A stretch of 64,000 nucleotides of DNA from Selaginella moellendorffii (GCF_000143415.4 NW_003314295.1:1426907-1490906), one strand, 5' to 3'; positions 1 to 64,000 are shown, counted from the first letter of the stretch. A program made the numbers and translations. The notes: generated from the letters alone by a model not told the origin.

Positions 1-112
1 AGCAGGTATGGATACATTGTTTCAAAAGTTAAACCTTCAACTCAATTGTTTTCTAGGTGGAGGTGTCAAGAAGAGAGAGTGAATCACGTTTGAAGTTAAA
101 GCTGGTCCTAAC

Positions 113-1350
113 ATGGGTGTGTTACAGCAAGTATGCAAGCTTGCATTGTTTCAAGAGTTAAACCTTCTACTACATTCTTTTCCCAAGATATTGATGGGGC
201 ACAAGTCGAATGAGTCAGGGCAAGCGAGAAAGCATAGACATCTAGATATTGGTCTTAAGTTAAGCTTTGGGATACCCACTGCTAGAGCAAGGCTGGAGGC
301 TTGGCAACAAAAAGCTGCTGCTCATACCAAACAACATGAAGATTTTAGATTGAAGCCTGATATAGCTGTCTGTGGTGGTCATGCAAGGACAGATGCAAGG
401 ACGGCAGTGCAATTTGCCATGCTCACAAAAAAAATCACATAGATGGAGCGAAGAATAACAACAATGGAGCCCCTTGTCTTTACAACAAGGGGGACGAGTC
501 AATGCCTGTATGTTGCATGTGTTTTGGATATGGCTTTGAGGTGCATGAACTGGAAGTTGCAGCAAGTGGTGGTGGATGCACTGTCCAGGAGACTCAAAGT
601 GGATGGGCAAAAGTTTGCCATCACCAAAAAGGAAATACAAGGAAGTAAGTGGGTCTTGAGCAAGCTTTAACAAGATCTTGTTACTTTTCCAAGGTTCTCC
701 TTTCATGTGGAACGAGAGGGAGACAACTTCGAGAAAATCAACATGCTATTAGATGCAGTAGTCGGCACGTTCGAAAAGGAAACAAGGATTCTCAAGAGTA
801 GAGAGGGTCTCCAACACTTTGTTGAGAAGATCAGAGTTCTATGCATTCGAAGTGCTCATCTGATGGTTGTTTACAAATGCAATGCAACGTAAGGTGCAAC
901 CTTGAAGCCATGAAAAGAGCTTACTCTAAAGCCATCAGCACTAATTGAATTGACAGTAGCAGAGTATAGTGTGAAAGTGCAAATGGCAAGTGAGGTGGAA
1001 TTTTTGTTCGGAAGGGACAATGAAAGTACCTACAAGTTTGAGGATGTCTTGTTCTAAGCACAAGATTCTCATGGTACAAACAAAAGTTGACACAGGCCTT
1101 GAAGGGATAGAGATTACATGCTGGTAAGTTGCTTTTATGCTTTTGCCTATTTTTGCTTGATAAATGCTCAATCTTTTTTTCCTAGTTGGCCTAATTGAAT
1201 AGGTGTTTAACCTGGCTAAAAATGACAAAGTCAAGGAATGTGTCGAGCAAAAGAACCAGCATCAAACCTTTTGGATGAAGTCAAATGGCTCAAGTGTTTG
1301 GTGGAAAATGGTCTAAACTAGAAGGTGATGTAATTGTATTTGTTTGTAGT
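113..1350 (+). pseudogene. Decayed multi-exon coding sequence of unknown function
   Basis: ORFs 113-442 and 443-670 are in the same frame and separated by one TAG. Further ORF pieces (707-892) and short GT..AG intron-like spacers follow. No family recognised. Confidence 0.25.
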
Positions 1351-1549
1351 GCATAAATTTCTTGTAGATGCTGCTACCAAGGCATTGGTTTTGTATTAGA
1401 GGAGAGGCTCTAAGGTTGAATGGGGTGAGTGGAATACAAAAATGAGAACTTAATGAAGTATTAGACAAGGTGAGCTATACGATAAATGAAGCTGGACTAT
1501 TATGATCCAGTGTAAAAAAGATAGAGAATTAATTGCCCTAGACTATACT

Positions 1550-4500
1550 ATGCCACCTCTTGAGGTTCCTCACCACCCAACCACCCCTAAACTACCTCAA
1601 AAGCTCCATTGCACCGCTACTCCATTGTGAGCCCTAGGGTAGGTTAAGTCCCTTACCCTAACATGCCTTAATATACCCTTGAGCCTCCCTTTGACTAATG
1701 TTAACCACGTGCACGTAACAATTCTTCCCCCCCAACAAAGTCCTTGCCCCAAGGATGAGTTGTATTGGTGATCACCCTTTCTAGGGAACCCTGCTCAAGC
1801 TCCTAATCCATCTTTCATAGCCGTATACATCAAGGAGGCATTGGGCCTGTCACTCCAAGATAGTACACCTTTCAACTAATTGACATAAAATACCGGATGA
1901 ATTTTCACCCCAACTGATAGCCGCACTTGATAAGCTGCTTTACTAATGCACTCTAACACTTCATATGGACTAAGATATCAATGGGAAAGTTTGTCACTCT
2001 TCCCTATCCATAAATGCATCAAAGTGTTCCATTACTCACTTGATGGAAATATCACTCACATATAGACAAGATCACCCATTTTATATTCATGGAATTTGTG
2101 ATACTCATTATCAAAGGTTTCCACTCTATCTTGAGTTGCCTACAAATTCCGTTTGTACACCACCAAAATCTCATTAAGTTTTGTGGCTAGATCAGTCACT
2201 TCTAAATCAAGCTTGTCTTAAACATCCTTACTTAAATGCAATCCCAACTCCACTGCTGTTTGGGGATGCCTTCCAAACATAACAAAATAAAGATTTAGCT
2301 TGGTTCCACTGTGTTGGTTATTGTTGTAAGCAAATTGCACTAACGGAAGATATAAATCCCATTGTCCTTGCCTTTAATCAACACTACAACATAGCATATC
2401 CTCCACCACCTAATTCACATGCTCGATTTGCCCATCCGTCTGAGGATGATCTCCACTTGAGAGTTTCAAAATCATTTGCATAACCTTCGTAAAGCTCTTC
2501 CAAAATCCAGTTGTGAACTTTGAATCTCGATCACTAATGATGTCCTCCAGCAAACCAAACTCAAGAAAAACCTTCTCTAAGTAGACTACAGCTAAGTTTG
2601 AGGCAGTGATAGTCTTCCAAAGAACCAACAACCACACATACTTCGTCAATCGATCCACTATAACCCATACTTGCTCCTTTTGCCTCTATGTTCGTGGCAA
2701 ATAAGTGATGAAGTCCATAGAGATACTACACCAACGGCTCTGAGGAATAGGTAAAGGTTGCAAAAGTTCCCCCAACTTTTTCTGTAACACCTTAACCTGC
2801 TGACAAAGCTCACATGATTTACAATACTTAAGGATATCAGCCTTCATATTCCTCCAATAAAAATTGCGCTTAATCAACTCAAATGTCTTCTTTCCCCCAA
2901 AATGATTAGCCTCCAGACGATCGTGATAGTGGAATAAAACTTGAGTAATTAATGCATCCACCCGTGGTAAATATACATAACCATTGTAATGGAGAATCCC
3001 ATCTACCAATGATAAAGGGGCTTCCATTTAGTCACGCAAAGAGGCCACCTCAGCATTCTGAGCTTGAGCACGCTCAACCAATTGCCCAAACTCGCTGACC
3101 ACCTTACTCAAATGATGACAAAACCGTGTTTGTAATGCCATCACATAACGAACACTAAATAAAACATTTGCCACCACATTTGATTTTTCAGGGGTATTGC
3201 ACCGCTTCCGCAATGCCCCNNNNNNNNNNNNNNNNNNNNNNNNNNNNNNNNNNNNNNNNNNNNNNNNNNNNNNNNNNNNNNNNNNNNNNNNNNNNNNNNN
3301 NNNNNNNNNNNNNNNNNNNNNNNNNNNNNNNNNNNNNNNNNNNNNNNNNNNNNNNNNNNNNNNNNNNNNNNNNNNNNNNNNNNNNNNNNNNNNNNNNNNN
3401 NNNNNNNNNNNNNNNNNNNNNNNNNNNNNNNNNNNNNNNNNNNNNNNNNNNNNNNNNNNNNNNNNNNNNNNNNNNNTATTCTTGCTAAAAACAAGAATAT
3501 CGTCCAAGAAAATCTCCACAAACTCATGAAGATAATGCTTAAATACCCTCTGTCATCAACCTAGTAAATATGGCTAGTGCATTTGTCAAACTAAACGGCA
3601 TAACTATAAACTCAAAATGCTCAAAGTTTATGTTGAATATTGTCCTAGAGATAGATGCATTATCCATTGCAATCTGATGACATCCACTCCTTAGATCAAT
3701 CTTGGTAAACACTTGTGCTTCACCAAGCTTGTTTAAGATATCATCCACACATGGCATCTGGCATTGGCATTTTATCTTTCATTATCTTCTTGTTCAAAGC
3801 ACAATAATTAATATACATTTGCATTGAACTGTCCTTCTTCTTCACAAGCAAGACTGAAACACCAAACAAAGACTTACTTGGCTGAATAAATCTAAACTCA
3901 AGTAACTTTTTGACTTGTCATTGAACTTCTTGCTCCTCCGCATAACTTAACCGAAATGAATACTGGTAAATTGGCCATATCCCCAACTCTAATGTAATGC
4001 TATGCTCCACACCTCGTAATGGAGGCAACCCATGAGAAAGTTTAGATAGAAAAACATTAGAAAACTCATTGAGTACATCCCGTATTGCTGCTTCTCCCCC
4101 ACACGTGCCTTGGTCCCCCAAGTCACGAACAAACAACAAATAACTTGAAAATGTTTTTCCATTATGACAAGCCTTCTTCAAAGATGTAGTGGAGAGTATA
4201 ACAACTGGAGGTTAAACTCTCTTTCCAAATCACACATCATTAATGCCACTGTATAAAAGTGAGATACGCTTAATACTCCACTTTATCTTTAGATTTACGT
4301 TCACCAACCATAGCATCCTAAGAATGAAATCCACACAATAGATATCCACAAGATAAAAAGTCTCCATAAGTGTGGTTTTGCTAACCAACACTTCTAGCCC
4401 CTCTACACAAGTATTGAAATGCTGAGCAGAGGTAGCTATACCTTCCACCATATATGGAAGAACTCTTTGTGTGACCAGGCCATGTTCTGCAACAAACTTT

Positions 4501-4950
4501 GTCAAAAAAAAGTTGTCATTGCTCCCACTATCCAGTAAAATCCGCACTAGACCGCCACAAAATGTGCCCTCCAACATTAAAACTAATTCACGAGTATCCA
4601 CGAGCTCTATCTTGTTTTCCACACAATTGAGTTAACGAGCAATGATTGAAAGGTTCTTCCTCTAACCGAAATGGTTGTCCCCATTATCCTCACACTGCAT
4701 AGTGTGCAACTTTTTAATATTTGACTTATCATCAGTAAAAGATTGGCCATTCTTTTCACCCTATTACTTGTTCTTCAATTGTGGACAATCAGCCTTGTAA
4801 TGTCCAAGTTCGCCACAATGATGACAACCCTATCTATAATTCTTCACAAAGAACCTTTGCTTCTTTGACCCCTTTGCATCCGAAGTAGTCACCATCAACT
4901 TCAACTTGTGATACTTGTTCCTATCCTTGTGTCCATAGCTATCATCACCA
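1550..4950 (-). mobile_element. Degenerate Ty3/Gypsy LTR retrotransposon (gag knuckle-PR-RT-[gap]-INT-PPT-3'LTR)
   Basis: CCHC knuckle CHHCGELGHYKADCPQ at ~4780-4827. Protease LLDSGS in 4230-4622. RT motifs FTKIDLRSG, VMPF and FLDDILVFS at 3480-4181. Integrase H..H..C..C and SMDFIT/PQTDGQ at 2410-3027. Purine tract at 1721-1735 is followed by TGTTAC at 1720 (LTR start on minus). Many stops and frameshifts; the distal LTR end is approximate. Confidence 0.9.
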
Positions 4951-5189
4951 TAATTCTCGATAGAAGAACTCTGTGAATGTTTGCTCCCTTAGTGTCTTTC
5001 CCACTTAGTTACTTTGACCAAGCCACACCATTACCAATAGTTCAAATCAATACTTTGAACTAAGAACTTTATTCTTTAATCTCATAAGGACTTTATCCTT
5101 GTTTTAGCCATAAGATCACATAATGATCTAACTTTCACACCTTAGCAAATTTGCCATTAAGTACTAGGCCTTCCAAATCTTTAATTTAT

Positions 5190-8100
5190 TAACCATGACC
5201 TCAAGGGCATTCCCCACACTTGGCAGTGCATCTAAGCTATCCCATCTAGCTAAGGGTCCATAGTAACTAAAATTGGGTATCCCCATTTCATTCACCACAT
5301 CCTTGGTGCCACTTACACCAAAATGTTCAAGTTAAATATGTTAAACTTTCACATTAAACATTTAACTATGCATCACAACTCTGGGGCATCCCCCGCTTGG
5401 TAGTGTGCCCAAGCCAATCTCCTTATTAAGAACCCATGATCACAAAAAAATGAGTGTCCTTATATTTAAACCATCATCACACCCTAGTGAGTTAGGATTC
5501 AAACCCAAACACTAAAAAGTTAGGACTCGAACTTAACCTCTGTATATGCATTTATGGATAGCATCACCCAAGATGCCTGGTATGACTCCCCACACTGGTG
5601 CACCAACTTATACTTAAAGTGTGTTACAGATCACAACTTAGAAATTTAGTTCCTCCCAACTACCAAGTCCTTTCAATTGACAAGTTTATGATCATACATG
5701 GACTCCTCCATATTTGGCCCTATAAGCCACCTTTTTTGAAGTCACTCCTTCAAGTAAGGCTTTTGTTCCTTGACTTGCCAATCTCGCTTAGCAAGTCATC
5801 CGACCAGTGTAATATGGTTTCATGCATAAGCGTGAAAGTATTTAACCATCAACTTTTATTCAAAGCCATCTCTTTGAACACTCAAAGATTACTTTCCCAA
5901 CCTTGATAGATTTACCTCATAACAAGCTCCAAGACCATGCTTCTGCTGTGCCACTCTGATTTTATGCATTCTATAAACCATTTACACTTGTCTTTTTAAG
6001 TACTAATCTACTTAGAATTGTCTTTGGGAACTTTTAAAGGGACTCTGTCTCTTAACTTGCTAAGGCCTCCTCTTTCGCAAGATTTCTAATTGCCATATAA
6101 TTTAACATGGATAATCCCATATTTTAGACTTTCTATGGCGTCACAGTTGCTAATACCAATACGTTGAAACATCCATTTAATTCTCCACTCCCAATTTGCA
6201 TAACCACCCTTAGTTATGCCCCTTCAATCCTTAAGATTTGGTTTTATCCCTTTAGTATTTGCTTTTTGGCCTTGTGTTTTCCCTTTAGTTATTCTCTTCC
6301 TATCTAAAAGGGTAGTTTTACACTTTCTACTATGCCTTAGCAAGTATTCTTAGAGATGAATTTACTCAATAACTTAAGGAGTGGATCTTGAATCTAGATA
6401 TGTTCATTGTGTAATCCCACACATTAGATTATATATAGGCCTCTTTATGCCCACTATTAGCCATACCAAAAATTTTTTGGGCTTGATCTAATTCGGATAA
6501 ACAGACTTCTCTAATCTCCACAACTTTGGACATTGGATAACACCTTCTATCCATTATTCGCTAGGAACTTAATCCCTTGGGTTTTATTTAATGTCTTCAT
6601 GATATTAAACACCACTTCCTAGTATTTTAAAATGTTTAGGTGTCCCAATTATAGCCTTCTTTGACAATGGGCATTTTCCTTTTTAACATTGACTTACTAT
6701 ATTGCAACATAAGTAATTTATCCCCCCGAGGGATATATCTAACTTATTTATCCAAACAAGAAATCTTGGGTAGTTAACTTTTTTCAATCCAATCAATTAA
6801 GTTACATCTTTTTCTTAGTTGCTTCATAATTATTAAATCCTACAACTCATTGTTGGTGCTTCTACACCTCCATCGTTATTTCAACCTCAGTCCAAATACT
6901 TTCACTAGTCCTTTAGGACCATTTCTTGACTTCACTCGAGTCATCTAACTTTTTCAACTTTGCTTATTCAACAACCCATAAGGTCCTAGCCTCCTAGCTA
7001 GTTTTGAGGTGCTAATTCACTAAAATATATTTTATTATATTCATGTCCTACTCATAAAGACTATCTTTGCAAATATTACTCTAACACTTGATTATTTTTC
7101 ATTCCTTGTGGGCTACTTTTGCCCCTTAGGACTATCCATTTATATGATGAGAATATCAATTCATCTTCTAAGTACACCCCTAACTCCTTGGGTTTGTTCT
7201 AGCATTTATAAAAAGTAGCCTTGGCTATCATTTCAAAGACTTGTGTCCTCATTCGTATTTGACTTCCCACTGTTATTAATTCTAGTCTCAAATTCATGAG
7301 TACCAGCCTTAATTATATGAGGATAATCTTGTGATTCCTTTATTGTTTTAGAGTCTCTATTTTTCCTGTGATCCTAACTATAGTTGTTTACCACAATCAC
7401 ATTAGCCAGTTTGTTAAGTCAAATGCTCATCTGAATCACATTCTCAACTCTCTAAAGAAAACCTTATACTATTGGGGTAACAGTAGAGGGAGNNNNNNNN
7501 NNNNNNNNNNNNNNNNNNNNNNNNNNNNNNNNNNNNNNNNNNNNNNNNNNNNNNNNNNNNNNNNNNNNNNNNNNNNNNNNNNNNNNNNNNNNNNNNNNNN
7601 NNNNNNNNNNNNNNNNNNNNNNNNNNNNNNNNNNNNNNNNNNNNNNNNNNNNNNNNNNNNNNNNNNNNNNNNNNNNNNNNNNNNNNNNNNNNNNNNNNNN
7701 NNNNNNNNNNNNNNNNNNNNNNNNNNNNNNNNNNNNNNNNNNNNNNNNNNNNNNNNNNNNNNNNNNNNNNNNNNNNNNNNNNNNNNNNNNNNNNNNNNNN
7801 NNNNNNNNNNNNNNNNNNNNNNNNNNNNNNNNNNNNNNNNNNNNNNNNNNNNNNNNNNNNNNNNNNNNNNNNNNNNNNNNNNNNNNNNNNNNNNNNNNNN
7901 NNNNNNNNNNNNNNNNNNNNNNNNNNNNNNGTGATATATACAACTGGTGATATACTTGGCTATCAATAAAAGTCAAATTAAGGAACATTTCCAATACCAA
8001 ATTTAAATTTTCCATTATACTTTAGTCACTTAACCACACCTTTGACCACTTAGAGGAGTCTCACTCACAACCTCTATAAATCCCATTCTAGACTTGGGGG

Positions 8101-9343
8101 TTTACTAGCTCCAAGAATGACATCCATGCCACTCACCTTTGCACTTGGTCCAAGTGCTCCATGTGTCTGATCCTATAACCAACACCCAAAAGTACCACTG
8201 ACATATCAACTTGTTATGCCTATTCACCTTTGTCACACCAGTAATCTAACACCACCTACATCATAGTCCCATCTCTCAAAGACTAGGCCATTCATCTAAG
8301 AGTGATCATCCCAAATCCACTTCTTAGCATCCTTAGGATGCCTGCAAACATGGGGAACAATTTTCCCCAATATCCTTTTTTCGTCCCCATCAAGTCCTTT
8401 TCTATCCATGGCTGTGTTTGTCAACATTGCCATTGGGTCAAAGCCTACAAGCCCGACCACTAAGTCCCATTGTCCTTTGGGACTTCCTCACCATGTGACA
8501 ATATCCTTAGTCATTACATTAAAGGATTGCTCCTCTTTCTTTTCCACAGTCTAGGACTTTGGGACAACATTTCGGAACACCATGGCTCTACATATGCCTC
8601 ATGGGTACTCTCCCCACCTTCTGCCTTTGGGTGCTCTAGCCATGGGGCTAGAGTAAAGTTCCATTAAGCCACACTAGGTATCTAAGTAGGTAGTGCCACC
8701 CACGCTTGGATTGGGAGCATCGACCATTCGATCTTTCAGAGGAGCTAGAGTTAGCTCTTAAACACTTCACCAAGCTATCTTGCTTGTTTGTCTGTATTCA
8801 CTCTAGCTTTAGATTCCTCAGTGGATATATCCTCACCCAATACATGGGCATAGTTTTTTTGGGTCACACTGACCTTTCTTGGCCAAACTAGATCCATTAA
8901 GGTCTAACCCTTACACTCTCCTTATTATACTTTTGGAACCCTCTGTAGCCCCCTTGCCCCCCGCTCAGGGGACAATTGCTTTGGGCTTTCACCTAACAGC
9001 TTGTTTTAGTATTCAAACTCGAACTCGGGCTTGGACTCGGACTCCATCTTAGGTCCATCTCAGACTCCATCTCGGACTTCATCTCAGACTCCATCTCAAG
9101 TCCATCTTAGACTTTTCCATGTATCATGTGTTGATCCTCTTGTGTCCCTTTTCTAGATACTCATTTACTACTTGCTTCATCCTCATTCCTCAAGTATTTC
9201 GTTAGGAGTTCTACTTCCACTCTTGACTATCCAAGTCAAAGCTTTTAGTCCAAATGTATTTCTCTCATTTGGCTTCCATTTCAGCCACTACTACATGGCA
9301 CCCTTTTGGCTCCACTTTTGGGGCTTTAGATTTGTGTCTCACA
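5190..9343. repeat. Decayed copy of long repeat family B (probable LTR sequence)
   Basis: 5190-5600 aligns by eye with 50800-51660 and 8010-9343 with 51710-53371. Both copies end at TGTGTCTCACA. This copy is C>T/G>A eroded and contains an N gap. Confidence 0.75.
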
Positions 9344-10809
9344 TATTGAGAGAAGCAAGCAGGGTTTTCAGCATTATCTTATCAAGATCAAAGGTCTATA
9401 TGTTGGAGGTGTTAATGATATGGCTCTCTATAAGTATGATTCAAATTACAGTGACGTAATGAAGCCTCAAGAAATGCTTGCTCTGAAGCTATCAAAGATG
9501 ATCAAGTTATCACTAGCAGACTACACTCTCAAGTTGCAACTAACAAGTGAGATTGAACTTTTTTTGGAAGAAGAAAATGGCAGAAGTACCTGTGAGCTTG
9601 AGAGTGCTATCCTAGAAGGAAAAGCATTTTTGGGCCAGGTGCTCAAGTGGTATAAGAACAAGCTGAAAGAGAACTTGGAGGAGTAGAGATTTAAGGCTGG
9701 TAAGCTGCTTCAGCCTGGAGTCTAATCCAAGGTGGCAGAGATTCAAATATGAGATGATAGAAGACTTGAAATACAAAGTAGGTAGGGGAAAAATAGTGTG
9801 TTTCATTTCTGCTTAAAATTAAGATGGAATCTGAGTGCACTATGATCTTATAACAAAACAAAACAAGACTATACAGCAAGTTCTAAAGCTATATTTTTTA
9901 TTAGAATATATACTTTATTATGCTGGTGCTATTCTTGCTTTTGTATATATTATATCTGATCTATTAGTTTCTTATAACGTGTATTATTTGTATGTATCCT
10001 TCTTTCTCCATCATTGTTTGAAGTGGTTCTTCATATCGATAGTCAATATTGAAATCTCCTATAATTATCATTGGTATTTTATTATCTATTTTTTGCATAT
10101 AGTTATGTAGTTGTTATATGAATATTTGTATATTTGTTATGGGTTTTCTATGTATATTCTGTATTTGTATTTGCTTTTGATTTTTCTTTAGTGATATATG
10201 CCATTGTTTGTGTTTTGAAATTTCTCTAATTTACAGTCATTTATATGCAATATTGCTATATGTGGGGTTGTTCATTATATATGATTTATATTCATTATAA
10301 AATAAGTCCTCATATGTTTGTTTTTACTTCTTGCATACATATTATATTTGATATTAATAATTGTGAATCACTCTTTATATCTTCTTGATGTGCTATAGGT
10401 GATGTTGTATTTAGAACTTGTATAATTGCTTGGTTAGTTATTTTCTCTTCTTGTAAATCTACTAAATCAATTTGCCATTATTGTCATTCTTATTATTTCT
10501 TTAGCTGCATCTTTATTAATTTTATGTTTAATTGGTCTATATTGATGTATACCTTTTTAGTTTTTATGTTCTTTTGATAATGTTGTTATGCTTATTCTCA
10601 ATATTTTGTTTTATATGTGCAATATCCTAATTTTTTTACTGTTAATTCTTGAGTTTTATGTTGTTTTACTGTTGATTCTTGAGTTTTATATATCATTCTT
10701 CCTGCACATGGTTGTATTGGAAATTAGTTTCTACTTATAACATGATTTGGTTTTTAGTAATATTTATTACTCTTGTTGTGAGTGCTTGGAATAAGGAAAT
10801 GGAATACAA

Positions 10810-13800
10810 AAATGTGCATAGCCCAAAAACCCTAGCTTATATACATGAGCGAGTGGTTTGGCTTGAAACTAATATAACAGCTATCACTACACTAATATTA
10901 GTATACCACATAATAGTTGTATATTTGGACCTCACATCATCCCCTCTTCTTGGATGGATAGAAGACAATCAGAGTTTTCTCAATGGACAGGTCAGGATTT
11001 GATAGAACATTAGGAGGAGGTAGCGATGGATCTATAAGTTGTGTTAGTTGTTCCTGATCCCTTTGCATGAAGCGTTTTAACTGTTATATATACATAATTT
11101 TTGGAGGATCTGCTTGTTAAACATCATGTTGAACCTCATAAACTTGTGATCCAACTTACTACAACACAATATGGTCCCTTCCACTAAACAAGGAGCCCCT
11201 TAAATAAACCACATACCATAAGATTGGGAAAATGAACTAACACTATGTTATCCATTTTATACTTTGTAGGTGGACAATAATAAAACTTGTAATACCATTG
11301 TTGTCCCACTTTTACATAGCCTAGATGTTTAGTCCAAACATCCAAGTTGTCAATACCTCTTTCAAATCTATAAACACATTCAAAGTCCATAAACTAGATG
11401 AAAGATGATATTAATGACTTTAATAATACTTGCAATGGTTCAGTGCGATCAGAAAAATAATCAATAAAATGACTAAGATATTGCACCTTGCTCATGAAAC
11501 ATTGTACACCATTCACACATATCAAAGTAAAGAACTTTAAAACAACCACAAGTTTGTTATGATCAACTTGTATAAGAAAGACGGTATCCAAGATAAGTTA
11601 TGTCCTTGGACCCAAACATGCATGTCAACCACTTCAACTTTAAACAAACTTCCTATAACTAATCAAAAACCTTACGAATATCACAAATGTGTTCCTCCCA
11701 TATCCCCTCCAAATGAATCAAGACATCATTGATGAAATCAGCAGTCACTTTCGGTATATCACAAAGAACTTCCTTTATCATCCACTAAAAAGTTCCTGGA
11801 GCATTATTCAAACCAAACGGCATCACCAATAACTTGTACAAAAAGCAGTTTTAGGAATATCTTTCTCGGCCATTGACACTTACCAATACCTAAAAGCAAT
11901 ATCTAATTTAGTGAACCAACAACTTCCTAGAATATCCAAGAGTTTAGCAATGTGAGGAAGAGGGTACACATCCGGGATTGTCAATTTGCTTAATAAATGA
12001 TAGTTGATGTAAAAACAAATACTCCTATTACACTTTATTACAAAATGAGATTCACATGCCCAAAGACTCCATGACTTTCCAATAACACCCTTTCTAACAT
12101 TTCTTTGATGTTTACATGTAAAATCTTAGACTCTTTTAGTGATCAACAACTAATAGCAACCTTAATTGGACGAGCATCCCCAATTGGAATAGGATGACAT
12201 ATTGCAATTTTAGCCCCAAATGACAGGTTGAATTCAAAGAGATCAACATACTCCTTTATGAGCCAATCACCTGTTGCAACACAAAAACCATTAGAAGGAT
12301 CGGAAGAGGGAATAAAAAAACAAGGTAGAAACATAGAAGGAAGTAATGGAGAGACAAAAGTGATGAAAGCAGAGGTAAAAATAAAAACACAAAAAGGAAT
12401 AGAAATGAGAGAGGAATGGAAGAAATATAAAAAAGTATAAAATAAAGGGAAGAAGCCTTATGGTCACATTTGGCATGATTATGCCTCAACTAATCCATAT
12501 TAAGAATGATGTCAAAAGCTTGACTTGGCATCACTTGTAATAACTGCAGCTCAACTCAAGACACGCACAACTAGATCCACCTTATCTCTTGCGTATGCGC
12601 GTGTATAGCCATTGCCATAAAGAATAAAATTGGCTCTGTTGCACAATACAAATGTAAACAACAATATATACTAATAGGCCAAGCTATATCAACAAACACA
12701 AAGAGAATAATAAGAAATCTTTTGTTATAAAAATGAGGTTCTACTTGCACGATTCCTTATTTCCCAAAAGCATCTCGGTGTCTAGACCTTTTACTACAAC
12801 GGCACCAATAGGATATTGTTGATGCTAAAGTCTCCACTTAAGAAATGAAGCTCACCAATCCGGAAAATACCAATAACGCTAATAAATGTGACCAACTTCA
12901 TCATATGTTTAACAGTGGATATCACAGCCATAACCATATTCTTGCCCTTATCTTTAAACTTGGGCAGCAATAGCATTAACCTCAACATCAACCTCTATTG
13001 GAACAAGATCATTTCCCACATAAAGTGGAGCTAGAGGATGTGCAACAAAAAGTGGAAAAAGCAATGTCTTATAACGTTGTGCTAAGTGAAGAGTATTGTC
13101 AAAAGTGGCATGTGTAAGTCCTACAAAATCTTGTTGAAATGCTAGTTATAACATTCTCAATTTGATCCACTCTGACATATTTTGCTCTGCACAAAAAAAT
13201 AAGTTTCGGAAATGAATGCTAAATTGCATCATGGATTCAAATGGCCCTTAACAAAAACGATGCAATTGTTGGAAGGCATCATCATAATCATCGGCATGGC
13301 CAAATGCATGTTTGAAGATATATGAGAGAATGCTCTAATCCTCATGAATGTCTGTGCTAAAACCATTGTACCATTGCAATGCCGTCTTTTGAAGACACGT
13401 GGGAAATTCATACAAACGCTGAGCATTATCCCAAAAATAATATATGGCAATCACTATAAATTGATCAAACCAAAGGTACACATTATCCCCACTCCCATAG
13501 AAGCAGTTTGGCTAGATACAAGGATTGACAGCAAGAATAAGAGGAGCTATACCAGAAAAAAAGAGAAGAAATGGAAAGAGATATAGGACATCTAAATGAT
13601 ACAAAAGCTAAATTTAAACTCAAATCTAAGCACTTTTTAAGGATAATAAAAGTTACATTTCTCCTCCCACTAATGTGAGTGCATGGAATATAGAAATGTG
13701 CAAATCAATTAACCCAAAAAACATAAAGGATTGAGTGGTCCAGATTGAAATTAATCTAACAGTAATCAAAATCCCATTACGCTAATATTCATTATAGCCG

Positions 13801-14070
13801 TCCACTTGGATATTTGATTAGTTCAAAAACTTTAGGTTATATATAGGGTGAAATCAATTTGATAACTATCAAAATCCCACTATAATAATAATAATATATA
13901 AGTGTATATTTAACCTAAGAACTCTAACTTATATACATGTGCGAGTGGTCCAAATTGAAACCAATATAATAGCTATTAAAATCCCACTACATTAATAATA
14001 TAATTTATAAATAGAATTGAGTGGTTTAGATCAAAATTAACTATCAAAATCCTATTATTCTAATAAGTAT
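10810..14070 (-). mobile_element. Highly degenerate Ty3/Gypsy element with LTR-like terminal repeats
   Basis: Gag-like frame FWDNAQRLYEFPTCLQKTALQWY at ~13200-13440. RT motifs YPLPHIAKLL (~11940-11970) and VMPFGLNNAPGT (~11791-11826). 10810-10910 resembles 13910-14000. Confidence 0.75.
13730..14070. repeat. Imperfect tandem array of ~95-bp units
   Basis: GAGTGGT..AGATTGAAA..AAT..AAC..TATCAAAATCCCACTA recurs at ~13733, 13850, 13943 and 14019. Confidence 0.55.
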
Positions 14071-15466
14071 CATACATTTAATAACTTTTTATAATATATT
14101 GAATAACTATTTGAATTAGTTTATTCTTATGTAAATTCAGTCGCTTAAATAAATAACTAATATACATAAATAGTCTCATGAATCTTTTTCAAAGTATAAT
14201 CTTGATTATTTACTGATTATTATTTTTAATTCAGTCCACTAAAAAATTGATTCTGAATGCTTTACACTGTTGATGTTAAAACTTGAATCTAATGTGATTA
14301 AAATACTCATATTTAAACTGTTGAAGCCTTGCCAAAATTGTACTTAAATATATTTTCTTCTCAACCCACACGTAAGATCAAAAGAGAACATATAATACAT
14401 ATACTACTTATATAGCGGGATCACAATGTGGGGATATTTGGATTTGGAACTTCTTACTTCCAACTCTTCTTGGACTGGCATAGCAATGTCTTGCCAACAT
14501 CTCTATATTTGCATCCTAGACCTATGAACCATCTCGAACGTTTAGTGCAGCTAGCGTAACTGGATCATTCATGTTATCTTTGTCAGTTTCTTCACATCTT
14601 CCAAAGCCTTGGGTTATGGGACGCTGCCCTAGAAGAATGCAAATGCTTGATCCGTCTGCACTTAACAATACTCACTCACTTAGCACCATGAACAGATGTG
14701 AAGTGACCTGGATGTGATAAGCTGGTGGGGATGGTCATGGTGGTGATCAAATGAAAGTGGGAATTGTTTTCCATTTTTGTTGGAATTTTAAAAGTGCAAA
14801 AAAGGAAATCAGTGTCACTGTTGTTTAGTTTTCTTGATAATTAGCAACAGCATTTCTATATCCATCATGTTTTGTCACCAAGGAAAATACGCGAGATCAG
14901 CTGACGCAGCTAAATTGGCATCTTTCTTCCCCGGATTCCTTGTTTTAAAAGCCCGTCTCGTCTTTCCTTCGATTGTAATGCTAACTTATCGAATCCGATC
15001 GGTGGCAAGCCACGCATAGGGACAAAACACAAACCACTGTTGAGAAATGTAGGAAAAGAGAAAGAAACATCTTTCTTGGAAGAACGCGATATGGAATACG
15101 AGTAAATGCCCCCTGTCTTTACTAACAGCTGCATCCACGGAAGCAGATGCCAAAGGCAAAGGTGGAGTTAACGGGGAACAAAACGCTATTGAAAATCGAA
15201 AAAAAAATTAGTGTTTACAAGGAGCTAAAAGACGAGCTTTACCAGATACCCACGCGTAATTCACCACATTAGCGACACATTCCTCTTCTCTGCTTCTGTC
15301 TCGCATGCTGCGTCCTCTCCCTTGCTCCAGAGATCCTTTCATCCTTTCCTGCCAATATATTACGACGCAGGCATTTAGTCTTCCAAATCCCGTGCTACTC
15401 TTACCTTGAGAGCGTAAGAGGGTAGCCAAGCTCACAGGAACAAACCAGGAAGACGATTGGAAAAGA

Positions 15467-16705
15467 ATGAGGACGCAGCAGCAGCAGCAGCTTTTCGGGG
15501 ATGATCATAACAGCGAGAGCTGCGTCTACGATCCACCAGCAGCGGAAGGATCCTTGAGGTTCCAGATCTCATTGCGGTCCAAAGCAGGCTTGTTACCGCC
15601 ACCACCTGAAGCAATGAATCACGGGGTTTTAAAACAGGAGCCAGAAGTAGAGCAGGAACGAGAGCAGTACCTTGTGGCCCCAGGCAGCAAACAGCAGCAG
15701 CAGCAGCAGCAGCCGCAGCAGCAAACAAGTCGATCCTTGCCATCGCCACCGGGGATCAAGAACAGGAAGAAGTTCGTTGGAGTGAGACAACGCCCGTCTG
15801 GTCGCTGGGTGGCGGAGATCAAGGACACCACCCAGAAAATCCGGCTGTGGCTGGGGACCTTCAATACTGCCGAGGATGCTGCTCGAGCTTACGACGAGGC
15901 TGCCTGTTTGCTCCGGGGCACAAACACCAGGACCAACTTCATCAACACAGCTCCCGCTTCAGACGCATCGGCTCTTCCTTCCAAGGCCGCGAAGATGCTT
16001 CTCTTCCACCGTGGTTCCACACCCAGTAGCTCTACCACTGGCTCGTCTGCTGCTGAGAAGCTGCTCGATTTCTCCAGGCCGAAGAGAACTGCTGCTGTCG
16101 GTGATAAGAGTGTCAGCTGCTTTCTTCCTCCACCGAAAAAAATCTGTAGCTCGCTGGCACCCAGCAGCAGGCAGCAGCAGCAGCAGCAGGACGGCATCTT
16201 GGGATCGGAATTCACTGCCGAAGGCAGTGGCTTCTACAATCCTAGCTCCGGCCTGTACTCCCTGTCCTCCTCCAGTACCTCACACTATGTAAACTCGGAG
16301 GACCTGTCGAGCGTTGAATCGGCATTTGACATCTACTCGGGATTTCCTCAGTCATTCGACGAGATTCCGCTGCTGGAAAGCTGCTGCAGCAACAGTGTTG
16401 ACGCTTGCATGAACAGTAACGTTGCAAACGTCAGCCTTGGTGTTGAGCAGCAACAGGTCCAGAAAGGTTTCTATGAGAGGCAAAATTCGGCTTCTCTGAA
16501 TCAGGGGAACAGCGGCCAAGATTGTTGTCTCATGTTGGGAGCAACTTCTTCTTCCATGATGTCTTCTCCGAGCTTGTCGTTGCCTCCCTCGTTTTATTCT
16601 CAGAGATCGTCCGCATGGAAGCAGCAAAAACAGGAACCAGAACCCACCGGAAACGAGAATCAGGAGTGTTTATGGGATCTCACCCCTCTCTGCACTGTGA
16701 ACTAG
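15467..16705 (+). CDS. AP2/ERF transcription factor, ERN1/RAP2.11-like (ERF group V), intronless, poly-Q
   Basis: AP2 domain [58 protein letters not shown]-terminal YERQNSASL and LWDLTPLC motifs. 412-aa open frame. Confidence 0.93.
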
Positions 16706-17974
16706 GTACCACTGTGCCAGAAGTTGATCGTCAGTGGTCTGAGCGAGGAGATCCCATAAACACTTACAGCTCAATTAACCGATCAACAGGGTAGTTTTCG
16801 GAACCGCTCACACAGCAACTACAAGAGTGTTACAGTTAGCTGTGTATAAAGTTTTGAAACAAGAAACTACACCTGGAAATTTTACTTTTTATGCTCGCTT
16901 GAGTCACTTCGGCTTTGACATTGTGCTTCTGCTACTGGGGCAGTGCAATCTATTGCATTGTCTGGTGCAATAACTTGTTCGTTTTGTCGCCTCCATAGCT
17001 ATCAAGTACCTGGGACGCTGCTGTCCATTTGACTCTGCTGAGAATCTGAATAAATCAAGCCCAGAAAAACTGAAGTTGTACCTTCGTGTTTACTATAGCT
17101 GGCAGTCCAGGATCACGTGAAAACTTCACTTCTGTAGTCCTTGATCCGGTCACAGCGCTCCTTTTTCAAAGCATACAAAGTTCCATGAAGGTACGCCTGC
17201 GCCTGAAACAGAAGAACTGTGCGCCTGCGTCAAAGCCCACACTACAAGAATCCAAGCAGCAATTCTCTGCGCTAACCTTTCTTGCTTGGACGTGGACAAT
17301 CCTCACTTGTCTCTTTTGCTACTTCAAACGATGCTAAGGAAAATGAAAAAGAAAACCAGCTAGCGACTTCACTCGTCCCTTTCTACATAGTGAGCGATTG
17401 CAACTTCAGTAGATACCTCTCACCTGCCCGCTGTGGCTGCATTTTCTTCCAAAAAGCCATGCTCTGCGCTCAAGGGAAAGGAACACTTGCATTTTTTGTT
17501 ATTCTTTGCGCCATCTCCCAAGGCATCTGTTCAGCCAAACACGTCAGTGGAAAACAACGACAGAAAAAGCTCATTTCTCTCACCTGCATTTGCATCTTTC
17601 GCAATAACCAGCGCACTTGCATCGTGTCCTCTGTGTGGCCATAGTCACAAACCTTTAACCCCGCTGCAAGACCATTGTTGCAAAGACAATACTTTTAAGT
17701 CCAACAGGACAAAAAATGTAAGAAAATACCAACCGCGGCGACAAAAATCAACGTCAGCTGCGTGGGGTACGAAGTATTCCTCCCAGTTACGTCGCGATAA
17801 GATGGCTGCATCAAAGCCAAGCTGTGCACTGACGGACGAATATGGAAACGCTTAAGTCGTTGTTGATAGCTTTTCCCTTGGAACAAGCGAAGAGTACCCA
17901 GTATTGGGGCAGCAATCAATGTGTGATCTTCTCGATTCATTTGCTTCCATCAATCTTCTTCGTGGGATCAAAGA

Positions 17975-19207
17975 ATGGACAGCAACACCGCCGTGGAGAT
18001 GTCTCTGATCGTTAACAGCAACGACAGCAGTAAGTAAAAAGAAAATCCTGTGCTCGATCCAAATCTTACCTTTGTTCTTTGATTCACATCCACAGCAGCT
18101 GCCGCTACCGGACCTATCGCTGCCACTCCACCCGCGAGCAAATTCTTTCTCCACGACTCGAAATTCCGGCGATTCCTAGTCTCCAAGCCGCTCGAGACCC
18201 TGCGATCCAAATCCCGGCTCCACTGGCTGCTCCTCTCGCTCAGCATCCTTTCGATGCTGACCGGGATGATCGCCGGGCAGCTGCTCACGCGATTCTACTT
18301 CGCGGCCGGGGGATCTCGCAAGTGGCTCTCGACATGGCTCCAAACGTCGGGATGGCCGCTGCTGGCGGTGGCCACTGGATCGATCTACTGGAAGCGCGGC
18401 ATCAAGCTCACGCCGCTCACCCCGGCGCTCGCCGCGACCTACATCGCACTGGGATTTCTTGGAGCCCTAGATAATTTCATGTATGCCTATGGCCTGGCAT
18501 ACCTCCCGGCCTCCACGAATGGCCTCCTCTCCTCCAGCCAGCTCGCATTCAATGCGATCTTCGCGCTGATCATCACGCGCCAGAGGATCAATCCCTTCGG
18601 GTGGAACGCGATCGTGCTGGTGAGCAGCGCCGCCATGATCTTGGCGCTTCACTCCGACGATGAGAAGCTCCCGGGCGTGACGAGGAAGGAGGTCGTCCTG
18701 GGCTACGTGATGACGATCGGCGCCGCGGCGCTGTTTGGATTGCTCTACCCTCTCATCGAGCTTGCAATCCGGAAATTTCTCACCAGATCGAGCGACGGCG
18801 GCGCCGCCGCCGTCGTGTTGGAGATGCAAACCCTGCTCTCGCTCATCTCCACCGCGGTGGCCAGCGTCGCCATGGCGATCAACCACGATTTCCTGGCGAT
18901 CCCGGGCGAGTCGCGGCGATTCAAGGCCGGCGCTGCGAGCTACTACCTCACGCTCGTCTCCACCGCCGTGTCGTGGCAATTCGCATTCTTGGGAACGCTG
19001 GGGATAATCTTCCTCTCCTCGTCGCTGCTCGCGGGCGTGATTTTGGCGCTCGCGATTCCCATCGGCTCCATATTCGCGGTCATCTTCTTTGGCGATAGCT
19101 TCGGCGGCGTCAAGATCATGTCCATGCTGCTCTCGCTCTGGGGATTTGTGTCTTACACCTTTGGCGGATACGTGGACATGAAGAAGGCTTCCAAGTTGGA
19201 GCCCTAA
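17975..19207 (+). CDS. Purine permease (PUP, drug/metabolite transporter family), copy 1
   Basis: Exon 1 17975-18029, GT..AG intron, exon 2 18096-19207 in frame. PUP motifs LLTRFYF..GGSRKWLSTWLQTSGWP, YAYGLAYLPAST and SSQLAFNAIF; about 10 hydrophobic segments. Confidence 0.93.
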
Positions 19208-19494
19208 AATAAAGAATATTTTAGTTTTCGTCTTCTACCAAAGGAAAAAAATTAAGGATAAATATTCATTAGACCCCTAAAGAACACATCTTAAATCCAT
19301 ACCAACACCAGCTTTTTGTCAAATCTAACACTGTGTTTGCCACATTTTCGATTTAGGTTAGAAGCTTTTCGTTATGTTCACATAACAACATTACTCTTGC
19401 AGCTGCGTCACATGAGTTGGTTAGGATTTTATACTTCATGTAAGTGTTATAAACAAGATCTAGGTGCTGATTAAATCCTTGATGTACTGCTCCA

Positions 19495-19650
19495 ACTTCT
19501 GTAGGATGAGCGCCAAAATCACTCTTGCAAGCAATGACAAGGAGAGGAAGATTATCCACCAGCCTTCTCAAGAAAGCGAATTGACACGACATGGTGGTCA
19601 TGAGGTAGTAGTTTGCAGCACAATCCCTTCATCCATCCCTTCTCTCATCC
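19495..19650 (-). pseudogene. Inverted, frameshifted purine permease fragment
   Basis: The minus strand reads TTMSCQFAFLR.. and aligns with TAVSWQFAFLGTLGIIFLSSSLLAGVILAL of the PUP genes. Confidence 0.7.
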
Positions 19651-19749
19651 CATGATGAGTAATTTTTAAAAATATATATATATATAAATAAATAAACCCA
19701 AAAAAGCTATTTGTCTTTTTTTCTTGGCCATCATTAGATGTTTTCCTAT

Positions 19750-20080
19750 TTATTTAGCTCTCCAGACTGTGGCATATTAGTTAACTAATTAGTTGCTGAC
19801 TTAGTGTTCTCTAGAGATAGTCAAATTGAACCCTGAGCTCTGACCTTCACCTTGGTCTGCCACCAAACGGCAAAGACAATCATCTAGGCAACCTATTTAA
19901 ATCCTTTGGTTTCATGGGTTGTAACGAGACCATGTAAACAGAATATAAATGAATGAATGAATGAAATATGTTAGACTTGGTGGTGGTCCTATATTTATTC
20001 ACCCTCACTGGCAACTATTGCTTTATCATACAACTTTTGCTTTTCTTTTTCTTGCTCCTTTCTTTTATTCCTTCATTATA
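19750..20080 (-). repeat. Inverted copy of the PUP copy-2 upstream region (21780-21990)
   Basis: TTTAGCTCTCCAGACTGTGGCAT and ATGTTAGACTTGGTGGT..TTTTATTCCTTCATTAT are near reverse complements of 21963-21987 and 21782-21898. Confidence 0.75.
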
Positions 20081-22182
20081 CTTGCTGCATGCTCCATATT
20101 TGTATATTAATTTCTAAGTATACCAGCATACGATCAGTCTTTTCTATTTCTATCTATATGTTCTTCCTAGCTTTTTGTCAAATCTAAGATTTTACCTATC
20201 ACTGTGTTTACATTTGCTCTTCCATTTTAATCCTCATTTCTTATACCATGCCACACTGTCATTCTCGATTTAGGTTAGAAGCTCTAAGTGCTACTTCGTT
20301 GTGTTCACATAGCAACACACTTTTGCAGCTGCATCACATGAGTATATATTTGTTTGGATTTTACACTTCATGTAAGTATTACAAACAAGATCTAAAACAA
20401 TATATAACATGTTATGTAATTGTATTGGTACTGCTAAAATCCTTGGTGTATTGCCATTTTCAACTTCTATAAGGTGTGATTACAATGTTGCTTCTCTTAT
20501 CCTCATAACAAGGAATTCAGAGATGAATTGAAAATATCAGAATGTAATGGTGCCATTCTTTAAATTTGATGTTTAACTTCCTTTTTTTTTTCTTTCTAAT
20601 CTTATATTTTTTCTTGGTCTTTACCACACCTTGTGCTACCATAGGGCTTTATCTTCATTTACAACCATTTCTTTTTTCTCATGATCTTTCTTATGATTGC
20701 ATGGTTTCACAAAGGTTCTGGGCAGCTCAAGAACAAGAGAGTTTAGGATAAAAGTGTTGCCTTTGTTCTTAGTGATCTTATGCCTCTAGATGGGTGCTAT
20801 AAACCCCCAAAACATGATAGGTGTTAACAGATCCCAATTATTTCTTGCACATTGATCACTAATGACTTTTAGTGACTTGTTTTGTCCCATTCCCCTGTTT
20901 TAATCGTTTAGAGTGTGAATGTCACTAAGAATTTTTTTCTTACTGTTTTTCAATTTCATTCTCTTGAGAGAATGATCCCATTTTCACATGCTTTTTTCCT
21001 CAATTTTTCTTCTTTTCCATGATTCTTTCTTTAGAAAATGGATGGATGAATAAGAGTCTAGCCATAATGATAGAGTGAAAATAAGGATGAATAATTAGGA
21101 TTGTGGTGTAAAGACTGTGATCAAGGGGCTGGAGGATTGACAAGGCATGCAGACTCTTCAAGGGGCACTCCAAAAGTCAAAGGTCAAGAAGCTGTTTGCA
21201 ATTGCATACACCTACTGCAATGATCTGATATCATTGATCTGATATGATCTGCAGCGATACTTAGTTTAACCACTTTTAATATCCTAGGAATTTATCATAA
21301 ATACAATGCAAACCATTTTTAAGTCAATTAGAAAACTTCTGGTAAGCTAAATTATCATTCTAGTCATGAATTAAATGTAAGTGGGCCTTTAAGAGATTTC
21401 CACTAGTCATTTATATATCTTTAAGACAAAATGATTTGGAGAAAGAATAAGCAAGTAGAACTAGAAATGAAGAAACACTTGAGCACACAGAGAGACTACC
21501 AAAGAGAACTTAAGTGGATAGAATACAATGCCTCAAACACATGAGGTGACGTCAACTTTCTCTCCCAATCCATGTATTTTTCATTGCAAATGTTGACAAG
21601 TATGTAACAGCATGCACGACATGATAAAATTACAAGTTTCTGTTAACTCTATGATTTGCTATTGTTGAACAACAACATTTTCAGCTAGATTATACTTAAT
21701 TCGAAGCTTACACATCCCCAAAATGTAATTTAAATAATAACTATAAATTAATACCAAGTGTGCAGCAAATTATTACTAGACATAATGAAGGAATAAAAGG
21801 AGGAGCAATAAGCAGAAAGAAAAAGCAAAAGTGTATGATAAAGCAACGGTTGCTAATTAGGGTGAATAAGTATAAGACTACCACCAAGTCTAACATTTCT
21901 TGTGCCAAGCCGCAAAGACAGCACCTAACTAATTAATTATGAACTCCTTAATGTAGAGAACCATGCCACGGTCTGGAGAGCTAAGTAATGCCACCTAATC
22001 TCGATTTGCCCATTGTAGAGGTGGTGTTTTTGCAGATGTGCTGGCAGTCGAAGAAGATTAGGAAAACATGGTGGTGGGTACTACATGACCATATCTAATA
22101 ATAGTGGCTGGCAACTTTTCCTTTAGCATTGATCTTCTGGGTTCAAGTTTTGCCTCCATCAATCTTCTTCTTGGGATCAAGA

Positions 22183-23419
22183 ATGGACAACAACACCACC
22201 GTGGACATGTCTCTGATCAATAACGGCAAGAACAGCAGTAAGTAGAGAGAAATGAGAAAGAAGCAAAATGAAGGAACAGAAAAAAATCTTTGCTCGATCC
22301 AAATCTCTAATTACCTTTTGTTCATCCACAGCAGCTGCGGCTCCACCCGCGAGCAAAATCTTTCACCACGACTCAAGATTTCGGCAATTCCTCGTCTCCA
22401 AGCCCCTCGAGGCCCTGCGATCCAAACCCCGGCTCCACTGGCTGCTCCTCTCGCTCAGCATTCTTTCGATGATGATCGGGACGGTCGTCGGGCAGCTGCT
22501 CACGCGATTCTACTTCGCGGCCGGGGGATCGCGCAAGTGGCTCTCGACATGGCTCCAAACGTCGGGATGGCCGCTGCTGGCAGTGGCGACTGGATCGATC
22601 TACTGGAAGCGCGGCATCAAGCTCACGCCGCTCACACCGGCGCTCGCTGCAACTTACACCGCACTGGGATTTCTTGTGGCTCTATATAGTTTCATGTATG
22701 CCTATGGCCTGTCCTACCTCCCGGCCTCCACCAGCGGCCTCCTCTCCTCCAGCCAGCTCGCATTCAACGCGATCTTCGCGCTGATCATCACGCGGCAGAA
22801 GATCAATCCCTTTGGATGGAACGCGATCGTGCTGGTGACCAGCGCCGCCGTGATCTTGGCGCTTCACTCCGATGACGAGAAGCTCCCCGGCGTGACGAGG
22901 AAGGAGGTCGTCCTGGGCTACGTGATGACAATCGTCGCCGCGGCGCTGTCTGGATTTTTCTTTCCCATCACCGAGCTTGTAATCCGAAAATTTCTCACCG
23001 GATCTTCCAGATCCGGCGACGCCGCCACCGTCTTGTTGGAGATGCAAACCCTGCTCTCGCTCATCTCCACCGCGGTGTCCAGCGTCGCCATGGCGATCAA
23101 CCACGATTTCCTGGCGATTCCGGGCGAGTCGCGGCGCTTCAAGGCCGGCGCTGCCCGCTACTACATCACGCTCGTCTCCACCGCCGTGTCGTGGCAATTC
23201 GCATTCTTGGGAACGCTGGGGATGATCTTCCTCTCCTCGTCGCTGCTCGCGGGCGTGATTATGGCGCTCGAGATTCCTATCGGCTCCATTTTCGCGGTCA
23301 TCTTCTTTGGCGATAGCTTTGGCGGCCTCAAGATCATGTCTATGCTCCTCTCGCTCTGGGGGTTTGTGTCCTACACGTATGGCGGATATATGGACATGAA
23401 GAACAAGAGCGAGCCCTAA
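22183..23419 (+). CDS. Purine permease (PUP), copy 2 (tandem paralogue)
   Basis: Exon 1 22183-22237 and exon 2 22332-23419. Same intron position as copy 1 and highly similar protein. Confidence 0.93.
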
Positions 23420-23572
23420 AAGAGAGCATATTCTACTTTTAAATTTGAATATACTTTCAAACAAAAATACACAAGCACATAAAAATTAGCGTAGTGGAAG
23501 ACACGATCATGCGTGGTTGCGATGCTTTGATAAATGCAAGAGTCGGGCCTTCATAGATTCCTACACGAATTA

Positions 23573-26500
23573 TCAAAGTAAAAGATCAAGACAAGAAAAA
23601 GAACTCGTTTGTAACTTACTGGCGAGCATGTAAGATCCAGGCCGGGTCACAAGCGTAGTCACGTAAGTCCCCTCTTGATCTAGCTGCGCAGCCACAAGTT
23701 CCCACATTGTTGTCACGAGAATGGGCGATTCTCTGGTGTAAATAAGTTGGAGCTCATTCGTATAATTTGCTGTTGCGTTTCCTGTCGAGATTGCCAATGG
23801 CACTGTGGGACTGCTCCTGTTAATGAATGCATTCAAGTCGTGAGCCAGAAACTATAAGAAAGCTTACTCGTTCGTCTTTCTCAGCATGAGGAAAATTGCA
23901 AAAGGCTGCTCGTCGTATGATGTTGAAGCCAGGGATGAAACGTTGGAAACTGGGACGCAGAGCCTGGCTACAATTCCCATGTCCAAAGCATTTCCGCTAA
24001 GAGCAGCTGATGCGTAAGGACTAGAACTTAGTTCATAGTGACTTTCGCGAAGGCTCTTAGGAAATGCTATGATCGTCGCGCCGTCATATGTCGAAACTAT
24101 GGTTCCACTTTGCGACAATGGAAACTTACATGTTCCTGAAAACAATAAGTCAGGAGAAAAGTATAGCAAAGCCAAAATTACCTGGAGTTCTACAAATGCG
24201 ATAGCTCGAGTTCGTAGAGACATCTGAGGAAAAAGCGGAATGATAGAAAAAAGAGTAGCTAATCAAGAAAATAGCTTGTGGAGGATTCGGATCCACATTT
24301 CCGGCGGCATCAATCGAGCGCGCGTGAAAGATGTAAAGCGAGGCCGGACATAAACTGTATGTTACCAGCTGCCTGCTACACTTTCTCCACGAATGTCTCT
24401 GGCCCTGCTACACAGACCTGAGTTCGCAACAAACTCAAAAGCTGCAAGATAAAATTTCACCTGTGGATCCAGTGACTGCAGCATACATTCATATCTTTCG
24501 ATACCCCCGCCATCGTATCCAGAGAGTTCAAAACTGGGACTCAAGGTGTTGACAACGCTACTACGAATCAAAGTTTCCGGCGTGCCCGTATCTGAGAGAA
24601 AGAAAAGAAACAGTTACTATGAATCTATAATGCCTAGGATGCGCTTACCTATGTACCACTTGCAGCCACTCCACAAAGAAAACGAAGATAGGTACCTGAC
24701 TTTGAAAGTGTGTGCTCCATCCACCAGAGGTCCGACGCAGTAGGGGCTTCCACAAGCCACGGGTACTTGCTCATCAACTTCACACTCGGTCCAAGATAAC
24801 GAGCTGTTGAAGGCCAATGTAGCTATCTGAAGGCGCGTGTAAGCCTCGGGGCACACCAGTCCATGAACTGCGCTCGAGTTTGACGTTAGAACCAGCTTTT
24901 GCTCTGCGTGATCCAATGCTATGTTGGAAGCTCTGTCCTCGGCTTTAACCATGAACGTATGCTCCACTCCAGGTGCTAAATAAGATTTCTCCACTCTCCA
25001 TGGACTCGAGCACGGCATCCAAGTGCCACCCTGCACTTGAGAGTCGAGGCGACAGTAGGATGTAGCAACACCAGATGTAGATCCAAGAGGCCCATCATCC
25101 ACCGAAAACTCCGCAGTTACTACCTCCAGATCTGGCCGAGAGAGCACAAATGAGACAACCGACGGAGGCGTCGTATCCACGAGAAACCTGTGCTTGATGA
25201 CGAGTCCGGTGTTTCCAGCTAAATCTGTTGCCGTCACGCTGAACTGATAGGCACCGTCCTCCAGATTCCGAAACCTTGCCGGGCTTGTGCACTGTTGCCA
25301 GCGTTCTTCTTCCCCGGTGTTTAGCTTCGTCATGCAGCAAGTCGTTGTTGACACCTCCGACGACGCAAACGCATAGCTGACATCTCTGGACGACGAAAAC
25401 AGCGGCGGTACTGCGAAGAACAGCACTTCAGGAGGCAAGCTATCGATGATGACCGTGCAAGTGGCTGGAACGCTGCTCAGAGCACCTCCGCTTTCATTTT
25501 CCGCTGCTCGTACGCTGACTATATAGATCCCGTCGGGCAGATTACTCAGTTCCAACGGAGACGAGCACGACCTCCACCCGTAAACGGCGGCCCCTTCAAT
25601 ATCTGACAGGTTTAAACGGCATGACCATCTTGGTTCCTGTATACCTGGGAGATTTGGCACGTCAAGCTCGAAGTAAACACGACAAGTTGAAACGTTGGTC
25701 AAGTCCTTGGGTAGTATCGTAACTATCTTTGCTCTTGGACGTTCCCTGTGAAGTAGCCAGTGGACAAATACTGGTTGTGGATCTTGGTTGCCTGCTTTGT
25801 CAACTGCTCTGACATGAAAGGTGTACCGTCCGTCTGACCGTGCCTCGACTTTGACCGGAGACCCACAAAGCGTCCATCCATGACTCGAGAGGATTCCAGA
25901 CGTGAACTGGCACTCGAAGTGATCCGTGTCAGCTGAATCAGATGAGAACTCAAACACTGGGGTCTCGCAGAAGACGGATGCTGACGACGATAGCAAAATT
26001 GTGCGAGGCGGTATGGTATCAATAGTAAAACTAGCGAAAGAAATCTCAGAGTAAGCAGTGTTCAAGAAGCTGCACAAAAAGCACGACTATTATCCCGCAC
26101 CAACTAAACAAGTCCACGTACCTTTCATCCCTTGCTTGAACAGAAAAAGTATAAAATGCATCTGGAAGGCCTTCAGTGAAGTAGTCATTCCCACATATTT
26201 CCCAGTCATGGGCCTTGGGAGTTTCAATGGATGCATCAAGCCTACAAAACCACTTTATGTACGGACCAGAAGTTCCTTCCACGGTGATGCGAACATTGGC
26301 GATATTCCCGAATAACGGAGGAACTTCAACTGGATTGATAACTGCAAACATTCTAGTTAATGGTCGAGAAGAGAACATTGTTGCATATGGTAGGCTGGTA
26401 CCTAAGCATGGTGTTGCACTCAAAGACGCGGCGCTTGCAACAAATGCAAAACGTTGTCCGAATCCGTCTGGACCTTCTTCTGGTACATAATAACCATAAA

Positions 26501-29500
26501 TCACTGCAACATAAAGTCCAGATTCTGGATCCGAAACAGACACCTACAACGTGAAGCGTCTTAAATCTTGCAAAGACATAAAATATTCCAACCTGTTCAA
26601 CATTGTTCATTCTGTCAGGACGTGGACCACCGTTTCCATACCGCTTGGTATTACTTGGATCAATCACGAACAAGTCCAAATCATTGACAAGGATGACACT
26701 TGCAGCCGGCAAGGCAGGCGGATCGTACCTGCAAAATACATCTGAGACGACTATAAACTGTTCCTCCAAGTCACTATACCATGCCAGCGTGAATTTCAAG
26801 TCCTCGGAGCCAGGAAAGCATGAGAAGCAATAACGTTGTCCAAATCCAGTTTTTAACGGGTTGCCTTCCTCCGCTGTAACGTTTAGTTTGTTGTGACCAG
26901 GGAGAAACAACGAGTGAAGAAGATCAATTCTTCCATAGCCTTGATTGAAGGAGAGTGGAGGATCTATGATCACTCCATTACCTGCTTAAAACTTCAATAT
27001 CAGCATACATCGTGTCTGAACAAACAAACCATTTAGTCCTCGCAGAGGCACAGCTCCATTAATAAGAATGGCTTTCACCAAGGCTCCCGAAGGTTGCCGA
27101 GAATGTGCGAGTACCTACAGTAACCGAGCTGTCAATTGAATTGCTGCAGCTTGACAGACAACCTTAGATCCTGTGGGGTAGAATCCATCCATAAAATATT
27201 GACGGATGAGTGCTGCTCCTCCTGCTGTAATTGGTGTCGCCATCGAAGTTCCTGATAAAACTGCAGTGGAATGTCAGCGAAGACTAAACACAAAGAACCA
27301 CGACAACAACCTAAGGTCCTGCATGTGGCTTCTTTCGAGTCCATGTTGCTCTTGGCAGAGACAATCTTGTCACCTGCAAACAAGCGCGACGTCAGCTCAA
27401 GGAAAATAGTCTCGTTTGGAAAACCTGGCGCAACAGTTTCTGGTTTTTGACGTCCGTCCAGCGTTGGACCCCACGAAGAAAAACTTGTCATGGAATCAAT
27501 GCGTTCTCCATTAAAGGGAACGTGGCCGACCACTTCCACAAATACTGAGTCACCGTGCGTGAGCATCGAGTCTAGATAATCCCCGAAAACTCTGGGAATT
27601 GAACCGCTTGGAATGGTTATACTCTCCAGTGACGATCTTAACGACAACGGAAAGTAGCCTGTGTTTTCGTTGTTGAAAAACACGGCTGCCACACTACCGG
27701 CGTCTTGTATGGCAACAAGCTGCAACGATAAGAAAAGGTTGGCATGTACACTTAATCAAGGAAATTGTACCTTATCAATGCAGTCACAGCCTTCTCGACT
27801 TGCCAGCACCACCATTCCTGCTGCGTTGGGAGGTGAGATACATGCCTCTCCCGGTATTGCTCGTAGTAGCGGAAATGGACCCCAATTATCCTGAAACATT
27901 ACTCCGAAAGAGTTCTCTAGCACCCCGACCCGCAAGTCACTGGTCCCGTTCAAAACGTAAAAACGTAAAAGAGCAAGGTTTTCATGACGTATGGAATGCC
28001 CTGGGCCCATACTCGCGCCTACAGTTAAACTGTTTTTTGACATTGCTGGAGAAGTAATAGTTCCTGCAAAACTTCAGAAGGGTCTCGAATGAATGAAACT
28101 AAAGAAAAAAGTCAGTCTTACCTACAGAGGAATAAGACGAGCCAGCATTGCCCGCAGCAAAAACAGGTAGGAAAGCCTGGAAAATGCAGAAACAAGGGAA
28201 AACGTGATGAATATGGGAAAAAAAGAGAATTTTAGAGATCTTACAGGATTGTTGTAGGTGAATGCATCCACACTTCGTGACATAAGGTTATAGGAACGAT
28301 CCACAGTTGTCCAAGAATCACTATGAATTCTTGCACCCAGACTGTATGCCTCCCTGTGGGTATTCATCTGAGAAATAGCAGGTTAGTAGACATAAAACAC
28401 CACACAAGCAGACATACCAGTAATAATCCGAAAGATCCATGGGTGGCGTGACATAAGTGTTCTTTCCAACGCCAATGTCCGTGAAGACAAGCTTCGCATG
28501 AGGCGCCATGCCGTTGTACTTGCTGGATTCGATAGTAAAGTCACTGAGTGTTTGATCGCACTGACCAAGAAGAGAACCAGCAACATGAGAACCATGACCA
28601 TAGCTGTCGATCAAGTCTCCACCCCACATCACTCTGTAAGACAGCACCTTCCTGTGGTTTGGACCTGGCGAAGAAACTTGCTCGTCCCGAAAGTAGCAGC
28701 TGTTTGACATGAACAGTGTAAAGATCTTTTAGAAAAGTATACGTACCTCAGTAAGTCGACACCACTGTCACCAACACCAACAATTTGGCCGTCACCCATG
28801 ATGCCCATGCCCCAGAGTGGTCTGCTCGGAAAAAAAGGAGCTCCTCTCTCCAGAGGAGCCGAGACGCCACTCTGTTGGATTGCGGATGAAAACATATTGC
28901 CAAGTCGTCCCCTGAACGCTGGAGCGATCCAAGTTACCCATTCTTGCTTCGACAGCCATTCCACATACTCTCTGGCTTGATCCAGCGGTATTGCTGCTTG
29001 CAGTGCCGCAGGTTCTAGCTTTTTGAGCTCCACGACCTTACCATGCTCGTTTAAGCTGGAGTTCCAGTGTTGGATCAAAAGCTCCAGGATATCGACCTTA
29101 GTTGTGCATGGCTTAGAAACAACTCCAGCAGCTGTTAGCACAGTAGCCACCACACGTCCCTGGCTATCAAAGAGGACGTCTTCTTCGAGTTTCTTCGCAA
29201 AAACTTCCTGCCACTCCGGAGCAACCTTGTATCGAGACTTGTACTCCCCAATCCAGGAAACACCCTTGGTTCTCTTCACACGATCCACCTCCAAGTTTTT
29301 TGGAAGAAAAACGTTCCAGCTATGGTGTGGCAAGTAGTGGACGATAGCACAGCCGAGCTTCACTAGATCATCTCGGACTCCCGCATTGTCCCCTCGGCCG
29401 CTAAGCTTGACGATCACCTGTTTTGCAAGCTTCTCATACGCACAGCCCGACGAGCCAGTCTCGCCAAGATCGCGTGATGGAGCAAGCGCCGGCGATTTTC

Positions 29501-29636
29501 CAATGCGGATCTCCGAAATATTTGGCGCATTTCTAGTGTCGATCTTCATACGGCGCAGGCAGACGTGATAATGCTCGCAGCCGATCGCCACAGCCGCTAG
29601 GGCTAGCAGCAGCAGCAAAAGCAATGCCCGATGCAT
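23573..29636 (-). CDS. Secreted S8 subtilase of KP-43/TagA type with PA-like insert and ~6 C-terminal Ig-like repeats (multi-exon)
   Basis: Signal peptide MHRALLLLLLLALAAVAIG. Triad GVGDSGVD (~28770), YGHGSHVAG (~28590) and SGTSMATP (~27245), plus AAGN (~28150). Family motifs RIHSDSW, SKNSLTVGA, FSSWGPTLDGRQKP, LIRQYFMDGFYP, NQGYGRIDL, LVNDLDL and DRMNNVEQV. Repeats DTxPP..C.LD..W..C.SP..L.DG.Y.F.V.A.D.AGN. The 3' exon structure is approximate. Confidence 0.88.
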
Positions 29637-29803
29637 CGAGACCGAGATTATCGTCTAGCCGTCTCCAAAGAATGATCACATCCGAGGAGCGCCTACCCGA
29701 TTTTGCCGATGGAATCCATCAAAATGCGAGACGCTCGCCTCGCCAAAGAAATATTAGGGTTCGTCCAAGAAAAGGATATACCAGATATTATGCTCAAGGG
29801 CAA

Positions 29804-32061
29804 ATGGTAATGGCGGCCGCCGTGGACGCGAGCTGGCTGTGGATTGGCAGCGAATGCGGGCGGAGGAGCGTCAGAAGGCGCGGGGAGATTTTTCCATCCG
29901 CGATTCAGAGATGCCAGAGGAGGTTTGGATTGTGGAAGAATCACCGCCATGCAATTGTTTCCGGCCCTCCTCCTCCATCGAGAATCCCTATCGGCGGCGT
30001 GAGATTTTCTTCTACTCTCGCTGGAACCGGCAGTGTTCTCGGGAAGGTAAGATTGGCAAAAAATCTCTTCTTCCTCTCATCGATTTTTTTTCCTTGCAGC
30101 CTCCAAAAACTGAGGAGGATACCTCGATCTTATCAGATTTTCTTTGCTTTCTCAATGCGTCGTGGACTCCTTTCCATGCTACGAGTAAGTTGCTATAGAG
30201 TGAGTAAGTTCTTCTCGACCGATAGATTCTTCCTTACAACTCTTTCTTTCTTCTCTGATGGATTAGTGGAAGCTAAGAAATTGCTACTGGACGCTGGATT
30301 CTTGCAACTAAACGAAGAAGATGAGTGGTCCATTGAGCCTGGAGGTCGCTATTTCTTCACCAGGAACATGTCAACATTGGTGGCATTTGCCATAGGTCAG
30401 AAGTATGTCAATTGCAGTTCTTTTTTACGTAGATAGGCAAAGCTTTTACTTCTCACGCGATTGTTTTTTCTTTTTCTTTTTCTTTTCTTTGCTGCTTGCT
30501 ACATACAGGTATCAAACAGGCAATGGATTTCACGTGGTTGCGGCACACACTGACAGCCCCTGTCCAAAGCTCAAGCCCGTTTCAGCGTTATCCAAGTCGG
30601 GTTTCTTAAACTTGGGGGTGCAAACTTACGGAGGTGGATTGTGGCACACCTGGTTCGACAGGGATTTGAGTGTTGCCGGGCGAGCTCTCGTGAAGGGCAA
30701 AGACGGAGCTCTTGATCACAGGCTCGTGCAAGTCAATGATCCAATTTTGCGGATTCCAACCTTGGCTATCCATTTAGACAGGTTTGTTTTTGCTACCATC
30801 TTTAGCTTGCTGATATCTTATTTGGTGTAGAAATGTGAACACTGATGGTTTTAAGCCCAACTTGGAAACGCACCTGGCTCCTGTTCTTGCAACTAAAATC
30901 AAATCGGAGCTTGCACATTCAAACGATGGTAATGGTGCGATATATTCGAATGCCAGTGTCCATCATCCTATACTTTTGCAGGTTCTTTTCTACCCTTTTC
31001 TTTGTTCCAGAGAAAAGACAATCGTGAAAGTTTGTGTTGTTGTTCCCGCTCAGATTCTTGCCAAGGAGCTGCAGTGTGACATTGAGCAGATTGCGGATTT
31101 TGAACTGAATGTCTGTGACACTCAGCCCAGCTGCATCGGTGGTGCAAAGAAAGAGTTTATTTTTTCAGGAAGGCTTGATAATCTAGCGTCGTCATTTTGT
31201 GCTCTACGTGCTTTAAGAGACACTTGCAAAGACAAGACCAGTCTGGAAGACGAGAGCTCGGTACGAATGGTTGCTCTTTTTGACAATGAAGAGGTCTGTC
31301 AATAGCCCCTTTTCTTCTTCAACAGCTGATGTATCAACAAACTTTTACAGGTTGGTTCGGACTCTACTCAAGGAGCTGGATCGCCAATAATGTTTGAAGC
31401 GATGAAACGCATCGCGACATGGTTGTCCCGTACGAGTGACAGTGAGGGGATTGTGGAACGAACAATACGAAAGTCTTTCCTGGGTAATAAGCCTTGCAAA
31501 TATTTTATATTCTTCTAGAATTGTGTGTTCTCTTTGCCAGTCTCTGCTGATATGGCCCATGCTCTCCACCCCAACTACTCCGAAAAGCACGAAGAAAACC
31601 ATCAGCCAAAGCTCCATGAAGGCTTGGTGATCAAACACAACGCAAACCAACGATACGCTACAAACTCCGTCAGTGCGTTTCTCTTCAAAGAAGTTGCTCG
31701 ACTTGCTGGCATACAAACTCAGGTATGCTTGTGTATCAGCAAACGCTTTCGAAAACTCTCTTTTTTCTACTCCTTTTTAGAACTTTATTGTGCGCAATGA
31801 CATGGGATGTGGCTCAACGATTGGTCCCATACTAGCGTCAGGCATCGGCATAAGGACAGTAGATTGTGGAATGCCTCAGCTCTCAATGCATAGGTATGGT
31901 ATTTACCACTTAATTTCGCTTCTCGTTGGTGAAATATCCTTGCTTTCATTAGTATTCGCGAAATGTGTGGAACACAAGATATTGACACGGCATACAAACA
32001 CTTCAAGGCGTTTTATAGAACATTTACCTCCATTGATCAACAGGTTTCCGTGGATAAGTAG
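29804..32061 (+). CDS. Aspartyl aminopeptidase (M18), probable organellar transit peptide, multi-exon
   Basis: Motifs [85 protein letters not shown] and [13 protein letters not shown]. Arg/Ser-rich N-terminus. TAG at 32059-32061. Confidence 0.95.
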
Positions 32062-32099
32062 GGTCCCCGGGTGTACAAAATTACGGCCATAGTAGCAGT

Positions 32100-32638
32100 G
32101 ATCTGAAAAGAATGATAGCAGCAAATTCACAGCCTTTTATTGCCTATGAATGCCATCGACGAGGAGGTCCATGTACTCCATGTAGCAATACGAAGGGTGC
32201 TTGGGAGGCTTACCACGGCCGCCATTCTCGAGTATTTCATGATGATCGAGTTGAGCTTCACCTCAGCTTGCATGCGTACAAGAACTTCTTCATGTCGGCC
32301 TTGAGCCCCTGTCCTCCTCCGAGAGCATGAGATATCCCGAGATCTGGAGGGACTAGCAACATGGCCGTGTGTCCGATGTTTTCATTAGCAACTGCATCAC
32401 AAACGAGGCCGTGGTAATTGTCAAAGGGGCTGTGCAAAAAGCTTTGATCTTGCAGCTCTTGAAGCTGTCCATCGCTAAGAGTTAGGAAAGAAGAAGCATG
32501 AGGCCACTGTCGCAAACGATCCAGTAGAGGTCGATGGTTCCATACTGCTTCTGGTATTCGCCAGGCCACTGTCGGACAGTGTTTGCCAAGTTCCATGGCA
32601 TGCTTTATTTCTTTGAGGTAATACTTTATAACAAACAA
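32100..32638 (-). pseudogene. Coding-like fragment of unknown family
   Basis: 126-aa GC-balanced ORF without a clear ATG start, followed by a frame with stops. No recognisable motif. Confidence 0.25.
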
Positions 32639-32837
32639 AAGTATAACTTATGCAAAACATTAGTATGTTGTTGTTAAAGGATGTAAAATTCCACTTTTAA
32701 TGAGTTTGCTTGTTGGTAGAATTCAAGGGATTGCATCTCTAGAACTTGTAACAAGAGTAAAAATCATTAAAAAATATATATATATTATAATTTTAGAAAG
32801 TATATTTTGTCATAGAATGAATTAAGTGAAATAAAAA

Positions 32838-35800
32838 CATGCCTTTTGTGTTAGTCTCATTTCGGTCCCAAATGTTATTTATGGAAAGTGTCCAGATTTT
32901 CTCATTTGGCATATCTATGGAATGTAGAGATTGTCTTGACCACAATGGTGTTCATCCCATGTCCAAATTCACAATCTAAAGACATTCCATATTTAATAAG
33001 TTTCAAGCTTATCCTAGAGACTAACTCCTGATACTAAAGGAAGTTTGGGGTGAAAGCCCAAAGCGTGTGTTCCTCAAGGGGGGGGCCCTATGGGGGGTTC
33101 TAAATGTATAGTAGGGATAATGGGTAGGTCGGGCATGGTTGACCAACCTGAGGCATAGTCTAGCTCTCGCTTGTGTGCTTGTCCTTGTTCTGCGTCCGGC
33201 TTGGGTTTAAGCCTAAGTTCCATTCCATGCTAGCTGGTGGCGTACCTATGTCCTTGCGTTAGGCCACCGGTATGCCGAAATAGCACCAAACTCCATTTAG
33301 CTCCGTTTTGCGTGCTGGTCCTGGCATTGGGATGCTGGTTGCTCCAGGACTATTCCAAGTCACTTTGGGCTCTTGTCCCTTCGCTCCTTGGGGTGTATGC
33401 TCGAAAGTTGCTCCGTGGACCGGTTCCGTCACTCCTTGGCTCCGTGCTTGGGAGTTTGGCACCATTCCTTTGTTCAGTGGCCCAAGGCCCTAAACCTTGA
33501 GTTCCACACCACTGTCCTTTGGACACGTGGCATATGACACGTGGCATCTGTCATGTGGCACAAAGATGGTTTAGGTTCCGCTTTGTAGTGTTATCCTATG
33601 GTAAATCACCATAGGATAAAGGGTCAAAACCATGTGTGCTATATTTGGTATCAGAGGATGAGTCTTAGCAAGTACTATGCAATGAGATTAGGCAACTAAT
33701 CTTGTTGCATACGCAGAGATGAAAACGATGATCCAAGTGGGTACATGTTTTGGTGCAAAGGCTTCACAATTATTCCTTGGGTATGGATTTTGTTACCTTG
33801 TTGTACCATATTCTGTGAGCTTGAGCTTTGGCTCACAAGAGGGATTGAGTTGTTCTGTTTGCACGAGTTTGAGCTTGGGCTCGTGAGTGAGGCACATTAG
33901 CAACTCGAAGTTACATTTTGAGTTGGTAAGATTAATATTAGCTTATCGGTGGTTCCATGAGTTGTTCCAATGGTTCCGTGAGTTGTTCCATGTACCGTGG
34001 GTAAAAACAAATCTTCCCTAGGTTTGCTATGAGTGGTAAATAGACTGGTCTGTAGCTGTTTAGCATGGCATTAGTGGATCTTTCTTAGACATGGTTACAA
34101 GTGGATTAATCAAGACTATAGGGATTAATCTATTGATTCAAGTAATCATTGATGTGCTCTCTCATAAACTTTTCTTGGATTGGATTGAAAGCAATGCGAA
34201 CTTAAACTTAAGGTTTAGTCAAAGATGAGACCAAAAAGAGAGTCATCAGGGACGAAGGATCAAACACGTAAATCATTTTCTCTTCTTGGAGAGGTGATTC
34301 GTAGCGAGGTATGACTCATTGCTCGTGTTCACATCATGCAATTAAAAGTCCCTACCTTGATGTATGTTGGAAATGATGGTCTTGCAAATGGTGAGTTTTG
34401 GGATGGATAGCGGTGAAACGCTATACCATTTTGTCTAGGCTTGCTATTGGAAGGCTTAGTTTGCAGTGCTCAATTCTTTTCTGGGGAACCTTGCTATTGC
34501 TCCTTGAGTAGCTTGGTGTTGGATTAGTGTTGAGTTTGGTCAGAAAGAGAGTGGCATAAGCTTGTCTATGTTGTGAACAAAAGTTGGTGGTGTTGGGTGT
34601 TGTAAGTCTCTATCGGTAGAGTGTGATATTTATGTTGCATTTTATCGAATCGAGTTGATACTTGATATTCACATAAACCTTTGAAGTAATAACATTGGTA
34701 TTACTCGTGATGTTGCTCAATTGATGATCAAGTTATTGTGATTTTATATCATATCCATGTGATAATGAGCAATGTGTTTACGAAGTTGCTTGGTCAAACG
34801 ATGATCAACCCCAAAGTGGTTGATAGTGAAGCTAGTTTACTTGCATGCAGTAGCATTGTAGTAGTTTTGACTGGATTTTCAATGGTGGTCCATTATACTA
34901 AGCTTAAGTTGGTACGTTGTTTCCTTGAGAGTTGGCCCATAAGGTGTTGGAAAGGGTTATAACATTCACTTGTTATAGCTTGTCGGTTGTTCCGTTAGCA
35001 CTTGAAGTAGATTATTGGATGGAGAAGGTGTGTAGTTGAGGCATTGACATCACTAGCACTTGTGTTAGTGGAAATGACATTGTTGTTCAGGTGATGAGGA
35101 ATTTTCCTTAAAGCTTGATTTTCTATGTCATTTTTCTTATTAGTGTTTTGGCTTTATATTAAATCTTAAAGGTGATTAAAGAAGAGTGTTAGTGCAATAT
35201 AAATATCTGAAGATGTGGTCTTTGTGATCAAGTTTTAAATATTCATTTTGCATTTTGCAGATATCAATGTTGGATGTCGGAAGTATGGGCAAAAAGATGT
35301 TCAATGCTTAAGCATATTATGGGTCATAAGAATTTGTGTTGAGGTGAACCTATGTGAAGTTGTTAATAGGAGGAAGTTGGTTTAGTTTTGAAAGTTTGTA
35401 TTCCTGGACTAAGAGTTATTCTTTCTCTAGGATGAAAAATTTTCCACAAATTTTCTTAGACTTTTCCAATGGCTAATCTGTTGATCACCTTGCTCGAAAA
35501 CCATTCCATTTTCGTAAGCTAGTACAAATTAGTGAAGGGGTTAGAGTTGACTTATGTTAGCTTAAACCTTAGTAGGTAGTTTGTATGATGCGGCCCGAAA
35601 AGGATGCTGACTTTTAGGGCTAAAGCAATTGAGTTGGATAGAGTCTGGAGTTGAGTGGCCGTTGCACTTTTCTAAGAAGGGTGTCCCTTGTGCCTTTCTT
35701 CTGTATATTATGTTTGGTGGCAGGTTGCACCTTATATTTTGTTAGACTTTATGAAAGTAGTGAACTCTCACTGATCTTGACTTGGTCTTGGTGGTCCTGT

Positions 35801-38800
35801 GCCTTGGTTGAGGATGGTGATGTCCAACTTAGTTGTTTGAGTTTGAGATGTTGGTATCCGTACTATAGCTTTGTCTATGAAGAGGTTGTGTGCCGATATG
35901 AGTCCATCTCATAGTCTTCACTTTAGTTCTGACTAAGTGTTGATCATGCATAGCTAGCCTCTTCAAGGCATGCTTAGAGCTATTGGTTAAACGTGTTTAT
36001 GAGCTTATCACGGTTGAGTTAGATTCGAGTGGTCATTTGGTTTGTGCTTGCTTATGAACTTTTATTTTGTACCTGGGGTATTACGTTCATATTAGACAAG
36101 TATATGACTCGATGGCATGAGTTTAGTGTTTGGGTCTCGTGAAAACAAGTTGAAGAGTGATTGTTGGTTGTTTTGCGACTAGTGGTTGCTTATAGACTTT
36201 ATCAAGGACTGTGACACTTGCTTCACTCAATGATGACTTAGCAGTGATGGGCTTGTTTTACCGGATGGTATTGTAAAGGATCATGTCGTTAAACTTACAT
36301 GGGTTTCTATGTTGGCATGTCGAATCTACCTTTGTTGATATCATTTGGTTGCATTTAGTTCATAGTGTTGGATTTCATTGAATTTTGAATGTGGTGATTC
36401 ACTCATTGAGGAAGTGTTATCTATAACTGAGTTTTGCTGAAGAATTGGTCTTGGATACTGAGTAAAGTATTTTTGACCTTGGTTAGCTTAGTTGCTAGAA
36501 AGTTTTGAGTGGTGATTCACTCTTGCTTTCTTCTAGCTTTGTTATAGTTTGATGGCATTGAAGTGATGCCTTGTCATTAATATTATTGATGTTGAGATTC
36601 AATTGAAATGAGATATCTCTCCTTAGGATTGATATTGAGTTTCATTCGTCTCGATAAAGATAGTGTTGATGATTTGGTTATAACTTTGTTTTATTAGCAT
36701 TCGCGCATTTGTTAGTTAGCAACTATGTTGACGTCAAATGAACTGAGTGGCAAGTTTGAGTTAGTTATGTTCTAAACAAGATTATTTAGTAGGGGTTGAG
36801 CTTTGGCTTTTCCTTGAAAAGTGATTTAGTCATGGATTATGCTAACTTCACAAGAGGAAGAGTTAATGATCAATATTGAAATATTTGAATCCTTATAGGA
36901 TTTGAGTTGGGATATATCAATCATTGATGATTCTTCTTGTGCTTATTATGAAATAAGTTACGTCTTGCTATAGATGGATTCATGGAGGATCGTTTGGTGA
37001 TCACTTGTTGAGCATAGCTTCGTTATGCTTAGCTTTTGAATTGATACAAATATGCTCTTTATTAGCTTTGCATTATGAAGTTTAGTTTATGGATGTGTTG
37101 AAGAGGATATTAAAGGTTATACCATGATTTCTTCTTTAGCATTGAAATTAGTTCATGCGAGACTTGTGATCATTGCTAGGCAAAGATTTGGCTATAAACT
37201 TCTTTGAGCTTTTGGTTTTTTGAGTTTTATGCTCATTGTTCCATTTGGTAGAAGTTGTTGGGGAAGGCATCTTGATTCATTAGCTTCAATGTTGAAGTTG
37301 GCTTTTGTATCTAGCAATCATTGGTGATGATTAACTATCATCTAGGATAGTTAATTATCCTTGTCAAAAAGGATTTTCTTGATTATTGTTAATATCGAAT
37401 GATTTACTGTTCTTCGAGATGGTGGATTCCTTTTTTGACGATGATTATGCATCTCTTTATTGATAGGATGATTGATGATCTTTCATGATAAGTTAGTTGT
37501 TCTCTTTGATGGCTTATAGCTTTTTGCAATACCACATGTTATTTATGGTTTGCTCTGGATTGGTTTCTTGGGTTTAAGACATCAATAGGATGTTGCTGAC
37601 ACTTGTTTAAGCCACTTGGGTTCCTTAGTATTATTGACCGGGATCTATTCTGATTGGCTAGTGCAATAATTGGCATGAACGAGTGTTTGTTGGTCTTGCC
37701 GCATTCATTATGTTCTATTGATTATTGTTCAAGTTAATTTTAATAGGTTGGGATGTTATTACTTTCGGATGATACATTTGCAAGCATTTTGCTTGCCAGT
37801 CTATGATACTTTGTGTTCTTTGAGTGATCTTTAGTAAGTTGTTTGGCATACTGTCTACTATCTTCGATAGTTAAGTTTTCTCATTGAGTTTATTTAATGA
37901 TATATTTGCTATTGAATTTTGTTGGATGATGATTCCTATGTTTACCACTTATGATGATCTTGGTGGTTGATCGGATGATAACTTAATTGGAATACTTTTG
38001 TGTTCTAATCTAAGATATATTCACTGATAATTACAACTCTAAGATATCATTGTCTATGACTTTGATATTGTCCATCTATTGATCTTTGAGTTTGGGCCAG
38101 TATAGGCAGACTGGCTTTGGCACTTCGTGTGCATGCTAAAATCTCTAGTCATGGGGTAGCTACTGTCGACTGGTCACATAACCCGCCTCTCTGTCGATGT
38201 TCCTTGTTCCGTTGAAAGGGTGTGACCGTGTAAACAACTCTAACTGCCTATTTATAGTAGTCTATCTAAACCTTACCGACGGGTTTGGTTTCTTTACTCA
38301 AGAGGGTTAGGGCCTCTAGCTTCTCTCTCTATGCCACTTGTGGGCAGGGGCATATCACACTTTTGTAAGCTGAGTGACTCTCAGAGCAGCAAAGGTGGTT
38401 GACTCCATTGGTCATTTCCTTGTCGGCGACGGCTGGAGGGTGTCTGAGCTGGTAGCGCATCCGCGTTAGACAGAGAGGTTGCCTCCTAACTCATTTAAGT
38501 TGGTGCATTTTTCACATAGTGTGAATACCATGAAATTTTTTTGGAGTTGTTTCCTTGGCAGTATTCTAGACTCGAGTATGCGTCGACGAGGACGTCGATC
38601 TTCTCTAGGGGGGGAGAGTGTCGTGAATGTGACTTTGGGTATCGAAAGTTACCTGTCAGTTAGTCCTTTCGGATATTCTTTCCTTACTGCCACGATGGTA
38701 GGAGGTCAGTATTGCTGGACCTGTTATCAATTTCCCACTTGAGCTAGTTGAGAAACTGGTCAATGACCGTGTACTTAGATCGGATAAACATAAGGTAGGA

Positions 38801-39764
38801 ACCCTATGTGTTTTTTGCTGAGCATACTCGGCCTGGTTTGAGAAACTTCTGTCATTGGCTTACACTTGCTAGTATCGAGAACCCCTACAATATTGAGATT
38901 AGTCCCTCAATATTGCTAGATGATAGCTTACCATGTCTGCCAAACACCCTTGCTATCATGCCCTTTGTGTTAGTCTCATTTCAGTCCCAAATGCTATTTA
39001 TGGAAAGTGTCTAGATTTGCTCATTTGGCATATCTACGAAATGTAGAGATTGTCCAGAACACAATGGTGTTCGTCCCATATCCAAATTCGCAATCTAAAG
39101 ACATTCCATATTTAGTAAGTTTTAAGCTTGTCCCAGAGACTAACTCTTGATACTAAAGGAGGCTTGGGGTGAAAGCCCAAAGCGTGTGTTCCTCAAGGGG
39201 GGGGGGGCCTGTGGGGGGTTCTAAATGTATAGTAGGGATAGTGGGTAGGTCGGGCATGGCCGACTAACCTGAGGCATAGTCTAACTCTTGCTTGCGTGCC
39301 TGTCCTTGTTTTGCATCTAGCTTGGATCTAAGCCCAAGTTCCATTCTATACTAGCTGGTGGAGTACCCATGTCCTTGCGTTAGGCCACTAGTATGCCGAA
39401 ATAGCGCCAGACTCTATTTGGCTCCGTTTTGCGTGTTGGTCCTGGCATTGGGATGCTGGTTGCTCCAGGATTGTTCCAAGTCGCTCCGGGCTCTTGTCCC
39501 TTCACTCTTTGGGCTGTATGCTCGAGAGTTGCTCCGTGGACCGGTTCTGTCACTCCTTAGCTCCATGTTTGGGAGTTTGGCGCTATTCCTTTGTTCAGTG
39601 GCCCAAGGCCCTGAACCTTGGGTTCCGCACCACTAGACTTTGGACACGTGGCATGTGACATATGGCATTTGTCACATGGCACAAAGAGGGTTTTGGTTCC
39701 GCTTCGTGGTGTTATCCTATAGTAAATCACCATAGGATAAAGGGTCAAAACCACGTGCGCTACA
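32838..39764 (+). mobile_element. Non-autonomous LTR retroelement (LARD-like), family A copy 1
   Basis: 5'-truncated LTR 32838-33642. PBS TGGTATCAGAG (initiator Met tRNA type) at ~33646. ~5-kb interior with no long ORF. PPT AGGGGGGGAGAG at 38607-38618. Full 3' LTR TGTCGTG..GCTACA at 38619-39764. Confidence 0.88.
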
Positions 39765-39809
39765 CCACCCTCCTCATATTCAAATGCATGGAATCTAGTA
39801 ATGCAGATT

Positions 39810-40140
39810 CCTACATGATATTAGCAAAGTAGGCTTTCCCATATTGGGGATATCATGTTATTTCTACTTTTTTTTATTTGGAGACATTTGGAACTTGATT
39901 TTTTATATCCATTGGTGACATGTTAGAAATTGCAATGCCTCACCTTGTCCACCTCCACTCCAACATTTTCCGAGGTCATGATATTGCTATTTTGATAGCA
40001 TTCTTTATTATATTGCCAATGACGTGGCAGCATTTGACTATCATGTCATTATTTTCTTTCCTTTGCAACTTGTCACTAATTATTGTTATGGGATGTGTGC
40101 TATTTATAGATACATTATATTTATATTTGCCCTCTAATAT
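39810..40140 (+). pseudogene. Amino-acid transporter (AVT1/AAAP-like) gene fragment
   Basis: GDMLEIAMP..IAILIAFFIILPMTW..LTIMSLFS resembles AVT1 GDNL..LFP..LIVLPTVWL.DLS.LSY. Eroded and AT-rich. Confidence 0.45.
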
Positions 40141-40619
40141 ATTTTTAATCTTTGGCTTGGCCACAACCTTTTTTACAACATCTTTAGTAGGAGTTTTCTC
40201 CCTTTAATTTGCTTAGCTAAAGGTTTCAATTTTATTAGCATAGTTCCTTATCACCATTTTTATATATTTCTATTAATAAAAAATAATACATACAATATTT
40301 TTAATAAATGGTATAATCTAACTAATCCTACATAGGATCTTTTAGTGCATATACAATTGAAGTTATAAATTTTAATAAAAGTTGGATAGAAATTATTAAG
40401 ACAATTCCTTTTATATTCAATGTAGTACCAAATTTAGAGTCAAACTCTGAGCTTATTACACTATAGAATGAGGGTCCAATACACACTAAAATCCTTTATG
40501 AGCACCAATTCCCTATATTTGGCTTCTACATGCAAAATAAATAGAATTTTCCACAATTTGAACATGTTGATAGCCTAATATAAGAAGGGGGTACCCCATT
40601 AATTAATATAGATTGAGAG

Positions 40620-40932
40620 CCTTGTTTTTTTGACACCCCACACTTTAGGTTTAGCCTAACTAGAGTAAATTAAATTGCCAAATATCAATTTCAATATGTA
40701 GTGTGATTTCCCTAGCCAACCAATAAAGTTAGATTTAAAATTATTCTAATACCAAATATAAAATTTTAAATTTAAATTTCCTAGAAGGTCACCCAACTTA
40801 ATACTACTCAAACCCAAGAATATTCTAATACCTTTAGCCGATTAAAAGAAGGGGTGCACTCTTATTCATGTTTTCCTTTATATTTGAACCCCAATAAATT
40901 TTCTCTCAAATTATTATCTTTGGTTGCTTATA
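40620..40932 (-). mobile_element. Decayed Cassandra-type TRIM remnant (part of interior plus one LTR)
   Basis: Aligns by eye with 51195-51519 (TGACACCC.., AATACCA PBS relic, AGGTCACCCAAC..TACTACTCAAACCCAAG, GGGGTGCACTCTT, TTTGGTTGCTTATA). Confidence 0.8.
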
Positions 40933-41839
40933 CTATATTTCCAACTACTATCCTAGTATATATTTAGAATCCTTAAACGTTCAATTTAAAATGTAAAATC
41001 TATTAACAATGTTGTATTGCACCTCCTTGGCAAAGATCTAAATGGAAAAAATATAAACTTATCTTTTCTTAAGGAACAAAGTGAAAGGTAGAAAAGTACT
41101 TGCAAAAGTTTAGGATGATGAGCACTCTCATTTGAATATATCTCACTATTACCTTTATTCAAATGTTGATAAAATTAAAGCTAAATATGTTTTTTAAGCT
41201 TAAAACCATCAATGTTCATTTATAATTCTACACTAAAAGATTATAGTGAAAAAAAAAACACTTTCATTTACAAATATTAACCCTATATTTAATACTTTGT
41301 CAATATCTTTGATGGCAATTAAATTAAATTTTTATTGTAGCTTGATATACATTTCCACCAGGGTGTTGCCCAAGGTTAGCTTGAAAATTCAATTTCTCAA
41401 GATTATAAGAATTGTTTACTTTCTATTGAGCTTTTCACTCAAGTAAAAATGATAGGAATCAAATATTGAAGCTTTTATAACAGCATCAATAGCTTGCTTT
41501 GGTTTGGGAGAGATGATGAATTAAGAGTGTATAAATCCACAAGAATACTTGTTATGAACATCTATAATTCATCTTGATACACTTAAACAAGTTTTTCATA
41601 TTTACAAAAAACCTATCAATTTCTATATACCAAGTATGAGTGGATGTACTTTTTATAGACAATCTGATTTCCTAGATAAGTTTTATACTTAGTCATATAA
41701 AAAACTTTGTGAATAAGGTTGCTCAAAAGGTATGTGCAAATTTAATTCTTGCCTTCCAAATTCTCGTAGAATTTATTAATGCACTATTAACTTGTGCAAT
41801 GATGAGAGCTAGATTGTTGTCCTTGATTGCTCTAAAAGC

Positions 41840-41930
41840 TTTGTTATAATGCCAAGGCATAGCATCAGAAACCAAATGGGCATCCATAATAATTTTGCAC
41901 TTGGCATATAAATCCAAAATTATCTTGAGT
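41840..41930 (-). pseudogene. PPR (PLS-class) motif fragment
   Basis: LDLYAKCKIIMDAHLVSDAMP resembles the xMYAKCGSLxDARxVFDxMP PPR consensus. Confidence 0.4.
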
Positions 41931-42174
41931 ATGTATTTTTATTTTCTTCTACAGGATTTTACTCTTGTGTAACCCCGTCTTGTACACTCGTAACCTTCCA
42001 AGTGTTAAATTTATATTCAAAGGCATAAAGCTACAAAATTCATAACGTAAAAGTATTTGTTGATTTCTACAAGAAATAGTGAGTTTTTGTAGCTAATATT
42101 TAGCATTGTAAAAATTTAATAATCTTTACAATATAATTCAGCTTGTTTGTTCACTTAACTCATTTTAGGAAGAA

Positions 42175-42399
42175 ATGGTGTTTTCTAAAAATATGATATG
42201 TGTTTTTTTGATGATTTTTACTTTAGTTGCAAGTTTTAGAGATGCAAACCTAGGAATTGTACCAGCAAGTAAGCTCTCTGAAGGTGGAGTTTTACATCCT
42301 TTAGCAGCATCTTGCTCATGTTCTACATATTATTGTGTCGATCCATACATAATATGTGATTGTTATCCAGGTTGTAATTGTTTATGTTACTCTTCATAG
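42175..42399 (+). CDS. Small secreted cysteine-rich peptide precursor (74 aa)
   Basis: Hydrophobic N-terminal signal-like segment, short pro-region and C-terminal CxCx4Cx6CxCx3CxCxC. AATAAA lies immediately after the stop. Confidence 0.6.
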   Translation: MVFSKNMICVFLMIFTLVASFRDANLGIVPASKLSEGGVLHPLAASCSCSTYYCVDPYIICDCYPGCNCLCYSS

Positions 42400-45300
42400 A
42401 AATAAAGCATAATTATGTTACTTTCTTTAAAAAATAAAGTATGATTATGAATCTATGGCTAAATTATTAACTCTTTTTACAATTCTTAAATTACAAGATA
42501 TGGTTTTCTATACTTAGTTATATAAATGTTTTTGAAAATATGCTTTAGAGGAATTTGAGTTCATTTACAAATTTGATAAAGAGGTAAATATTTTATCTTG
42601 TATATTTTCCCAGGCAGAGCAAAAGAAGGAAACTTAGACGAAATGAAGTTATGCCTAAGTTTAGGCATCCAAATAAAAAAGACTCGACCTAGGCAAAAAG
42701 CAGTTAAGAATGGTTATAAAATCATATAGTATATAAGTAGCACTTAAACGTACTGAAAAACAACCCCCACTCACTATTGTATACATATGCATTGAATTAA
42801 CCATCTTTGGAATTTGATATTGAGTTATATTCTATTCTTCTTTATTTTCTTCTCTTCTTCTTCTACGTTTTTGTTTTTGTTATTTATCATTGTTTTGTAG
42901 GCAGGAGTGAGAACGCGAGTACAAGTAGAAAAAGCCTTACTCATTTTTGGCGACTATAGTGGGATAAATTGTCATTTTTTAGTTTGAAAAATAATTAGGA
43001 GAAAATTGCTTATGAATTCCAAATATGCACAATACTAAGAATCACAAGTAAATCTCTTCAATGATTGTAAAGGCTTTGAGCCTAGACAACACTAAAAAAA
43101 GGAACTCTTTTTGCAATTATAGTGACTTAGTGCTCAAACAACGTAGGAAAGATAGTTTCTCAATTGTCACTAAAGCCACAGAGCATGGAATGAGTTTGAA
43201 ATTGAAGTACAACATACATTGCCAAAAAACTCAAATTTAAATTTTTTTACTAATAATTTCTTGAGAAAAATCCAAAAGAATAAGGAATTGTTGCGAATGT
43301 GACTTTGGGTATTGAAAGTTATTTATCGGCTAGTCCTTACGGACACTCTTTCCTTACTGCCACGATGGCAGGAGGTCGGTATTGCTGGACCCTTTATTAG
43401 TCCCTCTTGTTCAAGTGTTAGTAAATTAGACTTTGCATTTGCATTTGGCCGGACGAGCATAAAGAAGGAATTCCTAAGTGTCTATTTAGCCAAACATACT
43501 TGGCCCAGCTTGTTAGTTCTCTTTTACTTTATCTTGCACTGGCTTGACAAAAACCCTCGCGTATTGAGACTAGTCCCTCAATATCACTACATGATAGCTT
43601 ACCATGTCTGCCAAACACCCTTGCTATCATGCCCTTTGTGTTAGTTTCATTTCGGTCCCAAATGCTATTTATGGAAAGTGTCTAAATTTGCTCATTTGGC
43701 ATATCTACGGAATGTAGAGATTGTCTTGAACACAATAGTGTTCGTCCCATGTCCAAATTCGCAATCTAGTGCTATTCCATATTTAGTAAGTTTTAAGCTT
43801 GTCCCAAAGACTAACTTCTGATACTAAGGGAGGCTTGGGGTGAAAGCCCAAAACGTGTGTTCCTCAAGGGAAGGGGGGGGGGGGGGGTTATAGGGGGTTC
43901 CAAATGTATAGTAGGGATAGGGGGTAGGTCGGGCATGGCTGACCAACCTGAGGCATAGTTTAGCTCTCGTTTGCGTGTCTGTCCTTGTTCTGCATTTGGC
44001 TTGGGTCTAAGCGTAAGTTCCATTCCATGCTAGCTGGTAGAGTACCTAAATCCTTGCATTAGGCCACCGGTATGCCGAAATAGTGCCAGACTCCGTTTGG
44101 CTCCGTTTTACATGCTGGTCCTGGCATTGGGATGTTGGTTGCTCTAGGACTGTTCCAAGTTGCTCCGGGCTCCTATCCCTTCGCTCTTTGGGCTGTATGC
44201 TCGGGAGTTGCTCTATGGTCCGGTTTCATCACTCCTTGGCTCCATGCTTCGGAGTTTGGCACCGTTCCTTCATTTAGTGGCCCAAGGCCTTGAACCTCAG
44301 TTCCACACCACTGTCCTTTGAACATGTGGCATATGACATGTGGCATGTGTCACGTGGCATAAAGAGGGTTTAGGTTCCACTTCATGGTGTTATCCTATGG
44401 TAAATCCCTATAGAATAAAGGGTCAAAACCACGTGCGCTATATTTGGTATTAAAGGATACTTCTCAACGAGTACTATTCAATGAGATTGGGCAACTAGTC
44501 TCATTGCATACGCAGAGATGAAAACGATGATCCGAGTGGGTATACGTTTGGGTGCAAAAGGCTTTACAATCGTTCCTTGGGTATGGATTTGGTTAGCTTG
44601 TTGTACCATGATGATGTGAGCTTGCTCTTGGGCTCATAGGATGGATTTGAGATGTTCCGTTCACACAAGTTTGCGTTTGGGCTCGTGAGTGAGGCACATT
44701 AACAACTAAAGGTTACACTTTGAGTTGGCAGGATTAATGTTAGCCTATCAATGGTTCCATGAGTTGTTCCATGTACCATGGGTAAAAGCAAACCTTCCCT
44801 GAGTTTACTATGAGTGGCAAATAGGATGGTCCGTAGCTGTTTAGCACGGCACTAGTGGATCCTTCCTAGGCATGATTATAAGTGGATCAATTAAGATTGT
44901 AAGGAATAATCTATTGGTTCAAGCAGTCATTGCCATGCTCTCTCATAAACTTTTCTTGGGTTGGACTAAAGGCAATGTGAAAGTAAGCTTGAGGTTTGGT
45001 CAAAGATGAGACCGAAAAGAGAGTCATTAGGGACGAATGATCAAACACGTAAATCATCTTCCCTTTTTGGAAAGATGATTTGCAACGAGGTGTTAACTCA
45101 TTGCTCGTGTTCATATATTATGCCATCAAGAGTCCCTATCTTGATGCATTTTGGAGATGATGGTTTTACAAATGATGAGTTTATGGGGTGGATAGTGGTG
45201 AAGCGCTAAACCATTTTATCTAAACTTGCTATTGGAAGACTTAGGTTGCAATGCTCAATTCTTTTCTAGAAAAATCTTGCTATTGCTCCTTGAGTGGCTT

Positions 45301-46537
45301 GGTGTTGGATTAGTTTTGAGTTTGGTTAGAAAAAGAGTGGTATGAGTTTATCCATGTTGTGAATAAAAGTTAGTGGTGTTGGGTGTTATAAATCTCTATC
45401 AGTGGAGTGGTAATGCGAAAAGCTATAAGCCATTAAAGAGAACAACTAACTATCATGAAAGATCATCAATCATCCCATCAATAAAGAGATGTATAATCAT
45501 CATCGAAGAAAGAATCTACCATCCCATAAAATGGCAAATCATTCTATATTAATAATAATCAAGCAAAACTCTTGACAAGGATAATCAACTATCTTAGATG
45601 ATAGTCAATCATCACCAATGATTGCCAGATACAAATACTAACTTCAATATTGAAGTTAACAAGTTAAAATGCCTTCCCCAATAACTTTTAACAAATGAAA
45701 CAATGAATATAAAACTCAAAAAACCAAAAGCTTGAAGAAGTCTATAGCCAAGTCTTGCTTAGTAATGATCATAAGTCTCGCATGAAATAACTTTAATGTT
45801 AAAGAAGAAAATCATAGTATAACCCACAATATCCTCCTCAACACATCGATAAACTAAACTTCATAATACCAAAGCTAATGAAGAGCATGTTTGCATCAAT
45901 CCAAAAGTTAAGCATAATGAAGCTATGCTCAACAAATGATTACCAAACGATCCTCCAGAAATCCATCTATAGCAAAACGTAACTTACTTCATAGCAAATA
46001 TAAGAAGAATCATCAATGATCAATATATCCTAACTCAAATCCTATAAGGATTTAAACGTTTCAATATCGATCACTAACTCTTCCGCTTGTAGAGTTAGCA
46101 TAGTCCACGACTGAATCACTTTTCAAGGAAAAGCCAAAACTTAACCCCTACTAAATAATCTTGTCTAGAACACAACTAACTCAACTTGCTACTTAGTTCA
46201 GTTGAATGTCAATACAGTTGCTAACTAGCAAATGCATGAATGTCAGTAACATAAAGCTACAGCCACATCCTCAACACTATCTTCATCAAGACTAATAAAA
46301 CTTGCCATCAATCTTTCAGATAGACATCTCATTTCACTCAAATCTCAACATCAACAATATTAATAACAAGGCATCATTTCAATGCTATCAACACCATAAC
46401 AAAGCTAGAAGAAACAAGAGTGAATCACCACTCAAAACTCTCTATCAACTAAGCTAACCAAGGTTGAAGATACTTTACTCAACCAAGACTAATCCTCCAA
46501 CAATACTTAGTTACAAATAACACATCATCAAGGAGTG

Positions 46538-47685
46538 TGTCGCGAATGTGACTTCGGGTATCAAAAGTTACCTGTCGGCCAGTCTTTTCGGATATTCTTT
46601 CCTTACTGCCACGACGGTAGGAGATCGGTATTGCTGGACTTGTTATTAGTCTCCGCCTAAGCTAGTTGAGAAATTGGTCATCACATATGTACTTAGACCG
46701 AAAGGGCACTAAGGAAGGAAATCCTAAGTTGTCATTTAGTCAAGCATACTTGACATGGTGATGAGAAACTCATGATGTTGGCTTGCATTTGCTAGTGTTG
46801 GGAACCCCTGCGATATTGAGATTGGTCCCTCAATATTCGCTAAATGATAGTTTACCGTGTTTGCCAAACACTCTCACTATCATGCCCTTTGTGTTAATCT
46901 CATTTCGATCCCAAATGTTATTTATGGAAAGTGTCCAGATTTGCTCATTTGGCATATCTACGGAATGTAGAGATCGGCCTGAACACAATGGTGTTCGTCC
47001 CGTGTCCAAATTTGCAATCTAGCGCCATTCCATATTTAGTAGGTTTCGAGCTTGTCCCAGAGACTAACTCCTGATACTAAGGAAGGCTTGGGGTGAAAGC
47101 CCAAAGCGTGTGTTCCTCAAGGGGGGGGGTTATGGGGGGTTCCAAATGTATAGTAGGGATAGTGGGTAGGTTGGGCATGGCTGACCAACCTGAGGCATAG
47201 TCTAGCTCCCGCTTGCGTGCTTGTCTTTGTTTTGCATCTAGCTTGGGTTTAAGCCCAAGTTCCATTCCATGCTAGCTGGTGGAGTACCCATGTCCTCGCG
47301 TTAGGCCACTGGTATGCCGAAATAGCGCCAAACTCCGTTTGGCTTCGTTTTGCATGTTGGTTCTGATATTGGGATGCTGGTTACTCTAGGATTGTTCCAA
47401 GTCGCTTCAGGCTCCTGTCCCTTCGCTCCTTGGGCTATACACTCGGGAATTGCTCTATGGTTCGGTTCCATCACTCCTTGGCTCCACGCTTGGAAGTTTG
47501 GCACCATTCCTTTGTTTAGTGGCCCTAGGCCCTAAACCTCAGGTTCCACACCACGTTTCTTTGGACACGTGGCATGTGACACATGGCATCTGTCACGTGG
47601 CATAAAGAGGGTTTGGGTTCCACTTCGTGGTGTTATCCTATAGTAAATCATCATAGGATAAAGGGTCAAAACCACATGCGCTACA
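46538..47685 (+). mobile_element. Solo LTR of family A
   Basis: TGTCGCG..GCTACA, 1148 bp, flanked by TSD GAGTG (46533-46537 and 47686-47690). The empty site is visible in copy 1 at ~36400. Confidence 0.92.
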
Positions 47686-48003
47686 GAGTGATTCACCACA
47701 TCCAAGACTCAATGAAATCCAACACCACAAACTAAATACAACCAAATGATATTAATAGAGGTAGAGTCGATATGCCAACAAAGAAAACCCATGTAAATCT
47801 AACAACACGACCCTCCACAACACCATCCAGTAAAACAAACCCATCACTACTAAATCACCATCGAGTCAAGTAAGTGTTAAAAGTCCTTGACGAAGTCTAC
47901 AAGTAATCATTAGTTGCAAAGTAACTAACAATCACTCTTCAACTTGCCTTCACAAGACCCAAACACTAAACTCTTGCCATTGAGTCATATACTTGTCCAA
48001 CAT

Positions 48004-48165
48004 TGTAACGCATGTGATCATGGGATGAGATTTGGATATACTGTCACCGTGGATCCTTGGAACCTTGGGGGATAAATGGGGATAAAATAACCACTAAGAG
48101 CTCTCTCATCAAGCAATTGCTCTTTTTTCAGTTGGCTTAAGGGGAGAGAGATAAAATGGGCTATA
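48004..48165. mobile_element. 162-bp insertion, probable small solo LTR
   Basis: TGTAACG..GGCTATA flanked by TSD AACAT (47999-48003 and 48166-48170). Absent from the homologous site at ~36090. Confidence 0.75.
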
Positions 48166-50925
48166 AACATGAATGTAATACCCCAAGCATGAGATAAAGG
48201 TTTATGGACAAACACAAACTAAATAACTACTCGAATTCAACTCAACTATAATAAGCTCACTAACACATCTAGTCAATAGCTCCAAGCATGCCTTGGCTAT
48301 ACATGATCAACACTGAGTTAAAATTAAAGTGAAGACCACGAGATGGATTCATATTGGTACACAACCTCCTTATAGACAAGCCATAGTATGGGTACCAACA
48401 TCTCAACCTTAAACAACTAAGTTGGACATCACCATCCTTAGCTAGGGTGCAGGGCCACCAAGACCAAGTCAACATCAGTGAGAGTTCACTACTCTCATAG
48501 AGTCTTAACGAAATGCAAGGTGCAACCTGCTACCAAGCAGAACACTATAAAAGAAAGGCATAAGGGTCACCTTTCTTAAAAAAGCGCAATAGCCACTTTT
48601 CTACATAAACTCCAGACTCTATCCAACTCAATTACCTTAGCTCCAAAAGTCAGCATCCCTTTCGGGTTGTATCATACAAACTACTTATTAAGGTTTTAAG
48701 CCAACCGAAGTCAACTCCAACCCCTTCACTAGTTTGTATTAACTTACGAAAACGAAATGGTTTTCGGATAAAGTGATCAATAGATCAGCCATTGGAAAAG
48801 CCTAAGAAAATTTGTGGAAAATTTTCTATCCTAGAGAAAGAATAACTTTTAGTCCAGAAATACAAACTTCCAAGACTCAACAAACTTCCTCCTACTTACA
48901 ATTTCACATAGATTCACCTCAACACCAATTCTCATGACCCATAGTATGTTTAAGCTTTGAACATTTTTTTGCCCATACTTCCGACATCTAACACCAACAT
49001 CCGCAAACATAAAAATGAACATCCAAGGCTTGATCACGAAGACCACTTCTTCGGATATCCATATTGCATTAACACTCTTTTTCAGTCACCTTCAAGATAC
49101 AATGTGAAGCCAAAACACTAATAAGAAAAATGACATGGAAAATCAAGTTTCAAAGAAAATTCCTCATCACTTGAACAACAATGCCACTTCCACTAACATA
49201 AGTGCTAGTGATGTCAATGCCTCAACTACACACCTTCTCCGTCCAATAATCTACTTCAAGTGCTAACGAAACAACCGACAAGCCATAGCAAGTGAATGCT
49301 ATAACCCTTTCCAACACCTTATAGGCCAATTCTCAAGGAAACAACGTACCAACTTAAGCTTAGCATAATGGACCACCATCGAAAATCTAATCAAAGCTAC
49401 TACAATGCTACTACATGCAAGTAAACTAGCTTCACTATTAACCACTTTGGGGTTGATCATCGTTTGACCAAGCAACTTCGTAAACACATTGCTCATTATC
49501 ACATGGATATGATATAGAAATCACAATGACTTGATCATCAATTGAGCAACACCACGAGCGATGTCTATGTCGTTTCTTCAAAGGTTTATATGAGTATCAA
49601 GTGCAAACTCGATTCGACAAAAATGCCATACATATACTTGTAAACTACAAATTTTTTCTTTCCAATTTTCCAGCTTACCTCGTCTATCCGTCCAACACTG
49701 CCTTGGCTTTTGCTAAGTTCCCTTACCAAAGTTCCTGCATATGGTACTAGCTCCTACTTGGTTTCAGCTACTCACTACACGAGCAATAGAGTGTTAGCCA
49801 TCCATCCACGGATTCCCAAATCTCTCTCAATCCCCCTCCCCAGGTTAGGCTGGACTTAAGGTTCGGCTACACTCCCCACAAGCACAAGCAGCTAAGCACA
49901 CCAAGCTTCCAGGTTCCTAACATCCCTTGGTACCATAAGACTTGATCATGGGACCCTCTAAATCCCAAGTCTCGGGTACAACCCTTGCTTCAGGACGCCA
50001 GGGCGAAACACCGTGGCATAACGGCCCGGTATGGGTACCTCTACCCCCCCACTTTCATCCCGAAGGGAAGGTCCAAGCCCCTAGGAAGGGCGAGGACCAA
50101 TGAGCCGCATGGTACTCAAGTGGGGCACCACTCCACATGAGTCGGGAGCACCACAGTCGGTTTCCCTTTCGGGAGTGGGAGCTACTCTTGAGCACTTCCT
50201 GGGATGGCCCCTCCAGCACCAACCAAGTCCATGCTCACTTCCACCCAAGGCCCCTCGGTCCCAGTCCCAACCTCAAGTCAGTTTGGAAGCCCCATTGAAG
50301 AGTTCCTTCAAAACTGGTTCTTGGACCTCACTATCCCTACTATACTTTTGGAACCCCCTACAGCCCCCCCCCCCCCCCCCCCTGGGAGACGCACGCTTTG
50401 GGTTTTCACCCCTTGACCTGTATTAGTACTCGGACTTAGTCTCTAGCTCGATCTCTGGCTCGATCTCGGACTCGATCTTGGATCTGACTTCGGATTCGGT
50501 CTCGGACTCAATCTCGGACCTGATCTCGGACCCGATTTTGGATCTTGGACTCGGTCTCGAACTCGGTCTCCGAGTTGGTCTTGGACTCGATTCCGGACTC
50601 TATCTCAAACTCAGTCTTAGAGTTGGTTTTGGACTCGATCTTAGACTTGGTCCCATCCGATGAACTCTTTATCATTTTGGTCATGCTTTCGGGGCTCCTT
50701 TAGCCTACGACACCTCGGCGAGTTAGTTCCTTACAACTCCACCACCCATAGAAGAAGTTCGATGCCCATATCGAACGTCTCTTTTTTATCCTACGACTTG
50801 TTGACCATGTCTTCGGGGGCATCCCCCCACTTAACGGTGTGCCTAAGTTAGCCTCCCCGGCCAAGAGCCCATGACAACGGAATATAGATGTCCCTATACT
50901 CCTCACCTCACCACGCCCTAGTATG

Positions 50926-51519
50926 TGTAAGCTCCTGAGTTTAGACTTCCTGAGAGGTCACCCAGCCCAGTACTATTCAAACCCAAGGACGCTTAACCCC
51001 AAGTATCCCAAGACCCTTAACCGATTGGAAAAGGGGGTGCACTCTTGTTCATGGGCCCTTTCCCTCTATATTTGAACCCTAACGGATCGTCTCTCAAGTC
51101 GTTCCCTTTGGTTGCTTACAATCCACCACGCTTCCCTGCAAGTTCACGCCCTCGTGAATGGAAGCTGAGAGCCGCAGCTCTCCCGAGAGCCCCGCTCTCT
51201 TGACACCCTACCCCTCGGGTCGAGCTCAGCGGGAGCAAACTGGACCAGCCAGATGTCAATCAACATGTGGTGCGATTCCCTTAGTCAACCAACAGAGTCG
51301 GACCCGAAACCTCTCTGATACCAATGTAAGCTCTTGAGTTTAGACTTCCTGAGAGGTCACCCAACCCAATACTATTCAAACCCAAGGACGCTTAACCCCA
51401 AGTATCCCAAGACCCTTAACTGATTGGAAAAGGGGGTGCACTCTTGTTCATGGGCCCTTTCCCTCTATATTTGAACCCTAACGGATCGTCTCTCAAGTCG
51501 TTCCCTTTGGTTGCTTACA
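50926..51519 (-). mobile_element. Intact Cassandra-type TRIM (594 bp) with 5S rRNA-like domain in both LTRs
   Basis: 195-bp LTRs at 50926-51120 and 51325-51519 (TGTAAGC..GCTTACA, 4 transition differences). TSD GTATG. PBS TGGTATCAGAG at 51323-51313 and purine-rich tract at 51136-51121. The LTR minus strand GTTAAGCGTCCTTGGGTTTGAATAGTACTGGGCTGGGTGACCTCTCAGGAAGT matches the 5S A-box/IE/C-box region. Confidence 0.93.
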
Positions 51520-52695
51520 GTATGGGGTCGGGACTTGAACCCAGCCTTGCTTTATTAGGGGGTTGGGACTTGAACCCTGAACCCAACCTCCATAGAATAT
51601 GTTTACGGATTCGACATCCCCGCAGGGAGTCGGGCGTAGTTCTCTACGCCTGGTCGACCTAGCTAACCCATGCTAATTAGCTTACCTTCGGCGCGCTGTA
51701 AGCGACTAAATTTTCCATTCTACTTTAGTCACTTAACCACACCTCTGACCACTTGGAGGAGTCTCATTCACAACCTCCATAAGTCCAATCCAGGACTTGG
51801 GACTTGCTAGCCCCGAGAATGGCATCCATGCTACTCAACATTTGCACTTGGTCCAAGTGCTCCACATGTCCGATCCCATGACCGACACTCAAAGGTACCA
51901 CCGACATAGCAGCCCGTTACGCTAAGGCCATGCCCAATCACCTTTGCCACACTGGTAGTCCAATACCACTTGCATCACCGTCTTGGCTCTCCAAGACTAG
52001 GCAAACCATCTGTGAGTGGTCATCTCAGATCCACTCCTTAGCATCCTTAGGATGCCCACCGACAAGGGCAATAGCCTTCCCCAATATCCCTCTGTCAGTC
52101 CCCACTAAGTCCCTTTCTGCCCCTGGCCGTGTTTGCCAACACTGCCACTGGATCGAGACCCACAGGCCCGACCACTAAGTCCCACGGTCCTCTGGGACTT
52201 CCTCACCACACGACTGTGTCCTTGGTCACTACCCCAGAGGACTGCTCCTCTTCCTTTCCATAGTTTGGGCCTTTGGGACAACATTTCGGAACACCGTGGC
52301 CTTACGCGAGCCACCTGGGTACTCTCCCCACCTTTCGCCTTTAGGTGCTCTAGCCATGGGCTTAGAGCGAGGTTCCGTTGAGCCACGCCTGGTATCCAAG
52401 TAGGTAGTGCCACCCACACTTGGACTGGGAGCATCGGCCAGTCGATCTCCCGGGGGAACTAGAGCCGGCTCTTGAACACTTCACCAAGCTACCCCACTTG
52501 TCGGTCTGTGTTCACTCTAGTCTTGGACTTCCCAGTGGGCAGCTCATCACCCAACACTGGGTCCGGCCTTCCTGGGCCAAACTGGCCTTTCCTGGCCAAA
52601 CTGGCTCCACTGCAGTCCTCCCCCTACTATACTTTTGGAGCTCACCAAACCCCCCAGGGTCTGGGAGACGAACGCTTTGGGCTTTCACCCTCTCA

Positions 52696-53140
52696 GACTC
52701 GAACTCGGACTCGGACTCGGACTCGGACTCGGACTCGGACTCGGACTCGGGCTCGGGCTCGGGCTCGGTCTCGGCCTCGGCCTCGGCCTCGTTCTCGGTC
52801 CCGATCTCGGTCTCGGTCTCGGTCTCGGTCTTGGTCCCGGTCTCGGTCTCGACTTCGGACTCCATCTCAGACTCCATCTCGGGTCCATCTCGGGTCCACC
52901 TCGAACTCCATCTCAGACTCCATCTCGGGTCCATCTCGGGTCCACCTCGGACTCCATCTCGGACTCCATCTCGGACTCCACTTCGGACTCCAACTCGGGT
53001 CCATCTCGGACTCCACTTCGGACTCCAACTCGGGTCCATCTCGGACTCCATCTCGGACTCCATCTCGGGTCCATCTCGGACTCCATCTCGGGTCCATCTC
53101 GGACTCCACTTCGGACTCCAACTCGAGTCCATCTCGGACA
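52696..53140. repeat. Minisatellite: (GACTCG)n grading into (GACTCCATCTCG)n
   Basis: Direct reading. Related shorter arrays at 50430-50660 and 9015-9112. Confidence 0.95.
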
Positions 53141-53424
53141 CTTCCACGTGTCATGTGTTGGTCCTTTTGGGTCCCTTTTTGGAGCCTCGCTTTTTGCTCG
53201 CTTCGTGCTCGTTCCTCAAGCACTTCGTTGGGAGTTCCACTCCCGCTCTTGACTTTTCAAGTCGGAGCTTTTGGTCCAAACGTGTTACGCTCGTTTGGCT
53301 CTCGCTTCAGCCACTACCATGTGGCACCCTTTCCGGCTCCACTTTGGGGCCTAGGGATTTTGTGTCTCACACGCGCCTTCGGGTCCCAACATATGCCATT
53401 GCTCAACTTCTCAAATTGATACTT

Positions 53425-56077
53425 TTAATTGAGCTTTGCATAAGTATATAGAGTTCTGCCTTGCAGAAATTCCTCCATTAGATCTCGCGCGTTCGGTAGG
53501 TTCTCCTCTGGTTCCCATGTTGCTTCGCAGTGTGGAAATCCTTTCCACTTCACATGGAACTTTCTCACCTCGCGTCCTTGTCGCTTGCTCTTGCGCGCAT
53601 TGAGGATGGCCTCGACTTTGTATTCCTCTTCCCCTTGGATAACCTCAGGTAAAGGTCTTACTTGGTCCTTGCAAAGCGGATCCTCAAAATACGGCTTGAG
53701 TAAGTTCACGTGGAACACGGGATGCATCTTCCCCATCTTTCGAGGAAGTCGGAGACGGTAAGCCACTTTACCGATTCGAGCCTCAATCTCGTAAGGCCCC
53801 GCGAACCTACTTAAGGAACTCAAGATCAATTCATTTATAGGAATACATGCATTTTTACCTTTGGGTCAACTTCCAGCTAATCCCACTTGGTAGCCTGAGG
53901 TTCTTGGTGTTCAGCCACACCTTCTCCCTAGCTTGGAACTCTACATCCCGGCACTTCTAGTTTGCGTACTTAGTTTGCCTTTGTTGAGCTCATTCCAAGG
54001 AATCCCTCACTAGATTCCAGATGTTGAGTCTTTCCGCCGTGAATGCCTCCACTGCGGGTAACTCTCCATGATACTCGGCCACGCCGAATTCCACAGGACC
54101 TTCAATAGCTCGCCCATTGATGACTTCCCATGGACTCACCCCGATGCTCGAATATGGTGAGTTGTTATAACACATTTCCGCAAGTCCCAAATGACTTACC
54201 CAATCGGTTTAGTCTTTCGAGACATAGCATCGCAAATAATCCTCCAGCTACCTATTCACCCTTTCCGTTTGTTCGTCTGTCAAGAAGTGTTAGTACCATC
54301 AATCTTGACTTAATACCCATTACCTGTCTGTGGGTGATAGGCTATGCTGAATTTCAACTTGGTGCGATACTGTTCTAGGAGTGTCCTCTAGAACCTACTG
54401 GTGAAGATCTTATCTCGATCTGAGATAATCTTTTCCGGCCTCCCCCGCACTCAAACCACTTGTTCGAAAAACAGCTTCGCCACACCTTCCGCGTCCACTT
54501 CCGTTGTGGTGGGTATGAAATGTGCCATCTTCGAAAATCGATCCACCACCACGAATATCGCATCGAACCCCTCGCTTGGGGGAAGTCCCGTGATGAAGTC
54601 CATCGTAAGACATTTTCACAGACGATCTGGAATTGGGATGCTTTGTAACAAGCCCCCACTAGCCTTAGTCACGGCTTTGACTTGCTGACATGTTGAACAT
54701 GTCTTTACATAGTCTTGGACATCCTTAGCCATATCTGGCCAGTGGTACTTTCTCTTGAGTAAACCCATTGTTTTGGGCACTCCGCCGTGTCCCGCAAGAG
54801 GTCCGTCATGACACTCTTCTAAGGCTACCTTCCTTAGTTCCCCTTCTGGAACATACACCCTCGTTTGCTTGTAATATATGAGTCCGTTGCGTTCCGCATA
54901 GCCCGTTTTCTCTTCCGTTGGCAGCTCACCTCTCTGGTGAGCTTCCTGTGCCTCTAGATTCCTCAGCAACACTTCTTGTGCTAGACCATCGTTCTCGTAT
55001 GCGGTCCGCACATCATCCCAAAAGGTTGCCGTCACGCTAGATATAGCCAACTTCAAGCTCGCTTTTCGACTTAGCGCATCTGCCACGATGTTGCTCTTCC
55101 CAGGCTTGTACAGAATCTCGCAATCAAACTCGGCCAAAGCATTGGCCCACCAACCTTGTTTTCCCCTCAAGTCGGGCTGTGACAAGAAGTGTTTCATTGC
55201 CACATTATCCGTGTAAACCTTGAAGTGTCTCCCAAGGTAGTGTTGCCACTCCTTGAGCGTTTTGACCACCGCAAACAATTCCTTCTCATGGGCAGGCCAC
55301 TTCCGTTGAGCCTTGTCCAACTTCTTCGAGAAGAACGCTACTGGATGGTTGTCTTGCTTCAAAACTGCGCCCAACGCAAAGTCTGAAGCATCCGTTTTTA
55401 CCTCAAAGTCTTTACCAAAGTCTAGTAACACCAACACGGGAGCCTTCCTCAACTTCCCTTTGAGGTGGACGAATGCCGCCTCGCATTCCGCTGTCCATAC
55501 CATCTTCCCTTTTCCCATTTGGTCTGTTAAGGGTAGGGCTACTCTCGAATAATGTTTGATAAACTTTCGATAATAGTTGCATAGCTCCAGGAATGCCCTT
55601 AACTCATGTACATTCGATGGTCGCTCCCAATCCTGGATCACTTGGACCTTCTCAGGGTCCACCTTGAGCTCGTCCTTGCCCACCACATGCCCGAGAAACT
55701 TCACCTCTTGCTGAGCAAAGTCACATTTGCTCTCTTTAGCATACAGCTGGTGTTCCCTTAGTTTCTCAAACACCTTCGCCAAGTGTTTGGCATGCTCCTC
55801 TAGCGTTTCGCTATAGATCAAGATGTCGTCAATATAGATGACCACAAAGTGATCCAGATAGGGTATAAAGATATGGTTCATCAACGCCGAAAACGTTGCC
55901 GGCGCATTGCATAGCCCGAAGGGCATCACCAGAAACTCGAAGCTCCCATACCTCGTTCGACAGGTTGTCTTCTCGACATCTTCCTCTACTACCCTGATTT
56001 GGTAGTATCCTAACCTGAGGTTAATCCTCGAGAAGTATTTTGCCTTTCCCAACCTATCGAACAAGTCCTCAATCCTT
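53425..56077 (-). mobile_element. Chromoviral Ty3/Gypsy pol (RT-RNaseH-INT-chromodomain), 5'-truncated
   Basis: Motifs VMPFGLCNAPATF, YIDDILIYS, TDASDFALGAVL, HDGPLAGHGG..CSTCQ, GPYEI and chromodomain YKVEAIL..KWKGFP..ATWEPEENL. Integrase core is frameshifted. The sequence breaks off at RIEDLFD (~56077). Confidence 0.95.
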
Positions 56078-56453
56078 GAAGCTCTATTTCGTTAAAGTGG
56101 GAATTGTCATTATCCCACTTGTAAAATAAGGTTTCCAAACCTTTATATAGTATATAAATATAACAAAATTCAACTGCATTGAGGCACATGCCATTTTATT
56201 TTAAACAAGGAAATGTCTACTCAATCACTTCTCACTGCTTCACCTCTCTCTTCTCCTTGTCATCGTCGTCCAATTTCTTTCCATCCTTTTAATATTGGCT
56301 CAGTTGCTCCGAGTCTAGGTGGAGCCCAAGTCCCCATTCAATCTTTACTTTCCCCTTATTAATAAAACAACTTCGTAGACTTCCAATAACATGCTGTAAC
56401 ACTTCTAGTATAATGCAAATCCTCTCAAAGAATTGTCTTTTAATATTAATACA

Positions 56454-59400
56454 ATGGCATGGAACCCCATGCCATAATAAGTTACATTTTTAAATAAATA
56501 CATGCCATCTCAGACTGTTATTTTTTGCCTCCAACGCCTATACAATAATCTTGGAATTTCATCACTCTCCACACTATCAGGATTTAAACCCAATAGTAAT
56601 GCCATCTCTTCTCTAATACGTCCACGCTCATGTTCAGTGGTCGAAGAACCCATCCGGTTGAGCAGATTATGGAGATGCGGATAGTGCTTGGCTAGACAAT
56701 ATACATGCCATAAATGATGACTGGTGTCTGTCCGATCAAATGGCTTCTGATATACCGTTCCATCTGCCATTTGGTTGATTTCTGCAGCCACCTCCTGGAC
56801 TGGCCGGTTCTCTATCACCATCGCTTCAAGCCGTTTTGCAAGGTCCCCCAGAACATACGGTTTCTTCTCCCTAGTTTCCATATTGCAAGAGATGGGGTGC
56901 ACTGCATATGTGTGCGTGTTCGCTGCAGTTTTAATCGGCGAGTCATCGATGATGAGGATTTCACTTGACCTAGCAGTCCGGTTCATCACTACAGCCTTTG
57001 CCTTGACGAAGATGGGCTTGCTACCCCTCACATGGACCATAGTCAAGCAATCCTCCTGCGTTAGGAGAAAGTCAAATGGTAATATTACTCGCGTCTGATC
57101 GTGCATCATCTGTAGCAACGTTAATGCATTGTGGCGCATCATGGATGTCCAAACTCCCAATTGCAAATTGAACCCGGCCCTCTGTTTTAAGTGTCGCATG
57201 GTCATTATTAGATCCCGCAGTTTCTCCCGTGTGATTAATGTGAATCTGTCTCTTTTGACCAACTTGCGACTGCAGGCTTTGGAGGGTGCAGTGACATTCG
57301 AGGACGAGCCACGCTCATGGGAGAAAAGGACACCGTTCAGATCAAAAACGATACAGTACTTTCGCCGTGACTCTGAAATGAAATGCGTTAGCATAAAAAA
57401 TGGTACAAGTCAATTTTACCATCTACAATATTAGCGAATGGTGCTCCCGATGGTCGTTCAGAGGGTTTTGGTCGAGGAAACGTGAAGGGCGGAAATACTC
57501 TCCTCTGCAATGTGGGGTCAATCGCATCCGATGGCGTGTGGGCACATGCCATTTCAGCTGTAGACTCTGGTACAACTGGCTCAACAGTGGCATGGGGTGG
57601 TTCCGATGGCGTGTGATCACACGCCATTTCAGCTGGTGCCTCCATTGGCAAAGTGGACATGACCGAACAGGCAGCAGGGGCGGTGTAGGGAGGTTCCAAC
57701 GGCGCGTAGTCAGACGATTGGGCACATGTTGAGTCCGTTGGAAATGAGGATACGACCGGCTCGGCGGCTGGGGCGGCCTCATGCGAGTCCAATGGCGCCT
57801 GGTCACCGTCAGTTGGATACGTGGACAAGATTGACTCAGTGGTATGGGCAGCATCAAGTGGAGCGTGGTCAGCTTGCTTGGCGTTGATATGGATAGTAGC
57901 CTCCACCAGCTCTGATGACTCTTGCAGGCAAGTAGAGTCCACTGGCGGATCCATATGCATGTCCAAATATCTCCCTTCGATTGAGATGGTATCCTCCCGT
58001 GCTACTAAAAACAAACTCATTAGCACATTGAATCGACTATACTGTATTTACCATCAACTGCTATTGAGGAACTAGGACCGATATCACTTGGGCGCACTGC
58101 TGATTCTGAAGGATTGGACATACGTTTCGACCCTTGCTTGGCACTATCCTTCCTCGACACTAAAGGCTAGAGTTTGTATCTTAATTCAACTGAATAATCT
58201 CTACTTACCATTTCTTCTGCGACCTACATGGACAATGTTAGAAATGGTAAAAGGTTAGGAATGGATGTACTATTATTTACCTGATGGTTTGTCTTGTATG
58301 ACCTTCCTCCGCTGCTCTTTGGCCACCTCAGGCTGGCCATCATCGTCATCATCGTCATCGTCGTTATTGTGATCGTCACCATTGTGAGGACCATCCAAGT
58401 CCTCTTCGTCCTCCTCTTCTTCGTCCTCCTCTTCGTCCTTCTGCTCTTCCTGCTCATTATCTTTCTCTGGCTCCTCATCCCCCTCTTGCATTTCTTCCAT
58501 AGGCTGCTCAGGCTGGATTGCTTGTTTTTCCAGGACCATCTTGGAAAAATCATCTGGCCGAGTCTCCATCTCAAAATACAAGACATCCATAGCCTGTTTT
58601 AGTGCGTGACCTAGGACCGTATCCTCACCCGACTGTCTTAACATGGTTTCTGCACGTTCTTGCACCCTTCGAAGACGACGAGATGAGAAAAACGTGGCCC
58701 TGACTTGAAAAGCATCCCTCATCCATTGTACCTCTCCATTGAGATTGGGGAAGGGGAGTCCGCCATAGGAATCTGAGTCAGAAGGTGGTGACTGGCTCCT
58801 TTCACTCAGCCCTTGATCTGCAATGAATGGCATGAGCACACACGCCATAACCGCGAGGCATTACCTATCATCTTTTCGTTGCCCTTCTTCCTTTTCGAAT
58901 CAAACGCCTCTGATCCCGACGACTGTCCAACGTGCTTTCGCTTTTTATGACCACTGTCAGTTTGAGCTTGGCTGGTGCTTGCCTGTTTTGCCTTTGAAGA
59001 AGTGTCTCCTGCAAGGAATGGCATGAGACCACACGCCATTGCAAATATAATTTGTACCTCCTTTTTTCCTATTGCTTGTCTGTTTGTCCTTCTTCGACGC
59101 GCCACCAGTGCGCTTTTCAGTCCTCGTGTCTGAATATTCACAACGATCTATAATCAAAATGGCGTGAGGCCTCACGTGACCTTACCTTGTGCAGGTTGTG
59201 ACCTCGGCCTAACATCAGTAGCTGTTAACGCCGTTTCAGCATCTGGGGGTGGCCACGCTCCTGCATACAGAGCTTGTGAGATAACATTTAAACTTAAAGT
59301 GCGTACTCACCAGGTTCGTAGAGAAGATACTGTTTTTCTTTGGCAACTGTAATTATATGCTCCATTGAAGTCACCTCTTCAATGGAGTTTGTCACCGCAA

Positions 59401-62400
59401 CACACGGGACACCCTTGAGTAGTGCGGCTCGAAAGAATAGTCCGCCGCAGTTGTACTCGACAACGCATTTGCCCTTGGAGTCACCCGCTATTGCATTGAA
59501 GACCCAGCTGAGCATTTCCCATGCTGCACCTGGAGCTTTCTTTGGATTCGAAAGCTCCATAGCCGTCTTCAGTTCCTCAGGCACGGGTAAATTGACCTCC
59601 CTCAGATCAATTCGATCGGCTTTGTTGAACGAAGCTGGGAAGTCACTCCAGTCCCACTCTGCTGCAGGACCAATAACAAGGGCGACTGTGAAGATGCGGA
59701 CATTCGTCGGTATCTTCTTCTTAGCCATTATCCCATGGATCTCCCGCATCTCCTTGCCTTTCAACCGAGCCTTCACCTCGTTCAAGGCCTTCCAGAACTT
59801 GTGATAGGATTCGGAGTCGTAGATCATATAGTGGACTGAAGATTCCACCTTCGCAAGTCCCACCATTAAGTCAATGATGGAGCTGACTTCGTCTGCATGA
59901 GTGATCTCCTCGTTTGTGAAGTCCATCACACAAAAGATGTTCTTGACCTGCTCATCTCCGCGGGAAACGATGCTCCTCCACCTTTGATCCTCATCCGAAT
60001 TCACGTATACCCGGTAAGGTTCTCAATAGGCCTCTGCTGCGGGGTCGAGCTGTTTCTGAAGCCGGCGGTCGACATCCCTCTTAATGAAATTTGGATACTG
60101 ATCCAACTTTTCAGCTTTACTTTTCGTGGCATCCCGCAGCAGATCGATGAACTTGGGGGCCCCCTTCACGTACTCGTCGATGTCTTCATTTGACAAATCC
60201 AGCTCTTCCATCATCTCTTGCGTGGTGTCGATGCTCACCCTCGCCACGGCCACTTGCTCGAAGATCCAATCCTTCAATAGCGCACGAGCTCTCAGAGTCG
60301 TGCACAAGTCCTCGTATGTCACAATATGGCCGGGAGTCATTTTGGTCTTGTTGAAGACTACCTCACCACGTAGAAGAGCATTAGCCACTGTCAGAAGGTC
60401 GTCGTCGTCTAGAGACCGCGAGAAACGCAAGGCGTTGAGCTTCAAATCATTGGGCTTCCGGCCGTCCTCCACACCCATTGAGTTTAGCAACTCCCCGTCA
60501 TGGTACCTTCTTATCACATCTACCCATTTGTCAAAAACAACTTTTGTCGCGAGTAGAATGTTATGGATGCTGAGTGTGTCATTGACCCCCAGTGTTTTCG
60601 AGAGAAGACACGAGAATTCCTGCAATGGAAATGGCGTGAGGCCACATGCTATGCCACATGCAACGAGGCTTACCTGCCAGGCGCTAGTTGCTAGTGCACA
60701 TCCTTGTCCTGGTTTTTGTGGCTTCTTCAGTTGAACCCAGAGCTTCCGTGTTCGTGCCAATGTCTCGTGCAGACCCGATTTGTAGCACGTTTCTTGCTTG
60801 ACATTCTGCGCGTGGGAGATGTATATGATAGATCGGAGGGGCGAGTTGCCTTTTATCAGGCGGACAACTCTTGTCTTGAAGACTTTCTTCACCTCCTCGC
60901 CCACCATAATATCCACAACTATCTGTTGCATCGCCAAGCTAGAATGCTGCCCGGAGACGGCATAGAACCGGATGTTCTGATCGTCCAACACCTTCCTATT
61001 GATCAAGTCTGGAAACCTCGTCTCGCCCTTCATTGTTCGGTAGTAGGGGATCACGTCTACGATGTCGGGTGTTACTGGACTTGCCAGCATCTTCTGCTTC
61101 AGTTTCTCCACCCACTCATCAGATACTAGCCTGTGGTTGTATTTGCTTTGGATCTCGATACGGCTCACGTCGATTGTATATACTTTGTTGGAATAGTAAC
61201 AAGTACTATTATCTGCGACGATTTTTGCTGCCTCTTCTTGCTCTTTCTGCTCTTTGCGGCTCTTCTTTTTGGTGGGTGTAGTGTTCGAACCCGAGGCAAT
61301 GGCATCACCGAGTAGCTTCTTTTTTGGAGCAGCAAAGTCGGACGTCGGCTTGAGCTTGACCACCCTTTTCTGCTTCGGGGTAGTTTCCAGATCGACCCCC
61401 TTCCCCTTCGCTTCGCAAACTGGAGGCACTCTCAACGGCTCAATGTTGGAATATAGTTTTTGAACATCGCCGTAGGTGAGGTCCGTGGATTCCATGTGAT
61501 CTTCATAGACCCGCAGCGTCTTTGAAATTGTGGGCCTCCTGGACAACCTCTCCCTAGCTCCCTCTAGGAATTCCTCATAGCCGCTGCCCCCCTCCGGGAA
61601 GCCGCTAGGATGTGCAAGGTGGATCTTGAAGGCGGACGTTGTCTCTACCACAAGTGCCAGTCCATATTCTTGCATGGAACTGCATGGAGTGTCTGTCACT
61701 TGGATGAGGATCCCCATGCATTCTTTTCTCCCACCATCTGTGTTGTACAGCATCAGATCCTCGCCTTCCATCCCGAAAGTCCAACTGGTGAGCTCCTCCC
61801 CCTTCTCTGCATCCACATTGACAGTGGCTGGAAGAAGAACGCAATTCCTCGCCTGTTCAAAAATGCACAACAATTAGAGCTGACAGATGAAAAGCTAGCA
61901 GCTGGAAATAACGTGAGGCCACACGCCATTCACCACTGCATCAGATGTCTTGAGGCTGCATCCTAAGATGGCGTGAGGCTACACGCCATCTGTAACCGGA
62001 CTGCACTCGAGAGCCCAATCGGTGCATGCCAATGTTGCTACTGAATGGCATGTGGCCTCATGCCATTTTCTACTTCGTCTAAAAGACTTACCATTTGAAG
62101 CCGAATGGAGGCCGTGACAATCGAGGCCGGACTCGCTGGCGAATGTGCACTGTGTGTGCAGCGGATCGTAGCAGCAAGGCTACTCTGCCACTTACAGTTG
62201 GAGAGTGGTGCTGAAATCTCCCGGGACGCCAAGTGGGCTGCGTGTGGGTGGTGGAGTGGGCGGCGGAGTTGGCGGCGAAGTTACAAACTGGGTGTGTCTT
62301 GAAGTGGACGCCGATGCACACGAGCGCGAGTGGACGCCGATGCACACGAGAAACCTGTAGAGAAGTGAGCGTGATCGCGAGTGGGAGCGCGATGCGAGCG

Positions 62401-63180
62401 GGAGCGCAAGTGTGATGCGAGCGCGAGCGCGAGTGTGCGAGCGCGAGTACAAAGCAAAATGCAAAACCTAACCTCACACGCGCGAAATGTCACAACGGTT
62501 GGTAATCCCGCCACGTCATCATTCCTCGGACTTGGGCGCCACCATTAATTTCTGGATTGCCGCGCGCATGCAAGCACGCAAAATCCAAAAGAAATCCGCA
62601 ACGTCATCATTCCTCAGACTGCATGCACGCGAAATCCAAAAGAAAGATCATGATTGGGATATCATTTAATACCCTCACTATATTTATACCATGCATGATT
62701 GGATATTCCAAAGCATCTTGTATTTCCAAAAATGGCAGATGTTCAGCTAAATAAAGAAATTCTATCTGTTTCTATTTTTCTCTCAAATCAATATTATAGC
62801 ATGCAATTTTGAACCAAAGAAACCCAAAAAACGTTGGACCCAAAATATTTTGAAAAAACCCAAAAAACCCTAAACATTTTAAACCCAAAAATCCAGGCGT
62901 CCTGTGGCGTTATTCCTTGAATGGCGTGTGGGCGCATGCCATTTTCAGGGCCAAATGCTGAATGGAGAAAAATTCCCTTTCAGTGCAAATGCTGCAAGAG
63001 GCAGATGCCGAGCACAAAAGACTGTAACTACCTCACATGACACAGATAAACTTTTCTCTATTTGGCAAAGATAAACTTTATAGCGTGTGGGCTCATGCAA
63101 TTTTGAACCCAAAAAATGCACCAAAAAATTCTCGGCGTCATCTGGCATTATCTCTTGAATGGCGTGGGGCCGCATGCCAT
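56454..63180. repeat. Dispersed 22-bp palindrome ATGGCRTG-N6-CAYGCCAT (at least 13 copies)
   Basis: Copies start at 56454, 57531, 57606, 58827, 59018, 59159 (partial), 60631, 61908, 61968, 62045, 62921, 63080 and 63159. Confidence 0.92.
56510..62094 (-). CDS. Predicted 11-exon ~1,630-codon gene: ParB/Srx-like domain, degenerate amino-methyltransferase-like domain, acidic/NLS linker and FCP1/NIF-like HAD phosphatase (one in-frame TGA)
   Basis: Hand-spliced exons: ATG 62094-62092; 61852-60674; 60619-59311; 59260-59186; 59129-59058; 59008-58865; 58817-58281; 58223-58209; 58159-58052; 58004-57420; 57372-56510. All introns are GT..AG and frame-preserving. The phosphatase motifs IVFDLNGVL, GVWTS, TQEDC, KPIFVK and IIDDSPIK are clear. 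The ParB and MTase calls are weaker. Confidence 0.72.
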
Positions 63181-63765
63181 TTTCAGGGGCACATAGGAGT
63201 ATATTCCTAGGATATTCTGACACACGCGAGATTTTTTTGAGTTTTCTGGAGATCCAACCGTTAGATCGCAACTAGATTTTACAGAATGGTATACAATGTC
63301 TTTCTTGATGACCCTGCAAAGAAGCATCTCAATCGGACACCACATGAGACCACACGAGCCTTACAATGTTTCAGGGGCATTTGCCATAGATCCGACCGTT
63401 ATTTTGCTCCAAGATTTCACAGTTTGGTGTGCATTGACCTTTCCATCGAAACTGCAAAGGGACATCACAATCAGATGCGGGATCACAAGAAACTAACTTC
63501 ACTAACTCTGGTTTCACCAAGATCTACGTAAGGAGTTATGAAATGAAAGGACCCTCTCTATTGAAATGTGTTTATGGTCCTAGGGGCATTGTGACATATC
63601 AAAGGATTTTGCATCAAGTTCTGTATTTGCATGTTTATCAAGCTACTGAATTGCTAAACCCTAAACCCTAAACCCTAAACCCTAAACCCTAAACATGTGG
63701 CAAATGCTGCGTGAAGAAAGATGCCCTTTCTGGGCAAATGCTGTAAGAGGCAGATGCCGAGCAGA
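62800..63765. repeat. Direct repeats upstream of the ParB-like gene
   Basis: 62883-62950 is similar to 63105-63190, and 62952-63014 is similar to 63701-63763 (CAAATGCTG..GAGGCAGATGCCGAGCA). Confidence 0.75.
63654..63694. repeat. Interstitial plant telomere repeat (CCCTAAA) x ~5.5
   Basis: Direct reading of CTAAACC-CTAAACC.. array. Confidence 0.9.
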
Positions 63766-64000
63766 TGTATCTCAGGCTAGCGAAGGGGACGAACGAAAGC
63801 TAGCTATAAACATGACGGGATGCAAATAGATTACTAGGCTGGTCCTACGAAAATCAAAAACCATAATTGAAAACATTGAAAATGCAAAAAGAAAGGTTTA
63901 TAATATTTTTGAATTTTAGGCAACCAAAGGAATGTAAGTAAGGCATGTGTTTGTAAGTTTAAAAATGCCTCAACCACTTAAATTCCCAAGTAAATAAAGC

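Follow-up and report, generated by a model that had tools for sequence, protein, structure and literature searches.

A probably transposon-borne Selaginella gene predicted to combine ParB-like, methyltransferase-like and FCP1-like domains

Bacterial ParB/Spo0J, Noc and KorB proteins (PDB 7bm8, 6t1f, 7nfu, 8qa9) have a helical domain behind an N-terminal ParB/Srx fold and are accompanied by parS-type palindromic sites on the same DNA. ParB-like domains have also been described in accessory genes of algal transposons. In the brown alga Ectocarpus, the accessory protein of Sola1-1_Ec32 joins a ParB-like domain to an N4C/N6A methyltransferase and is proposed to bind its own element (PMC12477816). 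That protein is described as 1,104 aa long, with a methyltransferase predicted to methylate and in an element with a known transposase; no FCP1 domain is mentioned. Red-algal Plavaka elements carry the accessory genes PAG2 and PAG3, which include a ParB-like gene that is associated with inverted-repeat arrays and moves among transposon families; the fusion partner of PAG3 is a 2OG oxygenase, and the methylase, which has a SET domain, is encoded separately (bioRxiv 10.1101/2025.02.11.637652).

The gene described here, from the lycophyte Selaginella moellendorffii, resembles that of Sola1-1_Ec32, by description, in joining a predicted ParB-like and an amino-methyltransferase-like domain within what is probably a eukaryotic DNA transposon. 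It is probably a transposon accessory gene of this algal-reported class, extended by an FCP1-like domain and dead in the copy at hand, the intact product of which is likely to bind palindromes in its own element. The initial annotation of the locus proposed this three-domain architecture and did not recognise it as a known one; the ParB-methyltransferase part has already been reported from algal transposons (PMC12477816). What appears to be new is limited to the addition of the FCP1-like domain, the existence of the family in land plants and the palindrome array, and the supplements of the two algal papers may list plant homologues.

Gene structure and decay of this copy

The window, a stretch of 64,000 nucleotides (GCF_000143415.4 NW_003314295.1:1426907-1490906), contains a minus-strand gene of 11 exons running from 62094 to 56510, which upon splicing of the window sequence joins to 4,887 nt, or 1,628 codons and a stop. 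Its features are as follows.

56510..62094, minus strand: spliced gene, pseudogene in this copy; exons 62094-62092, 61852-60674, 60619-59311, 59260-59186, 59129-59058, 59008-58865, 58817-58281, 58223-58209, 58159-58052, 58001-57420, 57372-56510
61400..61852 (limits approximate), minus strand: N-terminal domain; by eye it aligns loosely with the N-terminal ends of three homologues, P0004, P0008 and P0027
60785..61204, minus strand: predicted ParB/Srx-fold domain, with SGQHS in place of bacterial ParB GxxR (model pLDDT 53-90 per 10-residue block)
60287..60769, minus strand, spanning intron 2: helical domain whose superposition on the ParB, Noc and KorB central DNA-binding domain is loose (alignments extending as far as model residues 307-316, rmsd 5-12)
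60023..60025, minus strand, within exon 3: in-frame TGA at codon 593, a lesion of this copy
59311..60022, minus strand: beta-class amino-methyltransferase-like domain, with MDFT (no PPY) at the motif IV position and VEYNCGG at the motif I position
57420..59260, minus strand: low-complexity linker with basic clusters, a D/E tract, a Pro/Ala-rich stretch and the 15-nt microexon
56912..57358, minus strand: FCP1/NIF-like HAD domain with DLNGV and IDDSP (Pfam PF03031, E 2.8e-6, 27.6 bits, cut-off 21.8)

All ten introns are GT..AG; intron 1 is 239 nt and the other nine are 47-57 nt, whilst introns 3-10, eight in succession, are phase 1 and exon 8 is just 15 nt. Splicing thus reproduces the layout first proposed (nine introns of 47-57 bp, eight in phase 1, a 15-bp microexon), and the ParB-like peptides, basic clusters, D/E tract and DLNGV motif noted with it are all found in the spliced translation. 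Introns 3-10 are placed by sequence signals and frame-keeping alone. Removal of intron 2 raises the BLAST score against homologues in all four tested. In a single low-depth contig, from a run guessed to be RNA (among the runs listed, none is recorded as RNA), the intron-1 acceptor is joined to a donor at 61924 instead of 62091, so the start codon of the model is uncertain. Run X19, a guessed RNA run that may be DNA, shows no splicing across intron 10 or over most of intron 1.

The exons of the ~1,630-aa gene originally proposed do join in one frame, but that frame is not open, being interrupted by the TGA. Among 24 aligned homologue rows, 13, from five clusters, have residues on either side of the TGA column (the alignments exclude P0020, and the folded alignment also excludes P0012). 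An intron spanning the TGA was considered and rejected, as the eight frame-keeping GT..AG candidates are, at 84-126 nt and with purine-rich acceptors, unlike the other introns, and the homologues read through. With this stop and no credible intron round it, the copy is, judged from its sequence, unable to make the 1,630-aa protein, and is a dead copy of a real spliced gene.

The listed differences do not show this codon in other copies, and several homologue records span only the ParB part, which would suit a family-wide stop, with the locus encoding a 592-residue ParB-only protein and the downstream exons being decaying or separately used remnants. This is very unlikely, since the position is read through by the five homologue clusters, the 1,035 downstream codons remain open over eight introns, and a single transition, from CGA or TGG, suffices to create the TGA. 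Moreover, in five of these ParB-only records, spread over three clusters, the sequence stops with W-K-V at the intron-2 junction, which points to truncated gene calls.

Relative to near-identical copies in public runs, this copy carries a C>T or G>A change at 27 of the 38 differences listed, and 20 of these 27 lie in CG/CHG context, against a background of 35%. Nonsynonymous changes number 24 and synonymous 8 among the differences listed, and the exon-internal indels in X6 are both in frame (+12, +15). The pattern shows a CG/CHG-biased, apparently neutral decay of the methylation type; the copy may have been methylated, have undergone C-to-T decay and have acquired its stop.

Predicted domains and their altered motifs

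The ParB-like part is predicted to adopt a ParB/Srx fold, in agreement with the initial call at ~61190-60850. In a structure comparison of the model against 48,161 chains, members of the ParB/Srx superfamily take the top eight places (VIA Z 9.3 to PadC), with the best unrelated chain at Z 5.8. A further comparison gives Z 10.3 to Caulobacter ParB (rmsd 2.4, 97 aligned). ParB, Noc and PadC proteins fill the first 11 rows from Foldseek, although no PDB match there has E<=0.001. The match to 6t1f runs on over the DNA-binding domain (Z 8.9, rmsd 5.4, 161 aligned). The ParB part has 14 viral matches at E<=0.001, the best (4.4e-5) to a Spo0J/ParB-like protein, and homologue P0014 meets ParB_N clusters in five of seven rows. 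Single-sequence searches of Pfam, NCBIfam, PHROGs and PDB sequences gave no ParB or methyltransferase family match. A profile from 31 cyanobacterial ParB frames did not detect the window protein, the real ParB region scoring as shuffles do with 62 of 461 scored sequences higher, and the family's own ParB profile gave irrelevant top matches in a test muddied by insert columns.

Apart from being a spliced eukaryotic gene with extra domains, the locus differs from bacterial ParB at the arginine patch, GxxRxxA, which is the ParB CTPase motif. The position that aligns with GERR reads SGQHS, SGLHS or DGQHT in the window protein and in all seven covering homologues tested. No ParA gene was seen in the window.

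Beta-class amino-methyltransferases are characterised by the catalytic motif [DNS]PP[YF] and the SAM-binding motif FxGxG. The methyltransferase fold proposed at the outset is predicted here through a Selaginella homologue, P0003, to which the window protein is linked at E 6e-5; the window's own model has a pLDDT under 50 in this part. P0003 matches N6_N4_Mtase models in eight of ten Atlas rows, one of the eight meeting the tool's naming bar, and through it both the fold and the motif order (IV before I) of PF01555 appear to be matched. When 1,302 frames are scored with a family profile, reference methyltransferases rank first, among the ten highest (best E 0.021), whilst a profile from 34 viral methyltransferases did not detect the single window sequence. 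Phage-type ParB-methyltransferase fusions account for four of the 31 cyanobacterial ParB frames fetched. The motif I position reads VEYNCGG, VEYGCGG or IDINTGG across the family, with no FxGxG in any member seen, and the catalytic position reads MDFT, LDAA, ADLR, CDSA or LDAT.

The FCP1/NIF domain, noted earlier with its DLNGV variant, scores above the Pfam NIF cut-off, whilst a PDB sequence search with this exon gave no result and the linker, in the two pieces scanned, had no Pfam family above cut-off. The FCP1-like motifs recur in the fern proteins P0027 and P0012, as DLNGL. FCP1/SCP CTD phosphatases (PF03031) have DxDx(T/V), whereas here the motif is DLNG(V/L), fused to the C-terminal end of a transposon-borne protein. 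The second Asp of DxDxT acts as general acid/base.

Any enzyme activity implied by the initial annotation is not supported, since the catalytic motif is altered in each of the three domains, in relatives also. The intact protein might nevertheless be active, a rebuilt methyltransferase site marking element DNA and the FCP1-like domain dephosphorylating RNA polymerase II or a chromatin protein. Each of the five clusters that cover the motif IV position does retain an Asp there, the FCP1 nucleophile Asp and DD motif are retained in the window and fern proteins, a working N4C methyltransferase, DN4MT1, exists in the liverwort Marchantia, and the algal relatives are proposed to modify their own sequence (PMC12477816; bioRxiv 10.1101/2025.02.11.637652). 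However, DN4MT1 retains TSPPY whilst PPY is missing in every row of the window family, motif I is freely variable, and Asn replaces the second Asp in all three FCP1-like sequences, so that an active writer is rather unlikely. Because PPY and the second Asp are lost across the relatives seen, the domains are most likely non-catalytic binding modules: the methyltransferase fold would bind DNA, and the FCP1 fold the phosphorylated tail of RNA polymerase II.

The element, its end and its palindromes

The gene lies within a repeated element, the features of which are listed below.

56079..56094, minus strand: end of the repeated element, with its junction to an interrupted gypsy gene at 56079/56078
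56095..56120, minus strand: stem-loop with an 8-bp stem, 16 nt inside the element end (z -3.12; 2 of 200 shuffles fold equally well)
54616..56078, minus strand: fragment of a Ty3/gypsy pol gene into which the element inserted (RT, RNase H, integrase zinc finger)
56454..63180, no strand: twelve 22-bp palindromes, ATGGCRTG-N6-CAYGCCAT, starting at 56454, 57531, 57606, 58827, 59018, 60631, 61908, 61968, 62045, 62921, 63080 and 63159
56173 and 59159: two weaker palindrome copies, from a sequence scan

One contig from run X4 stops at 56079, a match in X6 starts there, and gypsy-side contigs of X6 depart from the window at 56078. The gypsy RT lacks the first 58 profile positions (Pfam RVT_1 profile 59-204 of 205). 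Near-identical copies occur in public runs, 18 of the 24 runs listed containing at least half of the words. The mobile-element setting suggested initially is thus borne out by a sharp end inside a gypsy RT gene, near-identical copies and methylation-type decay. The in-frame TGA, the palindrome array and the element end were all missed in that annotation.

Neither a transposase nor a second element end was found in the window, the edge of which the element reaches. The 62.2-64 kb interval holds no long reading frame, a search for a terminal-repeat partner in 62-64 kb gave only palindromes and one 10-nt AT-rich match, and Rfam had no match across 55.5-64 kb. HLE1 elements, the canonical Helitrons, have a 3' hairpin followed by CTRR, or a 5' TC (PMC11417382); the end here, GCTT when read along the minus strand or AAGC along the plus strand, shows neither. 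HLE2 elements (Helitron2/Helentron), described in the same source, resemble the window in having a stem-loop just within an end finishing TT, but their hallmarks include T-T insertion, short terminal inverted repeats and RepHel, and the window has no inverted-repeat partner or RepHel gene. Replitrons likewise carry a right-end hairpin, so the hairpin does not single out HLE2.

Twelve palindromes compare with a chance mean of 0.05, and none of 100 shuffles reaches 12. They are confined to the gene's 7.9-kb neighbourhood, with none elsewhere in the 64 kb, six being in introns, two in exon 10 and four in the flanks. The PAG repeats form tandem arrays beside the gene, whereas the palindromes here are dispersed over introns, exon and flanks. 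In introns 2, 5 and 6 a palindrome overlaps a branch-point-like CTCAY, which offers a possible alternative reason for its retention there.

By analogy with ParB and parS, it may be inferred that a ParB-like dimer recognises these palindromes. Subterminal repeats bound by the transposase are common in plant DNA transposons, and the four palindromes in the flanks, together with the altered arginine patch, would also fit binding by the element transposase or another factor encoded elsewhere, the ParB-fold gene then being unrelated cargo. Set against this, eight of the twelve palindromes are within the gene, in introns and coding sequence away from an end, their spaced form suits a dimeric helix-turn-helix protein, and in the red-algal elements ParB-like genes have inverted-repeat arrays beside them. 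Such a division of labour is unlikely, and binding of the palindromes by the intact accessory protein is preferred.

Relatives and possible function

The homologues with names belong to one lycophyte (Selaginella moellendorffii), one fern (Adiantum nelumboides) and two liverworts (Calypogeia fissa, Riccia sorocarpa), which supports the presence of like architectures in seed-free plants. Fern protein P0027 aligns from the ParB part through the stop position (E 2e-15), has NIF (E 7.3e-17) and, as an automatic gene model with a methyltransferase part without motif I, shows the same domain order. P0002 and P0006, two of 13 phmmer matches, were dropped as repeat artefacts, and genome match L004, antisense to a cyanobacterial gene, was rejected. 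Word-seeded searches found no homologue among 6,126, 7,419 and 984 candidates, metagenome and viral contig scans found none, and tblastn against phages and plasmids gave nothing better than E>=2. The family is annotated as hypothetical, and two of its three domains escape Pfam.

The range of these homologues over lycophyte, fern and liverworts, and introns as short as those of a compact plant genome, could speak for a domesticated host gene family with incidental repeat features. This is highly improbable, given the sharp end that interrupts the gypsy RT gene, the neutral methylation-type decay of this copy, and homologues that are only 17-31% identical with several loci per species.

The preferred reading is that the spliced three-domain gene is an accessory gene carried by a repeated DNA transposon. 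The predicted ParB-like front half of the intact protein would bind the 22-bp palindromes spread along its own element, and the protein may thereby mark copies of that element and help them to stay active, in transcription or movement, in the face of host silencing. A more far-reaching and doubtful proposal is that, in a family of transposon accessory proteins distributed over land plants without seeds, a phage-type ParB-methyltransferase was converted into a self-recognition protein guided by parS-like sites and gained an FCP1-like domain that traps RNA polymerase II by its phosphorylated tail. If true, rolling-circle-type plant elements would have gained a sequence-specific anti-silencing system independent of VANDAL/VANC, and the first such system to target the polymerase instead of DNA methylation. 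A transposon link to Pol II tail phosphorylation via an FCP1-like domain was not found in the literature searched; the FCP1-like domain, common to the fern, points to such a tie. The locus provides a land-plant candidate in which both halves are available, the protein with its predicted ParB fold and a 22-bp palindrome of sharply defined sequence, which makes the idea of self-recognition by a transposon directly testable.

Splicing pattern and the stop at codon 593

The minus-strand gene is made up of 4,887 nt in eleven exons, joined across ten GT..AG introns, of which introns 3-10 are sequence-level predictions.

Exons of the gene
62094-62092, minus, exon 1
61852-60674, minus, exon 2
60619-59311, minus, exon 3
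59260-59186, minus, exon 4
59129-59058, minus, exon 5
59008-58865, minus, exon 6
58817-58281, minus, exon 7
58223-58209, minus, exon 8
58159-58052, minus, exon 9
58001-57420, minus, exon 10
57372-56510, minus, exon 11

Joining the exons confirmed much of what the initial annotation had described, including nine introns of 47–57 nt, eight consecutive phase-1 introns (introns 3-10) and a 15-nt microexon (exon 8). The single open frame it had proposed does not hold, as an in-frame TGA at codon 593 (60025-60023) had been missed. Eight frame-keeping GT..AG candidates of 84–126 nt each span this stop, all with purine-rich acceptors, and in 13 of 24 aligned homologue rows, from 5 clusters, residues flank the codon-593 column on both sides. 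Judged from these rows and from the atypical spanning candidates, the TGA is a lesion, and the window copy cannot yield full-length protein; that the stop is common to the whole family is, against the same rows, highly unlikely.

All four homologues tried align with a higher BLAST score once intron 2 is removed. The W-K-V at its junction is also where the gene calls of five homologues (three clusters) come to an end, which suggests that the homologues have an intron at the same position. The intron-1 acceptor is used with a donor at 61924 in one depth-4 contig of the putative RNA run X20, which also has an unspliced contig across the same region. Since the frame upstream of this alternative donor meets a stop at 61981 in the window copy, the gene start is only putative. 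This donor, at 61924 in the segment 61851-61924 and seen in one X20 contig, sits within a palindrome copy.

Three domains and their relatives

A structure predicted from an alignment of 24 rows has pLDDT values mostly of 70–90 in its ParB and helical regions. Its top match among 48,161 solved chains is PadC (Z 9.3, rmsd 3.3, 100 aligned), followed in the top eight by KorB, pNOB8 ParB, a serine kinase, two sulfiredoxins, SbnI and Atu1540, all of them ParB/Srx superfamily members. The highest-scoring unrelated chain reaches Z 5.8, and the ParB/Srx domain of the initial annotation is thereby upheld as a predicted fold. In a second structural comparison Caulobacter ParB matches residues 9-141 (Z 10.3, rmsd 2.4), and longer, looser superpositions extend to model residue 307-316, taking in the ParB DNA-binding domain. 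Foldseek returned no match at E<=0.001 against the PDB, where the first 11 rows are ParB, Noc or PadC, and 14 such matches among viral structures. At the ParB-motif position the gene product and its homologues have SGQHS, SGLHS or DGQHT, not GxxR.

The methyltransferase-like domain is predicted at the level of fold. Its fold type is matched through P0003, a Selaginella homologue linked to the gene product at E 6e-5 in this region. N6_N4_Mtase models make up 8 of the 10 Atlas rows for P0003, and one of the eight reaches the naming bar. The PPY and FxGxG motifs are absent from every family member examined, and this region of the gene's own model has pLDDT under 50. A family profile places reference methyltransferases, several of them near-duplicates, in all top 10 positions among 1,302 frames (86 being such enzymes; best E 0.021). 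The FCP1/NIF domain was recovered as proposed, with the last exon above the Pfam NIF cut-off and carrying DLNGV and IDDSP. It is unlikely that the methyltransferase and FCP1 domains are active enzymes; all relatives seen have changes in the catalytic motifs, and a role as binding modules would follow.

Word-seeded searches (6,126, 7,419 and 984 candidates) found no homologue. A phmmer search with the 634-residue ParB-to-methyltransferase stretch against 1.84 billion representatives gave 13 matches at E<=0.001, two of them rejected as repeat artefacts. The homologues, all annotated as hypothetical or unnamed and 17–31% identical to the gene product, include P0003 and P0015-17 from Selaginella moellendorffii, P0012 and P0027 from Adiantum nelumboides, and P0007 (Calypogeia fissa) and P0014 (Riccia sorocarpa) from liverworts. 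With the fern protein P0027 (1,125 aa) the alignment reaches from the ParB part past the codon-593 stop (E 2e-15). The last domain of P0027 is a NIF domain carrying DLNGL, and on these sequence grounds the same domain order is present in a fern. It differs in a short linker and in a methyltransferase part that ends before motif I.

Earlier reports describe a 1,104-aa gene with ParB plus an N4C/N6A methyltransferase in the Ectocarpus element Sola1-1_Ec32 (PMC12477816), a Dam family of chlorophytes and chytrids that is fused to ParB-HTH, with few such enzymes in land plants (PMC4738411), and an N4C methyltransferase of the liverwort Marchantia (bioRxiv 2021.02.12.428880). The literature search found no report of an FCP1 fusion or DLNG variant and, for a land-plant counterpart, nothing relevant beyond a preprint on Bostrychia, which describes ParB-like PAG3 (a Plavaka accessory gene) with adjoining inverted-repeat arrays (bioRxiv 10.1101/2025.02.11.637652). 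In prokaryotes the first two domains occur as cyanobacterial ParB-methyltransferase fusions of 427–460 aa (L099, L100, L102, L103).

Palindromes and the mobile-element setting

An array of the palindrome ATGGCRTG-N6-CAYGCCAT is a striking feature of the dead gene copy. All 12 occurrences (<=2 mismatches; shuffled expectation 0.05) lie within 56454-63180. Introns 1, 2, 5 and 6 together contain six of them, exon 10 contains two, and the other four are in the flanks. The right part of the palindrome also reads as a branch-point-like CTCAY 19–21 nt before the acceptor of introns 2, 5 and 6. The exon-10 copies (57531-57552, 57606-57627) are coding and encode the repeated peptide EMAC.HTPS.

The gene is followed downstream by a Ty3/gypsy pol frame, in which the RT match begins at profile position 59, directly at the junction. 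One X4 contig stops at the element end, 56079, where the match of an X6 contig starts, and gypsy-side X6 contigs depart from the window at 56078. The X6 letters beyond 56078 were read by eye as the absent RT motif. An 8-bp stem-loop lies 16 nt inside the element end, resembling the stem-loops near the ends of HLE2 Helitrons (PMC11417382) and Replitrons (PMC10288648), whereas the CTRR end of HLE1 is not matched. No second end or transposase was found in the window. A 4,929-nt X4 contig matches in two places only: the 24-nt element end (56079-56102), which is also where the contig ends, and a single palindrome (62044-62067) close to the contig start. This suggests a second element family with the same terminus and palindrome.

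At least half of the query words are present in 18 of the 24 runs listed. X6 depth over the unit is roughly 40–165 in an assembly of only 2.84 million letters, which suggests a high-copy repeat, depth not being equal to copy number. Among the differences listed, leaving out two gypsy-part rows, the window copy has changed by C>T or G>A at 27 of 38 in the element, 20 of these 27 in CG or CHG context (background 35%), and coding differences are 24 nonsynonymous to 8 synonymous; the pattern is, on the sequence, that of a methylated copy decaying neutrally. The sharp end at the gypsy junction, the repeat-like depth and matching contigs in other runs support the mobile-element setting first proposed, and it is very improbable that this is a host gene.

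Host genes are found elsewhere in the window: an AP2/ERF factor, two purine permeases in tandem, a gene that is subtilase-like as judged by eye, and an M18 aminopeptidase gene whose introns are short. The AP2, purine permease and M18 genes, together with short introns, would suit a seed-free plant with a compact genome, for example Selaginella.

Host genes in the window
15410-16705, host gene
18083-19207, host gene
22256-23419, host gene
24600-29650, host gene
30400-31300, host gene

An LTR-like repeat occurs in four copies at 32600-49600, and a large inverted duplication pairs 34.6-37.5 kb with 45.4-49.6 kb (78–93% alike). In the upstream flank, about six plant telomere-type 7-mers near 63.7 kb adjoin a 63-nt unit repeated at 62952 and 63701. 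A 40-nt piece (62159-62198) is matched by a depth-1052 X20 contig and by X6 and X19 contigs; it resembles the reversed 3' part of plant 25S rRNA and is possibly a captured fragment, and Rfam gave no match in this region.

A probable transposon accessory protein

The gene is probably a variant of a recently recognised transposon accessory gene class. Its product probably recognises its own element through the ParB-like half, a dimer of which would bind the palindromes, as fold, site shape and co-location suggest; that these sites serve a different protein is distinctly unlikely. The two domains with methyltransferase and FCP1 folds would serve for binding, and by analogy the protein would probably protect the element so that it stays transcribed or mobile. 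The window copy is dead, and the three-domain architecture is real, conserved and unannotated.
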